DNA from: Nitrospirota bacterium | GTDB lineage: Bacteria > Nitrospirota > Nitrospiria > JACQBZ01 | Assembly (NCBI GenBank): GCA_016201865.1 | Contig: JACQCA010000081.1 | Location: 9,546-73,545, forward strand | DNA: 64,000 nt | Direction: 5' to 3' | In this document: in pieces, positions 1 to 64,000 of the stretch | How positions within the stretch are numbered: position 1 is the stretch's first letter | How the letters are laid out: every line of letters starts with the position of its first letter | Notes under the pieces: generated by a model | The model's input: only the letters and a program-made list of their open reading frames with translations | Database searches by the model: none | Told to the model about the DNA's origin: nothing | Translations under genes and position numbers: made by a program

Positions 1-908
1 TCAAAGAAAGAACCGATCGGCACCGTCTCATTCAAATCCCTTTTTCGTGCCGATTGCAAATGGGCCGCGATGGAGGCCAAATCGGAAGCGATTCGTGAAG
101 TCGGCTCCAAAAAGGTCAGAGGAATCTTGGCGCCCAAGGAACGCTCGATGAGCGGATCCTCCGGGATCGTCCCGCACCCTTCCAACGATTTTCCGAGAAA
201 GCGAGCCGCCGCATCGCGTAATTTCTTCATCCCGGCCGCGCCATCGTCCCGCTCTCGATTCCCAAACGCGACCAGGCCGATGTGCATATCCGAACGGGCG
301 TGGTACAGGTATTTACAAACCTGATACGTCGGCAGAACGTTTTCCGGTCTGAGATCCGCGGCCAGGATGACACCCTGTCCGACCCTCGCCCATTCCCGGA
401 ATAAGGAATGATCTTGACCGTCCACATCGACCACCATCAGATCCGAGGCCTCCTCCTCTTTTCGGAGGATCTGGAGAAGAATTTCCTGCTCCTCGGGAGA
501 AAACGTCCGGAGTTCTTCCGGACGCAATCGGAAACTTAAGATCTTGATCCCGAGGGGACCCTCAATCGTGAGCTGCTTTTGCGGCTGTTCCAGCAAATCG
601 CATAACGACGGCCGGATCGGGACGGTTCCAAAGACCTCGTCCAGCGACGGTGGCGGCGCCGTCTCGATCGTCAAGACCCGCCGTCCGCCGCGCGCCCACT
701 CCACGGAAAGGTTGGCCGCCAAAAAGGCCGACGGCAGTTTGGGCACAAGGCTCACGGTCAGCCAAATCTTGGTCTGCGGGAGCGCGGAATGTTCAGGCTG
801 CCGATCCGACGGTTTTACGACCTTCGACGACGGCAATGGAGCGGAACGGGACAGAAAGAAATGCGAAATGTCATCGAGGCTCTTCCCCAACCTTTTCTTA
901 GAACTCAT
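1..908 (-). CDS. ParA/MinD-fold protein with degenerate Walker A. Partial: the 3' end runs off the left edge.
   Basis: Minus-strand ORF found by manual translation. It is absent from the ORF track because no stop falls inside the window. Its ATG overlaps the parA stop (ATGA at 905-908). The N-terminus reads MSSKKRLGKSLDD. The central region aligns to ParA, but the P-loop KGGxGKT is replaced by VPKLPSAF (KIWLTVSLVPKLPSAFLAANL...RRVLTIE). Confidence 0.45.
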   Translation of the reverse strand, partial: MSSKKRLGKSLDDISHFFLSRSAPLPSSKVVKPSDRQPEHSALPQTKIWLTVSLVPKLPSAFLAANLSVEWARGGRRVLTIETAPPPSLDEVFGTVPIRPSLCDLLEQPQKQLTIEGPLGIKILSFRLRPEELRTFSPEEQEILLQILRKEEEASDLMVVDVDGQDHSLFREWARVGQGVILAADLRPENVLPTYQVCKYLYHARSDMHIGLVAFGNRERDDGAAGMKKLRDAAARFLGKSLEGCGTIPEDPLIERSLGAKIPLTFLEPTSRIASDLASIAAHLQSARKRDLNETVPIGSFF

Positions 909-1807
909 CCTTGGGCCCCTGATTTGAAGACGGATCGATCGGGCAGATCGGTCAGTATTTCCTCAATGAGAATCGGTCCCAAAAATTTCCCGGCCTCGAA
1001 CGCATGGCGATCCGATGCGGCTTGGACCGTCGTCGCGCCGGCCGAAAACGTCGCCTCCAGCGCAACGACTTCCTGGGCCAGGGACAGGTAATCCAAGGTC
1101 CCGTTTGCGCCGGGATCGTACTCGGTGATCGGCGAACCGTGGCTGGCGGCCTCCCGCAGCTTGACGTTGTTGCGGATCGTCGTCTTGAAGGTGCGGTCCT
1201 CAAAATGCCTCTGGATTTCGTTCAACACCTCCTGAGTAAAACGCATCCGCGGATTGACCATCGTCGCCAAGGCCCGCACCGTCACTTCATGACCGGTATG
1301 CCGGTGGAGGAGATCGACGATCTCGATCAGTTTGGCCAAACCGTGGAGCGAAAAGAAACCCATCTCGATCGGGACGATGGCCTCGTCGCTGGCGCGCAAG
1401 GCATTGAAGGTCAAGAGGCTCAGGCTGGGCGGCGAATCGATGAGGACGTAATGATAGGAACGTTTGGAAGAACGGATGGCCGAAAGCAATCGCTGTTCCT
1501 TCTGCAGGACCGTCGCCAGAAGCTGCTCAGCCGAACTGAGCGTCACATTGGCGGGCGCCACATCCAGGTTCGGGACGACCGATTCGCAGATCACATCGTC
1601 CAGGTAGGTCCCTTGCGTTAAAACCTCCGTCATTCCTTTTAAAAGATTTTCCGGTTTGAGATTGAGTCCGAGCGAGGCGTGGCCCTGGGGATCCAGATCG
1701 ATCAGAAGCACACGCCTCTCGAGTCGCGCAAGGCATGCCGCGAGATTGATGGCCGTTGTCGTCTTGCCGCAGCCCCCTTTTTGATTGATAATCGCAATCG
1801 TGCGCAT
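905..1807 (-). CDS. parA: Chromosome partitioning ATPase ParA/Soj
   Basis: Deviant Walker A IAIINQKGGCGKTTTAINLAACLA is followed by DLDPQGHAS. Length is 300 aa. Confidence 0.9.
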   Translation of the reverse strand: MRTIAIINQKGGCGKTTTAINLAACLARLERRVLLIDLDPQGHASLGLNLKPENLLKGMTEVLTQGTYLDDVICESVVPNLDVAPANVTLSSAEQLLATVLQKEQRLLSAIRSSKRSYHYVLIDSPPSLSLLTFNALRASDEAIVPIEMGFFSLHGLAKLIEIVDLLHRHTGHEVTVRALATMVNPRMRFTQEVLNEIQRHFEDRTFKTTIRNNVKLREAASHGSPITEYDPGANGTLDYLSLAQEVVALEATFSAGATTVQAASDRHAFEAGKFLGPILIEEILTDLPDRSVFKSGAQG

Positions 1808-1867
1808 ACGTTCCTCCTCTCAGTATCGGTAAACTCCCCGACGCCCGACGGGCCCGGGATCCCCATC

Positions 1868-1896
1868 GGATGATTTCATCATCCGATAACCGTTTT
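1868..1896. terminator. Perfect 10-bp inverted repeat ATCGGATGAT-TTC-ATCATCCGAT between merR-like and parA
   Basis: Palindrome read directly from the sequence. It is a terminator for the MerR-like gene or a parA operator. Confidence 0.4.
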
Positions 1897-1907
1897 ACGG
1901 AAAGGTC

Positions 1908-2393
1908 CTATGACGCCTGATCCATATCAACCGCTTGTTCGGGAGCGTGAATCTGGTGGATCTTCCGATATTTCTTGAGCTCCTCAACGCGCCTGTGCCA
2001 CTTATCCACGGCCTGTTGGACCTCGGCCACCTCAACGATCCATTCCTGGCCGGAAACCGCCTCAAAAACGGTTCCTTCGTAAAACACCAAGACCATTTCG
2101 CCCGTCGCGACGAGCGTCAATTCGGCCAGCGGCCGTTTGATCGTCGGAAGAAGCCGTTGAAGCTCCCCGATGCTTCGACGGATGCGCTGAAGCGAAATAC
2201 CGGCGTCCAATAATTTTTTGGCGGTCTTAAAAGAAACGAGGTCCTGGAAGGTGTAACGGGCGTGTCCCCCAGGCGTCCGCAAGCTGGGTTTGATCAAACC
2301 GGTCTGATCCCAGTGTTGTATTTGCCGCCGGGTCAGGCCGATGACCTCGCTCACCTCATGGGAAGTGAAGAACGATTTTTCACCTTGACTCAT
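1908..2393 (-). CDS. MerR-family HTH transcriptional regulator
   Basis: N-terminal HTH FTSHEVSEVIGLTRRQIQHWDQTGLIKPSLRTPGGHARYTFQDL. Length 161 aa with a C-terminal coiled region. Confidence 0.8.
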   Translation of the reverse strand: MSQGEKSFFTSHEVSEVIGLTRRQIQHWDQTGLIKPSLRTPGGHARYTFQDLVSFKTAKKLLDAGISLQRIRRSIGELQRLLPTIKRPLAELTLVATGEMVLVFYEGTVFEAVSGQEWIVEVAEVQQAVDKWHRRVEELKKYRKIHQIHAPEQAVDMDQAS

Positions 2394-2576
2394 TACTCGC
2401 TCATTGTTTCATTTTGGGTAGTTATAATATGCCGGGGCCCAAAAGTCAAGAAAAAAGCACATATTGTGGATAAGATGTGTAGTTTTTATGATAATGTAAT
2501 ACAACTATTTGATTTCTTTTAAGTTAAATTTAAAAAAGATATGCACAGCTCTGTGTGAATTTGATGAGAATCAATG
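2394..2576. promoter_or_regulatory. AT-rich (~30% GC) intergenic region upstream of the MerR-like gene
   Basis: A 180-bp AT-rich tract sits inside a 62% GC genome. It contains the imperfect inverted repeat CACATATTGTGGATAAGATGTG. Confidence 0.4.
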
Positions 2577-3296
2577 TTAGAGCGGTTTAACCGAGGAAAC
2601 AATCTCGGTCAGTCTCCCAATTGAGAGAACCCCCGCAGGTGCGTCGGGGGCCTGATCCCGATTCAGATAGATCGGGATTAACCCGGCCGATCGCGCGCCC
2701 GTCACGTCATCTTTTAAACTATCGCCGACATGAACCGCCTCGCCGGGGGCAAGCCGGTGTTGCTGAAGGGCCTTCTGAAAGATCTGGGCGTCCGGTTTTG
2801 CCGCGCCTTCTCCGCTGGAGATCTGGATGGAATCGAGATATTGAAAGATCTCAAGATCGGTGCAGACCGTCAAGATTCTGGAATCAAAATTGGAAATGAT
2901 GCCAAGAATAAATCCGGCCTTCTTAAGCTCCCGAAGCGCCTCCCGCGTTTCGGGATAGAGCTCCCATCCCCGGAGACCGGAAAAGGCTCTGAACACCTCT
3001 TCAAAATAGGCATTGAAGTTTCGGATCATTCCGACCCGTCGGAAGACTTCAAGCACAATGCGGCGCCACCACTCCCTTTCGGATCGCCTCAGAAGACCGG
3101 ACTGGATCCGCGAGAAGGCCAGCGGCGGCGCGCCGGAGAAGACCTCCTGAAACGTCCGCTCGATGGCCTCCGGCGTGGCCCTCACCCCGTACGGTCTGGC
3201 GATCTCCCAGTACACCTGCCCGACGCCGCCCCGGACCCGGAACAACGTTCCGACCGCGTCAAAAAAGATCGCCTTGGCATAGATCAACGGTGGCAT
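2577..3296 (-). CDS. HAD-superfamily hydrolase (subfamily IA-like)
   Basis: Motif I IFFDAVGTLF, motif GIISNFDSR and C-terminal GDSLKDDVTGA. Confidence 0.8.
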   Translation of the reverse strand: MPPLIYAKAIFFDAVGTLFRVRGGVGQVYWEIARPYGVRATPEAIERTFQEVFSGAPPLAFSRIQSGLLRRSEREWWRRIVLEVFRRVGMIRNFNAYFEEVFRAFSGLRGWELYPETREALRELKKAGFILGIISNFDSRILTVCTDLEIFQYLDSIQISSGEGAAKPDAQIFQKALQQHRLAPGEAVHVGDSLKDDVTGARSAGLIPIYLNRDQAPDAPAGVLSIGRLTEIVSSVKPL

Positions 3297-3299
3297 TTG

Positions 3300-3848
3300 T
3301 TATAAACGCGCCAGAACGCCGCGATTGACTTCCTCCGCCTTGGAACGTCCTTCCATCAACTCCACCAGTTTGATCGCAAACTCCATTGCGGTACCGGGAA
3401 ACCGACTGGTGACGATGAAGCCGTCGACGACAACACGATCCTCGCAATAGGTCGCTTCCGAGAGAACCGCCTTGACGGACGGATGGCTGGTCACCTTCTT
3501 GCCGCGGAGAAGCCCGGCCGCCGACAGCACCGTCGGCGCAGCACAGATCGCCGCGATATAATTTCCTTTGGCCGCCGTCTCTTGAAGGATTCGTTTGACG
3601 CGCGCATCGCTTTTCAGATGTTCCGCTCCGGCCGATCCGCCCGGCAGGACGACCATATCAAAGGCCTGATCAGCGACGGAATCCAGCAAGACATCCGGTT
3701 TGAGCTTGATCTTATTCCGACCCGCGATCTCTCCTTGGACCGTTCCGGCCACCGTCACCTCGATTCCGGCCCGACGAAGGATGTCGATCACCGTAACGGC
3801 TTCGATCTCCTCGAAACCCGGCGCCAACGGAACTAAAACCTTTTTCAT
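3300..3848 (-). CDS. DJ-1/PfpI (ThiJ) family protein
   Basis: KVLVPLAPGFEEIEAVTVIDILRRAG plus the nucleophile-elbow region IAAICAAPTVL. Length 182 aa. Confidence 0.85.
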   Translation of the reverse strand: MKKVLVPLAPGFEEIEAVTVIDILRRAGIEVTVAGTVQGEIAGRNKIKLKPDVLLDSVADQAFDMVVLPGGSAGAEHLKSDARVKRILQETAAKGNYIAAICAAPTVLSAAGLLRGKKVTSHPSVKAVLSEATYCEDRVVVDGFIVTSRFPGTAMEFAIKLVELMEGRSKAEEVNRGVLARL

Positions 3849-3936
3849 GGCTCACCTCCCTGTCATGAATCTATTGTAGGGAGCGGAAGGCATGGATGTC
3901 AATTTCATCCGGAGACCCGTGCGATGCGCACAAACG

Positions 3937-3975
3937 AAAGGCCCGCATTCTCTTCAGAGAATGCGGGCCTTATCT
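3937..3975 (-). terminator. Intrinsic terminator downstream of the rhodanese gene
   Basis: Perfect 16-bp arms AAGGCCCGCATTCTCT-TCAG-AGAGAATGCGGGCCTT, followed on the minus strand by a U-rich tract (TTTCGTTTG). Confidence 0.6.
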
Positions 3976-4007
3976 TGACCCGGCCGGCAAGCGCCTCTTC
4001 CAATCGA

Positions 4008-4397
4008 CTACCGGTAGCGGGGAATCTTGGGGTCAACCTGCAGCGACCAGGCATCGATTCCACCGGCCAGGTTCTTGACATTCTTAAACTGCTGTTCCTT
4101 CAGAAAACGGGTCGCCTTCAGGCTCCGGACTCCCATGTGGCAATAAACGACGATCTCGGCGGCCGGGTTGAGTTCGGTATAACGCCGGGTCAGCTCACCC
4201 AGTGGGACATGCACCGCCCCGTCCAAGCGGTTGATCGCAACTTCCCACGGTTCCCGAACATCCAGGAAGACGATCTTTTCACCCTGGTCCAGTTTCGTCT
4301 TGACATCCTGCGGGGACGCGTTCAAGGCCGAGTCAGATTGAAACAGATTGAAAAGCATGGTTTCATCATATAAGCGACCGATCCGCTTGGTCAACAC
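4008..4397 (-). CDS. Rhodanese-domain sulfurtransferase
   Basis: Rhodanese signature VVYCHMGVRSLKATRFL with catalytic Cys, and GGIDAW. Confidence 0.85.
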   Translation of the reverse strand: MLTKRIGRLYDETMLFNLFQSDSALNASPQDVKTKLDQGEKIVFLDVREPWEVAINRLDGAVHVPLGELTRRYTELNPAAEIVVYCHMGVRSLKATRFLKEQQFKNVKNLAGGIDAWSLQVDPKIPRYR

Positions 4398-4468
4398 CTT
4401 TTTTAAACAAAAGGCTCACCCGACCAAGCGTGAGCCTCTCTTGAAACAACACGGGACTGTCTCAATGC

Positions 4469-4834
4469 CTATGACTTCTTCAATCGGATCAGACGGGCCT
4501 GTTTCTTTCCATCGCGATCCCAATAGGTCACCGTCACCTCCGATTCCACTTTCAATCCGTCCAGTCGCAGGTGCTCACGACCCCTCTTGAGTTGCGTCTC
4601 GGGAGTGATTACGAAACTCTGTTCCCCGCGCCGGTTCTTAATGCTTAGGGTATGGGCCGTCAGGTCGACTGCCTTAACCGTCCCGCTGATCTGGTGCACG
4701 GCAGCCGTCTTCAGACGCCCGTCGATAACAGGCTTGACCTCCAATGAACTGGATGTTAGTTGTTGAGCCGCCACCGGACCGACCAAAAGAAAACTGAAAA
4801 GACCCGAAGCAAAAAACGCCAAGATACGATACAT
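4469..4834 (-). CDS. Secreted small beta-rich protein of unknown function
   Basis: Signal peptide MYRILAFFASGLFSFLLVGPVAAQQ. Length 121 aa. Confidence 0.5.
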   Translation of the reverse strand: MYRILAFFASGLFSFLLVGPVAAQQLTSSSLEVKPVIDGRLKTAAVHQISGTVKAVDLTAHTLSIKNRRGEQSFVITPETQLKRGREHLRLDGLKVESEVTVTYWDRDGKKQARLIRLKKS

Positions 4835-5094
4835 ACGTCACCTCCTATGGTTGTTGGACTCCGTTCTGAATTTGTCCCGTGCGCTGAGAGCAGATTGCAG
4901 GGTCTGTGCCAGGCCTTACCGCGGAGGACGGCTTGGAATGTAATGTGATAAAATCCGGAGGGTTACTCTAAAATGGAGAGTTTGAATGGGTCGATGTCAG
5001 GAAGGGTTGATGTGACTGATCATTCAGGTCGGAAGTCAGAATAGGTCACCCGCGTTCACACCGATGGGTGGACTGAGAATTCGGACCGAGCAAC

Positions 5095-5277
5095 CTAATA
5101 GTCGGTCCCGCGGCGGCGATTCTCTTCTTCTTTCAGGTCCTGCATCCCCTTTTCGGAATCCTGTTTGATCCTCTCGCGATCGGGACGCTCGGGCGGTGTC
5201 GAGGCGCAGCCGCCGATCAAAACCGTCAAGAGGACTCCGACGAGCACGACTCCCGTTCTAATCTGGCGTGGTCTCAT
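5095..5277 (-). CDS. Small lipoprotein
   Basis: Lipobox LIGGCAS. Length 60 aa. Its ATG overlaps the upstream gene's stop. Confidence 0.45.
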   Translation of the reverse strand: MRPRQIRTGVVLVGVLLTVLIGGCASTPPERPDRERIKQDSEKGMQDLKEEENRRRGTDY

Positions 5278-6395
5278 TTTTCTTCCTTTCCATAGATGAA
5301 CTCGGCGATCTGACGGCCGACCTCGTCCGCCACCTCTTGCTCAGCCGTCCGCAATGCGCGGGCCTCGGCCTCCGAGGCCGTCAGGTGTCCCTCGCGCCCC
5401 CGCCGCGCGACACTGCCGATCACTTGCCGTGATGCCTCATCGGTCAGATCAAACGCCGCCGACCACCGGACAAAGTGCGTCGGCTGCGGTCCGCTCGCGG
5501 GCATCTCCACTGACTCAAATGTCACCGCGCCTTTCACCACCAAATCGGGATGCAGATCGGGGGCGGCGACGCCGGCCGAAGCGACCGGCAACCCCTGCCG
5601 GTTCAACCCTTCCACGATCGCGGCACGAATCCGGTCATTGTGCGGACCGTCCACCTCCACCATGATCTTGAAATTCTTCGCCAAGAATTGGCGAAGGTCC
5701 TGACTGATCACGGCCAGGCTGACCACCGCCTCGGAACCCCTGCCCGTCGGATTGACGACGCGGAGCTCCGTGTTATAGGCGTCGCGCAGCAGAAGATTCT
5801 CGACCGCCGAATGAAGGGCCCGAACCGTCTGAAGTTTGTTTTCGGACTGCCGGGTCTGTTTTAAAAGCTCTTCCACCTTGAGATCCAGCGAGGTGATCCG
5901 ATCCCGCAAGGCCGATGCGGCATGCTGCCGGTCCATGACGGCCAGCGCATAATAGACCGCCTTGGACTCATCCAGCCAGGTCTCTGCGATCGTCACGTTC
6001 TCCAGCACCTTCTTGGTCGAGACCTCCGTCGCCTGCTCGATATTGATCTGCCGGCTGTCCTCCGTCCGTCCTTTGGCGTCCGACTGGAGATATTTTTCCC
6101 ATTCCTGCGTCTTGGAATTGATCTCGGCCGCAAAGATCTTTGAGATCGCAGCATAGGCCCGGTCTTCCGCCGCCTGACGGGTATCCGCATAGCCGACGCC
6201 GGTCAGGTACATGGCGGCGGGATATTTTTTGCTCGATCCGTTGACCCAATCCGGCGGGCTTGCGGCGCCAACGAGGTCGGCCCAGCCGAGAAACACGGAT
6301 AGTCCGGCGACCCCAATACCCAAAGCGCGCAAACCGCGACGTGAACCATGCCGACTGATCCTATCGATATCCATAACGTCTTCCTCTCGTCTCAT
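5274..6395 (-). CDS. LPP20-domain lipoprotein, long form with a C-terminal extension
   Basis: LPP20-like segment YLTGVGYADTRQAAEDRAYAAISKIFAAEI. It is paralogous to the ORF at 8515..9114. Confidence 0.6.
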   Translation of the reverse strand: MRREEDVMDIDRISRHGSRRGLRALGIGVAGLSVFLGWADLVGAASPPDWVNGSSKKYPAAMYLTGVGYADTRQAAEDRAYAAISKIFAAEINSKTQEWEKYLQSDAKGRTEDSRQINIEQATEVSTKKVLENVTIAETWLDESKAVYYALAVMDRQHAASALRDRITSLDLKVEELLKQTRQSENKLQTVRALHSAVENLLLRDAYNTELRVVNPTGRGSEAVVSLAVISQDLRQFLAKNFKIMVEVDGPHNDRIRAAIVEGLNRQGLPVASAGVAAPDLHPDLVVKGAVTFESVEMPASGPQPTHFVRWSAAFDLTDEASRQVIGSVARRGREGHLTASEAEARALRTAEQEVADEVGRQIAEFIYGKEEK

Positions 6396-7796
6396 TTAAC
6401 GTCCGAGCACGCGGTATCCCAAGAACCGTTTCCCACCGGCTTTCAACGTCACCGGCGGAAAGGTCTTGCGCTCGATGAATCCGCCGCTCGGTTCGTAATA
6501 TTCCACCGAAACGGTATATGTCCCCGGTGGGGCGACCAGCCGGGCCAATTGGATCTCACCCGGCAGCGTACGCCAACTGCGTTTGTCCGACTGTTCCGAG
6601 GCAATCGAATAGATATTCGTTCCCACATCCGCAAGGAAACCGGCGAGCGGATTATCGTCCGTTTTTTTGGCCACCTCTTTCCGGAGGGCCCGGGACGCCA
6701 GGTATTTCGCCGTGGCGCGGGCAATCGCCTTGGCCGTAATCCGACCGATGCGGTCCTCTAAATTCTTTTTGGCGATGGCCGTGACATCCTCGGCCAGGAA
6801 GGACCGCTGAGAGACGGCGCCGCCCGATCCGGTTCCGCCGCCGTCGCCCGGAATAAGATGGACCTCGGCCGTTTTGACGCGGTTCGGAAGCGGCACAAAT
6901 TTCGGGAGGGCCACGCGAAGGAGATAGGTTCCCCGTTTTCCGTCCGGTATCGGGGCATCGATGAAGAAATCCTCCTTGACCGGAGACCGTCCGGTGTAGC
7001 TGACGAAGACCAGCTCGCTTTGACCTTTTAACTCTTTTTCGGTCATCCAGCGCGTATCCGGAAACTGTTTGAGATAGTCCTGATGCTCTTCCGAGAAATG
7101 AAGGGCCTCGGTGACTCTCAGGAGGTCGGCCGGAAGCATCGGCGGCATCGGCGTGGCGTAGTTCTTTCGGTAATCGCCGTAGGCCTCATACGCCTTGCGG
7201 TACGAGATGAAGGCATCGTTCAGTTCCCCCTTTGCCTCATAGAGAATGCCGCTCAGATACTGGGCCAGCGCATCCTGCTTGTAGACATTTTTCTTTTCAT
7301 ACTTGTCGTTGAAGAGGTTGAGCTTGTGGTCCACCTTCCGGGCCTCGACCAGCGCCTCGTCCCACTGTCCCCAATAGACATAATTGAGCGCTGCAATCAC
7401 ATTGATCATGACCTTCTCGAAATCCTCGCCTTCGTAAGGCAGGGTGTTGTCGTTGGTCAACATGGCGCCGGCCTCGGCCGAGACGCTCTTGGTGTAGAGC
7501 TCGTCGATCCGGTTCTCGGCCTGGGCAAGGACTTGATTGCTCTCGGCGTATCGGCCGGCCAGATGCAGCATCATGCCCCGATCGAAATCGTACAGGACGG
7601 CGTTGCGCTCACCGTAGTCGGCCTTGTGTTTTACGATCACGGCATCGGCCTCGGCAAACTGCTGCCGGGACTGCATGGCGTCCACCTGGACGTAATGTTG
7701 GACGGCCGGTCCGCAACCCGAGAGGATCGGCAGAGCGACGAGGACAAGGACCGACATCGGCGACGGCGCAACGCGCCGGCAAATCAGCGTGAACAT
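6396..7796 (-). CDS. Lipoprotein with a TPR-like N-terminal domain; member of the LPP20/LpoB envelope cluster
   Basis: Signal peptide with lipobox ILSGCG. Length 466 aa with Tyr/Lys-rich helical repeats. Confidence 0.55.
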   Translation of the reverse strand: MFTLICRRVAPSPMSVLVLVALPILSGCGPAVQHYVQVDAMQSRQQFAEADAVIVKHKADYGERNAVLYDFDRGMMLHLAGRYAESNQVLAQAENRIDELYTKSVSAEAGAMLTNDNTLPYEGEDFEKVMINVIAALNYVYWGQWDEALVEARKVDHKLNLFNDKYEKKNVYKQDALAQYLSGILYEAKGELNDAFISYRKAYEAYGDYRKNYATPMPPMLPADLLRVTEALHFSEEHQDYLKQFPDTRWMTEKELKGQSELVFVSYTGRSPVKEDFFIDAPIPDGKRGTYLLRVALPKFVPLPNRVKTAEVHLIPGDGGGTGSGGAVSQRSFLAEDVTAIAKKNLEDRIGRITAKAIARATAKYLASRALRKEVAKKTDDNPLAGFLADVGTNIYSIASEQSDKRSWRTLPGEIQLARLVAPPGTYTVSVEYYEPSGGFIERKTFPPVTLKAGGKRFLGYRVLGR

Positions 7797-7802
7797 GGAT
7801 GC

Positions 7803-7833
7803 GGCTCTTTAGGGGGAACAGATTTCAAATCTG
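7803..7833. repeat. Family A palindromic element (imperfect copy) filling the intercistronic spacer
   Basis: GGGGGAACAGATTTCAAATCTGTCCTCTCCC. The whole 47-bp gap between the LpoB-like stop (7844) and the next gene's start (7796) is this hairpin. Confidence 0.7.
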
Positions 7834-7843
7834 TCCTCTCCCA

Positions 7844-8485
7844 TTAGAATCCGAGACGGCTTTTTTCGATGATCTTTTTAATTTTTTTCTGCCCGGACCA
7901 GACCTTCAGGTTTTTCTCGACATCAAAGAGTTCCAGGTCCACCTGGTAGAAAACAACCTTGGTTCCTTTCTCTTCATCCAAAATCGAATTGATCGTGCCC
8001 TTGAGCATGTAGTCGGCGCCGATCTCCTTTCCCAAGCCTTTGGCCGTCTCCTCAGAAGACTGGGATTGCTGCTCCTGACGCTCCTCACGAATCTCCTCGC
8101 GCTCGGATTTGGACGCGACGAACTGAACACGGCCGTCGTTCGTCAATTCGCGTTCCAGGTCTTTGGTAAAGGTCTGGACGCTGATGTGTTCGTTGCTCCG
8201 GTTCGTCACGGTTCCCACGATCACGGTCGGTGCTTTGGCGCCATGCTGCTTGGAAAACCGATCGAGCCACGGCCGGGACAACACGTCCTTGATCATCTCC
8301 TCGGCCACGAGGCGGGAATCGGTGTCGTTCCATCGGCCGGACAGATCGGTCGCCTTCTCGACCCCGACCCGTTCGACCTTCGTCGTCGCGCAGCCGATCA
8401 GGCCCGTAAGCGTCAGAACCGTCAAAAGGCCGATCCATCGCATCGAACGTATTCCGAAAACGGTTTTCAAAGAGATCCTTTCCAT
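7844..8485 (-). CDS. LpoB-like (COG3417) lipoprotein
   Basis: Lipobox LTGLIGCATT. PTVIVGTVTNRSNEHIS...ADYMLKGTI parallels E. coli LpoB GSVLLVDSVNNRTNGSL...AHYVLYSS. Confidence 0.65.
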   Translation of the reverse strand: MERISLKTVFGIRSMRWIGLLTVLTLTGLIGCATTKVERVGVEKATDLSGRWNDTDSRLVAEEMIKDVLSRPWLDRFSKQHGAKAPTVIVGTVTNRSNEHISVQTFTKDLERELTNDGRVQFVASKSEREEIREERQEQQSQSSEETAKGLGKEIGADYMLKGTINSILDEEKGTKVVFYQVDLELFDVEKNLKVWSGQKKIKKIIEKSRLGF

Positions 8486-8514
8486 TTTCCCCTCCTTCTA
8501 AATCATCGTCGTGG

Positions 8515-9114
8515 CTACCGAGCCCGCTTCTCCTCTTCGGCCGCAAGGCCCTCGAAAGACTTTTCCGCGTTCTTCTTCACATAATCCCGCACGGCGGAGT
8601 TCAGCTCTTTGATCTTATCCAGGCTGTTCTTGAAGTTCTCCAGATCCAGACGGGCCAGAGAGTAGAGCGTCCCGTCCGAAGGATCGGTCCAGTGGTCGAT
8701 GATCATCACCCCGTTCAAGGTCGCCGACGAGAAGGTCTTGATCGCCTGCTCGACATACTGTTCCTCGCTCGTCGCCGAGGCGCCGGTCACGGCCCCTCCG
8801 CCCGTCGTGGAGGCGGCGTAATCTTTCATCAACGACGCGGTGTAGGTTTCGAAAATCTTGGCGATCTGGGCGCGGGCCCGGTCCTCCGAAGCGGTCTGGG
8901 CCAGCGGTTTGTTCCGGACTCCGGTAATCGCCCCGACCCCATAGAATACCTTATTGCCTGCATCTTTGAAGGCCCCGCTTCCTTTAGTCACCCATTCCGG
9001 CGGCTGGGCGGCGGACGGCGCGGCCTGCTTACCGGCGCAACCCGTCATGGAAATCGGCAACAGGACCGATAGAACAATACCGAGCATAATGACGCTGGGA
9101 TTCTTTCGCTTCAT
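8515..9114 (-). CDS. LPP20-family lipoprotein
   Basis: Lipobox SMTGCAG. LPP20 segment FYGVGAITGVRNKPLAQTASEDRARAQIAKIF. Confidence 0.7.
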   Translation of the reverse strand: MKRKNPSVIMLGIVLSVLLPISMTGCAGKQAAPSAAQPPEWVTKGSGAFKDAGNKVFYGVGAITGVRNKPLAQTASEDRARAQIAKIFETYTASLMKDYAASTTGGGAVTGASATSEEQYVEQAIKTFSSATLNGVMIIDHWTDPSDGTLYSLARLDLENFKNSLDKIKELNSAVRDYVKKNAEKSFEGLAAEEEKRAR

Positions 9115-9175
9115 GGCTTCCTCCTTTTGACATCGTTGTTTAATGCAATCGACCCTGGGTCTATATGAAGTCTAT

Positions 9176-9844
9176 TTAAAAGGTATAGTTGGCCGCGACC
9201 GTCGGCCCGGCAAAGACATCCCGGTATCGCAAGCAAGACGATCCACAGGATTCCCCGCCCGAGGGATAATCGATCCGCCGGTACGCATACCCCACGACGC
9301 CCACGACGGGCCAACGGATACCGGCATAGCTGATCCCCCCTTCCAGAGAGAATCCCTGGATCAAGGCCGTATTCAGGTAGACGGCCGAGCGCGAATTCGG
9401 AAGAGGATAATCGATCAACAGGCCGATCCCGGCCGCGGCGAACTCGACCCGCCCGATGCAGCCCGCCACGCAGCCCCGGTCGGTTCGTTGAAGATGCCGC
9501 ACATAACCGATGTACGGGCTCGCCCATGTCTCGACGGAATATCCGACCGCCAGTTCCATCTCCGAAACGTCCACCTTCACTCCTTTAACAAAGACGGTGC
9601 TGCCGACGGCCGATTCTCCCGAGTCGACGAAGGTTCCCGCGGCGTAGCTTGCGCCGAGAAACAGGTGGCCGGATGCCGCATGGACGGTCAGACTCCGCAG
9701 CCATGCGGCATCCGTCGAGGGAGTCTCCGTGCGACGGCCGTTGATCTTCAAGGTCCGCGTCAATCCGGCATACTCCCCTTTAATCCCCAGCGCAAAATGG
9801 ATTTCATCGGCCGACGCCGGAACGGGAAGAAGACCCATGACCAT
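9176..9844 (-). CDS. Outer-membrane beta-barrel protein
   Basis: Signal peptide [12 protein letters not shown], alternating amphipathic strands and an aromatic C-terminus NYTF. The track ORF is extended at the 5' end. The start was chosen at MVMG. Confidence 0.6.
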
Positions 9845-10076
9845 CGGAAGGATCGAGATCCATCCGGTCCTGCGGCATCTCCCCATCGTCAGGCATCGCT
9901 CCGGTTCATACGCAAGACTCCGTCCCATTCGTCATAACAAAGGCAGAGTTCTGCAATGTGGAATTTCTTCGAACTATAAGGGATTCCCCAATGATTGTCA
10001 AAGCAATTTTGACCCGAAAAAGACCTTGCCAAGTTCCGAGAAGTTCTGCCATAATGGGGCGGCGCAGGAGAGACGT

Positions 10077-10796
10077 ATGGCCCGATTGGGCGTCAACATC
10101 GATCACATCGCCACGTTGCGTCAGGCCCGGGGCGGCGTCGAGCCGGATCCGGTCGCGGCCGCCGTGTTAGTGGAATTGGCCGGCGCGGATGGCATCGTGG
10201 TCCATCTCCGCGAAGACCGTCGGCACATCAAGGACCGCGACCTGCACCTTCTCCGCGAGACGGTCCGGACCAAACTGGACCTGGAGATGGCCCCGGCGGA
10301 AGAGATCGTCAAGATCGCGTTGGACGTCAAGCCCCACATGGTCACGTTGGTTCCGGAACGGCGAGAGGAGCTGACGACGGAGGGCGGCCTGGAGGTCGCC
10401 GGGAATCGGGAATCGCTCCACGGCACGATCGCCCTCCTTCACGACGCCGGCATCGCGGTCAGCCTCTTCATCGCGCCCGACCTGAACCAGGTGAAGGCCG
10501 CCCACCGGGTCAGCGCCGACTATGTCGAGATCCATACCGGACGATACGTGAATGCCAAGCGCCTCATTGAACAGGACGCCGAATTCGAGGCGATCCGGCA
10601 ATCCGCCAAGCTGGCCTACAAACTGGGGATGGGCGTCAATGCCGGTCACGGCCTCAACTACCGAAACATCAAACGCCTCCTCCCGATCCAGGAGATCGTC
10701 GAGTACAACATCGGCCACAGCATCGTCTCACGGGCCGTGATGACGGGACTTCAACAGGCCGTGCGCGAAATGAAAGACCTGCTGAACAAAGGCTGA
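10077..10796 (+). CDS. pdxJ: Pyridoxine 5'-phosphate synthase
   Basis: [20 protein letters not shown]...[10 protein letters not shown]. The track ORF is extended at the 5' end; the start was set at MARLG. Confidence 0.9.
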
Positions 10797-10816
10797 CCCC
10801 CGCGAAAAGATTTCCG

Positions 10817-10846
10817 TGCAGAGACAGGCCATGGCCTGTTTCTACT
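10817..10846 (+). terminator. Perfect palindrome ACAGGCCATGGCCTGT (followed by TTCT) between pdxJ and acpS
   Basis: Palindrome read directly from the sequence. It is a possible attenuator or terminator. Confidence 0.35.
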
Positions 10847-10876
10847 GTAAACAAACCCCGTAGCGCAAAAAATATT

Positions 10877-11290
10877 GTGGCGGACAAAATCATCATCGGC
10901 ATCGGAATCGATCTTGTGAAGAGCGACCGCATCAAGAAAGCCGTCCGGAAATGGGACAAGCGGTTCTTGAACCGAATCTTCACCCCCCTCGAACAGGAAT
11001 ACGCCTTCGCACACAAGGTTCCCTATCTTCATCTGGCCGGGCGGTTCGCCGTTAAAGAGGCCGTCATGAAGGCCCTCGGCACCGGCTGGAGCGGCGGCGT
11101 TCGTTGGAACGAGATCGGCGTGATCAACGAACCCGCCGATGGACCCGACCGATCCCGAACCGGAAAACCCCGTGTGGAGGTGGCCGGAAAGGTCAAGGCC
11201 CTCATGGACGAACGCGGCGTGAAAGAAATCCAGGTCAGCATCAGTCACGACACCGACTACTCGATCGCGCAGGTGGTCTTGATCGGATGA
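10877..11290 (+). CDS. acpS: Holo-ACP synthase
   Basis: IGIGIDLVKSDRIKKA...FAVKEAVMKALGTG. GTG start. Confidence 0.85.
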   Translation: MADKIIIGIGIDLVKSDRIKKAVRKWDKRFLNRIFTPLEQEYAFAHKVPYLHLAGRFAVKEAVMKALGTGWSGGVRWNEIGVINEPADGPDRSRTGKPRVEVAGKVKALMDERGVKEIQVSISHDTDYSIAQVVLIG

Positions 11291-11309
11291 TGAAGAGGAA
11301 ACGACTCGA

Positions 11310-12863
11310 GTGATTGCGGTCACCGCCCAGGAAATGAAGCTTTTGGATCGCCGGACGATCGAGGAGTTTCATATCCCGGCCGGCGTCCTGATGGAAAACG
11401 CCGGGCGCCGCGTCGTGGAAGAGATCGAGAACACGCAGGGACCCGTGAAAGGAAAGACCGTCGTCGTCGCGGCCGGAAAGGGAAACAACGGCGGCGACGG
11501 GCTGGTCGCCGCGCGATACCTTCACGAGCGATCGGCTCATGTCTTCGTCTTTCTGATCGCCCCGCCGGAGGCCATGACCGGCGAGGCCCGGGCCAACCTT
11601 GAGCGGTTTCAGAAACTATCGGGCCGATTCCATCTCTTAAAGGAAGAGACGCTCGGCGATCTGACCGAAGCGTTGTCCCACAGCGATTGGGTCGTGGACG
11701 CTCTTTTTGGAACCGGACTCGCATCGCCGGTCCAAGGCCTCGCGGCTAAGGTGATCGCCGCGATCAATGCCTCCGGAAAACCGGTCATGGCCGTGGACCT
11801 CCCCTCCGGAATCCATACCGACACCGGGCAGGTGATGGGGATCGCCGTCAAGGCCGCGGTGACCGTCACCTTTGCGCTTCCCAAACGCGGCCTGCTGCTG
11901 TATCCTGGTTCAGATTATACCGGTCGTTTGAAGATCGCGGATATCGGCATCCCGGAGGCCCTGATCCGCCGGCTCCCGGCCGCCGTCCAGTGGATGACCC
12001 CGTCCGAGGCGGCCGACTCGCTCAAGCGACGACCAATGAACGCGCACAAAGGAACCTTCGGCCATGTCCTCGTGATCGCGGGCTCTGTTGGAAAGGGCGG
12101 GGCGGCCGTCATGACCAGCCTGGCCGCGCTTCGGGTCGGGGCCGGCCTGGTCACGCTCGCGCTTCCGTCCGGTCTGGAAGCATCACTGCCCGACCGTCCG
12201 CTTGAGATCATGACGCTGCCGCTGCCCCAAACGGCCGACCGGTCGATCGGACGGGCCGCGCTCGAACCCCTGTTGAAGTTCGCACAGGACAAGACGGTCG
12301 CGGCCATCGGACCGGGGCTCTCGACTCATCCCGAAACGGTCAATGTCGTTCATGACCTGGTGACGCGGCTGACGATTCCGATGGTGATCGACGCCGACGG
12401 CCTGAACGCGCTGGTCGGCCGTCTCGATCTATTAAAACAGGCCCGCGCACCGGTCGTGTTGACGCCTCACCCCGGCGAGATGGCCCGGCTAATCGGGGTT
12501 CGTGTTCCGGAAATCCAGGCAGACCGGCTTGAGGTTTCGGCCGATTTTGTACGGCGCCATCCGGTGACGCTCGTTCTAAAAGGCGCGCAGACGATCATCG
12601 CCGCGCGATCCGGCCTCCTCACGATCAATCCGACCGGGAATCCCGGAATGGCCACGGCCGGGACGGGAGACGTCTTAACCGGTATGATCGCCGGTCTGAT
12701 CGCGCAGGGTTATGAGCCCGATCTTGCGGCCCGTTTGGGAGTCTATCTTCACGGCCGGGCCGGCGATCTGGCCGCTTCTGAAGTCGGCGAGGTCGGTTTT
12801 CTTGCGGGAGACCTGATCCAACGTATACCGGCCGTGATCTCAAAGGCGCTGGGTCCTGCATGA
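11310..12863 (+). CDS. nnr: Bifunctional NAD(P)H-hydrate epimerase/dehydratase
   Basis: YjeF N-terminal domain (GKGNNGGDGLVAARYL) plus a C-terminal dehydratase domain (GTGDVLTGMIAGLIAQG). Confidence 0.9.
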   Translation: MIAVTAQEMKLLDRRTIEEFHIPAGVLMENAGRRVVEEIENTQGPVKGKTVVVAAGKGNNGGDGLVAARYLHERSAHVFVFLIAPPEAMTGEARANLERFQKLSGRFHLLKEETLGDLTEALSHSDWVVDALFGTGLASPVQGLAAKVIAAINASGKPVMAVDLPSGIHTDTGQVMGIAVKAAVTVTFALPKRGLLLYPGSDYTGRLKIADIGIPEALIRRLPAAVQWMTPSEAADSLKRRPMNAHKGTFGHVLVIAGSVGKGGAAVMTSLAALRVGAGLVTLALPSGLEASLPDRPLEIMTLPLPQTADRSIGRAALEPLLKFAQDKTVAAIGPGLSTHPETVNVVHDLVTRLTIPMVIDADGLNALVGRLDLLKQARAPVVLTPHPGEMARLIGVRVPEIQADRLEVSADFVRRHPVTLVLKGAQTIIAARSGLLTINPTGNPGMATAGTGDVLTGMIAGLIAQGYEPDLAARLGVYLHGRAGDLAASEVGEVGFLAGDLIQRIPAVISKALGPA

Positions 12864-13369
12864 ATAAAACGAAGACGCGTCGCGCTCACCGTGAAGGAAC
12901 CGCCGACCAGGTCTTCATCAGCCGTTCACCGGAGGAGACGCGCGCGCACGGGGAAGCGATCGGGCGACTCCTGACCGGCGGCGAGCTGATCGCTCTGGAG
13001 GGCCCTCTCGGAACCGGGAAGACCCATCTGGTGCAGGGGCTGGCCCGCGGCCTCGGAATCACGGATCTTCCGATCACCAGTCCCACCTTCGTGTTCGTGC
13101 ATGAATTCCGAGGCCGCCGACCGCTCGCCCATGTGGACCTGTTTCGGATCGAGCGCGCGGAAGATCTGCCGGAACTCGGCATATTGGAATATCTTGACAG
13201 CCCATGGGTGGTTGCGATTGAATGGGCCGACAAGGCCGGACAGCTTCTGCCGGCCGAACGTCTGACGGTCCGGTTGGCCAACCAAGGCGAGACGATTCGG
13301 AGGATAGAGATCGAGGCAAGCGGCCCGCGGTATCAAACCTTATTAGAGGCTCTTGTAAAAAAGAAATGA
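12860..13369 (+). CDS. tsaE: tRNA t6A37 biosynthesis ATPase TsaE
   Basis: LEGPLGTGKTHLVQGLARGLG and PTFVFVHEF. 4-nt overlap with nnr. Confidence 0.85.
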   Translation: MNKTKTRRAHREGTADQVFISRSPEETRAHGEAIGRLLTGGELIALEGPLGTGKTHLVQGLARGLGITDLPITSPTFVFVHEFRGRRPLAHVDLFRIERAEDLPELGILEYLDSPWVVAIEWADKAGQLLPAERLTVRLANQGETIRRIEIEASGPRYQTLLEALVKKK

Positions 13370-14124
13370 GCGCCGCGAAGGAATCCGCAAAAATTATTCT
13401 GGACAACCTTCGAGCCTATATCCAGATGTACCGGGAATGGGGATTCGAAGGAGTGTCGGTGAAATGGCCAGTTCAGGACGACGTAGGGGCACGGCGCGCC
13501 GTGCCCCTACCAACAACCGTGCAGCCCACCGTACATTCGAATGCTGACGACCTGACCGCCCTTCGCGATGAGATCGGCGACTGCATGCGATGCAAGCTTT
13601 CTTCCGGTCGGACCCATCTCGTGTTCGGGACGGGCGATTCGGAGGCCGATCTGATGTTCATCGGTGAAGCGCCGGGCGAGGATGAAGACCGTCAGGGAAA
13701 ACCCTTTGTAGGCAAGGCCGGGCAGCTCCTCACCCGCATCATCGAGGCGATGGGACTCAAACGCGAGGAGGTCTATATCGCCAATATCATCAAATGCCGC
13801 CCGCCCGGAAACCGGAATCCGGAGCCGGATGAGATCGCAACCTGTTCCCCTTTCATCCAACGGCAAATCGAGATCCTGCGGCCCAAAGTGATCTGTGCGC
13901 TCGGAACCTTCGCGGCCCAGACCCTTCTGGGCACGGGACAGAAAATCTCCCAGCTCCGCGGACGATTTCATAATCTGCCGATCCTATTCTCCGACGGCTC
14001 ACCGGCCGGGATCAAAGTCATGCCGACCTTCCATCCGGCTTATCTTCTGAGAAACCCGGACGACAAAAAACGGGTCTGGGGCGATATGCAATTGATTATG
14101 CGTGAATTACGGAGTGACCGATGA
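13366..14124 (+). CDS. udg: Uracil-DNA glycosylase, family 4
   Basis: GEAPGEDEDRQGKPFVGKAGQLL and CMRCKL. ATGA overlap with tsaE. The track ORF at 13222 is an in-frame artefactual extension. Confidence 0.85.
   Translation: MSAAKESAKIILDNLRAYIQMYREWGFEGVSVKWPVQDDVGARRAVPLPTTVQPTVHSNADDLTALRDEIGDCMRCKLSSGRTHLVFGTGDSEADLMFIGEAPGEDEDRQGKPFVGKAGQLLTRIIEAMGLKREEVYIANIIKCRPPGNRNPEPDEIATCSPFIQRQIEILRPKVICALGTFAAQTLLGTGQKISQLRGRFHNLPILFSDGSPAGIKVMPTFHPAYLLRNPDDKKRVWGDMQLIMRELRSDR
13483..13508. repeat. Family B palindromic element inserted in-frame in the udg N-terminal region
   Basis: TAGGGGCACGGCGCGCCGTGCCCCTA. It is translated as DVGARRAVPLP and is a near-copy of the intergenic element at 23563. 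Confidence 0.6.
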
Positions 14125-14660
14125 AACAACTGTGGGCACCCTGGCGTATGCCCTATCTGAAGAACGATCAACCGAAGGGCTGCATCTTCTGCACAAAGAC
14201 CCGCCAGAACCATGACCGGTCCAACCTGATCCTGTACCGCGGTCGGCGGACTTTTGTGATGATGAATCTCTACCCCTACAGTAACGGGCATCTCCTCGTC
14301 TCGCCGTACCGCCACGTCGGTTCCATCGAGGAGCTCGACCCGACGACGCTCACCGACCTGATGCGGACCGCGCAACGGGCGCTCCGGGCGGTCCGGCTCG
14401 TCTTCAAGCCGGACGCCTTCAACCTCGGCATCAATCAGGGCCGCCAGGCCGGCGCCGGCATCGAGTCGCACGTCCATCTCCATATCGTTCCCCGCTGGAA
14501 CGGCGACACCAACTTCATGCCGGTCCTGACCGATACGCGCGTCATCCCGGAACATCTCGAATCCAGTTACGACAAACTACTCCCACTGTTTCAGGGCGCC
14601 CGACGAAAGACCAAGGCCCGCGGCCGGGCAAAAGCCGCAAAGAACAAGGTGAAAAGATGA
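14121..14660 (+). CDS. HIT-family nucleotide hydrolase/transferase
   Basis: Histidine triad HVHLHIVPR. ATGA overlap with udg. Confidence 0.85.
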   Translation: MKQLWAPWRMPYLKNDQPKGCIFCTKTRQNHDRSNLILYRGRRTFVMMNLYPYSNGHLLVSPYRHVGSIEELDPTTLTDLMRTAQRALRAVRLVFKPDAFNLGINQGRQAGAGIESHVHLHIVPRWNGDTNFMPVLTDTRVIPEHLESSYDKLLPLFQGARRKTKARGRAKAAKNKVKR

Positions 14661-14986
14661 TTCGTGTTCTGATTTTCACACTGATCCTGCTTCTGGGTTT
14701 TACCGTTGTCGTCAGGAACACCGAGCAGACGGTGGTGCTCCAGTATTTCTTCGGCCTGGCCACCCCGCCGCTTCCGGTCTACCAACTCGTCTCCGGCGCA
14801 TTCATCGCCGGGATGCTCCTGGCCGGTCTGCTCATTTTCCCGGAATGGATCCGGATGCGGCTGGAAATCCGGCGCCAGCGGAAGTCCCTGCAGCGCATCG
14901 AGGACGAAATGGCCCGCCTGCGTCCCCCGAGCCCCGCGATGAGTTCCAAACACCGAGAGTCCGCGACCGAAGGAGAAGAGTCTTAG
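14657..14986 (+). CDS. lapA: LapA-like (DUF1049) inner-membrane protein
   Basis: Two TM helices and a C-terminal coiled tail RRQRKSLQRIEDEMARL. ATGA overlap with HIT. Confidence 0.7.
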   Translation: MIRVLIFTLILLLGFTVVVRNTEQTVVLQYFFGLATPPLPVYQLVSGAFIAGMLLAGLLIFPEWIRMRLEIRRQRKSLQRIEDEMARLRPPSPAMSSKHRESATEGEES

Positions 14987-15067
14987 CGAGCGAGTTCTAC
15001 AGTCGCACATAAAGCTTGACGGATTCATACCATATAGTAGAAAATCCTGCCAAAGAGAAATGAGCAC

Positions 15068-15412
15068 TTGGGGAAAACCATGCAGGGCAATGATACAGCC
15101 AAAAGTGTCATCAGACGCATCGTTGACCGGATCGGCAAAGAATATCGGCCTGAACGGATTATTCTCTTCGGATCGTATGCATACGGAGAACCCGACCGGG
15201 ACAGCGACATTGATCTATTGATCATCAAGAGCACACCGGACCGGCCGATTGATCGCCGCGTCAAGGTAAGGCAGATTGTGTCGGATCCCCAGCGACTGAT
15301 CCCATTTGAGCCGCTGGTCCTCACGCCGAAAGAATTGAAGCGACGGTTGGATATCGGCGACCAATTCATACAGGAAATTTTGAATAAGGGCGAAGTTCTC
15401 TATGCCGCGTGA
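15068..15412 (+). CDS. Minimal nucleotidyltransferase (MNT-type antitoxin, Pol-beta superfamily)
   Basis: RIILFGSYAYGEPDRDSDIDLLII. Lower GC than the flanks. Confidence 0.85.
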   Translation: MGKTMQGNDTAKSVIRRIVDRIGKEYRPERIILFGSYAYGEPDRDSDIDLLIIKSTPDRPIDRRVKVRQIVSDPQRLIPFEPLVLTPKELKRRLDIGDQFIQEILNKGEVLYAA

Positions 15413-15475
15413 GGAATCCCGTTATCCAGACGATTGGTTCAGGGTTGGCCGGAAAGAACTCAGAGGATAAACAAC

Positions 15476-16915
15476 ATGCAACTTGACCCATTGCCGCTGC
15501 CAGCAGTGCAAGACAGTCCGGCGGCTTCGTCCGCGCTTCGAAAAGTCGACAAGCTGAATCGCGCAGCGGAGCGACGTTGGAAAGACAAGCTGATTATTGA
15601 AACTGCGCTTTCTCGATCGCTGGTGAGTTTCCAAGCCAACAAAGGCAGAGCAGTCTATCGCTGGTTCAAATATAAGGAAGCATTCTCCGCCGAAATGGTG
15701 GAGTATTTCCTGAACCGCTACAAGATTTCTAAAGGTGTCCTGATCGATCCATTCGCCGGAAGCGGCACGGCGCTTTTTGCGGCCGGTGCTTTCGGAATGA
15801 AGGCCGAGGGCATTGAGTTGTTGCCCATCGGGCAGACGGTCATTGCAACCAAGCAGCTTATTGATTGGGAAATTCGGCAGCAAGATGTAGAGCGTGTGGC
15901 TTTGTGGCTACAAGAGCAGCCTTGGAAGAATCATGCCGTTGTGAAACCGATCAACGAACTCCGGATTACTCGCGGCGCATATCCAAAAGAAACGGTTGTG
16001 GCAATGGGCAGATTTCTCGGTGCTTCCGAGCAAGAAAGCCAACATGTCAAGACCGTTCTACTTTTCGCGCTTCTCTGCGTCCTCGAATCCATCAGCTACA
16101 CCAGAAAAGATGGGCAGTACCTCCGTTGGGACTATCGCTCCGGTAGGCGGATAGGAAAGAAAGTTTTCGACAAGGGCGAGATTCTATCGTTCGATAAAGC
16201 CATTACCATGAAATTGCAGGAGATCGTTACTGACCTTCGTTCCGCAGAAATGCCTGAAGACTTGTTTAAACCGCTTCGAGCGCGCACTGAAATTGCCCTG
16301 CATTCAGGTTCATGTCTCAACATTTTGCCGCAACTTGCGGCTGGCACCTACGATTGTCTAATTACTTCACCGCCCTATTGTAATCGCTATGACTACACGC
16401 GGACTTACGCGCTTGAGCTTGCATTGCTCGGAGTAGATGAAGAAGGCCTGCTTAAACTCAGGCAGGAAATGCTCAGTTGCACCGTTGAAAACAGAGCCAA
16501 GGACCTCTTGGCAATGAATCCGAATTGGAAATCTGCGATTGAGTCGGCTGACCGACATAAGCTGCTTCAATCCATTCTTGAATATCTTGAATCAGAGAAG
16601 GAACTCGACCTCTTAAATAACGACGGCATCCCACGAATGGTTCGGGGATACTTCTATGAGATGGCCTGTGTCATTGCTGAGTGTGCTCGCATTTTGAAGC
16701 CTGGAGCCCCGCTTATTATGGTGAATGACAATGTCCGATACCAAGGCGCAAGTGTATCGGTGGACATCATTCTCACAGAGATTGCGGAGCGCCTGGGCTT
16801 TACCGCAGAACAGATTCTCGTCTTGCCGAACGGAAAGGGAAACAGCAGCCAACAAATGGGCGCGCACGGCCGGGAGCCGCTAAGGAAATGTGTCTATGTC
16901 TGGCGGAAGGCCTGA
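15476..16915 (+). CDS. SAM-dependent amino-methyltransferase, probably a DNA N4-cytosine or N6-adenine methyltransferase; paralogue 1
   Basis: Motif I LIDPFAGSGTALFAA sits ~200 aa before motif IV LITSPPYCNRYDYTRTY, which is alpha-class order. RBS GAGGA precedes ATG 15476. ~52% GC. Confidence 0.6.
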   Translation: MQLDPLPLPAVQDSPAASSALRKVDKLNRAAERRWKDKLIIETALSRSLVSFQANKGRAVYRWFKYKEAFSAEMVEYFLNRYKISKGVLIDPFAGSGTALFAAGAFGMKAEGIELLPIGQTVIATKQLIDWEIRQQDVERVALWLQEQPWKNHAVVKPINELRITRGAYPKETVVAMGRFLGASEQESQHVKTVLLFALLCVLESISYTRKDGQYLRWDYRSGRRIGKKVFDKGEILSFDKAITMKLQEIVTDLRSAEMPEDLFKPLRARTEIALHSGSCLNILPQLAAGTYDCLITSPPYCNRYDYTRTYALELALLGVDEEGLLKLRQEMLSCTVENRAKDLLAMNPNWKSAIESADRHKLLQSILEYLESEKELDLLNNDGIPRMVRGYFYEMACVIAECARILKPGAPLIMVNDNVRYQGASVSVDIILTEIAERLGFTAEQILVLPNGKGNSSQQMGAHGREPLRKCVYVWRKA

Positions 16916-17162
16916 GCGAATGGCGAAGCCCTATCGTCAGCATCTGAAGTCCGGCAAGGATTTAGAAACCACCTATGAAGCTATTCGAGCGGGGTTTGTT
17001 ACGGGGTGTATTTTGATTGGGGACCGGATTCGAAAACTTATCACTCGCATGTGGACGTATACTCAATTCCAGATTTGCCAGAGCACATCTAACTCGCGCT
17101 GGAGCGACCGCATTTAGCAGGCGGCTTAGCTTAGCGGTTGGTTCTAATGATGAGAGAATGAA

Positions 17163-18458
17163 ATGAAGACGCAATTAACCTTCTTTAGTGAGGCAGAAGC
17201 TCCCACCGCGAACTTGAAAGCCTCGCGCTCCGGAACCTTCCTCGATAATATGTCTCTCCCCATTCATCGTTGGTTCCGATACTCCGCGGGTTTTTCAGCG
17301 CAATGGGTTGAGCGGGTTCTTGATGATTGGCAAATTGATTCTCGTCACATTGTGCTTGATCCCTTTGCTGGATCGGGCACCGTGTCCGTTGTGTGCGACA
17401 CACGAGGGATAAGAAGCATCGGCATTGAAGCCCATCCTGTTGTTGCCCGGGCATGCAAAGCAAAACTGAGTTGGGCAACCTTAATTGAGCGATTTTCCGC
17501 TTTTGCGGAACAGACCGTTAAGTCGGCTAAGCTCTCCCCGGCGGCTTTGTCACAATACCCCAGCCTGATACAGCGCAGCTTTGATCCGGATTCGCTCGCC
17601 GTCTTGGACTCGCTCAAAACCGCTTGGTTCTCCCTTAATGATGAATCACACGAATCCGAACTCGTCTGGCTCGCAATAACGGCCGTTTTGCGCGCCTGCT
17701 CGAAAGCAGGCACTGCCCAATGGCAATATATTCTGCCTAATAAATCAAAAGCGAACGTCGCTTTCCCCGACATAGCATTTCGCCGGCAGATTGAAATGAT
17801 GAAACTAGATATGCGATGGATGCAGAACCGGGTCAAAGAATCACTTGGAGAAGTGATTTCAACCGATGCAAGGCATTGTTCAGACTCCATCACCCACAAA
17901 GTCGACGCAGTCATCACCTCTCCTCCCTATGCAAACAACTATGATTATGCCGATGCGTTGCGCTTTGAAATGACCTTCTGGGGTGAGGTTAACGGATGGG
18001 GTGATATTCACGACAAAGTAAGGAAGTACCTCATGGTATCGTCATCCCAACATTCATCCCATGACAAGCTTGATGCGGAATCCTTGCTTTCACTGTCTAT
18101 GGTCGAGCCGATTCGGAAGGAACTGACGTCCGTCGTTCATGAGTTGTCGCGCGTCCGAGAAATGCATGGAGGCAAGAAAAATTACCATACGATGGTGGCG
18201 GCATACTGCCGGGATATTTCATTGGTGTTGCATCAACTCCGTCGGGTTTGCAGGAAAGGTGCGAAGATGTGCTGGGTCATTGGTGATTCAGCCCCTTATG
18301 GAGTGTATTGCCCGATTGAAAAATGGATCGGCGAACTCGCCCTTGCCGCCGGCTTTGACAGCTATACTTTCAAGAAGCTCAGAGATAGAAATATCAAATG
18401 GAAAAACAGAAAACATCGAGTTCCACTGAAGGAAGGACTCCTTTGGATTGAGGGTTAA
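17163..18458 (+). CDS. SAM-dependent amino-methyltransferase, paralogue 2
   Basis: VLDPFAGSGTVSVV ... VITSPPYANNYDYADA. It shares the N-terminal box HRWFRYSAGFS with paralogue 1 (YRWFKYKEAFS). Confidence 0.6.
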   Translation: MKTQLTFFSEAEAPTANLKASRSGTFLDNMSLPIHRWFRYSAGFSAQWVERVLDDWQIDSRHIVLDPFAGSGTVSVVCDTRGIRSIGIEAHPVVARACKAKLSWATLIERFSAFAEQTVKSAKLSPAALSQYPSLIQRSFDPDSLAVLDSLKTAWFSLNDESHESELVWLAITAVLRACSKAGTAQWQYILPNKSKANVAFPDIAFRRQIEMMKLDMRWMQNRVKESLGEVISTDARHCSDSITHKVDAVITSPPYANNYDYADALRFEMTFWGEVNGWGDIHDKVRKYLMVSSSQHSSHDKLDAESLLSLSMVEPIRKELTSVVHELSRVREMHGGKKNYHTMVAAYCRDISLVLHQLRRVCRKGAKMCWVIGDSAPYGVYCPIEKWIGELALAAGFDSYTFKKLRDRNIKWKNRKHRVPLKEGLLWIEG

Positions 18459-18460
18459 TC

Positions 18461-19321
18461 ATGGCGGAATCACTGGCGCATACGTTTGGGCAGATTATCG
18501 GCAACGTTCTTGAAGAGGCTGTCGAACCGGCACTCAGGAAGTTCGCCGGTGATCACGGCTTACTCTTGGACAAAAAGGGACACAGGAATGCGCGAAAAGG
18601 AAAGAAAGTCACATGGACAGACATCTATGGTAATTCTCACGACTTGGATTTCGTCCTTGAGCGTGGCGGCACGGAAAAGACCATCGGGACACCTGTTGCG
18701 TTTATTGAAACAGCATGGAGAAGATACACGAAGCACTCCCGAAACAAAGCACAGGAGATACAGGGCGCAATTCAAGCGCTGGCGCTTACGCACAAATACA
18801 GTCATCCGTTTATAGGCACCATTTTGGCCGGGGTCTTCACTGATGGCGCATTGACGCAGTTGAAGTCCTTGGGATTCCACGTTTTGTACTTTCCTTACAA
18901 ATCCATCCTCACGGCTTTCAAATCGGTGGGCGTTGATGCAGACTTCAACGAGAACACACCGGAAAAAGAGTTCCGCCGCAAACTCAGACAATGGAAATCA
19001 ATAAGCAAGAAAATAAAACGTAGTATTGCGAAATGCCTCATTGATTTGCACAAGGCCGACATTCAAGCCTTTTTTGACGCACTCGAAAAGAGCATCGCAC
19101 GGAAGATAGCCAAGATCACCATCATTCCATTGCATGGCCGGGAATCTGAACACCGGACGGTTGAAACAGCCATTGAATTCCTGACATCATATAAAGCAAC
19201 CAATATGGAAGCAGGCGTTTATAAGTTCGAGATTTACATCCGCTACTCAAATGGTGATCGAATTACCGCTGAGTTCACTGATAAAAACGCCGCTGTGGAG
19301 TTCCTGAACAAATACATGTGA
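18461..19321 (+). CDS. Hypothetical protein, candidate PD-(D/E)xK restriction endonuclease
   Basis: Its ATG lies 2 nt after the methyltransferase-2 stop. Length 286 aa. Possible nuclease core HDLDFVLE...AFIETAW. AT-rich codon usage. Confidence 0.35.
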   Translation: MAESLAHTFGQIIGNVLEEAVEPALRKFAGDHGLLLDKKGHRNARKGKKVTWTDIYGNSHDLDFVLERGGTEKTIGTPVAFIETAWRRYTKHSRNKAQEIQGAIQALALTHKYSHPFIGTILAGVFTDGALTQLKSLGFHVLYFPYKSILTAFKSVGVDADFNENTPEKEFRRKLRQWKSISKKIKRSIAKCLIDLHKADIQAFFDALEKSIARKIAKITIIPLHGRESEHRTVETAIEFLTSYKATNMEAGVYKFEIYIRYSNGDRITAEFTDKNAAVEFLNKYM

Positions 19322-19399
19322 GCTAACGATAGAATCGGCGGACGGAGAACCCGCTACGAGGCTTTGCCGCCATTCATTTTAAGGAAACCGCAAGATAGA

Positions 19400-22156
19400 A
19401 TGTCCGATCTCACCCCCCTCATGAAACAGTATACGGAGATCAAACAGCGTCATAAGGACGCGATTCTGTTTTTCCGCGTGGGCGATTTCTATGAGATGTT
19501 CTTCGAGGACGCCGTGATCGCCTCGAAGATTCTCGAGATCGCGCTGACCTCGCGCGACAAATCGAAGGAAGACGCGGTGCCGCTCTGCGGCATCCCCTAT
19601 CACGCCGCCTCGACCTACATCGCCAAACTGATTCGGGCCGGGAAGAGCGTCGCGATCTGCGATCAGGTCGAGGATCCCGCCTTGGCCAAGGGTCTTGTCC
19701 GCCGCGAAGTCGTCCGGGTCATCACGCCGGGCACGCTGATCGAACCGGAGCTTCTTTCCGCCGACCAAAACAACTACCTTGCCTCGGTGGCCCTCTCCAA
19801 GGCAGGCTGCGGGCTGGCGTTTGTTGATCTGTCGACGGGAGAGTTCAACCTGACCCAGTTCGACGGCGCCGCGGCCCAAGAAGAACTTCTATCCGAACTG
19901 TCCCGATTGGATCCCAAAGAGATCCTTCTGGCCGAATCTGAGCTGGCGCGCTTTGAGACTTCGCTGAACGATCAGACAACCGCGCAGATATCTTCAATGC
20001 GACTCTGCCGGTTTACGGACACCGCCTTTGATCCCGGATTGGCTCGTCAAGCGCTGCTGGATCATTTTCAACTTCAGTCCCTGGCCGGTTTCGGTTGCGA
20101 AGAGATCCCGATGGCCGTCGCGGCCGCCGGCGCATTGTTGCGCTATCTCCAAGAGACCCAGCTCACGGCCCTGGGACATTTAAACCGAATCAAACCATAC
20201 CGGCGCGCGGACCATCTCATACTGGATTCGATCACGCAACGGAATCTGGAGTTGACCCGGCGTCTGATGGACGGCCGTCCGGAAGGCTCGTTGCTCTGGA
20301 CGCTGGACCGGACCCTCACGCCGATGGGCGCGCGGCTCCTCCGGAACTGGCTGCTTCAGCCGCTGCTGGACATCCCGGCCATTCGGGCGCGGCAGTCCGC
20401 GATCGAAGCCTTCTGGGTCGAGACGATGCATCGGACGCGTCTTCGTTCAATCTTCAAGGGCATCGCAGACCTGGAACGGCTCATCGGACGGATCTCGCTC
20501 GGCACGGCCAACGCCCGCGACCTCATTCAACTCAAAAATTCGATCGCGCAGCTTCCGTCCGTCTACAAATGTCTGGCGGAACAGCCGGACAGAATTTACA
20601 TCGGGGGGGGACAGATTTCAAATCTGTCCCCAGCCACTCCCCAGCCAGTACTGGAATCCATCCGCGCCGGATGGGACGATCTCACCGATATCCAGTCCCG
20701 AATCCAACAGACTCTGGTGGACGATCCGCCGCCGGGGCTGCGCGACGGCGGACTGATCCGGGACGGTATTGACCCGACGCTGGACGAGCTGAAAGACATC
20801 GCCCGCGATGGAAAACGCTGGCTCTCAGCCCTGGAAGCGAAAGAGCGGGAACGGACCGGGATCGAATCGCTCAAGGTGCGTTACAACCAGGTGTTTGGAT
20901 ACTACATCGAGGTGACGAAGACCCATCTCTCGCGCGTGCCGACGGATTACCACCGCAAACAGACGCTTGTGAATGCCGAGCGGTTCATCACGCCCGAGTT
21001 AAAAGAACTGGAAACCAAGGTGCTCGGCGCGGAAGAACACCGCCGGGGGCTTGAGTACGAAATCTTCGAACGGCTTCGTAAGGAGGTCGCGGATTCCACT
21101 CCCCGGGTTCAGGCGATGGCGCGGTCGGTCGCTCTCTTAGATGTCTTATCCACGCTGGCCGAGGTTGCGGCGACGGAGCATTATGTCAGGCCCGAGGTCC
21201 ATGACGGCGATGAGATCCGGATCGTCGACGGCCGCCATCCGATGTTGGAGCGAATGCTGCCGAGAGGGGCCCGGTTCATCCCGAACGATGCCATCATAGA
21301 TCGGCAAGACAACCGATTGCTGATCATCACCGGACCCAACATGGCCGGCAAGTCCACCTATATGCGACAGGTCGCGTTGATCGTGATTCTGGCCCAGATC
21401 GGCGGCTTCGTGCCGGCCGCCGAAGCCCGAATCGGGATGGTGGACCGGATCTTCACGCGGATCGGGGCCTCGGATGATCTGATGGGCGGGCAGAGCACCT
21501 TCATGGTCGAGATGACCGAAACGGCCGCCCTCCTTCATCAGGCCACCGGCCGGAGTCTGATCCTGTTGGACGAGATCGGACGCGGGACGAGCACCTTCGA
21601 CGGCGTCAGCATCGCCTGGGCCGTGGCCGAATACCTTCACGACACGACCCGATCCGGCGCGCGGACGCTCTTCGCCACCCATTATCATCAGCTCACCGAA
21701 TTGGCTTTGACTTTTCCCGGAATAAAGAATTACAATATCGCCGTTCGCGAATGGAACGACGAGATCATCTTTCTTCGGAAGATCGTGGCGGGCGGGACCG
21801 ATCGGAGTTACGGCATCCAGGTGGCCCGACTGGCCGGTCTGCCTCATGAGGTCATCGGCCGAGCGAAGGAAATCTTGGCCAACCTGGAAAGCGGAGAACT
21901 CAACGAGTTCGGCCAACCCCGGTTGGCTTCGAGTCCCGATTCACCGTCGGCCGCTACGGATGCCGCGCAGCTCGATCTCTTAACCGGGAGGGGACCGATT
22001 TCCAATCCGTCCCCGGCCGACAGGCATCCCGTCATCAAAGAAATTTTGCAGGAACTCCGGGAAATGGATCTTGACCGTCTCACGCCGCTGGAGGCGATCA
22101 ACCGCCTCCATGAACTGAGGAAGAAGGCCGAGGGGGCGTCCGAAGGGGCCTCCTAA
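19400..22156 (+). CDS. mutS: DNA mismatch repair protein MutS
   Basis: MSDLTPLMKQYTEIKQRH, the Walker A motif GPNMAGKSTYMRQ and DEIGRGTSTFDG. The start was set at MSDL (RBS AAGGAA). Confidence 0.95.
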   Translation: MSDLTPLMKQYTEIKQRHKDAILFFRVGDFYEMFFEDAVIASKILEIALTSRDKSKEDAVPLCGIPYHAASTYIAKLIRAGKSVAICDQVEDPALAKGLVRREVVRVITPGTLIEPELLSADQNNYLASVALSKAGCGLAFVDLSTGEFNLTQFDGAAAQEELLSELSRLDPKEILLAESELARFETSLNDQTTAQISSMRLCRFTDTAFDPGLARQALLDHFQLQSLAGFGCEEIPMAVAAAGALLRYLQETQLTALGHLNRIKPYRRADHLILDSITQRNLELTRRLMDGRPEGSLLWTLDRTLTPMGARLLRNWLLQPLLDIPAIRARQSAIEAFWVETMHRTRLRSIFKGIADLERLIGRISLGTANARDLIQLKNSIAQLPSVYKCLAEQPDRIYIGGGQISNLSPATPQPVLESIRAGWDDLTDIQSRIQQTLVDDPPPGLRDGGLIRDGIDPTLDELKDIARDGKRWLSALEAKERERTGIESLKVRYNQVFGYYIEVTKTHLSRVPTDYHRKQTLVNAERFITPELKELETKVLGAEEHRRGLEYEIFERLRKEVADSTPRVQAMARSVALLDVLSTLAEVAATEHYVRPEVHDGDEIRIVDGRHPMLERMLPRGARFIPNDAIIDRQDNRLLIITGPNMAGKSTYMRQVALIVILAQIGGFVPAAEARIGMVDRIFTRIGASDDLMGGQSTFMVEMTETAALLHQATGRSLILLDEIGRGTSTFDGVSIAWAVAEYLHDTTRSGARTLFATHYHQLTELALTFPGIKNYNIAVREWNDEIIFLRKIVAGGTDRSYGIQVARLAGLPHEVIGRAKEILANLESGELNEFGQPRLASSPDSPSAATDAAQLDLLTGRGPISNPSPADRHPVIKEILQELREMDLDRLTPLEAINRLHELRKKAEGASEGAS
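20603..20631. repeat. Family A palindromic element, a perfect copy inserted in-frame in mutS
   Basis: GGGGGGGGACAGATTTCAAATCTGTCCCC. A 12-bp stem with a 1-nt loop. It is translated as GGGQISNLSP. Confidence 0.75.
21990..22014. repeat. Family A palindromic element, a diverged copy in-frame in the mutS C-terminal linker
   Basis: GGGGACCGATTTCCAATCCGTCCCC. Three substitutions relative to the perfect copy. It is translated as RGPISNPSP. Confidence 0.65.
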
Positions 22157-22173
22157 GCCGGAAGAAAACAGGC

Positions 22174-23550
22174 ATGCCGTTGAAAAAACATACCGTTAAA
22201 CTGGCCATTATCGGCGGGGGACACGGAGGACGAGCGCTCCTGGACCTGTTGTACGATGACCCCACCGTCGAGATCGTCGGCATCGCCGATCTCAATCCCA
22301 AGGCCCCGGGCATGACGCTGGCAAGACGATTGAAGATCCCGCGCACCACCGACTACCGAAAGCTTTTGCAATCGAACGACATTGAACTCATCATGGACGT
22401 GACCGGCAATCTAAAAGTCCGAAGGGAGCTGGCCCAGACCGCCCCTAAGGCCGAGGTCATCGGGGGGCACAGCGCCCGCTTCATGTGGGAAATGATCGAG
22501 GCCCGGATCAAAAGCCGAAATGAGATCGAACGGCTGTTGCTGGAATACCAATCCCTCTATGATCTCGGGTTAAAACTCACGGCCAGCGAGAATCCGGAAA
22601 AACTCTACAACACGATCGTGGACTACGCCACCAGTCTCACGAATACGCCGGCCGGCAGCCTTACCATTTTTGAGGAAAAAAAGGGCGAGATGTTCCTCGC
22701 CGCCGTCAAGGGAGTTTCCCTGCAGTTTTCAAAGCAGACGCGATGGAAGGTCCGACAGGGCGGGCTCACCAGCCACATCCTCAATCAGGATGAACCGCTG
22801 GCGATCCAGGACGTCCGACACTACGAGAGATTCGACAACCCGATCATGCTGCGCGAAGGCATTCGTTCCCTGATCGCCTCGCCGCTGAAGACCGAAGGGA
22901 GGATCGTGGGCATCCTGTATGTCGACGACTTCAGGCCGCGTCCGTATACCGCCCGCGAGATCTCTCTTCTGTCGCTCCTGTCCACCTTCGCCGCCATGGC
23001 GATCGAAAAGACCAAGCTGCTCGAAAGCACCCGGATCCTGGCGATCACGGATGAGCTGACCGGTCTGTACAACCACCGCCACTTCCGGCAACAATTGAAT
23101 CTGGAGATCAGCCGGGCGGAGCGATACCGTCGGTCGCTCTCCCTCATGATGATCGATATCGACTATTTCAAACAGTACAACGACACCAACGGCCACCTGA
23201 AGGGCAACGAGGTGTTGAAGGATGTGGGACGGCTCTTAAGAACGATGAGCCGGGAGGTGGACATCGTCGCCCGCTACGGCGGCGAAGAATTCGCGATCAT
23301 CATGCCGGAGACGGAGCGTCGCAAGGCGCGGGCCTTTTCCGAACGACTGCGGAAGAAAATCGCCGACCACCCCTTCGAGAATGCCCGCAAGCAGCCGAAC
23401 AAAAAACTCACCGTCAGCATCGGCGCGGCCGCCTATCCCGAAAACGCGTCCACGGCCTTTGATCTCATCGAACAGGCCGATCGGGCGCTCTATGAGGCCA
23501 AGCGGTCTGGCCGAAACCTCGTTTGCGTTTCCAACCGGAAAGTAAAATAA
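22174..23550 (+). CDS. Diguanylate cyclase (GGDEF) with an N-terminal Rossmann-like domain and a GAF domain
   Basis: N-terminal LAIIGGGHGG, and RYGGEEFAIIMPET. Confidence 0.85.
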   Translation: MPLKKHTVKLAIIGGGHGGRALLDLLYDDPTVEIVGIADLNPKAPGMTLARRLKIPRTTDYRKLLQSNDIELIMDVTGNLKVRRELAQTAPKAEVIGGHSARFMWEMIEARIKSRNEIERLLLEYQSLYDLGLKLTASENPEKLYNTIVDYATSLTNTPAGSLTIFEEKKGEMFLAAVKGVSLQFSKQTRWKVRQGGLTSHILNQDEPLAIQDVRHYERFDNPIMLREGIRSLIASPLKTEGRIVGILYVDDFRPRPYTAREISLLSLLSTFAAMAIEKTKLLESTRILAITDELTGLYNHRHFRQQLNLEISRAERYRRSLSLMMIDIDYFKQYNDTNGHLKGNEVLKDVGRLLRTMSREVDIVARYGGEEFAIIMPETERRKARAFSERLRKKIADHPFENARKQPNKKLTVSIGAAAYPENASTAFDLIEQADRALYEAKRSGRNLVCVSNRKVK

Positions 23551-23562
23551 CCCAACGCACAT

Positions 23563-23590
23563 AGGGGCGCGGCGCGCCGCGCCCCTATGG
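23563..23590. terminator. Family B palindrome acting as a bidirectional terminator between convergent genes
   Basis: ATAGGGGCGCGGCGCGCCGCGCCCCTAT. A perfect palindrome. Confidence 0.6.
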
Positions 23591-23619
23591 AAATCGTGCC
23601 ATGCGCGTTCAGTTCAGAT

Positions 23620-24846
23620 TCAATTCAAGAGGCGTTCAAATCGCGCGGCCTCCGAACCCACCGGACCGAGAATAGTCAGGGAAAGGTTTCTCGCATCGAG
23701 GAGCTGCTCGCTCAACCGCCGGACCTGCCGTTCTGAAACCTTGTTGATCTCGCTGAGCGTCTCCTCCAGCGTGAAGAACCGCCCGAAATAGATCTCGTCC
23801 CGTGCAAGCCGGCTCATCCGGCTGTTCGTGCTCTCCAGACCGAGCAGGATGCCGCCTTTCATCTGATTCACGGCCCGTCTCAATTCATCGGTCCGGATCC
23901 CGCGGTTGCGCAGTTTTCGAAGCTCCATGAGCGTCAGGTCAAGAACCTGCCGGACGGCTCTTGGAGCGGAAGCGGCATACACCGTCAGCATCCCGGCGTC
24001 TTTGAAGCCGGCGAAATGAGAATAGATCGAATAGACCAGTCCCCGTTTCTCGCGGACCTCCTGAAACAGCCGCGAGCTCATCCCCCCGCCCAGCAGCGTG
24101 TTCAAGGCATACATGCCATACCGGTCGCGATGGGTCAGCGGGAGTCCCGGAAGCCCCAGACAGAGATGCGCCTGTTCGAGTTTTTTGCGACGGATCACGA
24201 GACGACCGTCGGCCACCGGCGATGGAGGACGCCCGTACGATTCCCGCTCGGCGGTGCGGCCGAACGTGCGGAACGCCCGATTCAACTGCCGGATCAGCGC
24301 AGACCGATTAAATCGTCCGGCCACCGAAATGACGATGCGATCGGGAAGGTATTTTCGATTCAAATAGTCCAGAATTTTTCGTTGGGAAATCGCCCGGATG
24401 ATCTTGACTTCGCCCAGGATCGGTCGGCCGATCGGGTTCCCGCGCCAGACATTTGCGGTATGGAGGTCGTGGACCAGGTCTTCGGGATCGTCCTCGACCA
24501 TCTTGATCTCTTCCAGGACGACCTTCTTTTCACGCTCGATCTCGACGGGGCTGAAGCGGGAATGGCGGAAGAGGTCCGACAGGAGATCCACCGCCTGAGG
24601 AAGATGTTCGTCAACCACCTTGGCGTAGAAGGCCGTGGTCTCGCGCGAGGTGAAGGCGTTGAGCTCGCCGCCCAGGCCGTCCATCTCCTGCGCGATCTGT
24701 TGGGCCGACCGGCGGGCCGTGCCCTTGAAGAACATATGCTCGACAAAGTGGGAAAGCCCGGCCTCGGCATCCGTCTCGTCGCGCGACCCGACCTCGACCC
24801 AGATCCCAAGCGAGGCCGACTTCACGAACGGGATCTCTTCCATCAC
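23620..24846 (-). CDS. M16-family zinc peptidase (insulinase-like)
   Basis: HxxEH zinc motif SHFVEHMFFKGT. The conserved N-terminal residues LDNGIRVV are encoded in-frame upstream of the first canonical start. The true 5' end may lie near 24903. Confidence 0.8.
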   Translation of the reverse strand: MMEEIPFVKSASLGIWVEVGSRDETDAEAGLSHFVEHMFFKGTARRSAQQIAQEMDGLGGELNAFTSRETTAFYAKVVDEHLPQAVDLLSDLFRHSRFSPVEIEREKKVVLEEIKMVEDDPEDLVHDLHTANVWRGNPIGRPILGEVKIIRAISQRKILDYLNRKYLPDRIVISVAGRFNRSALIRQLNRAFRTFGRTAERESYGRPPSPVADGRLVIRRKKLEQAHLCLGLPGLPLTHRDRYGMYALNTLLGGGMSSRLFQEVREKRGLVYSIYSHFAGFKDAGMLTVYAASAPRAVRQVLDLTLMELRKLRNRGIRTDELRRAVNQMKGGILLGLESTNSRMSRLARDEIYFGRFFTLEETLSEINKVSERQVRRLSEQLLDARNLSLTILGPVGSEAARFERLLN

Positions 24847-24903
24847 GACCCGAATCCCGTTGTCTAAAACCTCTTTGTGAAACGGCCGCTTGTCCGTGGA
24901 CTT

Positions 24904-27020
24904 CTACCCTTTCTTGCCTTCCGCCTCGGACTTTCCGCCCAAGGCGGACTTCAGAACATCTTTCCGGCTGAGGCGGATCTTTCCCTGCTTGTCCACCTCT
25001 AAAACCTTCACCAGGATCTCATCGCCCTCTTTCACCTCGTCCTGGACCCGGTTCACGCGATGCTCCGCCAGTTGGGAGATATGGACCAAACCGTCCGTCC
25101 CCGGCAGGATCTCGACAAAGGCGCCGAAATCCATGATCTTGACCACCTTGCCTTTGTAGATCTTTCCGACCTCGACCTCCTCGGTGATTTTGCCGATCAT
25201 TTCCATCGCCAGCTTGGCCGCCTCGGCGTCGGCGGAGGCGATCAGGATCGTTCCGTCGTCCTCGATGTCGATCTTCACGCCGGTCTTCTCGACGATGCCG
25301 CGAACAACCTTGCCGCCCGGGCCGATCACCGCGCCGATCATATCCTTTTTCACATGCATCGTGAAGATGCGCGGCGCGAGGGGAGACAGGTCAGGCCGCG
25401 GCGCTGCGAGGGCCTCGGCCATCCGGTCCAGGATATGAAGCCGGCCGATGCGGGCCTGCTCCAGCGCCTCGCGGAAAAGTGACTCCGTAATCCCCGGTAT
25501 TTTCATATCCATCTGAAGGGCCGTCACCCCCTGACGGGTTCCGGTCACCTTGAAATCCATATCGCCCAGATGATCCTCCAGTCCCAGGATGTCCGAGAGG
25601 ATCACGGTCTGCGGTCCTTCCTTGATCAGACCCATCGCGATGCCGGCCACAGGGGCCTTGATCTGAACGCCCGCGTCCATCAGGGCCAGCGTCCCGCCGC
25701 AGACCGTCGCCATCGAGGAAGAACCGTTCGATTCCAGAATGTCCGACACGATCCGGAGCGTGTACGGAAAGGCTTCCCGGCTCGGGATGACCGGCCTCAA
25801 GGCCCGCTCGGCCAGTGCCCCGTGCCCGATTTCCCGTCGTCCCGGTCCCCGCATCGGCCGGGCCTCGCCCACCGAAAACGGCGGGAAGTTATAATGCAGC
25901 ATGAACGTCTTTGTGGACTCGCCTTCCAGCGCGTCGATCCGCTGTTCATCTTCGGCCGTTCCGAGCGTCACCACGGCCAAGCTCTGCGTCTCACCCCGCG
26001 TGAAGAGAGCCGAGCCGTGCGTTCGGGGGAGAATCCCGACCTCGCAGGTAATCGGCCGGATCGCGGAGCAGCCGCGCCCGTCCGCTCGAACGCCCTTGGT
26101 CAGGATCATCTGGCGGACGGCGTTCCGCTCCAGTTCGTGAAAGATCTCGGTGATCTCCTGGGTGCGATCCGCCTCCGGTGTGTTGATCTGATCCGCAACC
26201 CCTTTGAGAACGGCCTCCAACCGCTCCTGTCGGGCCGTCTTGTTTGGAATCAGAACGGCCTCTTCGATCTGTTTTAGGCTCTTGGACTTGACCGACTCGA
26301 CCAGCGAAGGATCCGCCGTTTTCTGGACCGGCTCGCGTTTCGGTTTTCCGACCAGCTCCCGCAGTTTTAAAACGATCTGTATGATTTTTTTGATCTCGGC
26401 ATGCGCCAGCGAGATTGCATCAATCATTGTCTGTTCCGAAAGCTCATGGGCGCCGCCTTCCACCATCATCACGGCGTCCTGCGTTCCGGCCACAACCAGA
26501 TTTAGATCACTGGCCTCGATCTCGGCAAATGACGGATTGGTGACGAAACGGCCTTCGATTCGGCCGATCCGGACCGAGGCGACCGGGTCTTTAAGCGGGA
26601 TGTCCGAAATGGTCAATGCCGCGGACGCCGCGATGATTGCAAGCAGATCGGAAACATTCCCCTGATCGGCCGACAGGACCGAGGCGATCACCTGTATATC
26701 GAAATAAAACCCTTTCGGAAAGAGCGGCCGCAACGGCCGGTCAATCAGGCGACTGGCCAGAATCTCGCGTTCGGATGGACGCCCTTCCCGTTTGAAGAAG
26801 CCGCCGGGGATCTTCCCGGCCGCATAGGCCTTCTCCTGAAAATCCACGGTGAGCGGAAGAAAATCCACACCCGCCCTTGCGACCTTCGAGGCCACGGCCG
26901 TGGCCAGCACCACCGTATCGCCGTACCGGGCCGTCACCGCGCCGTCGGCCAGCTTGGCCATGCGGCCGGTCTCCAATACCAACTGTTTTCCCCCGATTTC
27001 CAAATCGACTTGATGCGTCA
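24904..27020 (-). CDS. pnp: Polyribonucleotide nucleotidyltransferase (PNPase)
   Basis: MTHQVDLEIGGKQLV..., KH and S1 domains. The track ORF is extended at the 5' end through the leader hairpin. The start was set at MTHQ, preceded by SD AAAAAGGGGG. Confidence 0.95.
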
Positions 27021-27042
27021 TAATGCCCCCTTTTTTCTGGAG

Positions 27043-27090
27043 GGGACAGATTTGAAATCCGTCCCCCGTTCGTAGATTTGAAATTTCAAA
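27043..27090. repeat. Family A palindromic element plus an adjacent half-copy in the rpsO-pnp leader
   Basis: GGGGACAGATTTGAAATCCGTCCCC, then AGATTTGAAATTTCAAA. On the minus (coding) strand the hairpin sits immediately 5' of the pnp SD. Confidence 0.7.
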
Positions 27091-27209
27091 CCAGGCATGC
27101 GGTGACTCGGGGGCAGGAAGTAGGGAGGCATGCGCCCTTCCCATGGAAACGGCGCATCCCGTCCTATCTCCTTTCCCCAAGATTCGGATGCCGACTCGCT
27201 GACGACCGA

Positions 27210-27476
27210 CTACTTGCGAATGCCGAGCTTGTCGATGATCTGTTTATACCGGTCGATATCTTCCCGCTGGAGATAATTCAACAACTTCCGGCGCTGGCTG
27301 ACCATCCGGAGAAGACCGTGACGGGAATGGTGATCTTTCTTGTGGAGCTTGAAATGATCCGTCAACGAATTGATCTGGCTGCTGAGCAGCGCGATCTGGA
27401 CCTCCGGCGAACCGGTATCCTTTGGATGGCTGCCGAACTTCTTCATGACCTCCAGTTTCTGTTGCTTCTCCAGCAT
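27210..27476 (-). CDS. rpsO: 30S ribosomal protein S15
   Basis: [15 protein letters not shown]...[25 protein letters not shown]. The start was set at MLEK. Confidence 0.95.
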
Positions 27477-27498
27477 AACCCTGCCTCTCCTTTCTATC

Positions 27499-28473
27499 CT
27501 AGAACGCGGCCACCCCGTCCCGGTTGGGACGGCTTCTCTCATCGATCGACACCAATAATTTATCCAACTTGAACAAATTCCTTTTAGGGTCCGCCTGCCG
27601 CTCGGACCCTCCGATCAAGGCTTCCGCCAGGGCGATCAGATCACCGGAAGCATTATACACCAAAACCGGCTGTCCTGTCTTGAATTCTTTGGGCAACCGC
27701 CCCACCGCCGCAAGCCCGATCGGCGCGCCGTTCAGCAACTGCCGGGCGCCGTGATGCGTCACGCGGATGCTGGGAAAATCCTTCAAGACTAGGGCGGCCG
27801 ACAGCAGCCGTTCCCGGATCCGGCCTTCCCGCGCGGCCGTCTCGACCTCCGAAAGCGTCATCGCCTCCTCGATACGGAACGGACCCGAACGGGTCCGCTC
27901 AAGGCGAAGGAGATGGGCCCCGACACCCAAGCGCTCGCCGATATCCTCGCAGAGCGTCCGGACATAGGTTCCCTTGGAACAGGTCACCTCGAACGTCGCG
28001 TCGTTCCCCTCGATCCGAACGAGTTCCAGCCGATGAATGACGACCGTCCTCGGCGCGCGGGCCACCTCGCGACCGGCCCGGGCGGCTTTGTACAGCGGCT
28101 GGCCGTTAACCTTGACGGCGGAATACATCGGCGGAATCTGCCGGATTTCTCCAAGAAACGAGACAAGAACGTCACGAATGCGACCTTCCGTCAAACCCTC
28201 CGCCGCGCGTCGGACGAGGACCTTTCCCGTAGCGTCCTGCGTGTCCGTTGTTTCCCCGAGGCGCATGACGGCGTGGTACTCTTTTTCGGTTTCGGTCAGG
28301 AGCCGCGCCAGTTTGGTGGCCTTGCCCAGGCAGATCGGCAAAACGCCGGTGGCCGCCGGATCCAGTGTTCCGGTATGCCCGACCTTTTTGACCTTCAGGA
28401 GAGAACGCAGACGGGCCACGACATCATGAGAAGTCCATCCCGCCGGCTTATTGATGTTTAAGAATCCGTCCAT
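27499..28473 (-). CDS. truB: tRNA pseudouridine(55) synthase
   Basis: [17 protein letters not shown]...[14 protein letters not shown]. Confidence 0.9.
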
Positions 28474-28562
28474 AATATGGGCTCACGTCGCCCCCTCCAA
28501 AGGCAAAGCCTCTGGAGCCTCCCCCTCTCGCTCGCCTTGCTCGCTGGGGATCAACGGAACCG

Positions 28563-29561
28563 TTACCCCGTCAAGGCTCGTTTCAACCGGTCGGCCAGAA
28601 AATTCTGAAGATAGCCCTGCGCTTCCGGCAGTTCAAAACCGGCCGCGGCCGGATGTCCGCCGCCGCCGAACCGCCCGGATAGCCTCGCGAGATCCACCTC
28701 GCAGTCCGGCGTTTTGCGAAGACTGATCCGCTGGTCTTCCAGATTGTACAGAAGAAAAATTACGCGCGCCGTGTTCCGGTCGGAATTTTTCATCATCGCT
28801 TGACGGAGGGCCTCGGCCACCTCACTGGTGTATCCTTTGCATAACGCCGCCACAATCGTCAGACCGTCATCCGCCGTCTTTTCCAGACGGGTTCGGTTCG
28901 CCAGCGCGATGCTGTCCGAAAGTTCCCGGCTGGCCCGGCGATAGGCCTCCTGCATCCGAGGAGAATAACGGAGATCGGCATTCGTATGAAGGAGCTCCCG
29001 GTACGCAACCGTTCCTCCAAGCGCTGCGACCGTCAAGGCCAACTCTCTGGAACCCCGGCGCTGGTGCAACCATCGGTCGTTATCATCCGCCAGCAGGACC
29101 ACCTTTTCAAACCGCTTCAAACTCGACGGCGCCTTGCCCAGAAGCGCCTCGGCCGAAATTAAATAATCATACAAAAGTCTCGCAGCCGAGAATCGATTGC
29201 TGGCGACCCATCCGGTCAGACCGAGCGCTTGGATCTCCTCGTTATCTTTCTCAAGGGCGATGGTGTGGTGGTCGACCCAAAAGATTCTCCAGCCTTGACG
29301 GATCAGATCCTTAAAAAGCTTCCCGGTCTTTGGATCCTTCCAGGTGATGTCCGCAATCCAGAGATCCTGCGGCTCTTTCGAAGCCCGCGTCGCCTCTTCG
29401 ATCGCCCGATCCACATCGGAGGGATGGGTGAAAACGGGAGTAACCCTGGCTTCCCCGTAGAATCGCCCCACGCAGGCCGCAGCCGTGACCCCATCCAGGC
29501 AGAAGGGGCCGTGTGAGACGACGAGGGCCGATTTCTTTTTCCTCTCGGGCTGACGCTTCAC
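28563..29561 (-). CDS. DHH/DHHA1 phosphoesterase (NrnA-like nanoRNase/pAp phosphatase)
   Basis: DHH motif FWVDHHTIA and DHHA1 GGGH. Sits between rbfA and truB. Confidence 0.8.
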   Translation of the reverse strand: MKRQPERKKKSALVVSHGPFCLDGVTAAACVGRFYGEARVTPVFTHPSDVDRAIEEATRASKEPQDLWIADITWKDPKTGKLFKDLIRQGWRIFWVDHHTIALEKDNEEIQALGLTGWVASNRFSAARLLYDYLISAEALLGKAPSSLKRFEKVVLLADDNDRWLHQRRGSRELALTVAALGGTVAYRELLHTNADLRYSPRMQEAYRRASRELSDSIALANRTRLEKTADDGLTIVAALCKGYTSEVAEALRQAMMKNSDRNTARVIFLLYNLEDQRISLRKTPDCEVDLARLSGRFGGGGHPAAAGFELPEAQGYLQNFLADRLKRALTG

Positions 29562-29902
29562 GAGCGGGGCTCTTTCATTTCCTCCATGAGTTTATAGATC
29601 CGGGCCGCCTCCTCCGCCGTATGGTCTTCATGAAAACTCAACTCCGGAACAAACCGGAGCTTCAGCCTCCGCCCCAATTCAGTCCGTATAAACGGTCGGG
29701 CCGCATCAAGACCTTCAAAGGTCCGTCCGGCATCCGGTCCGAAGGCGCTGATGAAGACCTTGGCATTCCGCAAGTCGTCCGACACCTCGACCGCGGTGAC
29801 GGTGACAAACCCGATGCGGGGGTCCTTGACCTTCGTCATCAGGATATCGGCGATCTCCATTCGGATCTGATCGCCCACGCGCTCCGAGCGTTTATATTCG
29901 GC
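29558..29902 (-). CDS. rbfA: Ribosome-binding factor A
   Basis: MAEYKRSERVGDQIRMEIADIL. The track ORF is extended at the 5' end; the start was set at MAEY. Confidence 0.9.
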   Translation of the reverse strand, partial: AEYKRSERVGDQIRMEIADILMTKVKDPRIGFVTVTAVEVSDDLRNAKVFISAFGPDAGRTFEGLDAARPFIRTELGRRLKLRFVPELSFHEDHTAEEAARIYKLMEEMKEPRS

Positions 29903-29924
29903 CATGGAAGTCACCATCCTGTTC

Positions 29925-30206
29925 TCATAGCAATTCCAACCGGTAGTTGATGATCTCGACCCGCGGCGTCCCGCGGACGGCGCCGACCACCTTGTCCAGG
30001 ACCGAATGGATGTGGTCCTTCCGATTCCCGACGCACGCGATCCCCAAAACCGTTTTCTGCCAGAGGTCCTGACCATCCACCTCGGCGATCGAGACATTGA
30101 ATCGCTGCTTCACGCGGTCCTTGAGGCTTTTGAGAACCTGTCGTTTGTCTTTGAGTGATCCGTTGTCCGGAAGATACAATTCCATCATGCAAATGCCGAC
30201 GATCAT
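29925..30206 (-). CDS. DUF503 (YlxP-like) protein
   Basis: MIVGICMMELYLPDNGSLKDKRQVLKSLKDRV. The start was set at MIVG. Confidence 0.75.
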   Translation of the reverse strand: MIVGICMMELYLPDNGSLKDKRQVLKSLKDRVKQRFNVSIAEVDGQDLWQKTVLGIACVGNRKDHIHSVLDKVVGAVRGTPRVEIINYRLELL

Positions 30207-30223
30207 GTGAATTGCGGATGAGG

Positions 30224-32794
30224 TTAGAGTTTGGCGGCGATCTTGTCCACCACGAAGGCCTCGATCACATCTCCCACTTTGATGTCGTTGAAATTCTCGA
30301 CGCCGAGGCCGCATTCATATCCGGCCTGGACTTCGCGTGCATCGTCCTTAAAGCGCTTCAAGGAAGACAGCTTGCCCGTATAGATCACCACGTTGTCGCG
30401 CAGGACACGGACGCCCGTGCTGGCCCGCGAGATCGTTCCGTCGACGACGTAGGCGCCGGCAATGGCGCCCACCTTCGTGATGTTGAAGACCTGGCGCACC
30501 TCACACCGACCCGTCACTCGTTCCTTCAGCGTCGGTTCCAACAGCCCTTCCATCGCGGCGCGGACGTCGCCGATCGCATCGTAGATGACGTTGTAGGACC
30601 GAATATCCACCTTCTCCCGCTCCGCCAGGGCGGCCGCTTTGGCTTCCGGCCGAATGTTGAATCCGATAATGATGGCATTGGAGGCGCTGGCCAGGAGAAC
30701 ATCCGTCTCGGTGATCCCGCCGACCCCTCTGTGGATCACATTCAACTTGACCGACGGCGTGCTCAACTTGTTCAACGACTCGTTTAAGGCCTCGACCGAC
30801 CCCTGGACGTCCGCTCTTAAAACGAGATTCAATTCCTTCACCGTGCCTTCTTTGATCTGGTTGTAGAGATCCTCCAGCGTGATGCGCCGTTGTTGCGCGA
30901 GCCGGGCGGTGCGTTGTTTCTGCAGACGGTCGGTCGCGATCTCACGGGCCACCCGTTCCTCTCGAACCACCACAAACAAATCGCCGGCCTCCGGCACCCC
31001 CGGCAGACCGATCACCTCGACCGGATGCGACGGCCCGGCCGACGGAGCCTTCCGGCCTTCATCATCGATGAGGGCCCGGACGCGGCCGAAGAAGGTTCCC
31101 GCCACGAAGGCGTCTCCGACATGAAGGGTCCCGGACTGCACCAGCACCGTGGCCACCGGGCCGCGGCCTTTGTCCATCTTGGCCTCGATTACAATCCCCT
31201 TCGCCAACCGTTTCGGATCGGCCTTCAGCTCCAACACATCGGCCTGGAGCAGAATCATCTCGAGCAACGCATCCAGATTCAGTTTTTTCTTGGCTGATAC
31301 CTCCACGAAGATGGACTGGCCGCCCCAGGCCTCCGATAAAAGATTATGCTCGGCCAGAGAATTCTTCACCCGCTCCGGATTCGCCTCAGGCTTGTCGATC
31401 TTGTTGATCGCAACGATGATGGGGACGTTCGCCGCGCGGGCATGGTTGATCGCCTCGATCGTCTGGGGCATCACCCCGTCATCGGCCGCGACCACCAGGA
31501 CCACGATATCGGTCACCTTGGCTCCGCGCGCCCGCATGGCCGTGAAGGCCTCGTGCCCCGGGGTATCGAGAAAGACCACGGTCCGGTCGCCGACCTTCAA
31601 GGTATAGGCGCCGATGTGCTGCGTGATTCCGCCCGCCTCGCCGGCCGCGACCTTGGTCGACCGGATCGCATCCAAGAGCGAGGTTTTCCCATGATCCACA
31701 TGCCCCATAATCGTGACGACCGGAGGACGAGGTTTTCGCTCTTCTCCCTCCGAAGAGGCCTCCTCCGATAACAATTCCTCTTCCGTCTGTCCGTGAACAA
31801 TCTCGGCCTTGAGCCCGCAGCTTTCGGCGATCAGAACGCCGGCCGACAGATCCATCGGTTGATTGATCGTCGCCATGGTCCCCGTCTCGACCAGTTTGCG
31901 AATCACATCGGTCGTCTTCTGTCCGATCAGTTCCGCGAAATCCTTGACCGTCAGCCCTTCCGAGAGCTTGATCACCTTTTTACGGGGCTTGGTGATCTCG
32001 GCCACGCCGGCCGGCGCGGCCATCCTTCTTTGTTTTTCTTCACGACGTCCCGACGGACGGATATCCCGCCAACTGCTTAATTCATACTGATATTCCTGCA
32101 GGGGGTTTCCCTTGGTCTTTTTCGACTTCCGGATCTTCTTCCCGCGCTGCTTCAGCCGATCGGACAGCTCCTGCTTGGCCAATTCAAAAAGATCGGTCCT
32201 CAGAAGTTTCGGCTTCGAGGTCGGCGTTGCCATCGGAGGCGAAGGAGCGGCGGTCTCTTTCGCAGCAACGGCGGGCGCTGCCCTTTCTCGCACGGGCGGG
32301 TGCGCCGGCTCAACAGGATGGACGGCAACGGGGGGCGGCTCGGAGGCCGTCCGCGTATCGGAGATGGGCGGAGTTTCTCGAACCTCAGCGACCGACGGCG
32401 TTACGGTAACAGGCTCCAGAACCGGCTCGGCCTTTTTCTTGATCAGAATCCGGGTCTTTTTCTCCGGCTCCGGCGGAGGCGGCGGTTCGATTTTCTTCAG
32501 TCTCGCGACTTTCGGAACCGGCTTGACCGCTTTCTTCACCAGAGCGGAAGTTTTTGAGGCCTTGGCGGCCGTCGGCGCGGTTTTCGACGCCTTGGCCTTG
32601 CCCAAGCCTTCGACCGGTTTCTTGGTCTCCTTTGCAGGCGTCGCCGGTTTTTTGTGTTTTTCAAGAATCTGCTTGACGGCCGTTTCTTCCACCGTCGAGG
32701 ACACGCCGGAGGCGCGGCTGCCGAGGCGTTTCAGCTCGGCCAGCAGGTCCTTGGTACCGATATTAATCTTCTTGGCAAGTTCTGAAACTTTCAT
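30224..32794 (-). CDS. infB: Translation initiation factor IF-2
   Basis: G-domain [12 protein letters not shown]. Low-complexity Ala/Pro/Lys-rich N-terminus. Confidence 0.95.
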
Positions 32795-32830
32795 CGTTTC
32801 CCTATCGCGGATAGACCATACGGCGTTCGA

Positions 32831-34288
32831 TCATACATCCGATGTTTTGTCCGTATCCGCCGCCGACGGTCGGTCCGGTTCTTGTCCGCCCGAATTCGAT
32901 CCCGAATCGTTCGGTCGTCCCTGCAACCGTTCTTGGGCCGCCGACAGAATCTTCTCGGCCGTTTTTTCGCCGATCTTGGGCACCTCCATCAGTTGCTCCC
33001 GGGTCGCCCCGGCGAGCTTTTCGATCGAGTCAAACCCGGCCGCCGTTAAAGCCTCCAGCAACTTTTTCCCGATCCCCGGAAGATCGATCGGCAAATCGCT
33101 TTTCTCCTCGCCCGCGCCCTCTTGAACGACGGCCGCATCAGCCGCAGCCCGCTCGGCATCCCGCGCCTTCTGTTTGGCCTCGGCCTCGGCCTGCACCCGG
33201 TGTTCGTGGGCAATCGCCTCTTCGATCTCCTCGGCGCGCTCCTGGGCGCGCTCTTTCTCATACTCGCTCTCACCCATGATGTCGATCTTCCAACCGGTCA
33301 GCTTGGCCGCCAGACGAACATTCTGGCCGTTCTTCCCGATCGCCAGCGAGAGCTGGTGATCCGAGACGACCACGAGCGCGGTCTTCTTTTCCTCATCGAT
33401 CCCGACCTTCTCGACCGCGGCCGGGTTTAAGGCCTCCCCGATGAAAACGCGCGGATCCGAGTTCCACGCAATGATGTCGATCTTTTCTCCGCGAAGCTCG
33501 CGCACCACGGCCTGAACGCGGGAGCCTTTGACTCCCACGCAGGCCCCGACCGGATCTACGGCCTGATCCTTCGAGAAGACGGCGATCTTCGTCCGGTCGC
33601 CGGGTTCCCGCACGATGCCCCTGATCTCGACGATCTTCTCGGCCACCTCCGGCACCTCCAGACGAAACAGCTCGGCCACAAAATTAGGATGGGTCCTGGA
33701 CAGAATGATCTGCGGCCCTTTGGCCGATTTTTTGACTTCCAGAAGCAGCGCCCGGATCCGGTCGCCTCGGCGGTAGTTCTCGCGCGGGGCTTGCTCCGAG
33801 ACCGGGAGAAGCGCCTCGGTCTTGCCGACTTCGACGATGTAATTCCGCCGCTCCTGTCCCAGCACGATGCCGTTGACCATTTCACCCTCGCGACCCGAGT
33901 ACTCTTTGTAAACGGCCTCCCACTCGGCCTCGCGGACGCGTTGGAAGATGATCTGTTTCGCCGTCTGCGCCGCGATCCGCCCGAAGTCTCCCGTCTCCAA
34001 AACAAGGCCGATCTCATCGCCCAGTTCGGCGCCGCTGTCCACGTTCTTTGCCTCGTCCAACGAGATCTCCTGCTTGGAATCGGTCACCGTCTCGACCACC
34101 TTTCGCAGGGCGACCACCTCGATCTCTCCGGTCTGGCGATCAAGCCGCACCTGGACGTTCTCATTGGCCCCGTACCGCTTTTTAGCGGCGGTCTGCACCG
34201 CCATCTCGACCGCGCTGACGATTTTCTGGCTCTCGATTCCTTTTTCCCGGCCGATCTGCTCGATCACGGCCAGCAATTCCCGATTCAT
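32831..34288 (-). CDS. nusA: Transcription termination/antitermination factor NusA
   Basis: S1 and KH domains, with a long acidic C-terminal extension. Confidence 0.95.
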   Translation of the reverse strand: MNRELLAVIEQIGREKGIESQKIVSAVEMAVQTAAKKRYGANENVQVRLDRQTGEIEVVALRKVVETVTDSKQEISLDEAKNVDSGAELGDEIGLVLETGDFGRIAAQTAKQIIFQRVREAEWEAVYKEYSGREGEMVNGIVLGQERRNYIVEVGKTEALLPVSEQAPRENYRRGDRIRALLLEVKKSAKGPQIILSRTHPNFVAELFRLEVPEVAEKIVEIRGIVREPGDRTKIAVFSKDQAVDPVGACVGVKGSRVQAVVRELRGEKIDIIAWNSDPRVFIGEALNPAAVEKVGIDEEKKTALVVVSDHQLSLAIGKNGQNVRLAAKLTGWKIDIMGESEYEKERAQERAEEIEEAIAHEHRVQAEAEAKQKARDAERAAADAAVVQEGAGEEKSDLPIDLPGIGKKLLEALTAAGFDSIEKLAGATREQLMEVPKIGEKTAEKILSAAQERLQGRPNDSGSNSGGQEPDRPSAADTDKTSDV

Positions 34289-34301
34289 GAATGCCTTCTC
34301 C

Positions 34302-34796
34302 TTATTTGCCCTGCCACTCGATTTCCAACCGTGCCTGTGCGATATCCGCCAGCGCGATTTGAACCGGATCGCGGTCGTCCGGTTTCAGTTCCACGCGATC
34401 CGCCTCAAGGCCCAGCAACCGGCCGACGATCACCCATTCCCCATTCAACGGTCGGACCAGCTTCAGCCGGATCAATTTTCCGGTAGACCGCCGGTAATCC
34501 TCAACCTTGCGCAACAGCCGATCCAATCCGGGAGACGACACCTCCAGCGTATACGAACTCGGAATGGGGTCCGCCGCATCCAGCGCATAACCGACATACC
34601 GGCTGACCTGTTCACAGTCATCCACATTCACGCCGCCGGCCTTGTCGATGAAAATCCGGAGATGGCTTCCCTTCCCGCGACCGGACAGTTCCAGATCAAC
34701 CAGTTCCAGACTCATGGAACTGAGTATGGGGACCACAACCTCCCGAATCCGGTCAACGATTGCTTGAGCTTCTTGAGCCATCCCAAATCGCGTCAA
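34302..34796 (-). CDS. rimP: Ribosome maturation factor RimP
   Basis: MAQEAQAIVDRIREVVVPILSSMSLELVDLEL. The true start may be the internal M at ~34781. Confidence 0.85.
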   Translation of the reverse strand: MTRFGMAQEAQAIVDRIREVVVPILSSMSLELVDLELSGRGKGSHLRIFIDKAGGVNVDDCEQVSRYVGYALDAADPIPSSYTLEVSSPGLDRLLRKVEDYRRSTGKLIRLKLVRPLNGEWVIVGRLLGLEADRVELKPDDRDPVQIALADIAQARLEIEWQGK

Positions 34797-34802
34797 ATGA
34801 AA

Positions 34803-34840
34803 AAAGTGGGCGGAACCTCACCCACTTTTACGACCTTTTT
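34803..34840 (-). terminator. Hairpin plus U-tract (minus strand) between the aminotransferase gene and rimP
   Basis: Minus strand reads AAGTGGG-tgaggttccg-CCCACTTTTTCATT. Confidence 0.45.
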
Positions 34841-34932
34841 TATATCACATCATAAATGAAAAAGCAAGGGCAAACTCGATAACGCCCCGACCCAGCCGTC
34901 GGCATGGACCCGGAAACGGTAAAAAGGTTGGC

Positions 34933-35775
34933 TTAAGGGCGAGTGGTCTGAAGAAACTGCTGATAGAGTCGTAGGGTCGTCTTGCCGGGTCGGCCGTTGC
35001 TGATGGTTTTTCCGTCCACCTTCACGACCGGCAGTATCTCCACGGTTGTCCCGGTGAGGAAAACCTCTTCGGCCCCGTAAAGCTCCTCCAGGGGGATTCC
35101 TTTTTCAACGAACGCATCGCGGGCCCCGCAGGCCAAATCGATCACCAAGTCGCGCGTGATGCCAGGCAGGATGGCCGGTCCTTTCGGCGGCGTCATGATC
35201 TGTCCTCGGATCACGGCAAAGAGATTGGAGCCGGCCCCTTCCATGACCAGCCCGTCCCGGATGAAGAGCGCCTCGAACGCGCCGGCCGATCTCGCTTTCT
35301 GGCGGGCCATCACATTGGGAAGCAGGTTGACCGATTTGATGTCGCACCGTCCCCACCGCAGGTCGGCCGCCGTAATGACCGACGCCCCTTTCTCACGGAG
35401 TTCGGACGGCAGCGGGACCAACTTCCGGACCGTCACAATCACGCTCATGCGGGATTTTTTCGGGAACGAATGATCCCGAGGGGCTGCCCCCCGCGTGATC
35501 TGGATATAAAGTTTGGCCTCCGGATAGCCGCTCTGCGCATGGGCCTTTTCCAAAATTTCTTTCCATCGAGATCTTGAATAGACGATCGAGAGGCCGATCG
35601 CCTTGGCGCTGTGATCCAGCCGTTCAAGATGCTCTTGAAGATGAAAGATCCGCCCCCCATAGGTCCGGGCCAGTTCGTAGATGCCGTCGCCGAACTGAAA
35701 GCCGCGGTCTTCGACCGAGACCTTGGCCCGGGCCAGCGGCATGAAACGTCCATTCACAAACGCGATGTTCGGCAT
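34933..35775 (-). CDS. Class IV aminotransferase (branched-chain/D-amino-acid aminotransferase family)
   Basis: MPNIAFVNGRFMPL...EDRGFQFGDGIYE. The start was set at MPNI with SD GGAGA. Confidence 0.8.
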   Translation of the reverse strand: MPNIAFVNGRFMPLARAKVSVEDRGFQFGDGIYELARTYGGRIFHLQEHLERLDHSAKAIGLSIVYSRSRWKEILEKAHAQSGYPEAKLYIQITRGAAPRDHSFPKKSRMSVIVTVRKLVPLPSELREKGASVITAADLRWGRCDIKSVNLLPNVMARQKARSAGAFEALFIRDGLVMEGAGSNLFAVIRGQIMTPPKGPAILPGITRDLVIDLACGARDAFVEKGIPLEELYGAEEVFLTGTTVEILPVVKVDGKTISNGRPGKTTLRLYQQFLQTTRP

Positions 35776-35791
35776 GATTTCTCCGATCTGA

Positions 35792-35816
35792 AATCTCAAA
35801 TTTCAAATTTGAGATT
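35792..35816. repeat. Intercistronic perfect palindrome AATCTCAAATTT-C-AAATTTGAGATT
   Basis: It overlaps the stop codon of the 35815..36543 gene and ends 11 nt before the downstream SD. It shares the ATTTCAAAT core with family A. Confidence 0.6.
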
Positions 35817-36543
35817 ACTTCTTCCTCATCAGCAGATGCCAGAAGACGTACAGTCCGTCGGCTTTTTCTTCCGCCTTCAAAATTTCAAACTGTTTTCCGA
35901 AAAGCGCCCTGAAATCCCGTTTCCGGAAGAACCGGTCATAGTGACCCTTGTGGACCAGCCAGTGACGACGGCGTTTCTCACCCGGATGGTGTTTAAAACG
36001 GGTCGAAAAGCACGAGAGGATGAAATAGCCGCCCGGCTTCAAACACGGGATCACGCTTTCGAGATAGCGCCGCGTATCGCCGATCTTCACGTGATGCAGG
36101 CAACCGTAATCGATGATGCCGTCGAACGAGTTGGGAGGGAACGGCAGTCGAAACGCATCGCCCACCCTGAACCGGAAACGGCCGCTGATTTTTTGCCGTT
36201 TCGCAAAGGATCGGGCCCGTCGGATCGCCAGCGGCTCGTAATCGAGGCCCACGGCATCGAAGCCTTCCCGAGCGCTTGCCAGCGTATGCCGACCCTCGCC
36301 GCAGCCCAAATCCAGAATCCGGCCGCGGCCTGAAGCGGCTGCCGTTTTGATCCGAGTCAAGGCCCGAAGGACAAACGGCGTCGGACCGACGGTCGGCCAT
36401 CCATGCACGCCGGTTTCATAGGCCTTCTCGAAATATTTTTTCTGCTTCTGATACAGTCCCACAACTCGGCTCCCGCGAGCATCCCAAACCTCGCCCAGTG
36501 TACAGCGCCGAACCGGCCGCGTCAAGGGGTGTTCGGTTGACAT
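35815..36543 (-). CDS. Class I SAM-dependent methyltransferase
   Basis: ILDLGCGEGRHT...DGIIDYGCLHH. Confidence 0.8.
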   Translation of the reverse strand: MSTEHPLTRPVRRCTLGEVWDARGSRVVGLYQKQKKYFEKAYETGVHGWPTVGPTPFVLRALTRIKTAAASGRGRILDLGCGEGRHTLASAREGFDAVGLDYEPLAIRRARSFAKRQKISGRFRFRVGDAFRLPFPPNSFDGIIDYGCLHHVKIGDTRRYLESVIPCLKPGGYFILSCFSTRFKHHPGEKRRRHWLVHKGHYDRFFRKRDFRALFGKQFEILKAEEKADGLYVFWHLLMRKK

Positions 36544-36571
36544 TTTATGGACGGTATCGCATACTCCGCGT

Positions 36572-37003
36572 ATGCGAAAAACGGCTTTGCTGATCTTCTT
36601 CCTCCTGATCGCCGTTTCCGGCCGGGGACAAGAACCCGCCCCGACGACCTCGCTGGCCCTTCCGGACGGAAAGACCCTTCGAGTCGAGATCGCCCGGACG
36701 CCGGTGGAACAGGCCCGCGGATTGATGTTCCGCGCGACCCTCCCGGAGGATCACGGAATGCTGTTTATCTTCGACCGGACGGAGGCGCATCGGTTCTGGA
36801 TGAAGAATACCTTGATCCCACTGGACATCGTCTGGATGGATCAGCGGAAGCGGATCATCCATATCGAATACCAGGTTCCGCCCTGCAAGCGTGATCCCTG
36901 CCCGGTCTACGGGCCGTCGGCCGAAAGCCTCTATGTGCTGGAGGTCAATGCGGGCGTTGCTCAAAAGGGGGGGCTGCGGATCGGGACAGCGCTTCCGTTT
37001 TAG
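36572..37003 (+). CDS. DUF192 secreted protein
   Basis: Signal peptide, then IFDRTEAHRFWMKNTLIPLDIVWMD. Confidence 0.8.
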   Translation: MRKTALLIFFLLIAVSGRGQEPAPTTSLALPDGKTLRVEIARTPVEQARGLMFRATLPEDHGMLFIFDRTEAHRFWMKNTLIPLDIVWMDQRKRIIHIEYQVPPCKRDPCPVYGPSAESLYVLEVNAGVAQKGGLRIGTALPF

Positions 37004-37020
37004 ACCTATCCTGTCGTCGG

Positions 37021-39186
37021 TTAACCTTGTCGCACCCGCTTGGCCTGGACGACACCGTCCACCGTCCGGATGCTCTTCAAGACCTTCTCCAACTGGCCGA
37101 CATTCACGATCTCCACAACGAAGTTCAAGACGGCCTTCTTGTCCTCGGTGGTGGTGATATCGGCATGGCTGATATTGGCCTTGGCCGCGGTGATCGCGGC
37201 GGAGACCAAGGCCAGCATGCCCTGCCGGTCTACGGTCAAGACCGAGATTTTGACGGAATAGGCCGTTGTGTCCTTCGTATCCCAATGGACCTCGACGATG
37301 CGGTCCTTATCGTAGTCCAGCTCGTCGATGTTGGGACAGTCCACGGTATGGACCGAGAGTCCCCTTCCGCGCGTGACGAAACCGATGATCCGGTCCCCCG
37401 GCACCGGGTTGCAACATTTGGAGAGATGGACCAGCAGGTCGCCGAGGCCTTTGATCTTGACCCCGGCGGGGTGAATGCCGATCTTCCGGATGAACTTGTC
37501 GGCCAGGCCTTCCTTCAGAGCGGCCGCCGGCTGCAGGTGCCGGATCACCTGCTCGGTCGTGATTCGTCCGTAGCCGATCGCGATCAGCAGGTCGTCCGGC
37601 GTCGCAATCCCGAATTCCTTGGAAAGCGCCGTCAGATGCTCCGGCTTAAACGCCTCGGTCGGGCTCAGGTTGTGGCGGTGAAGCGCCCGATCGAGCAGTT
37701 TCTTGCCCATGTCCAGGCTCCGGATGCGTTCCTCGGTCTTGATCCAATGTTTGATCTTGGCCTTGGCGCGCGCCGTCCGAACCCACTTCAGCCAATCCTT
37801 GGTGGGCGTCTGATTGGGCGAGGTCGTAATCTCGACGGAATCGCCGCTCTGGAGGTGATACCGCAACGGGACCAGTTTTCCGTTCACCTTCGCGCCCGTG
37901 CAGCGGTTTCCGACCTCGGTATGAACGCTGTAGGCGAAATCAATCGGACACGACCCCTTGGCCAGCTCCTTGACATCCCCCCTCGGTGTGAAGACATAGA
38001 TGACGTCCGGGAAAAGATCCATCTTGACCGAATCCATAAACTGGCGGTTGTCGGCCAGGTCGTGTTGCCATTCGACCAACTGCCGCAGCCATCCGAAGAC
38101 CCGGTCCGTCTTCTGATCGATCTGGCCCTTTTCCTTGTATTTCCAGTGCGCCGCGATTCCCTCCTCCGCCACCCGGTGCATCTCCTCGGTGCGGATCTGG
38201 ATCTCGACGTGATGCCCCTGGGGACCGACCACCGTCGTATGGAGGGATTGGTAGCCGTTCGATTTCGGCACGCCGATGTAGTCCTTGAAGCGGCCCGGGA
38301 CCGGCCGCCAGAGGGAATGGGCCATGCCGAGGATGGCGTAACAGTTCATCTTGGTATCCGTGATGATCCGGACCGCCGCCAGGTCGTAAACCTCTTCAAA
38401 GGGAATTCCCTGCCGTTCCATCTTCTGGTAAATCCCGAACAGGTGTTTGGACCGGCCCACCACATGGCCCGTAAAACCGTATTCGGCGAGATTCTTCTGG
38501 ACGATCTTGCTGAACTCCTGGATATACTTCTCGCGCATCTCCTGCCGCTGGGCCACCTTCTTGACCAGGTTGTTGTGCACCTCGGGCTTGAGGTAGCATA
38601 AACAGAGATCTTCCAACTCGGTCCGCATCCATCCGATCCCCAGCCGATTGGCCAGCGGGGCATAGATATCCAGCGTCTCCTGCGCAATGCGTTTCTGTTT
38701 ATCCTCGGGCAGGTAGTGAAGGGTTCGCATGTTGTGGAGACGGTCGGCGAGTTTGATCAGAATCACGCGGATGTCTTCCGACATCGACAGGAGCATCTTG
38801 CGGAAGTTCTCGGCCTGTTTTTCTTCGTGCGTCCTGAACTCGATCTTGCCGATCTTGGTGACACCGTCCACGAGATGGGCCACATCCGGTCCGAACCGCT
38901 GTTCGATCTCGGCCCTGGAGACCTCCGAATCCTCCATGGTGTCGTGGAGCAATCCGGCCACGATCGAAGGAACGTCCAGCTTAAGCTCGACGATGATCCG
39001 GGCCGTCTGGAGCGGGTGCTGAAGAAACGGCTCGCCCGACTCGCGCTTCTGTCCGGCATGGGCCTTGGCCGAGAAGTCGTACGCCTCTGTGATCGGTTGG
39101 GCATCGGCCTGGGCATTGTAGCCGCGAAGCGCCTGAATGATCGATTCCACCGAAATGGGCTGCATAACTCGAAGCTTCAAGGCCAT
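37021..39186 (-). CDS. rel: Bifunctional (p)ppGpp synthetase/hydrolase RelA/SpoT
   Basis: HD domain, synthetase domain, TGS and ACT. Length 721 aa. Confidence 0.95.
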   Translation of the reverse strand: MALKLRVMQPISVESIIQALRGYNAQADAQPITEAYDFSAKAHAGQKRESGEPFLQHPLQTARIIVELKLDVPSIVAGLLHDTMEDSEVSRAEIEQRFGPDVAHLVDGVTKIGKIEFRTHEEKQAENFRKMLLSMSEDIRVILIKLADRLHNMRTLHYLPEDKQKRIAQETLDIYAPLANRLGIGWMRTELEDLCLCYLKPEVHNNLVKKVAQRQEMREKYIQEFSKIVQKNLAEYGFTGHVVGRSKHLFGIYQKMERQGIPFEEVYDLAAVRIITDTKMNCYAILGMAHSLWRPVPGRFKDYIGVPKSNGYQSLHTTVVGPQGHHVEIQIRTEEMHRVAEEGIAAHWKYKEKGQIDQKTDRVFGWLRQLVEWQHDLADNRQFMDSVKMDLFPDVIYVFTPRGDVKELAKGSCPIDFAYSVHTEVGNRCTGAKVNGKLVPLRYHLQSGDSVEITTSPNQTPTKDWLKWVRTARAKAKIKHWIKTEERIRSLDMGKKLLDRALHRHNLSPTEAFKPEHLTALSKEFGIATPDDLLIAIGYGRITTEQVIRHLQPAAALKEGLADKFIRKIGIHPAGVKIKGLGDLLVHLSKCCNPVPGDRIIGFVTRGRGLSVHTVDCPNIDELDYDKDRIVEVHWDTKDTTAYSVKISVLTVDRQGMLALVSAAITAAKANISHADITTTEDKKAVLNFVVEIVNVGQLEKVLKSIRTVDGVVQAKRVRQG

Positions 39187-39187
39187 C

Positions 39188-40912
39188 TCAGTCTTCTACT
39201 GAACGTCGAATGTCCTTTAGGCGGAGTTGAATGCGCTCGCGCCCCTGCCAGATGTTTCGTTCGGGAACAAACGCGAGGTCCATGCCGGCGCCTTCCCGAA
39301 GGGCCGCCATCCGATCACCCATCCGAAAACCGATCACGTCCAGAACCCCGTCCCCGACGGGGCCGGACGGGCCGCTCGGCCTTCTCACGGAAAGCTTCAG
39401 GTGGTTGTCGCCGACGATTCGAGGGTTGACCGGGGTTATCGCCCGAAGAAGCAGCGTCGGCTCCGGATTGGCCGGACCGAAAGGCGCCAGGCCGTCCAAC
39501 TCGCTCACCAAGCGCAGCGTCAACTCCTCCCACTCCACCGATGCGTCGATCATCTGCCGAGGGCAAAACGCCTCGCGGCTCAGCGCCTCCAAGGCCGCGG
39601 ACGAGAAGCGTTCGCGAAAGGTCGGGATCCGCCTCTCGAGGAGGGTTAACCCCGCAGCGGCATAGTGGCCGCCGTAGCGGATCAAGAGATCCTCGCACCG
39701 TTTCAGCCCCTCGCACAGATGAAACCCGGCGATGCTCCGGGCCGACCCCTGGGCCAGACCGTCCGATCCGATCGCCAGCAGCACGGTGGGTCGGTAATAC
39801 CGTTCGACCAGCCGCGCCGCCACGATTCCGACCACGCCCATGTGCCAGTCGCGCGAGGCCAGCACGATGCAGCCGTCTTTCTCGGGATCATGCTCCGATT
39901 CGACGCGGGCGCAGGCCTCTTTCAGCATTTTTTCCTCGATCGCTTGTCGTTGGCGGTTCTGAAGGTTCAGCGACCGGGCGATCTGCTGGGCCTCATCCCA
40001 AGACGGGGTCGTCAGTAGGCGCACCCCCTCCCGCGCATCCGTCAGGCGACCCGCCGCATTGATCCGAGGCGCCAACGCGAACCCCACCGTGCCGGTCTTC
40101 ACCGTCGTATCTTTTAGTCCCGCCGTCTCCTTGAGCGCGCGGATCCCGATCCGCCGACCCTCCGTCAGGTGTTTTAAGCCTTCCTTGACAAGGAACCGAT
40201 TCTCCCCCGTCAGCGGAGAGACATCCGCAATCGTTCCAAGCGCAACCAGATCCAGACCGTCGGATTCGAGCCGTCCCGTTGCTGCACAGATCACTTTAAA
40301 CGCCAGCCCGGCCGTGCAGAGGCCTTTTTCCGGATAACCGGAATCGGCCCGCTTCGGGTTTAAAAGCGCCGTGGCCGGCGGAAGCTCGGCCGTCGGCTCG
40401 TGGTGATCCGTCACGATCACGTCCATTCCCAAGGAACGGACGAGGCGAATTTCGTTCACCGAAGTCGTGCCGCAATCGGCCGTGATCAGCAGCGTCGTTC
40501 CCCGTCCGTGCAGCTCGCGGATCGCCGCCTCGTTTAAACCATACCCTTCCCTCTGGCGATGGGGAATGTAGAAATCGGCCTCAAGCCCCTGATGCTTGAA
40601 AAAATTTAAGTAGAGGGCCGTGGCCGTCATGCCGTCCACATCGTAATCGCCGTAAATCACGACGCGCTCCGATCGGCGGACGGCCTCTCGGATCCGCGAA
40701 ACGGCGCGGTCCATCTCATTTAATTGAAACGGATCCAAAAGATCCGATGCCGACGGAGACAGAAAGGATCGGGCGGCCTCCGGCGTGCGAATGCCGCGGT
40801 TCATCAAGACCGAAACGGTCACGGCCTGGAGGCCGAGCTCGGAAGCCAGTTGCCGATGCGTCTCGGCGTCGCAAGGAGGTTGGACCCATCGTTTGGAATA
40901 CACCGTCGCCAT
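39188..40912 (-). CDS. recJ: Single-stranded-DNA-specific exonuclease RecJ
   Basis: DHH IYGDYDVDGMTA and DHHA1. Length 574 aa. Confidence 0.95.
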   Translation of the reverse strand: MATVYSKRWVQPPCDAETHRQLASELGLQAVTVSVLMNRGIRTPEAARSFLSPSASDLLDPFQLNEMDRAVSRIREAVRRSERVVIYGDYDVDGMTATALYLNFFKHQGLEADFYIPHRQREGYGLNEAAIRELHGRGTTLLITADCGTTSVNEIRLVRSLGMDVIVTDHHEPTAELPPATALLNPKRADSGYPEKGLCTAGLAFKVICAATGRLESDGLDLVALGTIADVSPLTGENRFLVKEGLKHLTEGRRIGIRALKETAGLKDTTVKTGTVGFALAPRINAAGRLTDAREGVRLLTTPSWDEAQQIARSLNLQNRQRQAIEEKMLKEACARVESEHDPEKDGCIVLASRDWHMGVVGIVAARLVERYYRPTVLLAIGSDGLAQGSARSIAGFHLCEGLKRCEDLLIRYGGHYAAAGLTLLERRIPTFRERFSSAALEALSREAFCPRQMIDASVEWEELTLRLVSELDGLAPFGPANPEPTLLLRAITPVNPRIVGDNHLKLSVRRPSGPSGPVGDGVLDVIGFRMGDRMAALREGAGMDLAFVPERNIWQGRERIQLRLKDIRRSVED

Positions 40913-41018
40913 AACAAAATATGATAGGCCAACGGACGGTGTTTGTCAAACCAACAGCGACGTGAAAAATGAGCAAAGAATGGACGTCAGGAGGGAGGTT
41001 GCGAAAAGCGGCGTGGTT

Positions 41019-41339
41019 TTACCGAATTCGCCTGAGTGACTTGGTCTGTTCAAGTTTTTCTTTCCAATAGCCCGGCCGGCGATTGAGATGGGTTACCGCG
41101 ATGATGCGAAGAAGATGAGACTTGATCTGGTAGATCACTCCGTATGGGAATCTACTGACTAAGCAACGACGAGAGTTTTTGGACAGTGCAGACCAGGCAT
41201 CGGGATACTGAATGATACGAGCAATGGTGGCATAGACTTCCTCAGCAAACTCAAGACCGAGCCCGGATTGGCATTGCTCGTAATACTCTACGGCCCTGTC
41301 GAATTCAGCCTCAGCTTCCGGATGGAAATAAAACTTCAT
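41019..41339 (-). CDS. RelE/ParE-family toxin
   Basis: FHPEAEAEFDRAVEYY...GVIYQIKSHLLRIIAVTH. Confidence 0.8.
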   Translation of the reverse strand: MKFYFHPEAEAEFDRAVEYYEQCQSGLGLEFAEEVYATIARIIQYPDAWSALSKNSRRCLVSRFPYGVIYQIKSHLLRIIAVTHLNRRPGYWKEKLEQTKSLRRIR

Positions 41340-41569
41340 CCCCTGTACTTTTTCCGGATATTCGCGAAAACCTTCTTGCCGGGCACCAGCTTTACCCCGC
41401 CTTTGTCTATTTGGGCAATGCGTCGTTCAGCCTCCTCCGCCCACAGCCGGTCGATTTCCGCCCGTGTGGGCAGGTTGAGACTGGCGAGCAGCTTCTCTAC
41501 AAGATTCACTCGGGTCTCCGCCGGGAGCGATAAGGCATCATCAAACACTTTCTTGGCAACGATGGGCAT
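41336..41569 (-). CDS. Antitoxin (addiction-module component, TIGR02574-like)
   Basis: MPIVAKKVFDDALSLPAETRVNLVEKLLASL. ATGA overlap with the toxin. Confidence 0.75.
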   Translation of the reverse strand: MPIVAKKVFDDALSLPAETRVNLVEKLLASLNLPTRAEIDRLWAEEAERRIAQIDKGGVKLVPGKKVFANIRKKYRG

Positions 41570-41799
41570 ATTGATACCCTCCTTATTATGGATATTCAAG
41601 CACAATTTGCAGCGACAAGCAAATCTTTCTCACCGCCCGCCTCTGCCATCCGCCGTCGCGAAATTTAAAAGGCATGCTAAACCTTATTATATTTGGTTTT
41701 GTCATCGCTGTCAGCATTTTATTGTTTTTCCTTGATTTTGAGGCTTGGTTCTGATAAAGAACAGAAACTGTATTATCATTTGCCGTACAGTGAGCGATT

Positions 41800-42219
41800 A
41801 TGGAGCGTAAAGAGCCGAACCAAGCCAGCGATCGTTTACCATCCGGTCGCGATCAGGCCGCCGTTAGTCTTGGGGACGTGATCGACACTCTGGGTCGGAG
41901 CTTCGCGAGCCACCCGGGTTTCATGTGGACTGGCTCCAGGTTCGAGATTCTCCATGCTGACTGGCCTGCCTACCCGCGGGGACACGGCATCACGATCACC
42001 TTGCGCGTCTTGGCGGAGTACCCACGAGACACCGAGTTCTTTTCAATCGACAGCATCGATCAATGCACGTTGTTTGCGGTCGGCGAGAAGCCCAAGCAGG
42101 ATCCGTATGGCCTACAACACCTTCACGTTGCTGTTTGGGACGATGATCTCCGCGCCTGTGCGTCAGCCGGATACGCGGTGATCCAAGCAGTAGATCAAGG
42201 ACGCAGACATGACGGCTAA
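41800..42219 (+). CDS. Hypothetical protein
   Basis: 139-aa ORF downstream of an AT-rich promoter region (41640-41800). No recognisable motif. Confidence 0.4.
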   Translation: MERKEPNQASDRLPSGRDQAAVSLGDVIDTLGRSFASHPGFMWTGSRFEILHADWPAYPRGHGITITLRVLAEYPRDTEFFSIDSIDQCTLFAVGEKPKQDPYGLQHLHVAVWDDDLRACASAGYAVIQAVDQGRRHDG

Positions 42220-42351
42220 CCCACCGCTGCAGCGGACGCGTCGCCAGTGGCGCGCTTTCAGAGAGGTCCATGGAATTGCAACCCATCAAAGCGGATCGAG
42301 ACAGATGCCCCTTCAGGGCACCGCTCATCCGCCGCATTAGCTGGCAGGAAT

Positions 42352-43134
42352 ATGGAACGCCATCGTCAAGCGTGGGGCGTCATTCGTTCCGTCCTTCACG
42401 AGAAGTTCACGTTCGGGACGATAAAGGCAATCACGGGTCGCGCTGGACTTGATCCTACGCGAATGGCCCACCTTGAACAGACCTCTGGTACCGCGAGCGC
42501 CTCGAAGTCGCAGCTCTTGAGCGCGGTCGATCGTCAAGTGGGTGAGATGGATCAGCAGCGGGCCGGTCAGTTCTTGCGGATCGTTACCGAGGAGATGCTA
42601 CGGCGCCAACCAGCGGTTAAGCCCGATCTCCGCGAATCCCTTGAGAGACTCGGATGGGCGCTCCATGAAGGCCACCTCGTGGAAGTAGCCGTGTTGGATA
42701 TTTCCGAGCTGCCTGAACTTCCCGGTGACTCTCACGGTGACTTGGTCAAGGCCGCCACTCGCCTGCGTGATGGGGATCTTAGCGGATCGGTCTCCGCAGC
42801 ATGTGCCGCTGTTGACGCCGTCACATCCAAGATTTACCGGGTAAAGAATCTGGGCGACCCGGGGGATGCCTCGTTTCAGGAAAAGGTCAGCCGATCGCTT
42901 GATGCCGTGAACACCCTTCCCGGAATCGAACGGGAGCTCATCGGACTGGGCTGGGAGCCAGGGACCGCCAACGTTCTCGCCAAGAATGTCCGCGGATCGC
43001 TGAACCAGGCAGCGTTTGTTTTGCAGACCTTGCGCTCCAAGATGGGGGACGTCCACGGGACCAAGCCCATCCTGAAGCCACTGGTCTTTGACTCCATCAA
43101 ATGGGCAACGCTGATCGTGCGGCTCCTGGCATGA
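42352..43134 (+). CDS. Hypothetical protein with a C-terminal Rx6H (HEPN/Abi_C-like) motif
   Basis: LRSKMGDVHG near the C-terminus. The start was chosen at MERHRQ; the track ORF begins at 42247. Confidence 0.4.
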   Translation: MERHRQAWGVIRSVLHEKFTFGTIKAITGRAGLDPTRMAHLEQTSGTASASKSQLLSAVDRQVGEMDQQRAGQFLRIVTEEMLRRQPAVKPDLRESLERLGWALHEGHLVEVAVLDISELPELPGDSHGDLVKAATRLRDGDLSGSVSAACAAVDAVTSKIYRVKNLGDPGDASFQEKVSRSLDAVNTLPGIERELIGLGWEPGTANVLAKNVRGSLNQAAFVLQTLRSKMGDVHGTKPILKPLVFDSIKWATLIVRLLA

Positions 43135-43179
43135 CACTGACGTGGCTGCCAGCTAAACAATGTTGGGAGGCAATGCCAA

Positions 43180-43695
43180 ATGAAGCGAATCATTGCATTT
43201 GTCGTCAGTCTCTTTCTCATTGGCTGTGCCACTCCGACAATCAAGGCAACGAAGAAATTGAACGTTGATCCGTTGGGCGTTGTGGCTGTCTTACCCTTCG
43301 ATGGACACCATGGCGATCAGTTTGCTGATTCTGTTGCGCAAGAACTGATGCTCCGAGGAGCAAGAATAGTTGAGCGATCGCGCATAACCTCAGTTTTAGT
43401 CGAGCAGGGCCTGAGTGTTGCTGACATAACTAGCGGGCGAGTTAACTACGAGAAGATCGGTGGGTTGCTCGGTGTTGACACTATCGTCCTAGGTTCTGTC
43501 AGTCCAATCGTGGTATACCTTTCTGGTGCTCCTTCAGGCAAAGTTTCGACAGCAGCGATGAGGATCGTTTCGGTCAAGACAGGCACGGTTGTTGGTTCTG
43601 CAACCTATGCTGCCAACACCGAGCTTCTTGCGGGTTCCGTGCTCTATCCTGAAGCAGCTGAAAGATTAGTCCGTGCTCTATTTCAAGGAGAATAA
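43180..43695 (+). CDS. Lipoprotein (CsgG/LpoB-like fold)
   Basis: Lipobox LFLIGCATP, and GVVAVLPFDG. Confidence 0.5.
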   Translation: MKRIIAFVVSLFLIGCATPTIKATKKLNVDPLGVVAVLPFDGHHGDQFADSVAQELMLRGARIVERSRITSVLVEQGLSVADITSGRVNYEKIGGLLGVDTIVLGSVSPIVVYLSGAPSGKVSTAAMRIVSVKTGTVVGSATYAANTELLAGSVLYPEAAERLVRALFQGE

Positions 43696-43820
43696 GCCTC
43701 CCAACAAGGCGCTCCACCTGACCGCAATCCCGCTGCGCTTTATTGCGGCAGGTGAGCTTTAGACACCCCTGCTTAGGACTCTACTTCCGTCCGCGTCAAT
43801 CCTGACTGACAAGGGATCAA

Positions 43821-45350
43821 TCAAGACTCCTTTAGCTTCTTCAGTTCTTCCTTGGCCGTCTTGTTGTCCGGATCCCAGATCAGCGCTTCTTCAAACTGCC
43901 GCTGGGCCCGTTGGGTCATGCCGCCTTTGATGTACAGCAACCCGAGCCCGATGTAGTAACTGACGGCGGCCGGTTCAAGTTCGATGGCCCGCTTATAGTG
44001 GGTCTCGGCATCGCGCTGGCGACCCGGGACCTGCGTCAAGGCCTTGGCCAGAAGGGCGTGATACTCTCCCTTGTCCGGCTCGGCCTTGACCGCGACCTCA
44101 AAATGGTAGGCCGCCGTCTTCAGATCGCCTTTTTGAAGGGCCTGCTGTCCTCGTTGCGCCTGAGCCGCAGGCGATGGGGCGGACGGCTCCTCGCGACGAC
44201 CCTTGGATTTCCTCATGGCGCGTTCGGTATCGTACTCTTTTCGTTTTCGCTCCATGAGGAGCGTATCGTAGGCCTCCGTAATCCGTCGAAAGAGCGCCTC
44301 CAGATTGGGGGTGAGATCCTCCAGACCGGACTGGAAATGCCGGTCGGGATGATACTCCTTAGCAAGACGGAAATAGGCCCGTTTAATCTCATCCCGCGTC
44401 GCCTCGGTGCGTAGCCCCAACACCTCGTAGTAGTCCTGATGCTGCAGGGCTTCGTAGGCCTCCCGAATTTTCTGTTTCGTGGTTTGGACCGACGCTTCAT
44501 CTTTCTGAAAAATCGCCTCGTGATCCCCGGCCACCGCCTCTCGGATCGCCTCTTGCTGCTCCCGCTTGACCTCTTTGACCAGTTCTTCCGTCGCCGCCGC
44601 CTCTTGAAAAGACGGTTCCGGTCGCCGTTCGGCGACGGCCGCCTCGACCAGCCCGATCGAAAGGAAAAAATAGAGGAGCTTCAGCGTTTCAAACGCCGGA
44701 AGCCCGGATACGGCGAAGATTTCGGAAAGGGTCTTGCGCCCGTCGATCTGCGTCAAGGCCTTCCGCTCATTTTCGGTCAACCGGATGTCCTGAAAGAGGA
44801 TCATCGGATCGGTCGTCATCCGGAGGATCGTGTTCATCGGGGGAAGCTCGTTCCGGAGACGGGTGAAGTCGTTGATCCGTCGGACGCCGTCTAAGATGAG
44901 ATTGGCCGTGCTCATCTTCAGCGTAATCACTTCCTGGGCCGGAAGCGGGCCTTCTTCAAACCGGTATTCGCCGTCCAGCCATGTGAAAAGACTTAAGATT
45001 ATTTCCTTGACCTGATGCGTGACGGCCCAGAAGAGATCTTTGGCCGTGAGCGCTCCTTGTTCAACCAGGACCGTGCCAAACCGCTTACGGGTGGTTTGGA
45101 TCACCTCCGAAGCGGCTTCGTACTCTTGAAAGGTAATCTTGCCGAGCTTGAGAAGCACCTCCCCCAACCAATCGTCCTGGTACTTGGACGCCGCAAAGAT
45201 GATGTCGCCGTCTTTTATGAAGATGGATTTGTGCTGATCGTTTCGCCAGATGACAAGCACCCCCGTTTTTTTCTGCCGTTGGAGGTGGGTCAGTATGTTC
45301 GGGAGCCGTTCATCCCGAAACTTTCCGGACAACGGGAGTTCACGGACCAT
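43821..45350 (-). CDS. J-domain (DnaJ) protein with an N-terminal DUF4388-like domain and C-terminal TPR repeats
   Basis: DYYEVLGLRTEATRDEIKRAYFRLAKEYHPDRH. Confidence 0.8.
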   Translation of the reverse strand: MVRELPLSGKFRDERLPNILTHLQRQKKTGVLVIWRNDQHKSIFIKDGDIIFAASKYQDDWLGEVLLKLGKITFQEYEAASEVIQTTRKRFGTVLVEQGALTAKDLFWAVTHQVKEIILSLFTWLDGEYRFEEGPLPAQEVITLKMSTANLILDGVRRINDFTRLRNELPPMNTILRMTTDPMILFQDIRLTENERKALTQIDGRKTLSEIFAVSGLPAFETLKLLYFFLSIGLVEAAVAERRPEPSFQEAAATEELVKEVKREQQEAIREAVAGDHEAIFQKDEASVQTTKQKIREAYEALQHQDYYEVLGLRTEATRDEIKRAYFRLAKEYHPDRHFQSGLEDLTPNLEALFRRITEAYDTLLMERKRKEYDTERAMRKSKGRREEPSAPSPAAQAQRGQQALQKGDLKTAAYHFEVAVKAEPDKGEYHALLAKALTQVPGRQRDAETHYKRAIELEPAAVSYYIGLGLLYIKGGMTQRAQRQFEEALIWDPDNKTAKEELKKLKES

Positions 45351-45377
45351 GAGGGGGCCTTTCTACTGTAAGCTCTG

Positions 45378-46295
45378 TTATGCGCGCCTGAGCAGCCTGC
45401 CCCGACTTCCTTTCCAAACGATCAGGATCGGACTGGCGACAAAGATCGACGAGTAGGTTCCCACGATGACGCCCGCCAGCAAGGTAAAGGAAAAATCATG
45501 GATGACTTCTCCGCCGAAGAAAAACAGCGCGATCAAGACCAGAACGACGGTCAGCGACACCACGATCGTCCGGCTCAAGACCTGATTGATGCCGCCGTTG
45601 ATCACCTGCTCCAGGGACTCCCGCCGGCGATACTTCAGGTTCTCACGGATCCGGTCGAAAACTACGACGGTATCCGTCAGGGAGTAACCGGCCAGCGTCA
45701 ACAGGGCCGTCACGATCAGCAGCGTGATCTCCTTATCCAAGAGATAGAGGATCCCCAGGACCGCCAGGACGTCATGAAACGTCGCGACGGCGGCCGCAAT
45801 GCCGAAACGGAACTCAAACCGGACCGCGATGTAAAGGATGATCCCGATCATCGAAAAAACGATGGCGATGACGGCCTTCTTCTGAAGTTCCTGGCCGATC
45901 GTGGGACCGATCGCGGTGCTGCTGTCCACCACGAACCGATTCTCGGCAAACTCCTTCTCAAAGATCCGGACCAGCCGATTGGCCACGTCTTCCTGGATCG
46001 TGTTCTGCTTCTTCACGCGGATCAGGAGCTTGTTCCCGGCGGTAAACTCCTGCAGCTCGGCGTCCGGGAAGCCGTTCGACGACAGGATCCGGCGGGCCTC
46101 ATCGATTTGAACCGGCCGGTCGAATTTCAACTGGACGGCCGTTCCGCCCGCGAAATCAATCCCGAGATTGGCCTGTCCGCGCCCGATCTGGACCAGGGTC
46201 AGGATACCGATGAGAACCAAGATGCCGGAGAAGATAAAAGCATAGTTCCACTTGCCGATAAAATCAATGTTCGTTTTGCCTAAGATCTCGATCAT
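45378..46295 (-). CDS. secF: Protein translocase subunit SecF
   Basis: Six-TM SecF pattern. Length 305 aa. Confidence 0.9.
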   Translation of the reverse strand: MIEILGKTNIDFIGKWNYAFIFSGILVLIGILTLVQIGRGQANLGIDFAGGTAVQLKFDRPVQIDEARRILSSNGFPDAELQEFTAGNKLLIRVKKQNTIQEDVANRLVRIFEKEFAENRFVVDSSTAIGPTIGQELQKKAVIAIVFSMIGIILYIAVRFEFRFGIAAAVATFHDVLAVLGILYLLDKEITLLIVTALLTLAGYSLTDTVVVFDRIRENLKYRRRESLEQVINGGINQVLSRTIVVSLTVVLVLIALFFFGGEVIHDFSFTLLAGVIVGTYSSIFVASPILIVWKGSRGRLLRRA

Positions 46296-46308
46296 AAAAC
46301 TCCTGCTG

Positions 46309-48009
46309 TTAAATGCTCAACCGCTGCAGTTTCCAGCGACTGTTGATGAAGTCAAAGACCACCTTCGTGCCCACGAGCGCCGTAAACAGATTGATGGCGA
46401 TCCCCAGACTCAAGCTGACGGCAAATCCCTTGATCGGGCCGGTGCCGAACAGAAAAAGCACCAGGGCCGTAATGAGCGTGGTGACGTGGGAATCCACAAT
46501 CGTGAGGAAGGCCTTGTCGTAACCGCCGTCCACGGCGAGTCGGACCGGTTTGCCCTGCCGAATCTCTTCGCGAATCCGTTCGAAGATCAGGACGTTGGAA
46601 TCCACGCCCATTCCGATCGTCAGAATAATACCGGCAATGCCCGGGAGAGTCAAGGTGGCGTTGAGAGCCGCCAGGGCCCCGATCAGAACGATCAGATTCA
46701 GGATCAGGGCCGCGTCCGCAACGACGCCGGCCATCCGATAATAAACCACCATAAATAGAATCACCAAGAGACCGGCCAAGATCGTCGCTCGGATTCCCAT
46801 CCGGATCGAATCCTGCCCCAACGAAGGGCCGACCGTGAGATCCTGAATGGCATGAACGGGTGCCGGCAAGGCCCCGGCCCTCAAGACGATGGAAAGATCA
46901 TTGGCCTCCTGCGTGGTGAAGCTTCCGGTAATCTGCGCGTTCCCTCCCGCGATGCGATCCTGGATGACCGGCGCCGAATAGACGTTGTTGTCCAGGATGA
47001 TGGCCAGACGCTTCTTCACGTTCTCGGCCGTGATCCGTTCAAACACCTGAGCGCCGGTGCCGTCCATGCGAATCGAAACATACGGCTCATTGAACTGCCC
47101 GATGTTCACGCGGGCATCCGTCAAGACATCCCCCGTCATCATGGTCCGTTTCTTGACGAGATAGGGGCGCCTCCTCACCTCGCCGCTTTCCTTGTCCACG
47201 GCCCGCTCAAACATGATCTCGTCGCCTTCCGGAACCTTGCTTCCGTATTCGGCCATAAAGGTCTCTTCATTCTGCGGCGTGATCGAAACAGGAAGGCTGC
47301 GGCCCAGCGGGTTTTCCTCATCGAGGAGTTTAAACTCCAAAAGCGCCGTCTTTCCGATCAGCTCCTTCGCCCGCTTGGAGTCCTTCACACCGGGAAGCTG
47401 GATCACGATCTGTCGCGGGCCCTGACGCTGGATCAACGGCTCGGCCACGCCGAACTGGTCGATTCGGTTGCGGATCGTCTCGAGCGCCTGGGTCGTCGCG
47501 GACTCCTTGATCCGAATCGCTTCGCCTTCCCGGAGATGATAAATCAGCTCGTTACCCGGAGACTCCTTCGGAATAAAGTTCGGATAGTTCGCCTCAATTT
47601 TTTTTGCGACATCGGTTTTTTTGTCCGGCCCGGGCAACGTCGCGGTCAACTCCGAAGGCCCCGTCCGTTTCACCGACGTCACCGGAAGCTTCTCCGCGTC
47701 CAGAAGATCTTTGAGGGACGAAGCGGTCCGCTCCACCAAGTTTTCAATGGCCTTCTCTTCCTCCACCTCCAGGACCATATGGATCCCGCCCTGGAGATCC
47801 AGGCCGAGCGTGACCCCGCGACTCGGCAGATATTTTTTCCACCAGCCCGGGAAGGTTTGATACACCGGCATGGACGGCAAGAAGAAAATGATCGAAATCA
47901 GTACAGTCGCACTCAACAACAACAGTCGTCCTCGTATTCCTCGTTTCACGTCGTCGTTCCTCCGATATGAATTAGGCGCCTTCTTCCGGTTCGGTTTGGA
48001 ATTCCGCAA
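46309..48009 (-). CDS. secD: Protein translocase subunit SecD
   Basis: Length 566 aa. The annotated 5' end overlaps yajC by 38 nt, so the true start may lie downstream. Confidence 0.9.
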   Translation of the reverse strand: MRNSKPNRKKAPNSYRRNDDVKRGIRGRLLLLSATVLISIIFFLPSMPVYQTFPGWWKKYLPSRGVTLGLDLQGGIHMVLEVEEEKAIENLVERTASSLKDLLDAEKLPVTSVKRTGPSELTATLPGPDKKTDVAKKIEANYPNFIPKESPGNELIYHLREGEAIRIKESATTQALETIRNRIDQFGVAEPLIQRQGPRQIVIQLPGVKDSKRAKELIGKTALLEFKLLDEENPLGRSLPVSITPQNEETFMAEYGSKVPEGDEIMFERAVDKESGEVRRRPYLVKKRTMMTGDVLTDARVNIGQFNEPYVSIRMDGTGAQVFERITAENVKKRLAIILDNNVYSAPVIQDRIAGGNAQITGSFTTQEANDLSIVLRAGALPAPVHAIQDLTVGPSLGQDSIRMGIRATILAGLLVILFMVVYYRMAGVVADAALILNLIVLIGALAALNATLTLPGIAGIILTIGMGVDSNVLIFERIREEIRQGKPVRLAVDGGYDKAFLTIVDSHVTTLITALVLFLFGTGPIKGFAVSLSLGIAINLFTALVGTKVVFDFINSRWKLQRLSI

Positions 48010-48322
48010 TATACTCGCGCCGGACCTTGATCCGGACGTTATCGGCCACCTGGACCGTCACCACATCTTTGTTCAGGGCCGCCACGGTACCCATGATTCC
48101 CCCGGTCGTCAAGATCCGGTCGCCTTTCTTCAGCGCCTCCAACATGGCGCGGTGCTTCTTCTGCTTCCGTTGCTGGGGAAGGATCAAAAGAAAGTAGAAG
48201 ATCACAAAGATCAAGGCAAACGGCAAGAACGAGACCAGCATCCCGCCCGGTCCGGCGGACGGCGCGGCCGCGGGCCCTCCCCCGGCGTCCTGAGCCCACG
48301 CCATCGTCAAGAATGACTGCAT
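47972..48322 (-). CDS. yajC: Preprotein translocase subunit YajC
   Basis: FLLILPQQRKQKKHRAMLEALKKGDRILTTGGIMGTV. Confidence 0.85.
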   Translation of the reverse strand: MQSFLTMAWAQDAGGGPAAAPSAGPGGMLVSFLPFALIFVIFYFLLILPQQRKQKKHRAMLEALKKGDRILTTGGIMGTVAALNKDVVTVQVADNVRIKVRREYIAEFQTEPEEGA

Positions 48323-48340
48323 TCGAAATACCTCCTTCGT

Positions 48341-51137
<2,797 letters not shown>

Positions 51138-51153
<16 letters not shown>

Positions 51154-52421
51154 TCCCGCTTTGCTAAATATCCCGTAAAGGTCTTATCCGAAAGATTTTT
51201 ACCCAACAACTGAACCTGGACGGTCCGGCCTTTCTCGATTTCACCGGATTCCGACGGAAAAATCAGGAGGCCGTTGGCCTTGACCATGGACGTCAAAACG
51301 CCGGAGCTCTGGCTCCCTGTCGTCCAGACCTCGTATCGGTCTGCCGTCTTTTTCACCACCGCTCTCAGGAAATGCGTTTTCCCTGTTTTTTTGGTGATCC
51401 GCTCCATCAAAACCGCCTCGATCACCGGACGGAAGAGCAGGGCATGGCCTTGCATCTTTCGCAACGCGGGTCGAACGAACTGTTCAAAGGTGACCATCGT
51501 CGAAACCGGATTCCCCGGAAGTCCGAAAGCGGGTTTCGTTTTCAACATTCCGAAGGCCAACGGCTCGCCCGGTTTCATCGCGACCTTCCAGAAGGCCATG
51601 GTCGCGCCCAGTTCGTCAAGCACATCCTTCACAAAATCATATTCCCCCACCGAAACGCCGCCGGAGATGAGAATCAGGTCGGCCGACAATCCCTGGGCCA
51701 GACGATCCGAAAGCTCCTCCCGCGTATCCTTCGCAACACCCAGGAGCACCGGAACGCCCCCGGCTTCGATCACCTGAGCCGCGACCGCATAGCCGTTGCT
51801 GTTCATAATCTTGTTCGGGCCCAACGCTTCACCCAGGTCGGCCAGTTCATTGCCCGTGGCCAGAATCGCGACACGGGGCCGCTGGTAGACAAGAACATGC
51901 GATCGCCCCACCGAGGCCAGCAGGCCCACCTCCGCCGGACCGATCACGCTGTTTTGTTCCAGAACGACATTCCCAGATTGGATATCCTCACCGCGAAGAC
52001 GGACGTTTTCACCCGCCTCGACCGGTTGGATGACACGGACGCGGTTTCCCTCGGTCCGTGTATCCTCGACACGGATCACCGCATCCGCGCCTTCCGGCAC
52101 GGGCGCCCCCGTCATGATTCGGCTGGCTTGGCCCGGTTGAATCGCCTTTTGGGGAAGAACACCCGCCGCAATCTCTTCAATCACCTCCAGAAGGACGGAG
52201 CGTTGCTCCGATGCCTGAGAAAGCTCGCCATGACAAACGGCATATCCATCCATCGCGGAACTATTCCAGGGCGGATGATCGCGCACGGATGCCACCGGCT
52301 CGGCCAGCACGCGTCCCAATGAATGAAGGAGATCCATCTTTTCCGTCCCCATCCGCTGAACCTGATCAAGAATCGCTTCCAGTGCCTTTTTGACCGGAAT
52401 CATTCCCATTTTCAAACCCAT
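51138..52421 (-). CDS. moeA: Molybdopterin molybdotransferase MoeA
   Basis: Length 427 aa with the MoeA domain order; GNELADLGE and PGNPVS. Confidence 0.85.
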
Positions 52422-52561
52422 TAGAGCGGTTTATTATAACGCAAGGTTTTCTATCTGTAAAGGCAGGAAACCTTCTCTACAAATCATGGTGACAGTCGCC
52501 TAAATACAAAAGGGGGTGACGTCTGTCACCCCCTTTGCTGTTGAAGATTGGACGGTGTTGC

Positions 52562-54280
52562 TTACTTACGCTGTTGCTTGGCCGCATTCGCCTTGCGAAT
52601 AATCCAGCCCTCAAGCCCAAAGGCCAAGATCAGGGCCACGAAGGGATAGACATAGGCTTTTGTCGGAATCGGCGGCTCCAGGATCGTATAGTACCAGGTT
52701 GAAATGGATGATTTCAAACCATGGTCGCCGTTGTTGCCGTCCCATGCGAAGAAAACGGTCGGGATGTATTTGCCCATCTCAAACTGGACGTCGTTTTCTT
52801 TGTCGTTGGTGGTCATGGCCCTTGTCAGGATGACGCGCCACCGGCCGTCTTTATACTCGGAAAAAACGGCTTTTACGTCTTGATTTTGATGGGCCTCCAG
52901 TTTCAGATCACCCCCCATGGCACCATGACCGGTATATGCCTTAACCGTCCCGTCCGACTCCCACTTCCAAAGGTCAATGGCGCGTTTGGCATCGCCGAAG
53001 ACGAATCGCGGTTTTTCTGGCGGCGTTAACTCTTGCCACTTGGCCGGGAACTGAACACCGACGGCATCATTGAACATCGGATATTCCCTCGAAGCAATCG
53101 GCTTTCCGGCCGGCGGAGTTTCCTCAAAACTGGCCGCCTGCGCTAACGCTTCTGGAGAGGACGCACTCTTTATCCGATCGTCCCATTCAAAGGACCAGGC
53201 GATTTCTTTGCCGTTGAAAATGGATTTCACCCAAACCTCATCCACGAGACGGACAAAGTTCCTCGGTTTGTGAATGATCTGTCCGGCCAGCCCGATATAT
53301 TGAGAATCAATCTTCTGCCAAACCGCGTCATCAGGGTTGTTGGGAATATTCCCTTCAACGAAGTGTGCCTTCACCACGAACTGCAGAGCCGGATGAGCCG
53401 TCAGAGGATCGATCTTCCGCTTGGGACAAAGCGAGATCACAAAGTTGGCCACGTCCCAACGCTGTTCGGGCGTCAGCACATCGGCAAATGACGGCATCGG
53501 TGTGCCGTTCAGTCCCGTGGAAACCTCGCGAAAAACATTTTTGGGGTTGTAAGGATCTTCGCGGTTGCCGCGGAAGTTCCAGCATTTATGCAAGTCGGCC
53601 GGAAAGATCGGGAAACCCCATTCGTCTTTCTGTGTTTTGTTTCCATCCCCTCGTCCTTCATTGCCGTGGCATTCGACGCATTTCCCTTTATTCATAAAAA
53701 CTTCTTTTCCTCGTTTAATGCTTTCTTCAGAGGAAGCGACTTGTTTCCCGAAATCAATGACATGGAATTCTTCATTTTCCATGTCTTGGAAATTCCGCTC
53801 TTTTACAAGATTGGTCATGACAAACGAGACCACTTGGTGCCGTTGCTGATCGTTCAGAACTCCGTCCCAAGGCGGCATCGCAGATCCCGGCAAACCATGC
53901 GTCACCGTCAAAAAGAGATCGTTCTCCGTCGGAAGCTCTCCGCTGCCGGTGTGACGAATCTTGAATGTCCCCTGGTTAAAATTCCTGGGGCGAGGCCAGA
54001 GGCGATCCGCACCCGGGCCGTCTCCTGCACCTTCGGGGCCGTGACACCAAACGCATTTCTTAAAGTAAATCTGCTTTCCGGCATCGATGTCGGCGGGGGA
54101 AGGCTTTGCGGGCCGGCCGGCCGATGCAGCTGCAGCCGGCTTTTCCTCTTTCTTCGTTTCGGCCATGGTCAAGACCACAGTCCCGGTTGCAATGAATGCA
54201 AACGTGACGACACCCGTCATAACCGCTCTCGTCTTGCTAAAGCCTGATAAAAGCTTGTTCATCGCTTGCGCCCCTTTCAC
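52562..54280 (-). CDS. Membrane-anchored di-haem cytochrome c with a ~270-aa C-terminal domain and a C-terminal TM helix
   Basis: N-terminal TM, two CxxCH motifs (CVWCHG, CVECHG) and a C-terminal TM. Confidence 0.7.
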   Translation of the reverse strand: MKGAQAMNKLLSGFSKTRAVMTGVVTFAFIATGTVVLTMAETKKEEKPAAAASAGRPAKPSPADIDAGKQIYFKKCVWCHGPEGAGDGPGADRLWPRPRNFNQGTFKIRHTGSGELPTENDLFLTVTHGLPGSAMPPWDGVLNDQQRHQVVSFVMTNLVKERNFQDMENEEFHVIDFGKQVASSEESIKRGKEVFMNKGKCVECHGNEGRGDGNKTQKDEWGFPIFPADLHKCWNFRGNREDPYNPKNVFREVSTGLNGTPMPSFADVLTPEQRWDVANFVISLCPKRKIDPLTAHPALQFVVKAHFVEGNIPNNPDDAVWQKIDSQYIGLAGQIIHKPRNFVRLVDEVWVKSIFNGKEIAWSFEWDDRIKSASSPEALAQAASFEETPPAGKPIASREYPMFNDAVGVQFPAKWQELTPPEKPRFVFGDAKRAIDLWKWESDGTVKAYTGHGAMGGDLKLEAHQNQDVKAVFSEYKDGRWRVILTRAMTTNDKENDVQFEMGKYIPTVFFAWDGNNGDHGLKSSISTWYYTILEPPIPTKAYVYPFVALILAFGLEGWIIRKANAAKQQRK

Positions 54281-54292
54281 GTAAACGGATGA

Positions 54293-55207
54293 TTAATCCC
54301 ATGTCCTCGGGAAGAATTCGGTATGCCAGTATTCAAACATATTAACTTTCCAGATTTCGTCCGTGGTCAGATGCTCTTCCCACGGCGGCATCGCGGACGC
54401 CCATGGAAAACCTTCCCGTGGAAGCCCCGGCCCCCCCTTTGCAATTCTCCAGAAAACGAATGTCTCCTGGAGCTGGGCAATGGTTCCCGGATCGGAGAAG
54501 TTGGCCGGAATCGGGTTGAAGGCGAATGCAAACATACCGCGGCCGTTCAGGTTGTCGCCGTGGCAGAAGTGACAGTTCTGGAAGAAAATGGAACCGCCCT
54601 CCTTCACATACAGAAGGTACCCCTTCGCATCCGGCGCAAAGGGATTCTGCTTAAAATATTTATCCTCTTTGCCCACCGGCAGGTATTCACCCTTGTCGTC
54701 CACACGATAAGGGTTTCGAGCGGTCTGCAATGTAAAGTTCTGACCCCGCACCGTGGTGGATGCCGGCGGCGCCGGATGAACCGTCCTTAACTCGATCGGC
54801 TCGTCAAACTTGGGGACATTAAAATCATACGTCCCGTACCCAATTAGCAACGGGAGAACCACGAAGGAAACGCTCCGGACGCTTTTATAGACAGGGGTGA
54901 CGGCCATGACGGTATTTAGAATCGGCCGCTTAAATTCGGACCATCCCTTCTCCGTCGAAGAAATAAACAGGAAGATCACCAAGGTGACCAGTCCCATGTA
55001 GGTGTAGAGAAGCGCGGAGGGGATCGGCGGAGTCAGCACATACTTGAAGATCGACCAAGCTCCCAGCCAGATCAGGAGGGCCTGAGGAAAGGCAGGAATC
55101 CGCTTTCCTATTTTCTGTAAAACATAGTTGATGCCGATGTAAATAAACGTCGCGATCGTCAGGATAAGCAACAGTTCAATTGGCTTATAACCTTCAATCC
55201 ACATCAT
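54293..55207 (-). CDS. Polytopic membrane protein with a C-terminal mono-haem cytochrome c domain
   Basis: Four predicted TM helices, then CHFCHG. Confidence 0.7.
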   Translation of the reverse strand: MMWIEGYKPIELLLILTIATFIYIGINYVLQKIGKRIPAFPQALLIWLGAWSIFKYVLTPPIPSALLYTYMGLVTLVIFLFISSTEKGWSEFKRPILNTVMAVTPVYKSVRSVSFVVLPLLIGYGTYDFNVPKFDEPIELRTVHPAPPASTTVRGQNFTLQTARNPYRVDDKGEYLPVGKEDKYFKQNPFAPDAKGYLLYVKEGGSIFFQNCHFCHGDNLNGRGMFAFAFNPIPANFSDPGTIAQLQETFVFWRIAKGGPGLPREGFPWASAMPPWEEHLTTDEIWKVNMFEYWHTEFFPRTWD

Positions 55208-55281
55208 TCACCTCCAGAATAATCGAGATATTGAATCTCCGGTGATATTCCTTTAACTGATGGAACTTTCTTCAGCCAGGC

Positions 55282-56499
55282 TTACGGAGCCGAAACCGCC
55301 TTGGCAGCCCCGCCGCAAACCGTGGCAAAGTTCTCTTGAGGCGGGCCAGGCAGGTTGTCTTTCTTCGCCGTATCACAATTCTGCTGAAGCAGATAGTCGG
55401 CTATCTTCTCCAAACCTCCATAGGTAAACTTCGTGGCAAAATCCTGGATCATCGGAGAAATTAGAGGATTCGACTTCTGCGCGAATTGATGCACAATAAA
55501 CGCATTGGGATCCACGATGGATTCCATAACGTATTCTTTGGGTGTCTTGGCATGGGCCTTCCCGGCCTTCACACGCGCCTGATATTCCGCAGAAGCAATG
55601 CGCCTTGGAGCATTATAGCCCTCGATGAGCATTGGACCGATCGCGCCGAATTTTGCTAAGGCAATCCCTGGAATCTGATGGCATGCAAAGCAACCCATCT
55701 TTGCGACAATCTGATCCGGAGTGTCGGAGGCCAAGACGATCGGAGGACCGGGAGGAGCGGCGGCTTGAGTGCCAGGTACGGCGGCCTTTGGACGATCCGC
55801 TTCAGGAATAAACTTCTCATAGGCCGCACGGATCTCTTTTGGAGAAGGCGGCGTCTCCCCTTCCCGATACCACAGCCAAGTATCCACGGCAATCAGTTCT
55901 TCGATGCTTAAAGCAATCGGGGGTTTGTGAATGACCGGCATCGGGCTATCACGATCATTGGTCCCCTTAGTACCGAATCCTTCCACCACAAAACAGGCAG
56001 GACAAGCATGGGATTCGGCGATATATTCCTCAGCCGTCGTCGCACGACCGCTTCCCTTAAAAGATTCGGTCGAAACAAAATCCGCTTTGATATACTTGGG
56101 GTCTTTAATTCGCTCTGCCGCCCTTTTGCCAAGCCCAATCAGGTTCGGAGCGCGATCTCCGATATCACCTTTCTTGAAGGTATGGCAAAGAGGGCATTGA
56201 CCTTTTCCGATTCCGCGTTCCGCGAATCCACCGACCTTTCCGAAGATGATGGTTTCGCCCATCTCGGACAATTTATCTGTTGGCATCGTATCGATTGCAC
56301 CGATATCCATCTTGATAACAGGCGGCACTTCACCCCGGGTCTGAGGCAGCCAGTTTGAGTAACTGGCAAATATCCCGGTCATGACCATGTAGAAGCCGAT
56401 GGCCGTCAGGAGCCCTCGGACTCTGGGGAGATTGTACCCCAAGATGAAAAGCGCAATTGCAGAGAACAGAATGGTGACGGCTAAATACCCTTGAGTCAC
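55282..56499 (-). CDS. Membrane-anchored di-haem cytochrome c
   Basis: CPLCH and CFACH motifs. N-terminal TM pair. Confidence 0.7.
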   Translation of the reverse strand: MTQGYLAVTILFSAIALFILGYNLPRVRGLLTAIGFYMVMTGIFASYSNWLPQTRGEVPPVIKMDIGAIDTMPTDKLSEMGETIIFGKVGGFAERGIGKGQCPLCHTFKKGDIGDRAPNLIGLGKRAAERIKDPKYIKADFVSTESFKGSGRATTAEEYIAESHACPACFVVEGFGTKGTNDRDSPMPVIHKPPIALSIEELIAVDTWLWYREGETPPSPKEIRAAYEKFIPEADRPKAAVPGTQAAAPPGPPIVLASDTPDQIVAKMGCFACHQIPGIALAKFGAIGPMLIEGYNAPRRIASAEYQARVKAGKAHAKTPKEYVMESIVDPNAFIVHQFAQKSNPLISPMIQDFATKFTYGGLEKIADYLLQQNCDTAKKDNLPGPPQENFATVCGGAAKAVSAP

Positions 56500-56573
56500 G
56501 TTAGATCTCCTGTGGGCAAGATTTGGGGGCCGGGTTTAAAACCGGCCCCCAGGATTTGTAATGAGGTTGGCGA

Positions 56574-58496
56574 TTACTCCGAGCCGCCGGCCATAACGGG
56601 CCGCGCGGCCTCTTTCCTTGCCTCGGCTACTGCATGCTTGGAGGTCAATTCGCCTAACCAGAAAACAAACAACACGAACAACCAGAAGGCCATCACGTTC
56701 ATGGACATCACGTTCGCCGCAAAACCGATCGTATGCGTGAATGCCCACGGCGAGTTATCCCGGAAGACCTCCATCACGTGCCAGAACAGCCGCACGGAAG
56801 ACCGGATGTATCCCATTAGAGCCATCAACCACGTGAAAGAGACCGCGAGCGCGAACAGCGCATATTGCGAGCGCACCGATATTTTCCCCCACTCGATCAG
56901 ACCGGTCAGCTTGGAACCCCTCATCATCGCGATGTTGATGGCACTGCCAATGAACAATGTCGTCAGCGTCCCAACGACCTGGGGCACGGACAATCCCACA
57001 CGCACGTTGGCTGGGATGAAATATCCATAGATGGCCAGCCACCAGTTGTTCACCAGGGCCACGGCAAACATGGCCATCAAGGCCGCGTTGCCCCACGCCT
57101 CCCATTTCACCGTAATGATTTTGTTGCTGCGCTGATACAAAAGGAAGGAAATAATCGTGGTCATGATCATGGTGTTAACGGCCCCGTTCTTGGCCGACAT
57201 CACGCCGAAGTTTCCGATCACCGGATGCTGCTGCCCACCGATCGCTTTCAACTCCGCAGGACGCATCACCAAGGTATGCGGAGTCAACCAGACGAGGAAA
57301 GCGGCCGTAGTCAGGAAGAGGATATATTTAATGTATTTCTGATACTTCTCCGCTCCTCTCATTCTTTCCATCCCATTGAACAGATAGTAATTGGTCGAGA
57401 AGAAAAGCGCGCCGATCAGCACGGCCTGGATGATGAACAACCAGGCCAACAGACCGCCCATCAGGGTAATACCCATCTGCTGTCGGAAACCGTACACTTC
57501 ACGCATCAACCAGTAACCGGCAAATGGCAATGGAATTAACGAGCCCACCGCCATGAACATCGCGATGTACCCCATCCAGTCGTAGTACGCTTTTTCTTCC
57601 ATATTCCTGGCCGCAAGGAACTTATAGGCAGCATACGCCGCCACAATCCCGCCGCCGAAGACCATGTTTCCGATAATCCGATGGACGTTTAACGGATTCC
57701 ATAAAGCATTATGAAGAACCGCCCAGATGTTTCCCAAATACCGCCCCTTTTCATCCACACCGGCCGGAGACATCATGAAGCTGGCCCATGAATTGGCGAG
57801 CATCATCAAGACGGATCCGAAGACATTCAAAAGCACCCCCATGCAGGCATGCACCCATTTCGCAAAACCATGGGCCATGCGATCCCATCCGTAATAATAA
57901 AGATAGAGCGTTCCGCTCTCTGCCAAGAAGAGCAGAGCATAGATATGCATCACCGGCCTAAAAAGGGAGGAGATGTATTTAAAGAAATCGGGGTAGAGGG
58001 TGATAAACGAGAAAAGGAGCAACCCGCCCAGGATTGCGGTGACGGAATAGGCCGTAAGACTGATCTTGACCAAGAGATGTGCAAGATCATCGTACTTCTT
58101 GGACATCACCGGATCCTTGGTCAACAAACCGACCAACTCGATGATCATGCAAAAGATCGGAACGGCCAAGACAAAACTTCCAAAATAGAGATGCTGCTGC
58201 GCGATCGACCAGATCAGGATTCGGTTTTCACTTAATGGGTAAGGAAGGTTATAGCTGGGATAATCAGTGGCTTTCAGCTCAGGAACCGGCTGGCCGGAGA
58301 CGGGGCCCTCTGTCTTAAAGTAAATATCCTTCGCCATTTCGACTTTAGGCGCAGCCTCGGTTGCGGCCTTTGTCGCCTCATCGGCCATCACGGGGGATGA
58401 GAAGAACGGCATGACCAGCGACAGCAACAACGCCGTCGCCACAGCCCCTAATGAAAGCAGGGACCATACCCGCATCCTTTTACTTATCGCCTTCAT
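56574..58496 (-). CDS. Cytochrome bd-like (CydA-homologous) putative terminal oxidase subunit
   Basis: Polytopic, 640 aa. A conserved His in TM1 (QQHLYFGSFVLAVP) matches CydA His19. No cydB is adjacent. Confidence 0.7.
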   Translation of the reverse strand: MKAISKRMRVWSLLSLGAVATALLLSLVMPFFSSPVMADEATKAATEAAPKVEMAKDIYFKTEGPVSGQPVPELKATDYPSYNLPYPLSENRILIWSIAQQHLYFGSFVLAVPIFCMIIELVGLLTKDPVMSKKYDDLAHLLVKISLTAYSVTAILGGLLLFSFITLYPDFFKYISSLFRPVMHIYALLFLAESGTLYLYYYGWDRMAHGFAKWVHACMGVLLNVFGSVLMMLANSWASFMMSPAGVDEKGRYLGNIWAVLHNALWNPLNVHRIIGNMVFGGGIVAAYAAYKFLAARNMEEKAYYDWMGYIAMFMAVGSLIPLPFAGYWLMREVYGFRQQMGITLMGGLLAWLFIIQAVLIGALFFSTNYYLFNGMERMRGAEKYQKYIKYILFLTTAAFLVWLTPHTLVMRPAELKAIGGQQHPVIGNFGVMSAKNGAVNTMIMTTIISFLLYQRSNKIITVKWEAWGNAALMAMFAVALVNNWWLAIYGYFIPANVRVGLSVPQVVGTLTTLFIGSAINIAMMRGSKLTGLIEWGKISVRSQYALFALAVSFTWLMALMGYIRSSVRLFWHVMEVFRDNSPWAFTHTIGFAANVMSMNVMAFWLFVLFVFWLGELTSKHAVAEARKEAARPVMAGGSE

Positions 58497-58599
58497 GGCT
58501 TATCTCCCTATATTTTTAAAAAATTAAAAAACTTTACCCCGGCCACCTCTTTTAGAATCAAACCTAACAGCCCTGGCCCTATTAAAAGTGCCAGTATTA

Positions 58600-58650
58600 T
58601 CGAGTCCTATGTAGCACCATAGGATGCCTTTGTCAAGCAAAAAATAAAAA
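58600..58650 (-). promoter_or_regulatory. Sigma70-like promoter (copy 1) for the bd-like oxidase gene
   Basis: Minus strand reads ATTTTTTGCTTGACAAA (-35 TTGACA), a 17-nt spacer containing the inverted repeat CCTATGgtgctaCATAGG, then TACATA. Confidence 0.45.
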
Positions 58651-58667
58651 CCGCGCTTCACAAACCT

Positions 58668-58783
58668 TAATGAAACAGGAAAAAGTAATCAAGCCCCTGT
58701 ATTTTCATAAACAACCAATCCATAGTTTGAAAATAAAACACCCAAACCACGAGCATCACCACAAAAGCAATCACCGTTTTCAT
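58668..58783 (-). CDS. 38-aa single-TM peptide
   Basis: MKTVIAFVVMLVVWVFYFQTMDWLFMKIQGLDYFFLFH. SD AAGGTGG lies 6 nt upstream. Found manually; it is below the ORF-track size cutoff. Confidence 0.4.
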
Positions 58784-58856
58784 GACCCCCACCTTTCCCA
58801 ATGAGTGGCATGGACGCTTACCATTTCACCCGGTCGATGATAACCCGGTTTATCGA

Positions 58857-58955
58857 TCAGTGATAAAGCGCCCCGAACCAATAGAAGAACCAGATCGAAA
58901 CGACGCAGACGATGACATACAAAATCGGACCGACATTCTGACGGATTTTATCCAT
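58857..58955 (-). CDS. 32-aa single-TM peptide
   Basis: MDKIRQNVGPILYVIVCVVSIWFFYWFGALYH. A perfect SD AAGGAG lies 8 nt upstream, behind a strong promoter. Confidence 0.45.
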   Translation of the reverse strand: MDKIRQNVGPILYVIVCVVSIWFFYWFGALYH

Positions 58956-58984
58956 TGCCCTCTCCTTGTAACAGCCCCCGCCCA

Positions 58985-59035
58985 ACAAGTGGTGTGATTT
59001 TAGTGAATCAGAAAAAATTTGTCAAGCAAAAAATC
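58985..59035 (-). promoter_or_regulatory. Sigma70 promoter (copy 2), TTGACA-N17-TAAAAT
   Basis: Contains the same 17-mer ATTTTTTGCTTGACAAA as copy 1, then the -10 box TAAAAT. It drives the 32-aa peptide gene. Confidence 0.55.
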
Positions 59036-59100
59036 CGGGTTCCGATTCAACGGAATTTAAGCGCTGGATTCCCCTATTTTTACCCATTTTTCTATCGCCG

Positions 59101-60012
59101 TTACACGGGCTTCGCGCAGCGAAACCCAATAGTTACATCGCGATACTCAGGATACATTTTAAAACGGATCGACGTCTGGGCGCGCTTGATCGAATCGTTC
59201 CAGGAGGCTCCCCGAATCACCCGGCTCTCTCCATCCGGAACCCCAGCAGGATTGCTCGCCGGCAACAACCGGTAGGAATCCTGGTTATACCAATCCGCAA
59301 CCCATTCCATCACATTGCCGGCGAGATCATGAACTCCATAAGGACTGACGTCCCGCGCAAATTGCCCCACCGACGCTGTATAACGCGCGCCGTCGTCGCC
59401 CAATAGATTGGCATATTCAGATCGCTCCTCATTTCCCCATGGCCATTTCCGCCGGTCCGTTCCCCGGGCGGCCTTCTCCCATTCCGCCTCGGTCGGAAGC
59501 CGTTTTCCCTTCCATTGACAATAGTCAACCGCATCGTCCCAGGACACCCCGACAATCGGATTCAAAGGCTTGATGAAGAGCGGCAGGTCTTCCGTCACGC
59601 TGCTCGAGAGATATCCCGCCAGCCGAGGTTTCCGGTGTCCGGTCAAGCCGATGAAGGCATAGAACTGCGCAAATGTAACCTCATACTTATCGATATAAAA
59701 TCCGCCTAGGGAGACCCGGCGAACCGGCTTTTGATCATGCGACCCTTCGGGGCTTCCCATGGTAAATTCGCCCGCAGGGATAAAGACCATCGCTTCGAAT
59801 TCGTCATCCACCTTGACCTGTCGCACTTCCGCCTCGGCTTTCTTGGACTCTTCCGCGACCCTCTCCAGCTTTTTGGCCAAGGGGGTGTATCCCTTATCCG
59901 AGGTCTGCACCTCCACCGCGGGAGGTCCCGGTTCCTGGCGGATACCGACTTGGATGATGGCCAGAATGATGAAAACCAGCGACAGGTAAATGGCAATCAG
60001 ATATTTGCTCAT
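59101..60012 (-). CDS. Formylglycine-generating-enzyme (FGE-sulfatase) family protein, membrane-anchored
   Basis: N-terminal TM. WKGKRLPTEAEWEKAARG...WPWGNE...RGASWND. Confidence 0.8.
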   Translation of the reverse strand: MSKYLIAIYLSLVFIILAIIQVGIRQEPGPPAVEVQTSDKGYTPLAKKLERVAEESKKAEAEVRQVKVDDEFEAMVFIPAGEFTMGSPEGSHDQKPVRRVSLGGFYIDKYEVTFAQFYAFIGLTGHRKPRLAGYLSSSVTEDLPLFIKPLNPIVGVSWDDAVDYCQWKGKRLPTEAEWEKAARGTDRRKWPWGNEERSEYANLLGDDGARYTASVGQFARDVSPYGVHDLAGNVMEWVADWYNQDSYRLLPASNPAGVPDGESRVIRGASWNDSIKRAQTSIRFKMYPEYRDVTIGFRCAKPV

Positions 60013-60238
60013 GATGCGCCTTCGGTTCCAACGGCTTCACAAACCGAGCAGGGACTTGTATCCTTAGGACAACGACAGCGGCAAACGGTCTGCTGGGCCG
60101 AGAGAGAAGAAGCGTCGGGCACCCATAGAGACGGCCGGACGTTTCATGTTGACATGCACGCGGTATACGCAAACGGCTTCGAGAGTCGCAAGCCGCGCGC
60201 AAGGAAAGGGGCGGGTATTTGAACGACGCGGATTTCTC

Positions 60239-60445
60239 TCACCGTCGTCGGCCCGTCACCGCCGGTTTCGGCTCGCCGATACCGACCTCGCCGTTCGAAC
60301 CTGTGCGGGACGGCCATGCCGCCATCTCGGATTGTTTTTGACGGCTGACTCTTGACCGGTACAACATCTGACCGATAAAGAGACCGGCCATGAACACGGC
60401 CCCCGTATAGAACAGGATATAGACGGCGTAGAAAAAATGTTTCAA
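60239..60445 (-). CDS. Small membrane protein with a YTGAVF motif
   Basis: MKHFFYAVYILFYTGAVFMAGLFIGQ plus a basic tail. Confidence 0.5.
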   Translation of the reverse strand: MKHFFYAVYILFYTGAVFMAGLFIGQMLYRSRVSRQKQSEMAAWPSRTGSNGEVGIGEPKPAVTGRRR

Positions 60446-60509
60446 CGGTTCACCTCCTCAACGCCCACAGCCCCACTCCTTGCCGCTCTGAACAGGGAGC
60501 GGGACGGGA

Positions 60510-60797
60510 TCAACCTTTTCTCAAGGTTAGTTCATCCGATTCACGGAATTCCGTTATTTCACCGGACGCGACCGGGGGATCTCCATCGTCCGCAGAGCGG
60601 GATGCAAGACGCCTTTCCATCCTTTCCCCAAGGTACACACCGAGCATAAAAACCGCACCGGTATAGACCAAAACATAGAGGGCGTACAACTGCACGACCA
60701 GCATGCCGGCCAGAAAAACGGCCCCCGTATAGAGGGCGATGGAGAGCAGTGAAAAAGCACGACGCATCGTCAAACAACCTTTCTCGGCGCGTTGCAT
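60510..60797 (-). CDS. Small membrane protein with two YTGAVF repeats
   Basis: SIALYTGAVFLAGMLVVQLYALYVLVYTGAVFMLGVYLGE. Confidence 0.5.
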   Translation of the reverse strand: MQRAEKGCLTMRRAFSLLSIALYTGAVFLAGMLVVQLYALYVLVYTGAVFMLGVYLGERMERRLASRSADDGDPPVASGEITEFRESDELTLRKG

Positions 60798-60815
60798 GAA
60801 TCGTTCACCGGGTGA

Positions 60816-60935
60816 TTAAGCCCCTCGACGTTCCTCCCACGCGCGTTCGAGCTTCTCTCCAACATACATCCCTGCCGCAAACACAGCGGCGGTGTAGATA
60901 GAAACGGAAAGGGCGTAAAAAAAGAAATGGACCAT
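60816..60935 (-). CDS. 39-aa membrane peptide, YTAAVF variant
   Basis: MVHFFFYALSVSIYTAAVFAAGMYVGEKLERAWEERRGA. Found manually. Confidence 0.4.
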   Translation of the reverse strand: MVHFFFYALSVSIYTAAVFAAGMYVGEKLERAWEERRGA

Positions 60936-61273
60936 CTAAGACACCCCTGCCAGGCGGATTTATTATATAAAGTTCATCACGGACGTGTCAAGCCTAACAG
61001 CCGGACCGGGTTTTCGACCGTAGGAATCACGCAACAAAAACCGCTTGACTTCTTCAACGTTTTTGTTAGAATGGCGGACACGAAGGCGAAGCCATGGACA
61101 GCCCGGAACAGAGAAAGCGAAACACGCCCACCTTTGATTTCATCGTGCTGCTCGGCATGGTGGCCAATCTGATCCTGGCCGTCTTCCTGATTCTTTATTA
61201 TTTCGGTCTTTTCTAATCGACAGATCTTCACGCATTCTCCATCACGATTCCGCCATGTCTCCGCTGAACAACC

Positions 61274-62191
61274 CTAATCGGATTTCGTCTCCGGTTCGGT
61301 GGAATCATCCTTGGCGCAGCGAAACCCGATCACCGCACTGGTCTGATGCCGGGCGGCCGCAAATCGTTTGGCCGCTCTCGCATTAACCGAAGATTCGTTC
61401 CAGGATCCTCCGCGGTAGATCCGAAATTTTCCCGTCTCGGGTCCCTTTGGAATTTTAAAAGGCGCGTTTTTATAATAATCCGGATCATACCAATCGGCGA
61501 CCCACTCCGCCGCATTCCCCGCCATGTCATATAATCCATAGGGGCTCCGTCCCGACTCAAATTGCCCCGGCGGAGCTAAAAATTTATAGCCGTCCTCTTC
61601 ACCTCTTAAATTGGCCGCCTTTGCGAGGAAATCGTTCCCCCAGGGCCAGCGGTAGCCCTGCTCTCCTCCGGCCGCTTTCTCCCATTCGGCTTCGGTCGGC
61701 AGCCGCTTCCCGGCCCATTGACAATACTCCCTCGCCGCATCCCATGATACCCCGACGACCGGCAAATCGGGTTTGGTGATCAGGGATAGCTCTTCTTGAA
61801 AGACGGGGACCACGGGCATCGGATACCTCGTCGCCGCCGAAAATTGAGAAAATTGGGCCTGGGTCGCCTCTTTAAGATCGATATAAAAAGCCGGCAGGTA
61901 GACCGCATGCTGAGGCATCTCATCCAAATCCCCGGCGCTGGGCAGGCTGCCCATCTGAAAAGGTCCCTCCGGGATCAATACCATCTCTCCGCCGTCTTCG
62001 TCCTTGATCGTTTTGAAGCGGCTGAAATCGCGCTTGCGGCTCTGTCCCTCTTGAATCGGCTCTCCTTTCATGCTCCGGGCCTTGGAGGCCAGTCGGCTGG
62101 ATTTCCAGGCATCATAAATAAAAAAGACGATCATGAGAAAAAAGGCGATGAATGTGATGAGCGTGCCGTAGTACAGCGTATCTTTCTTCAT
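61274..62191 (-). CDS. Formylglycine-generating-enzyme (FGE-sulfatase) family protein, membrane-anchored; paralogue
   Basis: WAGKRLPTEAEWEKAAGG...WPWGND...RGGSWNES. Confidence 0.8.
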   Translation of the reverse strand: MKKDTLYYGTLITFIAFFLMIVFFIYDAWKSSRLASKARSMKGEPIQEGQSRKRDFSRFKTIKDEDGGEMVLIPEGPFQMGSLPSAGDLDEMPQHAVYLPAFYIDLKEATQAQFSQFSAATRYPMPVVPVFQEELSLITKPDLPVVGVSWDAAREYCQWAGKRLPTEAEWEKAAGGEQGYRWPWGNDFLAKAANLRGEEDGYKFLAPPGQFESGRSPYGLYDMAGNAAEWVADWYDPDYYKNAPFKIPKGPETGKFRIYRGGSWNESSVNARAAKRFAAARHQTSAVIGFRCAKDDSTEPETKSD

Positions 62192-62313
62192 GCCGTATCC
62201 TTTCTCAACGACAAGCTTTCCTAACCCTTGGATGGCGGATGCATCGAAACGCGAGCACTATAACCGACCATCCCTGAAAATGCAAGGCCTGCCCGAATCA
62301 AAGCTGCCGCAGT

Positions 62314-62341
62314 TGCATAAGAGCTCCCGGCGACCTATAAT
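62314..62341 (+). promoter_or_regulatory. Sigma70 promoter TTGCAT-N16-TATAAT for the Mo oxidoreductase gene
   Basis: The hexamers are visible in the sequence. The -10 box lies 24 nt upstream of ATG 62365. Confidence 0.5.
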
Positions 62342-62364
62342 GAAAATCGTTACCGGTGTAATCA

Positions 62365-63384
62365 ATGCGCTCCTGGGATCGGCGAAAGTTTCTGAAGATT
62401 TCCGGACTCGGCGTTCTCATGACCCTGGCGACGAGCCGGGTCCAAGGAGCGATGTATTTCCTGAAGACATTCTTATCGCTCCCGTCCCGCCAAACCGCTC
62501 CGATAACACCCAACCCCGAATTCTATGTTTATGACATGGGCCGCATGTCAAAAATGATCCGGGATCTGGATTATTCCCGATGGACGTTGAATCTCACAGG
62601 CCTCGTGAAGAATCCCCTCGCTTTAACGCATGACGCACTGAAGCGACGGCCTTCCCGCGAAGCCGCCGTGACATTGGAATGCATCGAAAATCCGGTGGGC
62701 GGCGATACGATCAGCAATGCGATCTGGCGAGGGGTTTCGCTCAACGATCTTCTCGTCGAAGCCGGAGCGGACCCGTCGGCAAAGAAAGCGGTTCTCAAAG
62801 CAGCGGACGGATACAGCGATAGTATTCCGCTCAAGCGGGCGATGGACGGCGATGTTCTGCTGGCCTATGAAATGAACGGGGTTCCCCTCCCGCGAGAACA
62901 CGGGTATCCCTTGAGGGCCGTCGTCCCCGGAATTTACGGAATGAAGAATGTGAAATGGATCATGGAGATCGAAGTGACGACGGCCGACTATCGAGGGTAT
63001 TGGCAACAGCGCGGGTGGTCCGATGAGGCCGTGATTGGAATCATGTCCCGGATCGACAGCCCCGGGGCCTATCAGGAATTGATCGGTTTGCACCAACCGA
63101 TTCGCGGAATTGCCTTTGCCGGATCGTCCGGCATCCGACAGGTCGAGGTCAGCACCGATGGCGGGCGCACGTGGAGTCCATCTCAAATAGATTCCCCTTT
63201 ATCCCCTTACACGTGGGTATTCTGGCGATTGGACTGGCAGGTTCCCCGGGCCGGGGTCTATCGTATCGTTGTCCGCGCCACCGATCGCTCCGGCCGTCTC
63301 CAGACGGCGGAATACACCCGAGGATTCCCGAACGGGGCAACCGGACTTCATACCGTCATGGTTGAGGTGGTCTCGGCAAAATGA
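62365..63384 (+). CDS. Sulfite-oxidase-family molybdopterin oxidoreductase, TAT-exported
   Basis: Twin-arginine signal DRRKFLKISGLGVLMTLATS. Moco-binding domain plus a dimerisation domain. Length 339 aa. Confidence 0.8.
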   Translation: MRSWDRRKFLKISGLGVLMTLATSRVQGAMYFLKTFLSLPSRQTAPITPNPEFYVYDMGRMSKMIRDLDYSRWTLNLTGLVKNPLALTHDALKRRPSREAAVTLECIENPVGGDTISNAIWRGVSLNDLLVEAGADPSAKKAVLKAADGYSDSIPLKRAMDGDVLLAYEMNGVPLPREHGYPLRAVVPGIYGMKNVKWIMEIEVTTADYRGYWQQRGWSDEAVIGIMSRIDSPGAYQELIGLHQPIRGIAFAGSSGIRQVEVSTDGGRTWSPSQIDSPLSPYTWVFWRLDWQVPRAGVYRIVVRATDRSGRLQTAEYTRGFPNGATGLHTVMVEVVSAK

Positions 63385-63386
63385 AT

Positions 63387-63464
63387 TGGTGTCCCCAAGG
63401 GGATTCGAACCCCTGTTACCGCCGTGAAAGGGCGATGTCCTAGGCCGGGCTAGACGATGGGGAC
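63387..63464 (-). tRNA. tRNA-Glu (UUC)
   Basis: Anticodon arm CGCCCUUUCACGGCG matches E. coli tRNA-Glu. T-arm GGGGUUCGAAUCCCC. Ends in CCA. Confidence 0.85.
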
Positions 63465-63474
63465 GCAAAATAAA

Positions 63475-63550
63475 TGGTGAGCCGCCCGGGATTCGAACCC
63501 GGGACACCCGCCTTAAAAGGGCGGTGCTCTACCAGCTGAGCTAGCGGCTC
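63475..63550 (-). tRNA. tRNA-Lys (UUU)
   Basis: GAGCCGCUAGCUCAGCUGGUAGAGC...CCGCC-CUUUUAA-GGCGG...GGUUCGAAUCC...CCA. Confidence 0.85.
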
Positions 63551-63703
63551 TTAATTATGTCTGGGGGCCCGTGCGGCATGGAACGAAATAGGTCCTCCGA
63601 TGCCCCCAGACCCCGCGGCAGCCCCAGGCAAAGCCTGTTGGCTGCCTTTCTCTCTAATAAGCAAGCAGAAATCTTAACAAACGACCGGCGCCGTGTCAAT
63701 CAA

Positions 63704-64000
63704 TCAGCCCCGAAGGGTGTAGGGATCATCCAGTACGATGGCCTCTTCTCTTCTCGTACCGGTCGAGACCAAAAAGATTCGACACCCCATCAGTTCTTCA
63801 AGCCGTGACAGATAGGCCTTGGCATGGATCGGCAACTGATCATAGCTTTTCATTCCGGTCGTTGAACAGCGCCAGCCGGCCATGGTTTCGTAAATCGGTT
63901 CACACGCTTCCAGAGCGGTCAGACTAGAGGGCATCTCGTTCAACGTCGTTCCGAGGTACCGATAGCCGATACAAATCTTGATCTCATCGCAGGCGTCCAA
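63704..64000 (-). CDS. purA: Adenylosuccinate synthetase, C-terminal part (truncated at the 5' end by the window edge)
   Basis: C-terminal region ...GWRCSTTGMKSYDQLPIHAKAYLSRLEELMGCRIFLVSTGTRREEAIV. Confidence 0.8.
   Translation of the reverse strand: MDACDEIKICIGYRYLGTTLNEMPSSLTALEACEPIYETMAGWRCSTTGMKSYDQLPIHAKAYLSRLEELMGCRIFLVSTGTRREEAIVLDDPYTLRG

Follow-up and report, generated by a model that had tools for sequence, protein, structure and literature searches.

Two perfect palindromes in a Nitrospirota locus

The stretch of Nitrospirota DNA analyzed here (64 kb, called the window) carries two perfect palindromes with GC-rich stems of 12 to 13 bp, neither of which has a strand. The one referred to as REP copy 1 (13483..13510) is the 28-nt sequence GTAGGGGCACGGCGCGCCGTGCCCCTAC, which bears a "double foot," GTAG at the 5' end and CTAC at the 3' end, and folds into a 12-bp stem with a GCGC loop; its inner 26-mer, TAGGGGCACGGCGCGCCGTGCCCCTA, occupies 13484-13509. 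It lies in a gene on the plus strand (13366..14124; Pfam PF03167, 8.3e-41) encoding a family-4 uracil-DNA glycosylase (UDG), whose PF03167 core spans residues 87-240 and whose ATG overlaps the stop codon of tsaE (ATGA). REP copy 2 (23560..23589) is the 30-nt palindrome CATAGGGGCGCGGCGCGCCGCGCCCCTATG, with an inner 28-mer, ATAGGGGCGCGGCGCGCCGCGCCCCTAT, at 23561-23588. Its foot is degenerate, ATAG...CTAT, and its inner pair is G:C, not A:T. Two convergent genes enclose it, a GAF-GGDEF diguanylate cyclase gene on the plus strand (22174..23550; Pfam GGDEF, 5.8e-51, and GAF, 1.8e-16) and an M16 peptidase gene on the minus strand (23620..24846; Peptidase_M16, 2e-46, and M16_C, 6.4e-42). Within the 69-nt spacer that separates the GGDEF stop (23550) from the M16 stop (23620), copy 2 begins 9 nt past the former and ends 30 nt from the latter.

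Within the 26-mer the copies differ at one mirrored pair (A..T versus G..C), and both therefore remain perfect palindromes. A search with the degenerate 26-mer, allowing up to 3 mismatches, returned only these two sites in 64 kb and no match in 100 dinucleotide shuffles. Both copies form stable hairpins as single-stranded DNA (ssDNA) and as RNA, with at most 1 of 200 shuffles as stable. The free energy of copy 1 is -25.9/-27.5 kcal/mol as RNA in a 48-nt context and -14.9 as ssDNA, a stability matched by none of 200 shuffles; copy 2 reaches -34.3 (plus strand) and -39.2 (minus strand) kcal/mol as RNA in an 81-nt context and -17.9 kcal/mol as ssDNA (38-nt segment). No partner palindrome of a REPIN/BIME doublet was found within 100 nt of either copy, and both are singlets. 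Rfam 15, run over the whole window, brought only two tRNAs to the gathering threshold and placed no family at either palindrome. With two copies in 64 kb, one within a gene and the other outside, the palindromes are sparser than classical REPs. The first-pass annotation had described both palindromes as members of one sequence family, which is supported here; its sequences were correct, and its positions were displaced by 1 to 2 nt (13483-13508 instead of 13484-13509 for TAGGGGCACGGCGCGCCGTGCCCCTA and 23563-23590 instead of 23561-23588 for ATAGGGGCGCGGCGCGCCGCGCCCCTAT).

Copy 1 is translated within a hypervariable linker of UDG

Copy 1 makes up codons 40-48 of the UDG gene and reads in frame as VGARRAVPL (DVGARRAVPLP with its flanks). 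They fall in a hypervariable linker, with a conserved N-terminal segment before it and the Cys motif and UDG core after it. An alignment of 33 UDG sequences has a conserved core and a linker that differs in both length and sequence, and across 120 homologues the linker length ranges from 6 to 113 aa. Orthologues share residues upstream of the palindrome (G26 without exception, Y22 in 90% or more of the aligned sequences), and the stretch from the palindrome to the Cys motif is free of start codons, indicating that copy 1 is translated. The earlier description of DVGARRAVPLP as a coding insert in the UDG frame thus stands, and the flexible linker appears to accommodate the in-frame palindrome without harm. 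The form of this protein annotated by NCBI (P0001) has 232 aa, as against the start at 13366 used here.

The palindrome family is spread over many phyla

At least 120 genome stretches, drawn from more than 15 phyla, contain the same 26- to 28-mer. Among the 125 listed cross-phylum matches with both flanking bases, 114 are flanked by G...C (that is, GTAG...CTAC), 118 have complementary bases at the free inner pair, and 1 shows the ATAG/CTAT foot combination of copy 2. Stem and feet are conserved in the listed matches, while the centre varies, CATG being the commonest loop (43 matches) and CGCG accounting for 21. The 28-mer of copy 1 recurs unchanged in 21 of the 126 cross-phylum matches listed, and identical 28-mers come from Nitrospirota, Desulfobulbaceae, Chloroflexota, Acidobacteriota, other phyla, and phage-like contigs. 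The sequences flanking the listed matches are unrelated to each other. Most of these matches are extragenic: the open frame that covers them has a median length of 327 nt, whereas random positions give 1112 nt. In several cases a single locus or MAG has 2 to 4 copies. The palindrome is present in independent assemblies produced by different assemblers and in isolate genomes. It is also found on fifteen viral contigs, and the identical 28-mer on several IMG/VR contigs; none of the fifteen contains an intact RAYT. Phages are a possible vehicle for the palindrome. Literature searches by DNA string returned only primer coincidences, and those by the peptide strings GARHAVPL and GTACRAPT returned nothing relevant.

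A RAYT transposase recurs at the palindromes

Clustering of the 1299 ORFs near 126 listed palindromes yielded only one recurrent family at the palindromes themselves, a Y1 transposase (median distance of 0) at 4 of 120 listed loci. A large sensor-type protein and an ABC ATPase form two clusters of slightly greater size; these are 800 to 1300 nt away and look incidental. The transposase scores 29 bits against PF01797 (cutoff of 23) and 61 bits against NF047646, "REP-associated tyrosine transposase," the latter falling short of the cutoff of 80 since an insert breaks the match in two; its sole PDB match is 4ER8, TnpA_REP. At one locus (L103), palindromes flank the RAYT gene on both sides and a further one lies within it, and at six others (L017, L052, L091, L149, L151, and L152) the palindrome is inside the RAYT gene. 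The RAYT genes of L151 and L152 hold a 28-mer identical to copy 1, which recurs 900 nt away, and in L151 the TAG of a foot provides a stop codon.

Nearly all of the best 120 RAYT homologues encode the palindrome directly after the HUH motif, read in either open frame as VGARHAVPL or RGTACRAPT, in a search whose profile itself contained the palindrome peptide. When the search was repeated with P0173, a RAYT without the palindrome, against 1.84 billion representatives, the family peptide was found in 17 of the 150 best matches, and in many of the rest that loop was filled by different GTAGGGGC...GCCCCTAC-type peptides. A Nitrospira sp. MAG supplies one palindrome-bearing homologue, whose DNA has a CATG-centred copy. 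The RAYTs found here measure 187 to 204 aa and share the motifs PNHVHGI, VWQRNYYEH, and YI(L/M/R)(N/D)N(P/T), the final P being present in two of the three aligned sequences. The association between family and transposase is seen in other genomes; tblastn with RAYTs gave no match in the 64-kb window or in its syntenic loci.

History of the palindrome at the UDG site

The first-pass annotation had raised the question of whether the UDG segment is conserved among orthologues, and the answer is divided. The closest orthologues, at 82 to 84% protein identity, have the identical palindrome at this site (L127 and L130). Two other relatives, L122 and L125, have different perfect palindromes there, built from other self-complementary stems; between the window, L127, and L130 on one side and L122 on the other, 4 of 7 inner positions per arm differ, and both palindromes are perfect. 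The site is decayed in L121 and L132 and occupied by unrelated sequence in L131. No palindrome was found at the site in L148, whose protein is 82% identical, and it is missing in all of the more distant orthologues. The segment is thus conserved among the closest relatives, variable or decayed in others, and absent at greater distance. The linker of the relatives has also gathered other repeat-derived peptides. By these comparisons, the UDG copy is old and has been inherited at one site within a Nitrospirota clade while its stem changes.

The stem variants VGATHASPL, VGAIHELPL, and VGAQHAAPL also occur in the RAYT loops of unrelated bacteria. The same "alleles" in such loops indicate that the variant stems at the UDG site are members of mobile families.

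Alternative explanations of the palindromes

Copy 2 had been taken for a bidirectional terminator, and in the broadest form of that explanation the family would be mainly a terminator hairpin, with a bidirectional intrinsic terminator at 23.56 kb and a stray copy in UDG. It shares with such terminators a symmetric GC-rich hairpin between two convergent stop codons, and the hairpin just downstream of both is very stable; E. coli REPs are reported (summarized in PMC3733652 and PMC12306157) to affect mRNA stability and transcription attenuation. However, bidirectional intrinsic terminators need an upstream A-tract and a downstream T-tract, giving U-runs on both transcripts, and copy 2 has neither. 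Its 3' flanks, GGAAATCGTG on the plus strand and TGCGTTGGGT on the minus strand, contain no U-tract after the hairpin, and a terminator scan found no site at 23560-23589. The same convergent gene pair at six syntenic loci of four relatives (L121, L122, L124, L125, L126, and L131) is separated by only 5 to 31 nt, with no hairpin in the spacer, indicating that copy 2 is a lineage-specific insertion and not a conserved terminator. An efficient terminator is also hard to square with the presence of the same sequence within coding regions, including the RAYT gene in many genomes. Copy 2 is not a canonical intrinsic terminator, and a family made up mainly of terminators is highly improbable. What remains of the proposal that one family serves as terminator and as coding insert is the shared family and the coding insert.

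The UDG site itself invites another explanation, since perfect yet differing stems at one site could point to selection for the hairpin itself. The linker hairpin would then be a selected cis-element, acting in DNA or mRNA to regulate UDG, and the stems of the relatives would represent compensatory covariation, not REP turnover. Several relatives do carry fully complementary but different stems at exactly the same position, and the differences between the window, L127, and L130 and L122 look like structural covariation. Against this, the element is decayed, replaced, or missing in the remaining orthologues described above, including L148; its variants are the RAYT-loop alleles of unrelated bacteria and so belong to mobile families; and the same linker took up other repeat-derived peptides. 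We consider such a cis-element improbable. It is barely credible that the palindrome serves as a target for protein binding or restriction-modification, or that it is a product of chance or assembly. Its centre, GGCGCGCC, is an AscI-type 8-mer, a rare-cutter palindrome, and an ORF at 15434-16915 has an SPPY motif and may encode a DNA methyltransferase. Yet the window contains GGCGCGCC no more often than chance predicts (4 observed, 3.6 expected), and it is the centre that varies within the family, most often being CATG, whereas stem and feet are conserved; the AscI-type restriction site is ruled out on these grounds. The recurrence of the sequence in independent assemblies from different assemblers and in isolate genomes argues against an artefact, and the expectation of zero matches argues against chance.

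Relationship to known REP systems

Both palindromes are very probably long double-foot REPs of the family associated with TnpA_REP subclass 2.4/RAYT Group 4 HUH-Y1 transposases. As described by Quentin et al. (2018, PMC6006769), subclass 2.4 proteins have about 194 aa and the signatures NH[IFV]H, WQ, and YIxNNP, occur in Cyanobacteria, Bacteroidetes, and various phyla, and contain "long, double foot" REPs in frame within tnpAREP, a double foot being a 5' GT[AG]G with a complementary 3' C[TC]AC. The subclass corresponds to RAYT Group 4 of Bertels et al. (2017, PMC5581495), for which that study gives only about 14 flanking 16-mer occurrences per replicon. The family found here resembles subclass 2.4 REPs in its long GC-rich stem, GT[AG]G/C[TC]AC feet, scattered multiphylum distribution, and few copies per genome, and the 28-mer of copy 1 is identical to one within a subclass 2.4-type RAYT (L151/L152). 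It departs from them in the degenerate ATAG/CTAT feet of copy 2 and in the lack of a RAYT in the window. We know of no biochemical proof of transposition for subclass 2.4.

GTAG REPs were surveyed in Proteobacteria, Cyanobacteria, Chloroflexi, and the PVC group, and that survey reports REPs within ORFs, many of them replication/repair genes (Di Nocera et al. 2013, PMC3733652). The likeness extends to a short GTAG hairpin that is mostly extragenic, with a minority wholly inside ORFs, where it adds a few residues to linkers or loops; to repair-gene hosts, here UDG and also MutS, where a second palindrome family forms a 14-residue insert; and to a foot TAG that can act as a stop codon, here in L151 (PMC3733652). 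The available text of PMC3733652 does not mention Nitrospirota or the majority of the phyla with matches here, and what is added is an in-ORF copy retained orthologously, with an allelic series of stems. Double-foot REPs are known to insert into intergenic spacers as well as, in frame, into genes, so the picture implied by the first-pass annotation, in which a family peculiar to one genome has two functions, is not supported; the family is found across many phyla and belongs to a known REP class.

E. coli REP/BIME elements share with the window copies the GTAG guide tetranucleotide hairpin, an HUH-Y1 enzyme (TnpA_REP, PDB 4ER8), and an extragenic location, often after convergent or codirectional genes. 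They are imperfect, single-footed, present in hundreds of copies, and often paired as BIMEs/REPINs, whereas the window copies are perfect, double-footed singlets at low density, and the E. coli RAYT is of subclass 2.2/Group 2, in contrast to the subclass 2.4/Group 4 link here. The Rickettsia palindromic elements (RPEs) are a further parallel, as mobile palindromes in frame that add a peptide segment to a gene that still functions. Ogata et al. reportedly described RPEs in 2000 as in-frame coding palindromic repeats. Unlike the window element (28 nt, about 9 residues), RPEs have about 100 to 150 bp, encode 30 to 50 residues, and have no RAYT association. RPEs are CGTC-tagged according to Di Nocera et al. 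(2013, PMC3733652).

A possible course of events

The family's identity and distribution, its RAYT association elsewhere, and the in-frame position and history of the UDG copy are observed; by analogy, we infer that a RAYT moved the two window copies. As with E. coli TnpA_REP and IS200/IS605 TnpA, a RAYT would recognize a hairpin with a GTAG foot on ssDNA and would cut and rejoin it, scattering copies over the genome. Since the element is its own reverse complement and only one of its three frames contains a stop codon (TAG), an insertion that keeps the frame can survive in a tolerant loop. The UDG copy would be such a tolerated insertion, adding about 9 residues to a hypervariable linker and inherited in the Nitrospirota clade. 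Copy 2 would have been inserted later and in this lineage only, at a place typical of REPs, past the ends of two convergent genes.

We also infer whatever effects either copy has on RNA. For copy 2, an effect on mRNA 3' ends or translation is possible. In E. coli, REPs are reported to protect mRNA 3' ends and to stall ribosomes when less than 15 nt from the stop codon (Liang et al. 2015, as cited in PMC12306157). The copy 2 hairpin may incidentally protect mRNA 3' ends and, at 9 nt past the GGDEF stop and so inside the 15-nt range given there, may stall terminating ribosomes.

A more speculative extension, which we hold to be rather unlikely, is that the RAYT-embedded copy is a master copy that lets REPs cross phyla with their transposase, and that the UDG linker is a "landing pad" whose stems are overwritten by the variant of the resident RAYT. 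A master copy of this kind would explain the identical 28-mers across phyla and on phage-like contigs. The landing pad would record the successive REP alleles VGARRAVPL, VGATHASPL, VGAYGRTPL, VGAQHAAPL, and VGAIHELPL, each overwriting being perhaps the work of gene conversion between the shared GTAGGGGC/GCCCCTAC feet or of an exchange mediated by the RAYT. The pattern is seen in the sequences; the overwriting process is proposed.

Implications

Elements of this type have been published before, together with their link to a transposase and their in-frame insertion, and the window offers a good example of them, not a new system. For annotation, the 28-mers give rise to recurring peptides (VGARRAVPL, VGARHAVPL, and RGTACRAPT) in real proteins and spurious ORFs of many phyla, and such strings are REP insertions, to be told from conserved protein motifs or terminators. 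The window is a clear case of a REP tolerated in a DNA repair gene, with one site inherited and its stem changing. Together, the UDG copy and the RAYT-embedded copy provide a testable system for the spread and turnover of subclass 2.4/Group 4 RAYT-REPs, and the same system bears on whether in-ORF REPs of repair genes are neutral passengers or modulators.

Two palindromes of one family

The window carries two perfect, GC-rich palindromes: a 28-nt one at 13483-13510 (GTAGGGGCACGGCGCGCCGTGCCCCTAC, copy 1) in a uracil-DNA glycosylase (UDG) gene and a 30-nt one at 23560-23589 (CATAGGGGCGCGGCGCGCCGCGCCCCTATG, copy 2) between a GGDEF and an M16 peptidase gene. Both had been noticed in the first-pass annotation, with coordinates shifted by 1 to 2 nt, and its assignment of the two to a single family holds: their 26-mer cores differ only at one mirrored pair, A..T versus G..C, so that both stay perfect palindromes. 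They are the only matches in the window to a degenerate 26-mer allowing up to 3 mismatches, which had no match across 100 dinucleotide shuffles. Both hairpins are very stable, with RNA folding energies of -26 to -27.5 kcal/mol for copy 1 (48-nt context) and -34 to -39 kcal/mol for the 81-nt region around copy 2, and single-stranded DNA values of -14.9 and -17.9 kcal/mol, respectively.

No Rfam family lies at either site; the only Rfam matches in the window at the gathering threshold are two adjacent tRNA genes (63390-63464 and 63478-63550, minus strand). An AscI-type centre, GGCGCGCC, was rejected as an explanation, since it occurs at chance rate in the window and belongs to the variable part of the family, and an artefact is excluded by the presence of the palindrome in independent assemblies and isolate genomes. 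Three other long perfect or near-perfect palindromes, AAGGCCCGCATTCTCTTCAGAGAATGCGGGCCTT (3938-3971), AAAGGGGGTGACGTCTGTCACCCCCTTT (52509-52536), and TGGGGGCCGGGTTTAAAACCGGCCCCCA (56524-56551), are unrelated to this family or to the GGGGACAGATTTnAAATCTGTCCCC family described below and may be ordinary terminators.

Distribution across genomes

The family is not private to the source genome. Scanning one genome per GTDB species with the pattern TAGGGGCNCGG(N0-8)CCGNGCCCCTA found it in at least 120 genome stretches, and the matches listed include Acidobacteriota, Chloroflexota, Cyanobacteria, Planctomycetota, Nitrospirota, Desulfobacterota, Bacteroidota/Chlorobi, Gemmatimonadota, Poribacteria, Omnitrophota, Patescibacteria, Deinococcota, Firmicutes, and several other phyla. 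Their commonest centres are CATG (39 exact 26-mers) and the CGCG of the window (21). Both flanking bases are available for 125 of the listed matches; 114 of these have a G before and a C after, extending the palindrome to GTAG...CTAC, and in 118 the two unconstrained inner bases are complementary, the remaining 7 being transition intermediates. The listed sites are mainly extragenic, with a minority in long open frames (median covering frame of 327 nt versus 1112 nt at random positions), and their flanks are unrelated except in Nostoc, where one subfamily sits inside a larger repeat. In Nostocales/Chroococcales loci (L011, L018, L025-L027, L037, L040, L059, L071, L087, L101, and L109), the palindrome has a 4- to 5-nt centre (CATG, CACTG, CAATG, CATTG, or CAGTG) within a conserved ...cgtgaggtacacccg-REP-cacctcgtgatgtaatgttgtaccgcatctgaatgggaac unit, suggestive of a composite MITE-like element built around a REP, a small mobile hairpin repeat. 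The palindrome also occurs on 15 IMG/VR contigs, several with the identical 28-mer of copy 1; none of the 15 has an intact REP-associated tyrosine transposase (RAYT), and a phage route of spread is a possibility only.

Association with a REP-associated transposase

Clustering of 1299 ORFs near 126 listed palindromes revealed only one family recurrent at the palindromes themselves (median distance 0), a protein of ~190 aa found at 4 loci with the palindrome within its gene. It matches PF01797 (Y1_Tnp; 29 bits, cut-off 23) and NCBIfam NF047646, REP-associated tyrosine transposase (61 bits), and its only PDB match is 4ER8, the TnpA_REP of Escherichia coli. At a Chlorobiaceae locus (L103), palindromes lie on both sides of the RAYT gene and a third lies within it, a REPtron arrangement. 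A profile search recovered thousands of homologues with the same phylum spread, including a Nitrospira sp. MAG, and in nearly all of the best 120 the HUH motif is immediately followed by the encoded palindrome, read in one of two open frames as VGARHAVPL or RGTACRAPT; a few have RGTARRAPT, the CGCG variant of the window. This query itself contained the palindrome peptide, and the search was redone against 1.84 billion representatives with a homologue without it (P0173), giving 18,827 matches at E<=1e-10. The family's peptide occurs in 17 of the best 150, and many others of these have sister-palindrome peptides in the same loop (VGATHASPL, VGAIHELPL, VGAQHAAPL, VGAGLKPAPT, VGAKNFSPL, and RGKACLAPT).

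Among the RAYT genes themselves, that of a Nitrospira sp. (L149) contains a CATG-centred copy, and the RAYT on contigs L151 and L152, the latter sharing assembly ERZ26778537 with a Candidatus Electrothrix marina MAG contig, has an internal 28-mer identical to copy 1; L151 carries a second one 900 nt away. A double-foot REP (feet of the type 5' GT[AG]G and 3' C[TC]AC), GTAGGGACACGGCATGCCGTGTCCCTAC, overlaps the end of this gene (L151 10600-10627; L152 5750-5777), the TAG of its foot serving as the RAYT stop codon. Many toxin-antitoxin and RHS-repeat genes surround the RAYT gene on L151. Long tandem expansions are seen in the post-HUH loop of P0189 (Thermosynechococcus sp. NK55a RAYT, 311 aa), P0196, P0232, and P0390; these derive from the half-palindrome, e.g., more than 20 tandem copies of PPHGM or repeated AVPLPND, consistent with slippage at an intragenic hairpin.

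Copy 1 in the UDG gene

The family-4 UDG gene (13366-14124, plus strand; PF03167, 8e-41, core from residue 87) encodes copy 1 as VGARRAVPL. That copy 1 is a genuine in-frame coding insert, as the first-pass annotation had proposed, is borne out by conserved residues upstream of it and the lack of a start codon between it and the Cys motif. Syntenic relatives, recovered via UDG orthologues, share the gene order pdxJ-acpS-yjeF-tsaE-UDG-HIT-lapA-mutS-GGDEF/M16-pnp, and in DNA alignment most have a palindrome at exactly the same linker position. It is identical to that of the window in L127 and L130 (proteins 82 to 84% identical), perfect with a different stem in L122 (GTAGGGGCGACGCATGCGTCGCCCCTAC), and doubled in L125, where GTAGGGGCGTACGGCCGTACGCCCCTAC is followed by the L122 variant as two perfect palindromes 32 nt apart. 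It is decayed in L121 (GTACGGGCGCAGCATGCGTCGCCCCTAC) and L132 (GTAGGGACAATCCATGAATTGCCCCTAC), replaced by unrelated sequence in L131, and absent from L148 (protein 82% identical). In a set of 120 UDG homologues, only about the 20 closest have REP-like linker peptides, and the linker varies between 6 and 113 residues in length. By these sequence comparisons, the insert is old in this clade and turns over within a tolerant, hypervariable linker. The stems of the window and L122 differ at 4 of 7 inner positions per arm and are both still perfect, and the stem variants at this site are the same alleles as those in RAYT loops elsewhere, a pattern better explained by other family members having replaced or converted the site, or by correction of one arm from the other, than by independent point mutation. 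Other repeat-derived peptides have accumulated in the UDG linkers of P0007, P0012, P0013, and P0017 in alignment A1 (ASKASERGRLH..VEGATRAPT, VIASAAKQS..EIASS..RND, and GTDLKSVP, the last from the GGGGACAGATTT family); several palindromic repeat families thus colonise this linker.

Copy 2 and the terminator question

The GAF-GGDEF and M16 peptidase genes converge on a 69-nt spacer that contains copy 2, which begins 9 nt past the GGDEF stop and ends 30 nt from the M16 stop. Copy 2 had been taken for a bidirectional terminator, a canonical intrinsic form of which is unsupported: neither strand has a U-run 3' of the stem, a consensus terminator scan found none at copy 2, and the same palindrome sequence is read through inside genes, that of the RAYT included. 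Moreover, in four relatives (six syntenic loci) the spacer is 5 to 31 nt long and hairpin-free, so copy 2 is a lineage-specific insertion. In L122/L124, the 31-nt spacer (L122 15785-15815), AGGATCCTACCCAGCGAGCCCCTACAATCAT, directly follows the GTAG closing the GGDEF gene and holds CCTAC and GCCCCTAC motifs; it may be what is left of a decayed double-foot REP that once occupied this junction in a relative. By analogy with other REPs, protection of mRNA 3' ends by copy 2 is plausible, as is ribosome stalling at its distance of 9 nt from the GGDEF stop, an effect ascribed to REPs <=15 nt from a stop codon (Liang et al. 2015, cited in PMC12306157).

Other palindromes and neighbours

A second palindrome family, GGGGACAGATTTnAAATCTGTCCCC, lacks the GTAG foot and occurs at 7816-7836, 20607-20631, 21990-22014, and 27042-27066. 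In mutS, the copy at 20607-20631 is part of an in-frame insertion of 14 residues (DRIYIGGGQISNLS) missing from four syntenic relatives; palindromic inserts are therefore present in two DNA repair genes of the window, UDG and mutS. That at 21990-22014 is degenerate and falls in a C-terminal part of MutS that is variable. The rpsO-pnp leader region has the one at 27042-27066, which precedes the likely start of pnp (MTHQV...). A block of ~4.3 kb (about 15000-19300), with a GC content of about 50% versus about 60% in its flanks, separates the lapA-like gene from mutS; it includes a 114-aa ORF (15068-15412) and one of 493 aa (15434-16915) that has an SPPY motif and may encode a DNA methyltransferase. 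The block is missing from L121, L122, L125, and L131, where the lapA-like gene adjoins mutS, and L132 has an NTP_transf_2/HEPN pair at this junction, which therefore looks like an integration hotspot.

Placement in a published class

The RAYTs at the palindromes match the signatures of TnpA_Y1 subclass 2.4, defined by Quentin, Siguier, Chandler, and Fichant in 2018 (PMC6006769) and corresponding to RAYT Group 4 of Bertels: NH[IFV]H, WQ, and YIxNNP motifs, a median length of 194 aa, hosts among Cyanobacteria, Bacteroidetes, and various other phyla, and REPs described as "long, double foot", whose feet read GT[AG]G (5') and C[TC]AC (3') and which can lie in frame inside tnpA_REP. Group 4 is reported from 17 bacterial classes with few associated repeats per replicon, ~14 (Bertels et al. 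2017, PMC5581495), in agreement with the low palindrome density here. GTAG REP families common to distant organisms are known from Di Nocera et al. (2013, PMC3733652), who also report REPs wholly within ORFs, often those for replication or repair, and stop codons supplied by TAG feet. Given these matches, the window palindromes are members of a described class, and what the first-pass annotation saw as one family with a coding insert stands as a REP family rather than a terminator family. No RAYT was found in the 64-kb window; from the biochemistry of E. coli TnpA_REP and IS200/IS605, we infer that these REPs would be mobilised by subclass-2.4 enzymes. The allelic series at a single site in the UDG linker and the identity of the 28-mer across phyla extend the published descriptions of this class and do not depart from them.

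Follow-up and report, generated by a model that had tools for sequence, protein, structure and literature searches.

Described relatives of the locus

The closest described relatives of the genes studied here belong to two Type IIP restriction-modification families and to the MNT-HEPN (MntA/HepT-like) pairs. The plasmid pAMI7 of Paracoccus aminophilus encodes a Type II module "with NcoI specificity", directed at the palindrome CCATGG (PMC3925955), and NcoI itself has been assigned to the PD-(D/E)XK nucleases, with a non-canonical, "migrated" motif III (PMC3045609). The BsoBI/AvaI enzymes recognise CYCGRG, and a structure is available for the family (1dc1). We compared these systems with a locus in a 64-kb stretch of a metagenome-assembled genome (MAG) of Nitrospirota, hereafter the window. 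An earlier note on this DNA had described a low-GC segment beside mutS with an orphan MNT-type nucleotidyltransferase, two paralogous methyltransferases (MTase-1 and MTase-2) and a putative nuclease of 286 aa (R2), and had taken it for a possible uncharacterised restriction-modification module. Our main reading, to which we give a probability of about 0.85, is that the segment combines, between lapA and mutS, three modules of horizontal origin in a mosaic: an intact NcoI/PamI-family pair and, next to it, what remains of a BsoBI/AvaI-type system and of an MNT-HEPN pair. All features lie on the + strand.

A horizontally acquired islet between lapA and mutS

The ORF coordinates and a GC scan confirmed the four ORFs and the low-GC segment. 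The islet (15048-19378) has a GC content of 49.8%, the lowest among all 4.3-kb segments of the window (mean 57.0%, sd 2.8%). The low value given before (50-52%) thus stands, whereas the direct flanks, at 59-61%, are slightly poorer in GC than the 62% that had been claimed. The profile of GC and codon usage that had been recommended shows both GC and GC3 depressed in the islet, with GC3 values of 0.53-0.60 in its genes against 0.68-0.79 in the neighbouring ones. Identity to relatives is 86-92% in DNA and 91% in protein within the islet, versus 64-74% and 52-67% in the flanks. Since the islet is more conserved than its flanks and both GC and GC3 are lowered, we conclude that it was acquired horizontally, as had been suspected.

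The insertion site lies between two host genes, a lapA-domain gene on the left (14657..14986; Pfam LapA_dom, E 3e-12) and mutS on the right (19400..22156), which adjoin each other directly in two more distant loci, L097 and L105. The syntenic locus L088, whose MutS is 67% identical to that of the window, has the order LapA, MNT, HEPN, MTase-1, R.BsoBI-like, DndB-like, a 114-aa gene and MutS, and shows the site with its modules undamaged. Between the window and this relative, the DNA is 89-92% identical in the islet and 64-74% in the flanks. The order in L089 is LapA, MTase-1, R.BsoBI-like and a SIR2-like gene. At the left border of the islet (15038..15047), the high-identity homology to L088 begins at 15038 and the homology to the flank of L089 stops at 15047. 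This border carries the motif TAGAAAATCC, which resembles TAGAATGTCC at the right border. The pattern TAGAAWRTCC occurs at just two places in the window, both of them borders, a count that is biased by the post hoc definition of the pattern.

Could the composite arrangement be a mis-assembly that joined different genomes? The sequence is part of a MAG, and both homology and GC change abruptly where one module gives way to the next. However, the interval 16820-19492, junctions included, is reproduced at 100% identity in the independent Logan assembly L090; the three contigs L090-L092, each from a sequencing run of its own, are identical and span both the junction between the endonuclease stub and MTase-2 and that between R2 and mutS. 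The left part of the islet shares its gene order with L088 and L089. An assembly artefact is therefore extremely unlikely, and we treat the mosaic as a real arrangement in what follows.

An MNT gene with the remnant of its HEPN partner

The first module consists of an orphan, antitoxin-like MNT-type nucleotidyltransferase of 110 aa (15080..15412, from the ATG supported by homology; a longer ORF starts at 15068). The protein matches Pfam NTP_transf_2 (1e-10) and Polbeta (4e-9), scores below the cut-off of NCBIfam MntA, unlike described MNT-HEPN pairs, and has from residue 31 the motif GS-x10-DxD (GSYAYGEPDRDSDID), in agreement with the pattern G[SG]-x(9-13)-DxD of minimal nucleotidyltransferases. 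It is 90.9% identical to the MNT protein of L088, whose gene overlaps that of an intact HEPN partner of 131 aa (Pfam HEPN, PF05168, 3e-22; this partner matches PF05168, not HepT-like as in the described pairs). No intact HEPN toxin gene was found overlapping or following the MNT gene in the window, where only a 5' stub of 20 codons is left (15402..15461). Its product, MPREESRYPDDWFRVGRKEL, equals residues 1-20 of the HEPN protein of L088 (20/20), and the window has no counterpart of positions 5438-5985 of L088 (548 bp). The breakpoint lies at 15460/15461. The MNT gene is thus indeed an orphan, as had been noted, and is what a deletion of its HEPN partner left behind.

An orphaned methyltransferase of the BsoBI/AvaI type

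MTase-1 (15473..16915; 480 aa from the ATG) matches the PADLOC model MTase_II PDLC03224 with an E-value of 8.6e-159. Its relatives are found directly upstream of BsoBI-family endonucleases: an intact PF09194 (Endonuc-BsobI) gene lies immediately 3' of MTase-1 homologues in seven independent contexts (L083, L085, L086, L088, L089, L176 and L178), and the family profile of these linked endonucleases matches BsoBI (PDB 1dc1) with an E-value of 1.5e-126. The protein is 91% identical to those of L088 and L089 and departs from its family at only 2 of the 211 columns with at least 97% conservation. In the window, unlike in the known systems, the methyltransferase stands alone, and the endonuclease gene is down to a 5' stub of 28 codons (16920..17003) that encodes the BsoBI-family N-terminus MAKPYRQHLKSGKDLETTYEAIRAGFV; its ORF continues without homology to 17117. 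Searches by tblastn with three BsoBI-like endonucleases matched this stub with their residues 1-28 (70-75% identity, E 3e-9 to 1e-8) and gave no match beyond these residues in the 64-kb window. The DNA homology to L088 and L089 stops at 16999, with the breakpoint at 16999/17000. Hence, MTase-1 is an intact but orphaned methyltransferase of a BsoBI/AvaI-type system, and with 28 codons left of its endonuclease gene, this system no longer restricts here.

The description of the two methyltransferases given earlier was accurate. They belong to one permuted family (23% identity, E 1e-19) and share the N-terminal box RWF[KR]Y..[AG]FS, at residue 63 of MTase-1 and residue 36 of MTase-2. The motif DPFAGSGT precedes SPPY by 207 aa in MTase-1 (residues 92 and 299) and by 187 aa in MTase-2 (residues 66 and 253), where about 190 aa had been stated for both. 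The permuted order is borne out by the Pfam N6_N4_Mtase profile, of which only the C-terminal part matches the N-terminus of each protein. Both proteins are DNA amino-methyltransferases rather than RNA methyltransferases. An SPPY motif IV favours N4-cytosine (m4C), with m6A also possible, and the product of MTase-1 is accordingly probably m4C.

A predicted NcoI/PamI-family restriction-modification pair

The third module comprises MTase-2 (17163..18458; 431 aa; PADLOC MTase_II PDLC03306, full length, E 2.6e-118) and R2 (18461..19321; 286 aa), which starts 2 nt past the stop codon of MTase-2, as had been reported. It is preceded by a leader (17004..17162), somewhere within which the left border of the cassette lies. 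This leader resembles neither the BsoBI-type cassette nor any of the loci fetched for comparison, and it gave no hit in a scan for consensus promoters. A 3' tail of 57 nt (19322..19378) marks the right border: 86% DNA identity to L175, which has an unrelated context, runs to 19378 and then ends.

The idea that R2 has a PD-(D/E)XK core is supported by PADLOC and by structure comparisons. R2 matches the REase_II models PDLC03525 (E 7e-70, positions 1-285 of 288) and PDLC03541 (E 1e-29), as does R.PamI of pAMI7, which corresponds to PDLC03541 (734 bits). In BLASTP, R2 and R.PamI, a characterised isoschizomer of NcoI, are 30% identical (E 5e-32) over residues 4-265, i.e. 92% of the length, and share the catalytic block GN..D.DFVLE + GTPVAF[IM]E..WRR..[KR]HS..KA. 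The segments HDLDFVLE and FIETAW, singled out in the earlier note, lie within the most conserved block of the R2 family, where none of 57 sequences departs from D61, D63, E67, E83 or W86. The AF2 model of R2 (pLDDT 88.5) retrieves PD-(D/E)XK nucleases in Foldseek, including 1y88 (E 1e-4) and BsoBI 1dc1 (probability 0.94). There is no solved structure for any member of the R2/PamI family. The acidic residues D61/D63 and E83 are present, with no lysine at the canonical motif-III position, and the E83-T-A arrangement of R2 would fit the non-canonical motif III of NcoI (PMC3045609). On homology and modelling, R2 is thus a predicted restriction endonuclease whose core is PD-(D/E)XK-like, and its full-length homology to the characterised R.PamI places it in the NcoI/PamI family. 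The earlier view that the proteins match no familiar family does not hold: each of the three has a full-length match to a REBASE-derived PADLOC model.

The earlier note had also read MTase-1, MTase-2 and R2 as a single Type IIS system with an asymmetric site, in which each methyltransferase protects one strand. The three genes are indeed adjacent, co-oriented and within one low-GC block, and the two methyltransferases are paralogous. Yet among 80 genome loci with an R2 homologue, each one with upstream sequence has one MTase-2-type gene immediately upstream, and an MTase-1-type gene is absent from all of them (0/80) to a distance of about 6 kb. In other loci the cognate nuclease of MTase-1 belongs to the BsoBI family, and a 28-codon remnant of such a gene stands between the two methyltransferases. 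R.PamI, the characterised relative, recognises a palindrome. The comparative context therefore largely refutes the Type IIS layout, which we regard as very improbable.

We propose instead that MTase-2 and R2 form a complete, self-contained two-gene Type IIP cassette, the sole predicted working restriction system in the islet; Erwinia plasmids that are small and mobilizable carry pairs of this type too. The target of methylation by MTase-2 would be a short palindrome, on N4-cytosine if SPPY is a guide, and R2 would cleave the same palindrome when unmethylated. The order of the genes, methyltransferase then nuclease with a 2-nt spacer, fits an expression in which the methylase comes first. PamI has the same tightly coupled order, but its methyltransferase is a C5-cytosine enzyme, in contrast to the permuted SPPY amino-methyltransferase of the window. 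On homology to R.PamI, CCATGG is our best guess for the site; the identity between R2 and R.PamI is low enough for a different specificity.

This pair might also be an inactive relic, or R2 might have a role other than restriction, so that the islet would hold just solitary methyltransferases, which are common. CCATGG shows no clear avoidance in the window (22 observed vs 27.5 expected, a ratio of 0.80); the ratio is 0.69 in carriers vs 0.83 in controls, with rank 20 of 64. NCBI labels R2 homologues in public MAGs "DNA methylase" or hypothetical protein. Against this, a recent acquisition would explain the missing avoidance, and Pfam/NCBIfam searches give no domain to back the "DNA methylase" label. 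R2 is full length and equals the family consensus at all 85 columns with at least 97% conservation, in a family with strong conservation, whose members always occur together with their methyltransferase. A relic is thus quite improbable, and we retain a working NcoI/PamI-family pair as the preferred interpretation. The label matters for automated counts of defence systems, as the R2 family is widespread (more than 4,000 relatives) and is covered by neither a Pfam nor an NCBIfam model.

Turnover of defence genes at the lapA-mutS site

Both restriction-modification families are already catalogued, and the islet is made of ordinary Type II families. What it offers, modest in weight, is an example of the turnover of defence islets caught in the act. 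The MTase-2/R2 module sits where the relative carries the body of the BsoBI-type endonuclease and the downstream cargo, and we infer the order of the events that led to this arrangement. MTase-1 and the MNT protein are the surviving protective partners of two addiction-type modules whose toxic partners are gone. Comparison with an intact relative fixes the two breakpoints to the nucleotide, and each time the toxic gene was lost and the protective gene kept, as in other orphan methyltransferases and defence-island hotspots. The locus thus illustrates cleanly how a methyltransferase becomes solitary and an antitoxin an orphan.

As in defence-island hotspots, the cargo of the site varies (MNT-HEPN, BsoBI-type restriction-modification, DndB-like, SIR2-like and NcoI-family restriction-modification). 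Unlike in such hotspots, the relatives that share the site are deeply diverged, as their MutS proteins show, rather than strains of one species, and neither a recombinase nor long repeats are present at the lapA-mutS site. The BsoBI-type cassette, which extends exactly from the ribosome-binding site to the stop codon of the nuclease, occurs at this same site in three genomes, 86-92% identical between flanks of 64-74% identity, and the borders share a short TAGRRAATCC-like motif. Both observations count in favour of a more speculative idea, which we consider unlikely: the junction may serve specifically for exchange, with deeply diverged Nitrospirota swapping promoter-less, sharp-ended defence cassettes there through a mechanism that leaves neither a recombinase gene nor long repeats. 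A separate and likewise unlikely possibility is that the R2 family has a recognition sequence different from CCATGG. That near-identical cassettes recur at one site in diverged genomes gives a modest hint as to the way in which restriction-modification cassettes move.

Two minor observations concern the flanks. A consensus scan revealed a promoter-like site, TTGACG-18-GAAAAT (15016..15045), in the host flank just 5' of the islet. It is kept in the flank of L089 and could drive the cassettes, on the weak evidence of a type of site that is no commoner than in shuffled sequence. On the other side, the start codon of mutS is the ATG at 19400, not the TTG at 19364, as the homology to the mutS of L088 begins at 19400.

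A low-GC island between lapA and mutS

The segment between lapA and mutS (15048-19378) has a GC content of 49.8%, which is the minimum among all 4.3-kb windows in the 64 kb (mean 57.0%, sd 2.8%). GC3 is 0.53-0.60 in its genes versus 0.68-0.79 in the neighbouring housekeeping genes. The ORF listing gives four genes in the island, all on the forward strand: an MNT-type nucleotidyltransferase (15412 end, start at 15068 or 15080), a 480-aa methyltransferase (MTase-1, 15473-16915), a 431-aa methyltransferase (MTase-2, 17163-18458), and a 286-aa protein (R2, 18461-19321) whose start lies 2 nt past the MTase-2 stop. The low-GC segment with this gene content, which the earlier note had described beside mutS, is thus confirmed. 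The MNT is a minimal nucleotidyltransferase of the standard kind. The mutS gene follows R2 on the same strand; its longest ORF begins at a TTG (19364), but as homology to relatives starts only at ATG 19400 (MSDLTPLMKQY), translation probably begins there.

Two other features of the window can be mentioned. A second lower-GC stretch (52000-60000, 0.49-0.53) has no defence genes; its products belong to respiration and redox metabolism (cytochrome c, an EB_dh-like haem protein, a cytochrome bd-like oxidase subunit, and an FGE-sulfatase). The UDG and LapA genes have a HIT-family gene between them (14121-14660); it is missing from that place in L088, a syntenic relative, probably present there in the related locus L089, and found directly 5' of MutS in several distant relatives.

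Two methyltransferases from two different systems

Both methyltransferases carry DPFAGSGT before SPPY, with gaps of 207 aa (MTase-1) and 187 aa (MTase-2), and they share the box RWF[KR]Y..[AG]FS. Only the C-terminal part of the Pfam profile N6_N4_Mtase aligns, to the N-terminus of each protein, showing that the motifs come in a permuted order compared with that usual for the family. With 23% identity (E 1e-19), the two are remote paralogues. The permuted order, the shared N-terminal box, and the paralogy proposed from the sequence therefore all hold. The SPPY motif, together with established knowledge of such motifs, suggests that the modification is N4-cytosine. We found nothing reliable in the literature on the methylation type or sequence of M.NcoI, and one review table is internally inconsistent.

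The combination of these proteins had also been taken to match no familiar family. This is not the case, since all three match PADLOC models end to end: MTase-1 matches MTase_II PDLC03224 (E 8.6e-159), MTase-2 matches MTase_II PDLC03306 (E 2.6e-118), and R2 matches REase_II PDLC03525 (E 7e-70, residues 1-285 against positions 1-287 of 288). The PADLOC restriction-modification (RM) models are derived from REBASE; the main text of the PADLOC papers gives no account of how they were seeded. Both RM modules belong to families already present in REBASE-derived libraries.

The layout of two methyltransferases and one nuclease had been read as a Type IIS or asymmetric-site system, which predicts that the three genes are conserved together. 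We collected 80 genome loci with an R2 homologue (from Planctomycetota, Bacteroidota, Chloroflexota, Acidobacteriota, Cyanobacteriota, archaea, and others) and assigned their ORFs to types by comparison with the proteins of the window. A single MTase-2-type gene was immediately 5' of the nuclease in every locus with upstream sequence, and none of the 80 had an MTase-1-type gene within about 6 kb of the R2 homologue. The same MTase-2/R2 pair occurs on small mobilizable plasmids of Erwinia aphidicola. MTase-1, which has about 8,000 homologues, has another partner: in seven independent contexts (L083, L085, L086, L088, L089, L176, and L178) its homologue is directly followed by a gene of 317-328 aa with the Pfam domain Endonuc-BsobI. 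The alignment of five of these endonucleases matches the sequence of the BsoBI crystal structure (1dc1) over its full length (E 1.5e-126). The three genes are thus not co-conserved, the trio was rejected, and we conclude that MTase-2 is the cognate methyltransferase of R2.

A few related loci have unusual arrangements. In Okeania sp. KiyG1 (L076, 4681-6885) the MTase-2-type and R2-type genes form one ORF of 735 aa, because a frameshift at the C-terminus of the methyltransferase lets it run on into the nuclease; either a natural fusion or an error in sequencing may lie behind this. At about 1,000 aa, the MTase-2-type ORF of a Pirellulales MAG (L042, 2986-5994) is some two times longer than normal, pointing to a fusion at the N-terminus or an overlooked stop codon. 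On the mobilizable 5.9-kb Erwinia aphidicola plasmid p3_N2_6 (L094), the full-length MTase-2-type gene is preceded by a 158-aa partial copy of its N-terminal part (1093-1569), and related plasmids of its strain have 2-4 copies of the nuclease match. In a Desulfovibrionales MAG (L001, 2684-3317) the MTase-2/R2 cassette is directly followed by an MNT and HepT-like pair and then by a ParE toxin gene, making it another RM cassette adjoining toxin-antitoxin modules.

R2 is a nuclease of the NcoI/PamI family

R2 has 4,419 detectable relatives, including an identical protein from a Nitrospirota MAG, and no match in Pfam or NCBIfam; a family with more than 4,000 relatives therefore lacks a model in both. 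Some of its members (among P0001, P0042, P0080, P0081, P0102, P0103, and P0106) are named "DNA methylase" by NCBI and others "hypothetical"; the former label is probably a propagated mis-annotation. The prototype behind PDLC03525 may be NcoI, judging by its length. The second PADLOC match of R2 is PDLC03541 (E 1e-29).

A tblastn search of plasmids matched pAMI7 of Paracoccus aminophilus JCM 7686, in a 308-aa ORF directly 3' of a C5-cytosine methyltransferase. This ORF scores 734 bits against PDLC03541 over positions 1-308 of 308, so the model is R.PamI itself, the nuclease of a module described as having NcoI specificity (PMC3925955). R.PamI also matches PDLC03525 (E 4e-25) and is 30% identical to R2 (E 5e-32), sharing its most conserved block. 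The partners differ, a C5-cytosine methyltransferase for R.PamI and the SPPY-motif MTase-2 for R2.

In an alignment of 57 sequences of the R2 family, D61, D63, E67, E83, W86, R87, R88, H92, S93, N95, and K96 are invariant. The AlphaFold model (pLDDT 88.5, pTM 0.84) places DLDFVLE and AFIETAWRR on what would be adjacent strands, followed by a predicted helix with K91 and K96. Searches of PDB sequences with R2 alone and with the family profile gave no real match. The best PDB matches by Foldseek are PD-(D/E)XK nucleases, with low TM scores of about 0.28: AF1548 (1y88, E 1e-4), BsoBI (1dc1, probability 0.94), the small subunit of R.BspD6I, NotI, and the nuclease domains of Can2/Cdn1. Profile-profile comparison gives no relationship between the R2 and BsoBI families (probability 0.3), although Foldseek ranks BsoBI second. 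The Foldseek matches support a PD-(D/E)xK-like core, as suggested for the 286-aa protein. The fold of NcoI was unknown in 2008 (PMC2441816); its assignment to PD-(D/E)XK with a non-canonical, "migrated" motif III (PMC3045609) would agree with the lysine-free E83-T-A of R2. We conclude that R2 is a Type IIP endonuclease of the NcoI/PamI family. By analogy with a relative of 30% identity, the target of MTase-2/R2 would be CCATGG. The observation in the earlier note is thus confirmed and its interpretation is supported in part: the low-GC island and the motifs stand and the nuclease core is supported, the three-gene asymmetric system and the unfamiliar family are not.

Two decayed modules that kept their protective genes

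A tblastn search of the whole window with BsoBI-like endonucleases matched only their residues 1-28, at 16920-17003 (MAKPYRQHLKSGKDLETTYEAIRAGFV), with 70-75% identity (E 3e-9 to 1e-8), and there was no further match anywhere in the 64 kb. Given the BsoBI-family partner elsewhere and this 28-codon stub, MTase-1 belongs to a BsoBI/AvaI-type system whose endonuclease gene was reduced to a stub. Unlike in such a system, the nuclease is truncated, and we rejected the pair as functional. MTase-1 itself looks intact from its sequence: among 119 homologues, it deviates at 2 of the 211 columns with at least 97% conservation, and both changes are conservative.

The other decayed module is that of the MNT. 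The window lacks 548 bp that in L088 carry the body of the gene for HEPN, the toxin partner of the MNT. The remnant has 20 codons (15402-15461), with 20/20 residues identical to L088. Both modules have lost their toxic gene, that of the HEPN toxin in one and of the BsoBI-type endonuclease in the other, and retain the protective one (MNT, MTase-1). What is noteworthy is this architecture, with an intact cassette where the nuclease body of another system would be and a toxin-less antitoxin adjoining.

History and borders of the island

L088 is a 17-kb contig with undamaged modules and the backbone order of the window (PdxJ, AcpS, YjeF, TsaE, UDG, LapA). LapA is followed there by MNT, HEPN, MTase-1, an intact BsoBI-like nuclease, a DndB-like gene, a 114-aa gene, and MutS. 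L089 has LapA, MTase-1, an intact BsoBI-like nuclease, and a SIR2-like gene. By blastn, the window is 92% identical to L088 at 15038-15460 (5015-5437 in L088), and its positions 15461-16999 are 88.6% identical to L088 (5986-7524) and 86.4% to L089 (719-2256). The housekeeping flanks have only 64-74% identity to these relatives. Between these genomes, MNT and MTase-1 proteins are 91% identical, versus 67% for MutS, 60% for YjeF, 54% for TsaE, and 52% for LapA. What L088 and L089 have in common is exactly the MTase-1-plus-nuclease unit, which begins at its ribosome-binding site, ends with the stop codon of the nuclease gene, and is 83.8% identical between them.

The empty site is represented by two distant relatives, L097 and L105, where LapA directly adjoins MutS. 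A metagenome scan anchored on MutS found only distant relatives (44-53% identity) and no further variants of the island; L107 and L171 carry metabolic genes as inserts. The lapA-mutS site carries different defence cargo in relatives, and the cargo beside the BsoBI-type cassette varies: the DndB-like gene and 114-aa ORF in L088 (8452-9941), the SIR2-like protein in L089 (3223-4317), and a GmrSD-type (Type IV) nuclease in L176 (9458-10969).

From about 17001 onward, the window has no homology to L088 or L089. In L175, a nuclease 85% identical to R2 lies in an unrelated context, with a KTSC-like ORF and an AAA ATPase downstream. DNA identity with L175 is 86% through the R2 stop and ends at 19378, 57 nt past that stop and 21 nt before the mutS ATG, which sets the right border of the second cassette. 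The left border lies somewhere within 17001-17162. The second cassette (MTase-2 and R2) is a separate mobile unit. A chimeric assembly is argued against by three Logan contigs from separate sequencing runs that are identical to the window, the longest of which (L090) spans 16820-19492.

No flanking direct or inverted repeats, tRNA genes, or Rfam elements were found at the borders, nor does the island contain a recombinase, a tRNA gene, or any long repeat. In the whole window, the tRNA and Rfam matches are limited to tRNA-Glu(TTC) and tRNA-Lys(TTT), which are far away (63387-63550, reverse strand). A 10-nt motif, TAGAAWRTCC, occurs in the 64 kb only at the two island borders, as TAGAAAATCC (15038-15047) and TAGAATGTCC (19396-19405), which are identical at 8/10 positions; the pattern was defined after seeing both. 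The left-border motif is TAGAGAATCC in L088 and TAGGGAATCC in L089. A target duplication, a crossover core, or chance might account for the motif, which we regard only as a lead.

Avoidance of recognition sites

The window shows no avoidance of CCATGG (22 sites observed, 27.5 expected). We compared the 80 carrier loci, with RM genes masked, to 80 control loci. The observed/expected ratio is 0.69 in carriers versus 0.83 in controls (log2 -0.27, bootstrap 95% interval -0.54 to -0.03), a weakly stronger depletion that ranks 20 of 64 palindromes, and site-free loci are in weak excess among carriers (z 2.0). A recent acquisition of the island, in line with its GC contrast, would explain the missing CCATGG signal. 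The most depleted 6-bp palindromes of the window with a meaningful expectation are CAGCTG (3 observed, 10.7 expected) and CTCGAG (9 observed, 25 expected, z -4.3), and both are depleted in carrier and control loci alike. CTCGAG is among the sequences covered by CYCGRG, the BsoBI/AvaI site.

Follow-up and report, generated by a model that had tools for sequence, protein, structure and literature searches.

How does a core gene come to carry the same palindrome twice in its coding sequence and still remain open from end to end? The question is raised by the mutS gene of an uncultured Nitrospirota bacterium, which lies in the 64-kb stretch of DNA analysed here (the window). An initial annotation had described two palindromes inserted in a fixed frame in this gene, in the manner of Rickettsia palindromic elements (RPEs). 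Their coordinates and the intact reading frame were confirmed, and the features of the gene are as follows (palindromes are given without strand).

19400–22156, plus strand: mutS, 918 aa, host of two palindrome copies (open reading frame and translation; Pfam MutS_I to MutS_V all found).
20585–20602, plus strand: partial and degenerate second copy of the left arm plus apex, CCGGACAGAATTTACATC, immediately 5′ of site 1 (from comparison with orthologues L001 and L004).
20607–20631, no strand: site 1, perfect palindrome, read GGGQISNLSP, MutS residues ~402–411.
20627–20648, plus strand: 11-nt tandem duplication, TCCCCAGCCAC / TCCCCAGCCAG, which includes the 3′ tip of the palindrome.
21990–22014, no strand: site 2, decayed copy GGGGACCGATTTCCAATCCGTCCCC, read GRGPISNPSP, MutS residues ~863–872.

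The site 1 element is a perfect 12-1-12 palindrome of 25 nt, GGGGACAGATTTCAAATCTGTCCCC, that is, GGGGACAGATTT-C-AAATCTGTCCCC, and its RNA hairpin is predicted at −22 kcal/mol (z = −3.75). The site 2 copy, 1383 nt away, differs from the perfect 25-mer by 3 substitutions.

We compared the window protein, which is 87% identical to Nitrospirota MutS, with its orthologues. The palindrome-encoded peptides of both sites were found in 0 of 37 aligned MutS orthologues, and this absence from other lineages indicates inserted rather than ancestral sequence. Site 1 aligns to the variable loop of domain III, near residues 380–390 of E. coli MutS, within a coil (residues 394–415) modelled by AlphaFold at pLDDT < 50. 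Site 2 directly follows a beta-clamp-type motif, QLDLL, in the C-terminal linker, where a disordered coil is predicted (residues 850–874, pLDDT < 50). The two places are a loop and the C-terminal linker; the initial annotation had expected surface loops or that linker. The anticipated presence/absence polymorphism was also seen among related genomes: L001 carries a perfect copy in the same loop in another frame, read GDRFEICP, and L004 has kept GGGGAC alone. Judged from alignments and structure models, both mutS copies are insertions in predicted disordered loops. The arms are conserved at 24/24 positions between the window and L001 (p ~0.015 at the gene-wide identity of 84%), a weak sign of constraint.

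The same comparison bears on the length of the protein. A surplus of ~60 aa had been noted, which is correct relative to E. coli MutS (853 aa) only; close orthologues measure 898–912 aa. The palindromes contribute ~8 aa each, and local duplications at site 1 a further ~9 aa. Together, the tandem duplication and the upstream partial duplicate added 27 nt and shifted the reading frame of the palindrome. Similar 3′ ‘stutters’ accompany copies in other genomes.

Outside mutS, the window holds two further copies, for which the initial annotation had given slightly shifted positions (7803–7833 and 27043–27067), and one candidate.

7814–7838, no strand: intergenic copy with 2 mismatches, between an LpoB-like gene (7844–8485, minus strand) and the next minus-strand gene (start 7796).
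27042–27066, no strand: intergenic copy between rpsO and pnp, with G as its centre base, lying 20 nt ahead of the start codon of pnp (27021, minus strand).
56525–56550, no strand: hairpin GGGGGCCGGGTTTAAAACCGGCCCCC, a candidate diverged family member from a relaxed scan, between two minus-strand genes.

With 4–5 mismatches to the consensus, it is uncertain whether the last hairpin belongs to the family. The other two are missing from relatives or differently placed there: at the first junction, the relative L006 has just stop-CC-ATG, and in the rpsO-pnp spacer L002 has an independent copy at a different position, L003 and L006 having none. In the copy upstream of pnp, the mismatched A and C correspond to a G-U pair once the transcribed strand is considered. 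Four copies in the window compare with 0 in 100 dinucleotide-preserving shuffles by pattern match, and the half-arm matched 7 times against 0.44 expected. A single copy occurred in 809 kb of unrelated control DNA, composed of metagenome MutS relatives (scan on conserved motifs) of only 44–53% identity among the matches listed. Rfam 15 at gathering threshold provided no family for the hairpin and found two tRNAs only in the window. All four window copies lack the downstream T-run of an intrinsic terminator; elsewhere, only a minority of copies lie in A-run or T-run contexts.

The annotation had named two grounds for refutation, the same peptides in MutS of unrelated lineages and a palindrome unique to the window; neither applies, the palindrome being far from unique. 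Searching GTDB genomes, we found at least 138 exact copies of the 25-mer at no fewer than 119 loci in many assemblies, the carriers among the matches listed belonging to Gammaproteobacteria, Desulfobacterota, Nitrospirota and other phyla, with Marinobacter, Halorhodospira and Desulfurivibrio among the cultured ones. It also occurs at 20 viral-contig loci, including one genuine phage with 13 copies; the GenBank plasmid and phage collections yielded one Marinobacter plasmid with a copy and 0 phages. Across 18 kb of the copy-rich phage, Pfam and PHROG scans identified structural genes and no HUH or transposase gene. The unit has sharp limits: among the 138 listed copies, the closing G/C pair is present in 130 and 128, no base is conserved outside the 25-mer, and the flanks are near random with a slight A/T bias only. 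The two arms of the element are complementary throughout. Bases 7 and 19 can pair in 95% of listed copies (A/T in 105, G/C in 26), the centre base is C or G in 107/138, and ~15% have variable complementary flanks. No direct repeat suggestive of a target-site duplication borders 107–126 of the 138 listed copies, and the remainder show repeats of 1–5 nt, at chance level. This is a short palindrome in many dispersed copies, mostly extragenic and often paired or clustered, as in REP/REPIN-type repeats, with preferred spacers of 13–17 nt between neighbouring copies. From these sequence data, the two mutS elements are evidently copies of a dispersed, mobile palindromic repeat, and the idea of such a repeat inserted in mutS with the frame unbroken was upheld.

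The proposed fixed frame was not. Family-wide, all three frames are used (15 copies read GTD[LF]KSVP, 6 GDRF[EQ]ICP and 5 GQISNLSP), and in the L001 orthologue the same loop is read in another frame than in the window. With GGGG at its start and CCCC at its end, the element yields an 8-residue insert that opens with Gly and closes with Pro whichever frame is read. Orthologue comparison gave a net gain of 24 nt (8 codons) in three independent coding cases; it is seen at mutS site 1 (L001 against L004), at site 2 (window against L005) and in a peptidase M16 gene (L004 against the window, L003 and L006). Other phyla have in-frame copies in RecG, HsdR, a spermidine-synthase-like protein and a molybdopterin oxidoreductase. 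Copies persist in frame within functional genes, at sites that tolerate them structurally: in mutS, whose reading frame is intact and where both lie in coil with pLDDT < 50, and in RecG, HsdR and M16.

What could move such a small unit? Our preferred explanation, which we hold to be probable though well short of certain, is that the palindromes are the shortest members (12+1+12 nt) of non-autonomous REPIN or ‘TIR repeat’ hairpins, whose ends are recognised by TIRYT, a RAYT-like Y1 (HUH) transposase (PF01797), and which are moved in trans. RAYT-like genes are flanked by inverted repeats with tips fitting GGGGWSAS, and some of these inverted repeats belong to self-complementary, clustered families found throughout the genome (PMC3733652, PMC6006769). 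The sequence GGGGACAG fits this motif (W=A, S=C, A, S=G). On a P. aeruginosa plasmid, a TIRYT gene lies between GGGGACAGATTTATTTTCCC... and ...GGGAAAATAAATCTGTCCCC. The full arm is identical, at 12/12 nt, to the repeat tip at the TIRYT genes of L231, L257–L259 and L265–L267; L252–L256, which like L257–L259 are metagenomic contigs, show a 1-nt variant on the left, and L260–L264 a right end with a G/C variant. All the TIRYT genes with inspected flanks were retrieved by gammaproteobacterial queries and come from organisms other than that of the window, none being assigned to Nitrospirota. Derivatives of graded size with the same ends also occur on contigs with TIRYT genes: one of 127 nt produced by internal deletion (alignment A3), one of 54 nt and, in L265–L267, a swarm of 66–177 nt bracketing the gene.

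Under the TIRYT explanation, the transposase would be encoded once elsewhere in the genome, formerly present or horizontally acquired, and would move the 25-mers in this organism as in others. It would bind the hairpin formed in single-stranded DNA and cleave both feet, and the element would be re-inserted without target-site duplication, as in the ‘peel-and-paste’ of IS200/IS605. Most copies would be kept between genes, where an RNA hairpin of ~−20 kcal/mol may stabilise or attenuate mRNA, as REPs do. Copies within genes would survive only where the net change in length is divisible by three (+24 nt in the present cases), the frame is free of stops and the site tolerates an extra loop; mutS would have been hit twice, once in domain III, in a disordered loop, and once in the linker that follows the beta-clamp motif.

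Several observations count against this explanation. At the centre, C or G predominates, whereas simple internal deletion of the inverted repeat predicts A or T. Genes have gained a net 24 nt rather than 25 nt, which implies that the mobile unit or its junction is not exactly as described, or that a second, 1-nt event took place. Moreover, tblastn searches, first with RAYT and IS200 queries and next with ten TIRYT/RAYT sequences from the literature, detected neither a TIRYT nor any other Y1 gene in the window or in ~1 Mb of 25-mer loci (L001–L227), and the TIRYT contigs inspected carried the 54–177-nt derivatives and no 25-mer, so that the two never occurred on one contig. Near the 138 listed copies, all-against-all clustering of open reading frames brought out only widespread families (TonB receptors, ABC ATPases, EF-G), with no recurrent transposase among them. 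Scans of viral contigs, for TIRYT genes as well as for the longer repeat, were uninformative.

This separation of repeat and gene would fit a spread without a dedicated enzyme, replication template switching or gene conversion copying the hairpin patch to microhomologous sites and the match to TIRYT tips reflecting shared ancestry only. Stutters and partial arm duplications adjoin copies, apex- or arm-like native sequence is present at two insertion sites, and the complementary flanks of some copies look as if palindromes grow by templated correction. We nevertheless regard such an origin as unlikely, since it leaves unexplained the near-identity of the sequence across several phyla and phages, the sharp ends, and the graded derivatives beside Y1 transposase genes. 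Selection in place of a site for a conserved dimeric protein (a regulator, nucleoid, partition or recombinase protein, the mutS pair perhaps serving as on/off recombination sites) would account for the perfect dyad symmetry and its conservation across phyla; the phage dense in copies recalls stoperator-like sites, and the two mutS copies lie 1383 nt apart. But the copies are insertions relative to orthologues, they do not favour promoter regions (codirectional 51, convergent 20, divergent 17), their arms covary as in a hairpin or copied element and match inverted-repeat tips of transposase genes, and site 2 has decayed until its pairing is broken. A protein-binding site thus appears quite improbable to us.

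A strict RPE-type element, that is, a longer mobile palindrome with its own conserved open reading frame read in one fixed frame, is in our opinion very improbable. It shares with the present case in-frame insertion in loops of housekeeping genes, and the two window copies do use the same frame. RPEs, however, measure ~100–150 bp with a conserved reading frame (PMC10969869), and here the unit is exactly 25 nt between near-random flanks, three frames are in use, even between orthologous copies, and the carriers are Gammaproteobacteria, Desulfobacterota, Nitrospirota and phage, not Rickettsia. The structural analogy drawn in the initial annotation therefore fails. Finally, we give practically no credence to ancestral MutS sequence, a chance palindrome or an assembly artefact. 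Beyond the variability of MutS linkers nothing favours these readings, whereas 0 matches are expected by chance, 37 orthologues lack the peptides, the independent assembly L001 has the same element in the same loop, and cultured isolates carry it. Among other ideas, tRNA anticodon-arm mimicry, a BsmFI-type GGGAC site, core sites of serine invertases or tyrosine recombinases, and translational bypass found no support and were dropped.

Among known systems, the closest kin of the 25-mer on sequence criteria are the REP/REPIN-type hairpin repeats and, specifically, the tips of TIRtrons, the inverted repeats of RAYT-like Y1 genes. TIR repeats and TIRtrons are associated with TIRYTs, RAYT-like Y1 tyrosine transposases of subclass 2.1 (Di Nocera et al. 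2013, PMC3733652; Quentin et al. 2018, PMC6006769). In common with them, the 25-mer has the GGGGWSAS tip, an arm equal to a TIRYT repeat tip, a patchy, HGT-like taxonomic spread and no target-site duplication; published TIR families include self-complementary clustered units, and non-autonomous derivatives with the same ends (54, 66–177 and 127 nt) lie beside the gene in other organisms. In contrast, just the outermost 12 nt of each end and one centre base are left here, far below 54–177 nt, this genome has no TIRYT gene in the 64-kb window, and intragenic, phage-borne and Nitrospirota copies appear unreported for the TIR family in the literature as far as found. The REP/REPIN-RAYT systems of E. 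coli and Pseudomonas similarly involve many copies of GC-footed palindromes of 20–40 nt, mostly intergenic, frequently paired or clustered, at times nested within other palindromes and occasionally intragenic (PMC3733652), presumed to be mobilised in trans by a single-copy Y1 transposase, with likely side effects as mRNA hairpins. Unlike them, the 25-mer lacks an unpaired GTAG or CGTC tag, is perfectly symmetrical with an AT-rich apex, and recurs nearly unchanged in several phyla and in phages, whereas REPIN-RAYT systems are described as lineage-specific for the most part, with vertical inheritance.

Resemblance to RPEs extends to palindromic selfish DNA, in frame in essential genes at fold-compatible sites and polymorphic in presence; RPEs, however, encode a family-specific peptide and are confined to Rickettsia-type genomes, whereas the 25-mer adds 8 residues and is tied to a repeat family of Y1 transposases. 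MITEs such as Correia, Nezha and ERIC are likewise non-autonomous derivatives that retain the ends of their parent and can fuse in frame with genes, but they have 50–400 bp, DDE-type parents and target-site duplications, none of which is true of the 25-mer. The case is therefore interesting yet not unprecedented, and the 25-mers appear to be the smallest representatives of an already known class of hairpin repeats.

A bolder version of the TIRYT explanation, which we find doubtful, sees in the 25-mer an autonomous-looking ‘nano-REPIN’, the smallest mobile DNA unit seen so far: two 12-nt Y1 recognition tips that could nonetheless multiply, and would cross phyla, colonise phages (perhaps as vehicles) and routinely graft 8-residue Gly...Pro loops onto proteins. 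As 25 is not divisible by 3, every mutS hit would first have created a frameshifted mutator allele, later rescued by a compensating indel, and the spread of the element would be tied to episodes of hypermutation.

An anonymous palindrome of an uncultured Nitrospirota bacterium is now tied to a testable enzyme class, the RAYT-like Y1 transposases with GGGGWSAS-tipped repeats. Our data suggest that TIR repeats, which have received little study, can be reduced to 25 nt, become dispersed across several phyla and phages, and remodel loops of core proteins (MutS, RecG, HsdR) in 8-codon units. If the enzyme link holds, the 25-mer would offer a minimal substrate for studies of HUH transposase recognition and a marker of the horizontal spread of REPIN-like systems. 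For annotation, it explains hypervariable loops and lineage-specific inserts of 8 aa, which without it would pass for alignment noise.

A string search of the literature for the arm sequence returned unrelated primer matches only. A search for insertion sequences bounded by solo arms gave no full element; it uncovered the apex variants AATTAATT and ACTTAAGT and longer repeat fragments, and one genome bearing the 25-mer (loci L060 and L062) also contains such longer fragments, GGGGACAGATTTATTTTCCG.

The mutS gene of the window (19400-22156) is intact and encodes a 918-aa protein in which the five Pfam MutS domains are all present. This protein is most similar to MutS of uncultured Nitrospirota (identity of at most 87%). 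Two copies of a palindromic repeat made of two 12-nt arms and one centre base (25-mer) are located within this gene. As the initial annotation had proposed, one is a perfect palindrome, the other carries three substitutions, and both leave the mutS frame unbroken. The two intergenic copies that it reported do exist, but its coordinates were a few bases off. A degenerate 25-mer pattern matched the window four times, versus none in 100 dinucleotide-preserving shuffles, and the 12-nt arm alone was found seven times for 0.44 expected.

Palindromic repeats and associated features in the window
7814-7838, intergenic 25-mer copy (pattern match)
20585-20602, extra partial arm duplicate near site 1 (comparison with the related loci L001 and L004)
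20607-20631, site 1, GGGGACAGATTTCAAATCTGTCCCC, inside mutS, perfect palindrome of 12 + 1 + 12 nt
20627-20648, 11-nt tandem duplication at site 1 (comparison with L001 and L004)
21990-22014, site 2, GGGGACCGATTTCCAATCCGTCCCC, inside mutS, three substitutions relative to site 1
27042-27066, intergenic 25-mer copy in the rpsO-pnp spacer (pattern match)
56525-56550, possible diverged hairpin of the 25-mer family (relaxed scan)

We aligned 37 MutS proteins and compared the DNA of seven orthologous loci. Checked as possible ancestral sequence, the peptides GQISNLSP and GPISNPSP were found in none of the 37 orthologues. The site 1 loop is missing in distant MutS proteins and, in most close relatives, is occupied by some 11 aa of unrelated sequence. 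Site 2 immediately follows the beta-clamp-type QLDLL motif and belongs to the linker preceding the C-terminal helices, a position with just 3-4 residues in most orthologues. By HMMER alignment, site 1 maps near residues 380-390 of E. coli MutS, in domain III, and site 2 past residue 800, in the C-terminal linker. In an AlphaFold2 model computed from the alignment of orthologues (mean pLDDT 76), the palindrome peptides (residues 402-411 and 863-872) lie inside stretches predicted as coil with pLDDT below 50 (residues 394-415 and 850-874).

The orthologous locus L001 (88% aa identity) carries a perfect 25-mer with a G centre in the same loop as site 1, in another frame where it reads GDRFEICP; the fixed-frame insertion suggested initially is contradicted by this copy and by the use of three frames across the family. 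Only a GGGGAC remnant is left in this loop in L004, whose sequence has 24 nt fewer than that of L001. In the window, the partial arm duplicate and the tandem duplication jointly add 27 nt and change the reading frame of the palindrome. At site 2, the window has 24 nt more than L005. The neighbouring peptidase M16 gene of L004 also contains an in-frame copy, reading GGRFKICPP, in a segment of 114 nt versus 90 nt in the window, L003 and L006. Three independent coding events (mutS site 1, mutS site 2 and M16) therefore each produced a net gain of 24 nt, or 8 codons.

Comparison with related loci shows that the intergenic copies of the window are insertions as well. The junction at 7814 consists only of stop-CC-ATG in L006, with no palindrome, and the rpsO-pnp spacer harbours a 25-mer at different positions in the window and L002, with none in L003 and L006. 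The same spacer contains, on the minus strand (about 27105-27190), a long conserved hairpin, GGGGAAAGGAGATAGGAAGGGATGCGCC ... GGCGCATGCCTCCCTACTTCCTGCCCC, common to L002 and L006 and similar to the RNase III-processed pnp autoregulatory leader of E. coli; an Rfam scan gave no match to it at gathering threshold. An AT-rich perfect 12-1-12 palindrome, AATCTCAAATTTCAAATTTGAGATT, at 35792-35816, where two minus-strand genes meet, has an apex similar to that of the 25-mer family and to the native pnp leader sequence. Directly upstream of mutS, a 4.4-kb island (15434-19321) encodes two N6/N4 DNA methylases and an unknown 286-aa ORF. It has no counterpart in L002, L003, L004 and L006, where a LapA-domain gene adjoins mutS, and L007 has a different insert at this position; we consider the island a probable restriction-modification island, sited in a hotspot for insertions.

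An exact scan for GGGACNGATTTNAAATCNGTCCC, with one genome per GTDB species, yielded at least 138 copies in at least 119 loci, so the palindrome is not unique to the window; 809 kb of unrelated control contigs contained one copy. Carriers among the matches listed include Gammaproteobacteria (many MAGs, Marinobacter and Halorhodospira isolates), Desulfobacterota (Syntrophales, Desulfobacteraceae, Desulfurivibrio dismutans), several Nitrospirota MAGs, 'Coprothermobacterota' MAGs and single MAGs of further phyla. A single mis-binned organism as the source of all these loci is ruled out because the GC content of those listed ranges from 46% to 66%. In the 138 copies listed, the conserved unit is exactly 25 nt long (closing G in 130, closing C in 128) and base composition beyond it is near random. 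Any base can occupy the centre (C 55, G 52, A 16, T 15), and positions 7 and 19 can pair with each other in 131 copies, defining A/T and G/C subfamilies. Extra variable complementary flanks surround about 15% of them. Adjacent copies are frequently separated by 13-17 nt, and many are trailed by partial arm 'stutters'. By a crude gene call, at most one quarter of the copies listed are intragenic; verified in-frame hosts include RecG, HsdR, a molybdopterin oxidoreductase and a spermidine-synthase-like protein (two copies). All three stop-free frames are used, and since the element opens with GGGG and closes with CCCC, the insert starts with Gly and ends with Pro in each. Viral contigs provided 20 loci, including a genuine phage that encodes portal, head protease, decoration and capsid proteins (IMGVR_UViG_3300033489_000011; L211, L212, L220). 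Its 54 kb contain 13 copies, mostly between head genes and right upstream of ribosome-binding sites. An intergenic module of about 120 nt also recurs in this phage; it contains a terminator-like hairpin and has 25-mer copies on either side.

No recurrent gene was found beside 25-mer copies, and no Y1 transposase in the 64-kb window or in loci carrying the 25-mer. RAYT-like tyrosine transposase genes of the TIRYT type are flanked by inverted repeats, not REPs, with tips fitting GGGGWSAS, and dispersed families, among them self-complementary and clustered ones, are known for some of these repeats (Di Nocera et al. PMC3733652; Quentin et al. PMC6006769). GGGGACAG matches this motif. Using query sequences from the supplement of the published TIRYT paper, we searched for the encoding loci; homologues of the enzyme (Pfam PF01797) are numerous. 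On a P. aeruginosa plasmid, the TIRYT gene is bracketed by GGGGACAGATTTATTTTCCCTACTCTAAT and its inverse, the first 12 nt being identical to the window arm. Metagenomic contigs coding for such enzymes (L252-L259) carry the same tips, located some 70 nt ahead of the start codon and 10-20 nt past the stop, and the right end of the element belongs to the G/C subfamily in L260-L264. TIRYT contigs also hold a 127-nt derivative in which the left 76 nt of the full element are joined precisely to its right 51 nt (alignment A3), and a 54-nt element with the same ends. In L265-L267, about ten elements of 66-177 nt occur within 18 kb, two of them bracketing the TIRYT gene in the manner of a REPtron. The longer TIRYT repeat is also represented, by 20-nt stretches, in a genome that carries the 25-mer (L060, L062). 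A 66-nt element (8680-8745) lies inside the 941-aa ORF adjoining the TIRYT gene in L265 (7059-9884). Large spermidine-synthase-like membrane proteins recur next to TIRYT loci and 25-mer copies (L265:7059-9884, L123:5281-7998), which may be a coincidence.

The palindromes of the window are almost certainly mobile repeat insertions; ancestral sequence or an artefact is far less likely or already refuted. The most economical reading is that 25-mers would be the end point of a deletion series from a Y1-transposase element, would be mobilised in trans as hairpins, and would persist in genes only when stop-free, in-frame and in tolerant loops. The link to the TIRYT enzyme itself is favoured, with appreciable doubt. 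Against it, no TIRYT was found on any 25-mer contig and none is documented here for Nitrospirota; C or G predominates at the centre (107 of 138 copies listed); and the net gain in genes is 24 nt, not 25. The 138 copies listed show no target-site duplication, which is the outcome of insertion by IS200/IS605-type Y1 enzymes. Enzyme-free template switching, a role as protein-binding or recombination site, and strict kinship with the Rickettsia palindromic elements (RPEs) invoked by the initial annotation are likewise far less likely than this transposase-derived origin, or already refuted.

Palindromes within genes are a known phenomenon, since intragenic REP units have been documented (PMC3733652) and RPEs are the classic example (PMC10969869). 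What seems new with the 25-mer family is its extreme shortness, perfect symmetry and near-identical sequence across phyla and in phages, as well as its occurrence in Nitrospirota and its two insertions in mutS. No published description of the sequence was found in open-access text.

Other repeats were observed alongside. Apex variants sharing a GGGGACRG foot (L043:5873-6140 and 7412-7551, L049, L051, L060, L119, L126) include the 24-nt perfect palindromes GGGGACAGAATTAATTCTGTCCCC and GGGGACAGACTTAAGTCTGTCCCC, and GGGGACAGAGCTgaAGATCTGTCCCC units set in a longer repeat; their sequences suggest a superfamily defined by the hairpin foot. TIRYT genes on Pseudoalteromonas, Iodobacter and Skermanella plasmids (L228, L229, L230) are flanked by GGGGTCAGAG-type repeats, some in tandem arrays. 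The two repeat families may coexist in two gammaproteobacterial MAGs, because GGGGTCAGAGTA is also found near their 25-mers (flanks of the L012 and L126 copies). Members of a second palindrome family, TAGGGGCRCGGCGCGCCGYGCCCCTA, occur at 13483-13510 and 23560-23589 in the window, at L007:2284-2309 and at L094:647-672, among them an identical copy in another Nitrospirae MAG. One window copy lies between convergent GGDEF and peptidase M16 genes; the other (GTAG...CTAC) is within the N-terminal linker of a family-4 UDG gene, where it encodes VGARRAVPL. The orthologous UDG copy of L007 preserves pairing through a pair of compensatory double changes, one from A:T to G:C and the other from G:C to A:T.

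Follow-up and report, generated by a model that had tools for sequence, protein, structure and literature searches.

Directly upstream of the gene for an OR-N-type cytochrome bd-like oxidase, the window, that is, the whole 64-kb stretch of Nitrospirota DNA analysed here, carries two small genes, A and B. Comparison across genomes indicated that both are bona fide, strongly conserved and operon-linked genes, representing two families that seem to be undescribed, though homologues are already present in public genomes as 'hypothetical protein'. The same comparison showed that the promoter motifs accompanying them are conserved. It is fairly probable, taking the account as a whole, that an upstream promoter (P1) drives an operon of A, B, the oxidase and the cytochrome genes, that A and B have an accessory function, and that a second copy of a P1 sequence forms an extra promoter-like element (P2) ahead of the oxidase gene. 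In the mechanism we propose, P1 most likely transcribes A, B, the oxidase, two cytochromes c and an alt-NxrC protein together. A and B would each have a Shine-Dalgarno site for translation and give a single-pass membrane helix, and would most likely serve as small accessory subunits or assembly/stabilising partners of the bd-like oxidase/cytochrome c complex, a role analogous to, not homologous with, that of CydX, CydS or CcoQ. P2 probably adds extra or independent transcription of the oxidase and cytochrome genes. The features of the region are listed in Table 1.

Table 1. Features of the A-B-oxidase region, in the order of the minus strand (coordinates are those of the window)
Feature	Position	Strand	Description or evidence
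FGE-sulfatase-like gene, directly upstream of P1	59101..60012	-	Pfam, 1e-58
Putative operon promoter P1, with 17-mer copy 2	58997..59034	-	T-tract, TTGACA, 17-nt spacer, TAAAAT
Shine-Dalgarno AAGGAG of A	58962..58967	-	6 nt before ATG
Mini-ORF A, 32 aa, MDKIRQNVGPILYVIVCVVSIWFFYWFGALYH	58857-58955	-	predicted single helix, basic N-terminus, C-terminal His
Shine-Dalgarno AAGGTGG of B	58789..58795	-	precedes B start
Mini-ORF B, 38 aa, MKTVIAFVVMLVVWVFYFQTMDWLFMKIQGLDYFFLFH	58667-58783	-	predicted single helix, then short tail
Promoter-like element P2, with 17-mer copy 1	58608..58645	-	TTGACA, 17-nt spacer, TACATA
OR-N-type cytochrome bd-like (CydA-like) oxidase, 640 aa	56574-58496	-	Pfam Cyt_bd_oxida_I, 2e-15
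Cytochrome c gene	55282-56499	-	Pfam
Second cytochrome c gene	54293-55207	-	Pfam
'alt-NxrC'-like gene, dihaem cytochrome c fused to EB_dh haem-b domain	52562-54280	-	Pfam

The sequence-only reading had called the gene downstream of the mini-ORFs a bd-like oxidase, and the analysis agreed: it is an OR-N-type CydA-like protein with an N-terminal match to Pfam Cyt_bd_oxida_I. The alignment covered the N-terminal residues 98-335 only, corresponding to profile positions 9-238 of 418; the N-terminal haem-binding core of CydA was thus matched, and the region of the quinol-binding Q-loop was left unmatched. This extent, together with an operon that encodes alternative electron donors (cytochromes c and an NxrC-like haem-b protein), is as in the oxidase family OR-N of Murali, Gennis and Hemp (10.1101/2021.01.16.426971; PMC12342949). 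No cydB was present; the CydA-like gene behind A and B stands alone. The public record of the protein, MBI3611167.1, comes from a groundwater Nitrospirota MAG and is labelled 'cytochrome ubiquinol oxidase subunit I'. The oxidase was 65% identical to a Nitrospira protein that also has A and B upstream. A sequence search detected no related solved structure. The alt-NxrC-like gene is followed by moeA. Clusters in which a bd-like oxidase is followed by mono-/dihaem cytochromes c and an alternative NxrC have been described in Nitrospira, Nitrospina and Kuenenia (Lucker 2013, PMC3578206; Mundinger 2019, PMC6606698), and the window shares their order and domains. Judged by gene order and sizes only, the window cluster would correspond to bd-like_3/alt_NxrC_2 of N. 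moscoviensis (NITMOv2_3640-3643), with NITMOv2_3643 as the oxidase; these genes hold places 17 to 39 among the transcribed genes (PMC6606698). In the RefSeq numbering of N. moscoviensis, one tag lies between RS16745 and RS16755.

The two ORFs of 32 and 38 aa with strong Shine-Dalgarno sequences, noticed before, are present, and their conservation in other loci argues that they are real genes. The sequence-only reading had also suggested that other bd-like oxidase loci be searched for conserved small upstream ORFs. For this, 81 loci were used, the window and 80 others that encode related oxidases. Both of their strands together contain 7,943 ORFs of 20-90 aa, all of which were searched with A and B by jackhmmer. 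The search recovered A from 23 loci, with E-values of 1e-8 to 1e-22, and B from 35, with E-values of 5e-9 to 1e-20; every match was located on the oxidase strand, just upstream of the oxidase gene, in the order A-B-oxidase. A Shine-Dalgarno sequence stood 5-8 nt ahead of the ATG in nearly all of the 23 homologous loci. When the window was compared with its three closest relatives, the dN/dS ratio was 0.035-0.098 for A, about 0.045 for B and 0.035-0.10 for the two ORFs together, with dS from about 0.4 to saturation. The variable columns per codon position were 5/3/18 in A and 6/3/24 in B, the third position accounting for 18 of the 26 and 24 of the 33, respectively. The A-B and B-oxidase spacers of the window and its closest relatives were barely alignable and rich in indels.

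Profile searches of 5.8 billion proteins, in which longer in-frame ORFs served as the first alignment rows, detected 457 A clusters and 155 B clusters, most of which by far were unnamed or 'hypothetical protein' and none of which had a Pfam domain. The JGI names 'FliO', 'YidC/Oxa1', 'YccT' and 'DUF106' attached to some homologues look like spurious automatic labels. When 1.84 billion representatives were searched with HMMER, 110 B clusters were obtained, every one of them 35-96 aa long; among these 110 clusters B never occurs as part of a larger protein, and no fusion that would prove association was found. The exact A and B sequences of the window were absent from a 15-billion-protein collection, so they are uncalled in the annotation of this genome. 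The earlier description of the peptides as unannotated was accordingly correct for this genome, but not for other public genomes, where the homologues are called 'hypothetical protein'.

AlphaFold2 with the family alignment predicted one helix for A (residues 2-31, pLDDT 86), and a helix followed by a short tail for B (residues 2-29, pLDDT 95). Both peptides have basic N-termini, MDKIRQN in A and MK in B. According to the positive-inside rule, the basic ends of membrane helices face the cytoplasm, from which an N-in, C-out orientation can be derived for both; we infer that the N-termini would be cytoplasmic and the conserved C-terminal ends periplasmic. In the first alignment of 22 A sequences, G9, F23 and W26 were invariant, within a WFFYWF motif. 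Of the 120 best A clusters, about 95 had QCPC, NCPC or PCPC at the C-terminus; in the clade of the window and its sisters, A ended in His. D22, Q29 and L31 were invariant in B, which showed the pattern D-x6-QGL or QNLPFPY. In lineages without A, several B peptides ended in ..GEGH, ..AEAH or ..GGH. As a speculation, these features hint at a conserved interaction at the periplasmic face, possibly metal or haem ligation; the A-like peptides of Troglogloeales, however, ended in ..TPP, without His or Cys. Peptides with the endings ...WFFYWFAGIQCPC and ...DMQGLDYWYLFRK are suited to peptidomics.

The conserved unit consists of the FGE-like gene, A, B, the OR-N-type bd-like oxidase, two cytochromes c and alt-NxrC. 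Homologues of A and B in the order A-B-oxidase on one strand were found in dozens of Nitrospirota loci; the FGE-like gene upstream of A was conserved in the Nitrospirota loci, and the downstream gene order was identical in all A/B-bearing loci that extended far enough. Reverse look-ups of A/B homologues from different subfamilies placed all six directly upstream of a Cyt_bd_oxida_I gene, with cytochrome c genes after the oxidase and, in four of the six, an EB_dh gene visible at the end of the locus. In canonical Nitrospira, a CydA-like gene, DUF3047, a 125-aa gene and two FGE-like genes are followed by A, B, CydA-like, cytochrome c, cytochrome c and alt-NxrC, which is the arrangement of the window. 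A stand-alone oxidase paralogue in Nitrospira, 78% identical to the A/B-linked copy, has neither A and B nor cytochrome partners, and adjoins a gene for a 1150-aa molybdopterin oxidoreductase (NxrA-like). For the Manganitrophaceae and Troglogloeales loci, jackhmmer had detected B only. A divergent A-like ORF, e.g. MDQQQGVKLGKIVFLITLVFCSWAIWYISAPPPGFGH, was located there directly before B, and hhalign aligned these ORFs to the A family with a probability of 88% and an E-value of 3e-6. Nitrospinaceae kept the oxidase, the two cytochromes c and alt-NxrC, and no A or B was found in them; the 367-bp spacer between hisD and the oxidase gene in one of these loci (L043) contained no hydrophobic ORF. 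The cluster of Nitrospinaceae shows that the peptides are not a universal requirement. Across these loci, A and B go with the complete complex in Nitrospirota and in some MAGs labelled Nitrospinota, and they are not universal.

The identical 17-mer reported earlier, with a TTGACA on the minus strand, was confirmed in two copies 389 bp apart: TTTGTCAAGCAAAAAAT occurs at 58629-58645 (copy 1) and 59018-59034 (copy 2) on the plus strand and reads ATTTTTTGCTTGACAAA on the minus strand. With up to 2 mismatches allowed, exactly these 2 matches were found in the 64 kb, where 0.01 was expected, and 0 of 100 shuffles had at least 2. A looser pattern, a T-tract followed by CTTGACAAA, hit the same two sites only, and the arrangement CTTGACA-N16-18-TANNNT was found elsewhere in the 64 kb at one further site, 60992..60962. 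A search pattern for the architecture of P1 and P2 is TTTTTNCTTGACAAA. Along the minus strand, the stop of the FGE-like gene is followed by ATTTTTTGCTTGACAAA-N14-TAAAAT, AAGGAG, A, AAGGTGG and B, and then by ATTTTTTGCTTGACAAA-N14-TACATA and the oxidase gene.

Copy 2 had been read as a TTGACA-17-TAAAAT promoter ahead of the 32-aa ORF, and this reading was supported. The boxes of P1 (TTGACA at 59025-59020 and TAAAAT at 59002-58997, minus strand) scored 11/12 against the consensus and were called by the promoter scan, and the -35 start lies 70 nt from the ATG of A. P1 thus has a -35, a spacer within 16-18 nt, a TATAAT-like -10 and a suitable distance to the gene, as a sigma-70-type promoter does. 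Its position was conserved in other lineages. In the three closest relatives (L001-L003), the -35 was invariant and the -10 was TAAAAT, TAAGAT or TAGAAT; most other A-bearing loci had TTGACA-17/18-TATAAT upstream of A with 11-12/12 consensus matches, orthologous positions scored 10-12/12 in most clades, and the distance from the promoter to the ATG of A was 81-85 nt in the sister clade and about 170-186 nt in Nitrospiraceae. That copy 2 represents the T-tract and -35 of a near-consensus sigma-70 operon promoter, conserved across clades, is well supported by these alignments, which also point to a single promoter upstream of A, B and the oxidase in most lineages. An FNR/CRP-type half-site arrangement in the P1 spacer was inspected by eye, and the spacing does not fit.

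Copy 1 had been noted as the same promoter element ahead of the oxidase gene, and this could be upheld in part. The -35 of P2 (TTGACA at 58636-58631) matched at 6/6 and has been selectively kept, but the -10 (TACATA at 58613-58608, minus strand) is poor, matching at 3/6, with TGC in front and an A where the final consensus base is T, and the element is confined to the clade of the window. P2 was not called by the promoter scan. From the start of its TTGACA to the next ATG, that of the oxidase, there are 140 nt, with a ribosome-binding site GGGAG near the end. Invariant runs of at least 5 nt in the B-oxidase spacers of the window, L001 and L003 were only TTTTT, CTTGACAAA, TGGTGCTA and the Shine-Dalgarno sequence AGGGAGAT, and TGGTGCTA stood 9 nt beyond CTTGACAAA at fixed spacing in all three. 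The geometry is that of a -35, a 17-nt spacer and TGC-TA(c/t/g)(a/c)TA, an extended and otherwise weak -10 with the variants TACATA, TATCTA and TAGATA. Such invariant islands, in a spacer where neutral sites should be saturated, indicate that copy 1 is under selection, and an internal promoter for the oxidase is plausible. The B-oxidase spacer is 159-224 nt long in this clade; no TTGACA-type promoter was found in the 9-182 nt spacers of the other clades.

Alternatively, copy 1 may not be a promoter but an operator, an RNA-level element within the long transcript, or a remnant of duplication or conversion of P1, which we regard as possible but rather doubtful. Its weak -10 and its absence from other clades would fit such a role, whereas the invariance of the T-tract, CTTGACAAA and TGGTGCTA at the 9-nt spacing, in three genomes with saturated synonymous sites, fits the layout of a -35 with an extended -10. 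The inverted repeat CCTATG (58623-58618)/CATAGG (58611-58606), noted earlier at copy 1, is present and overlaps the -10, but was only partly conserved between genomes. Nothing at the RNA level was found to explain the spacer: the Rfam scan of 58300-59300 matched no family, RNAalifold found no covariation-supported structure in the B-oxidase spacer (covariation term -0.02), and no terminator was found between B and the oxidase. A duplication or conversion is hinted at by a second shared block, GGGC..GGGCTGTTA, 3' of both 17-mer copies, whose score was reached by 0.75% of shuffles; this block, however, showed no conservation between the genomes compared. Copies 1 and 2 differ from each other at a few positions in L001 and L003. 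Since the second block is shared within the window and unconserved between genomes, the perfect 17/17 identity of the two copies may owe something to local duplication or gene conversion in addition to the constraint on a promoter. The further suggestion that the shared 17-mer is a sign of co-regulation needs correcting: copy 1 is clade-restricted, no third copy exists in the 64 kb, and as a plausible internal promoter it is no evidence of a regulon.

Regarding the function of the peptides, the synteny speaks for A and B being accessory subunits in the oxidase complex. This is the best-supported mechanism and in our judgement a reasonably probable one; it would imply physical association with the oxidase. 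The main rival is that A and B are transient assembly, cofactor-insertion or regulatory factors and not stoichiometric subunits, for example in that they could deliver or ligate metal or haem via the C-terminal His or CPC of A. The frequent QCPC, NCPC or PCPC ending of A and the His in the window's clade and its sisters agree with such a factor, as do the Nitrospinaceae, which manage without A and B, and the adjoining conserved pair of FGE-like genes, the FGE family being copper-dependent. The ..TPP ending of the Troglogloeales peptides does not, and nothing sets this reading apart from a stable subunit role; we consider it unlikely.

Quite improbable, in our estimation, is an extension of the accessory-subunit role in which A and B are paired micro-subunits of the OR-N bd-like complex, so far unrecognised and carrying ligands; the periplasmic His/CPC end of A and the invariant Asp and Gln of B would help to bind metal (e.g. 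copper) or haem at the periplasmic face. Cytochrome b559 is built by single-helix peptides, and it is the parallel proposed here for the A/B pair. The frequent ..GH ending of B in lineages without A would fit a shared ligand requirement. If true, such a pair could explain how a bd-type core works with cytochrome c donors.

A and B might instead be regulatory leader peptides (uORFs), of which the translation itself and not the product controls the expression of the oxidase, as their position in the 5' part of the operon, ahead of the main gene, would allow. This is very unlikely: strong purifying selection, seen across phyla, acts on the amino-acid sequence and extends over the entire transmembrane helix, B lies anywhere from 9 to 224 nt ahead of the oxidase start, and no terminator/attenuator structure, Rfam match or covarying RNA fold was found. 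Short hydrophobic ORFs are common in intergenic DNA and the copies in the window are uncalled in the public annotation, but the reading of A and B as random open frames, or as hydrophobic peptides resembling type I toxins and without relation to the oxidase, is effectively refuted by the conservation data, namely E-values of 1e-8 to 1e-22, a fixed gene order, dN/dS far below 1, and hundreds of database clusters lying beside CydA-like genes wherever checked.

Bd-like oxidases have been proposed as the terminal oxidase or a reverse-electron-flow route in nitrite and manganese oxidisers, and to our knowledge the composition of the bd-like complex has never been determined biochemically. Two extra conserved membrane subunits, if A and B are such, would change how the complex is expressed, purified and modelled. 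Heterologous expression of bd-I fails without CydX, and that of the present oxidase may likewise fail without A and B. Annotation pipelines should call A and B, as the copies in this genome are missing publicly. The consensus promoter offers a defined handle for expression studies; the finding of a promoter alone is ordinary.

The sequence-only reading had linked the peptides to CydX-type small subunits. CydX (YbgT/YccB, PF08173) is a small subunit of E. coli cytochrome bd-I, a single-pass peptide of 30-40 aa, and A and B resemble it as single-helix peptides of similar size encoded in the operon of a bd-family oxidase. They differ in that they lie upstream of the CydA-like gene, whereas CydX typically follows cydB in the cydAB operon, and in that there are two peptides here, with an OR-N enzyme without CydB or quinol site as the partner. 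PF08173 matched no member of the A family (22 sequences) or of the B family (27) at E<=1, Pfam gave no match for A or B at E<=0.01, and NCBIfam gave none. The A and B profiles, searched with hmmsearch against all PDB chains of at least 20 aa, gave only chance matches to transmembrane helices (E>=0.24). Matches to SecE, DUF6341, FixP_N and DltX in the Pfam, NCBIfam and PDB profile searches were rejected as hydrophobic-helix noise, including that of FixP_N to 2 of 22 members at E 0.012. Membership of A and B in the CydX, CydS or CcoQ families was rejected on these comparisons, and the likeness to them is by analogy only. By sequence the peptides are not CydX-type, and, with no family match and the upstream position, 'analogous accessory subunits' is a reading drawn from synteny only. 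In the papers searched on bd-like oxidase/alt-NxrC clusters, the two small upstream genes were found nowhere mentioned, and the word 'small' does not occur in the text of the Murali preprint, in which CydX is presumed to stabilise the CydA-type subunit (10.1101/2021.01.16.426971).

Systems with other small subunits offer parallels for the accessory role that we favour for A and B. CydS of the Geobacillus bd oxidase and CydH/CydY of E. coli bd-I are lineage-specific single-helix subunits packed against CydA, and A and B are likewise predicted to be extra single-helix peptides. Terminal oxidases that depend on cytochrome c also have small single-pass subunits, namely CcoQ/FixQ in cbb3 oxidases and subunit IIa in ba3 oxidase. 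Their enzyme superfamily is an unrelated one and they show no sequence match to A or B, but the operon of A and B resembles these systems in that it also encodes cytochromes c, which are the likely electron donors.

Each copy of the 17-mer was trailed by a second shared block, whose minus-strand sequence was GGGCCAGGGCTGTTA after copy 1, in the promoter-like P2 between mini-ORF B and the bd-like oxidase gene, and GGGCGGGGGCTGTTA after copy 2, in promoter P1 before mini-ORF A. The presence of this block after both 17-mers, together with its lack of conservation in L001-L003, the loci closest to the window, suggested from sequence comparison that the P1 and P2 regions of the window's lineage came to share sequence through recent duplication or gene conversion. 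The comparison of copy 1 left out L002, the closest Hainich MAG, because an N run at about 3900-3990 masked the entire copy-1 region; the run also covered the 3' end of B, which consequently looked truncated there.

The C-terminal end of A in Nitrospiraceae was an invariant (Q/N/P)CPC among the best 120 of 457 A-family clusters (P0121-P0240), and was His in the window's clade (58857-58862), the sister clade and Manganitrophus. Either ending resembles a ligand-type motif, placed where the peptide is predicted to face the periplasm. B of the lineages lacking A carried an additional tail with His at the end (loci L071, L077 and L080; homologues P0078, P0091 and P0120), with endings such as ..ELFPSGEGH, ..APEGH, ..SAEAH and ..GKGGH. 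Some A/B homologues, including P0007, P0039, P0054, P0073, P0150, P0151, P0167 and P0211, were given names in IMG like 'flagellar biogenesis protein FliO', 'membrane protein insertase YidC/Oxa1', 'YccT' or 'DUF106 family', and these identities are almost certainly artefacts of hydrophobic-helix matches.

A paralogue of the bd-like oxidase was present in Nitrospira sp. DJ (CP058931, 366-376 kb; L021, 3851-9648), being 78% identical to the A/B-linked copy of the same genome. A gene for a 1150-aa molybdopterin oxidoreductase (NxrA-like) was located directly downstream of the paralogue, and neither A, B nor cytochrome c partners were found around it within this region.

Two FGE-sulfatase-like genes were kept directly upstream of A across Nitrospirota loci, and the cluster in the window was flanked by a sulfite-oxidase-type molybdoenzyme gene and moeA.

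Features of the oxidase cluster and its flanks (window coordinates)
Feature	Position	Strand	Remark
Second shared block	58565-58579	-	+49 nt after 17-mer
Second shared block	58969-58983	-	+34 nt after 17-mer
FGE-sulfatase-like gene	59101-60012		upstream of A
FGE-sulfatase-like gene	61274-62191		upstream of A
Small-ORF region	60239-60992	-	between FGE-like genes
Small hydrophobic ORF	60816-60935	-	39 aa
Small hydrophobic ORF	60510-60797	-	95 aa, two tandem units
Small hydrophobic ORF	60239-60445	-	68 aa
CTTGACA-N18-TATAAT	60992..60962	-	ahead of the three ORFs
Sulfite-oxidase-type molybdoenzyme	62365-63384		flanks cluster
moeA	51138-52421		flanks cluster

The three additional small hydrophobic ORFs were paralogous to one another, sharing the motif YA.Y..YTGAVF.AG...G(Q/E), with 60-89% identity in L001-L003 and weak conservation in L004-L010. 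Whereas the two FGE-like genes of canonical Nitrospira adjoin each other without intervening small ORFs, those of the window are separated by these three.
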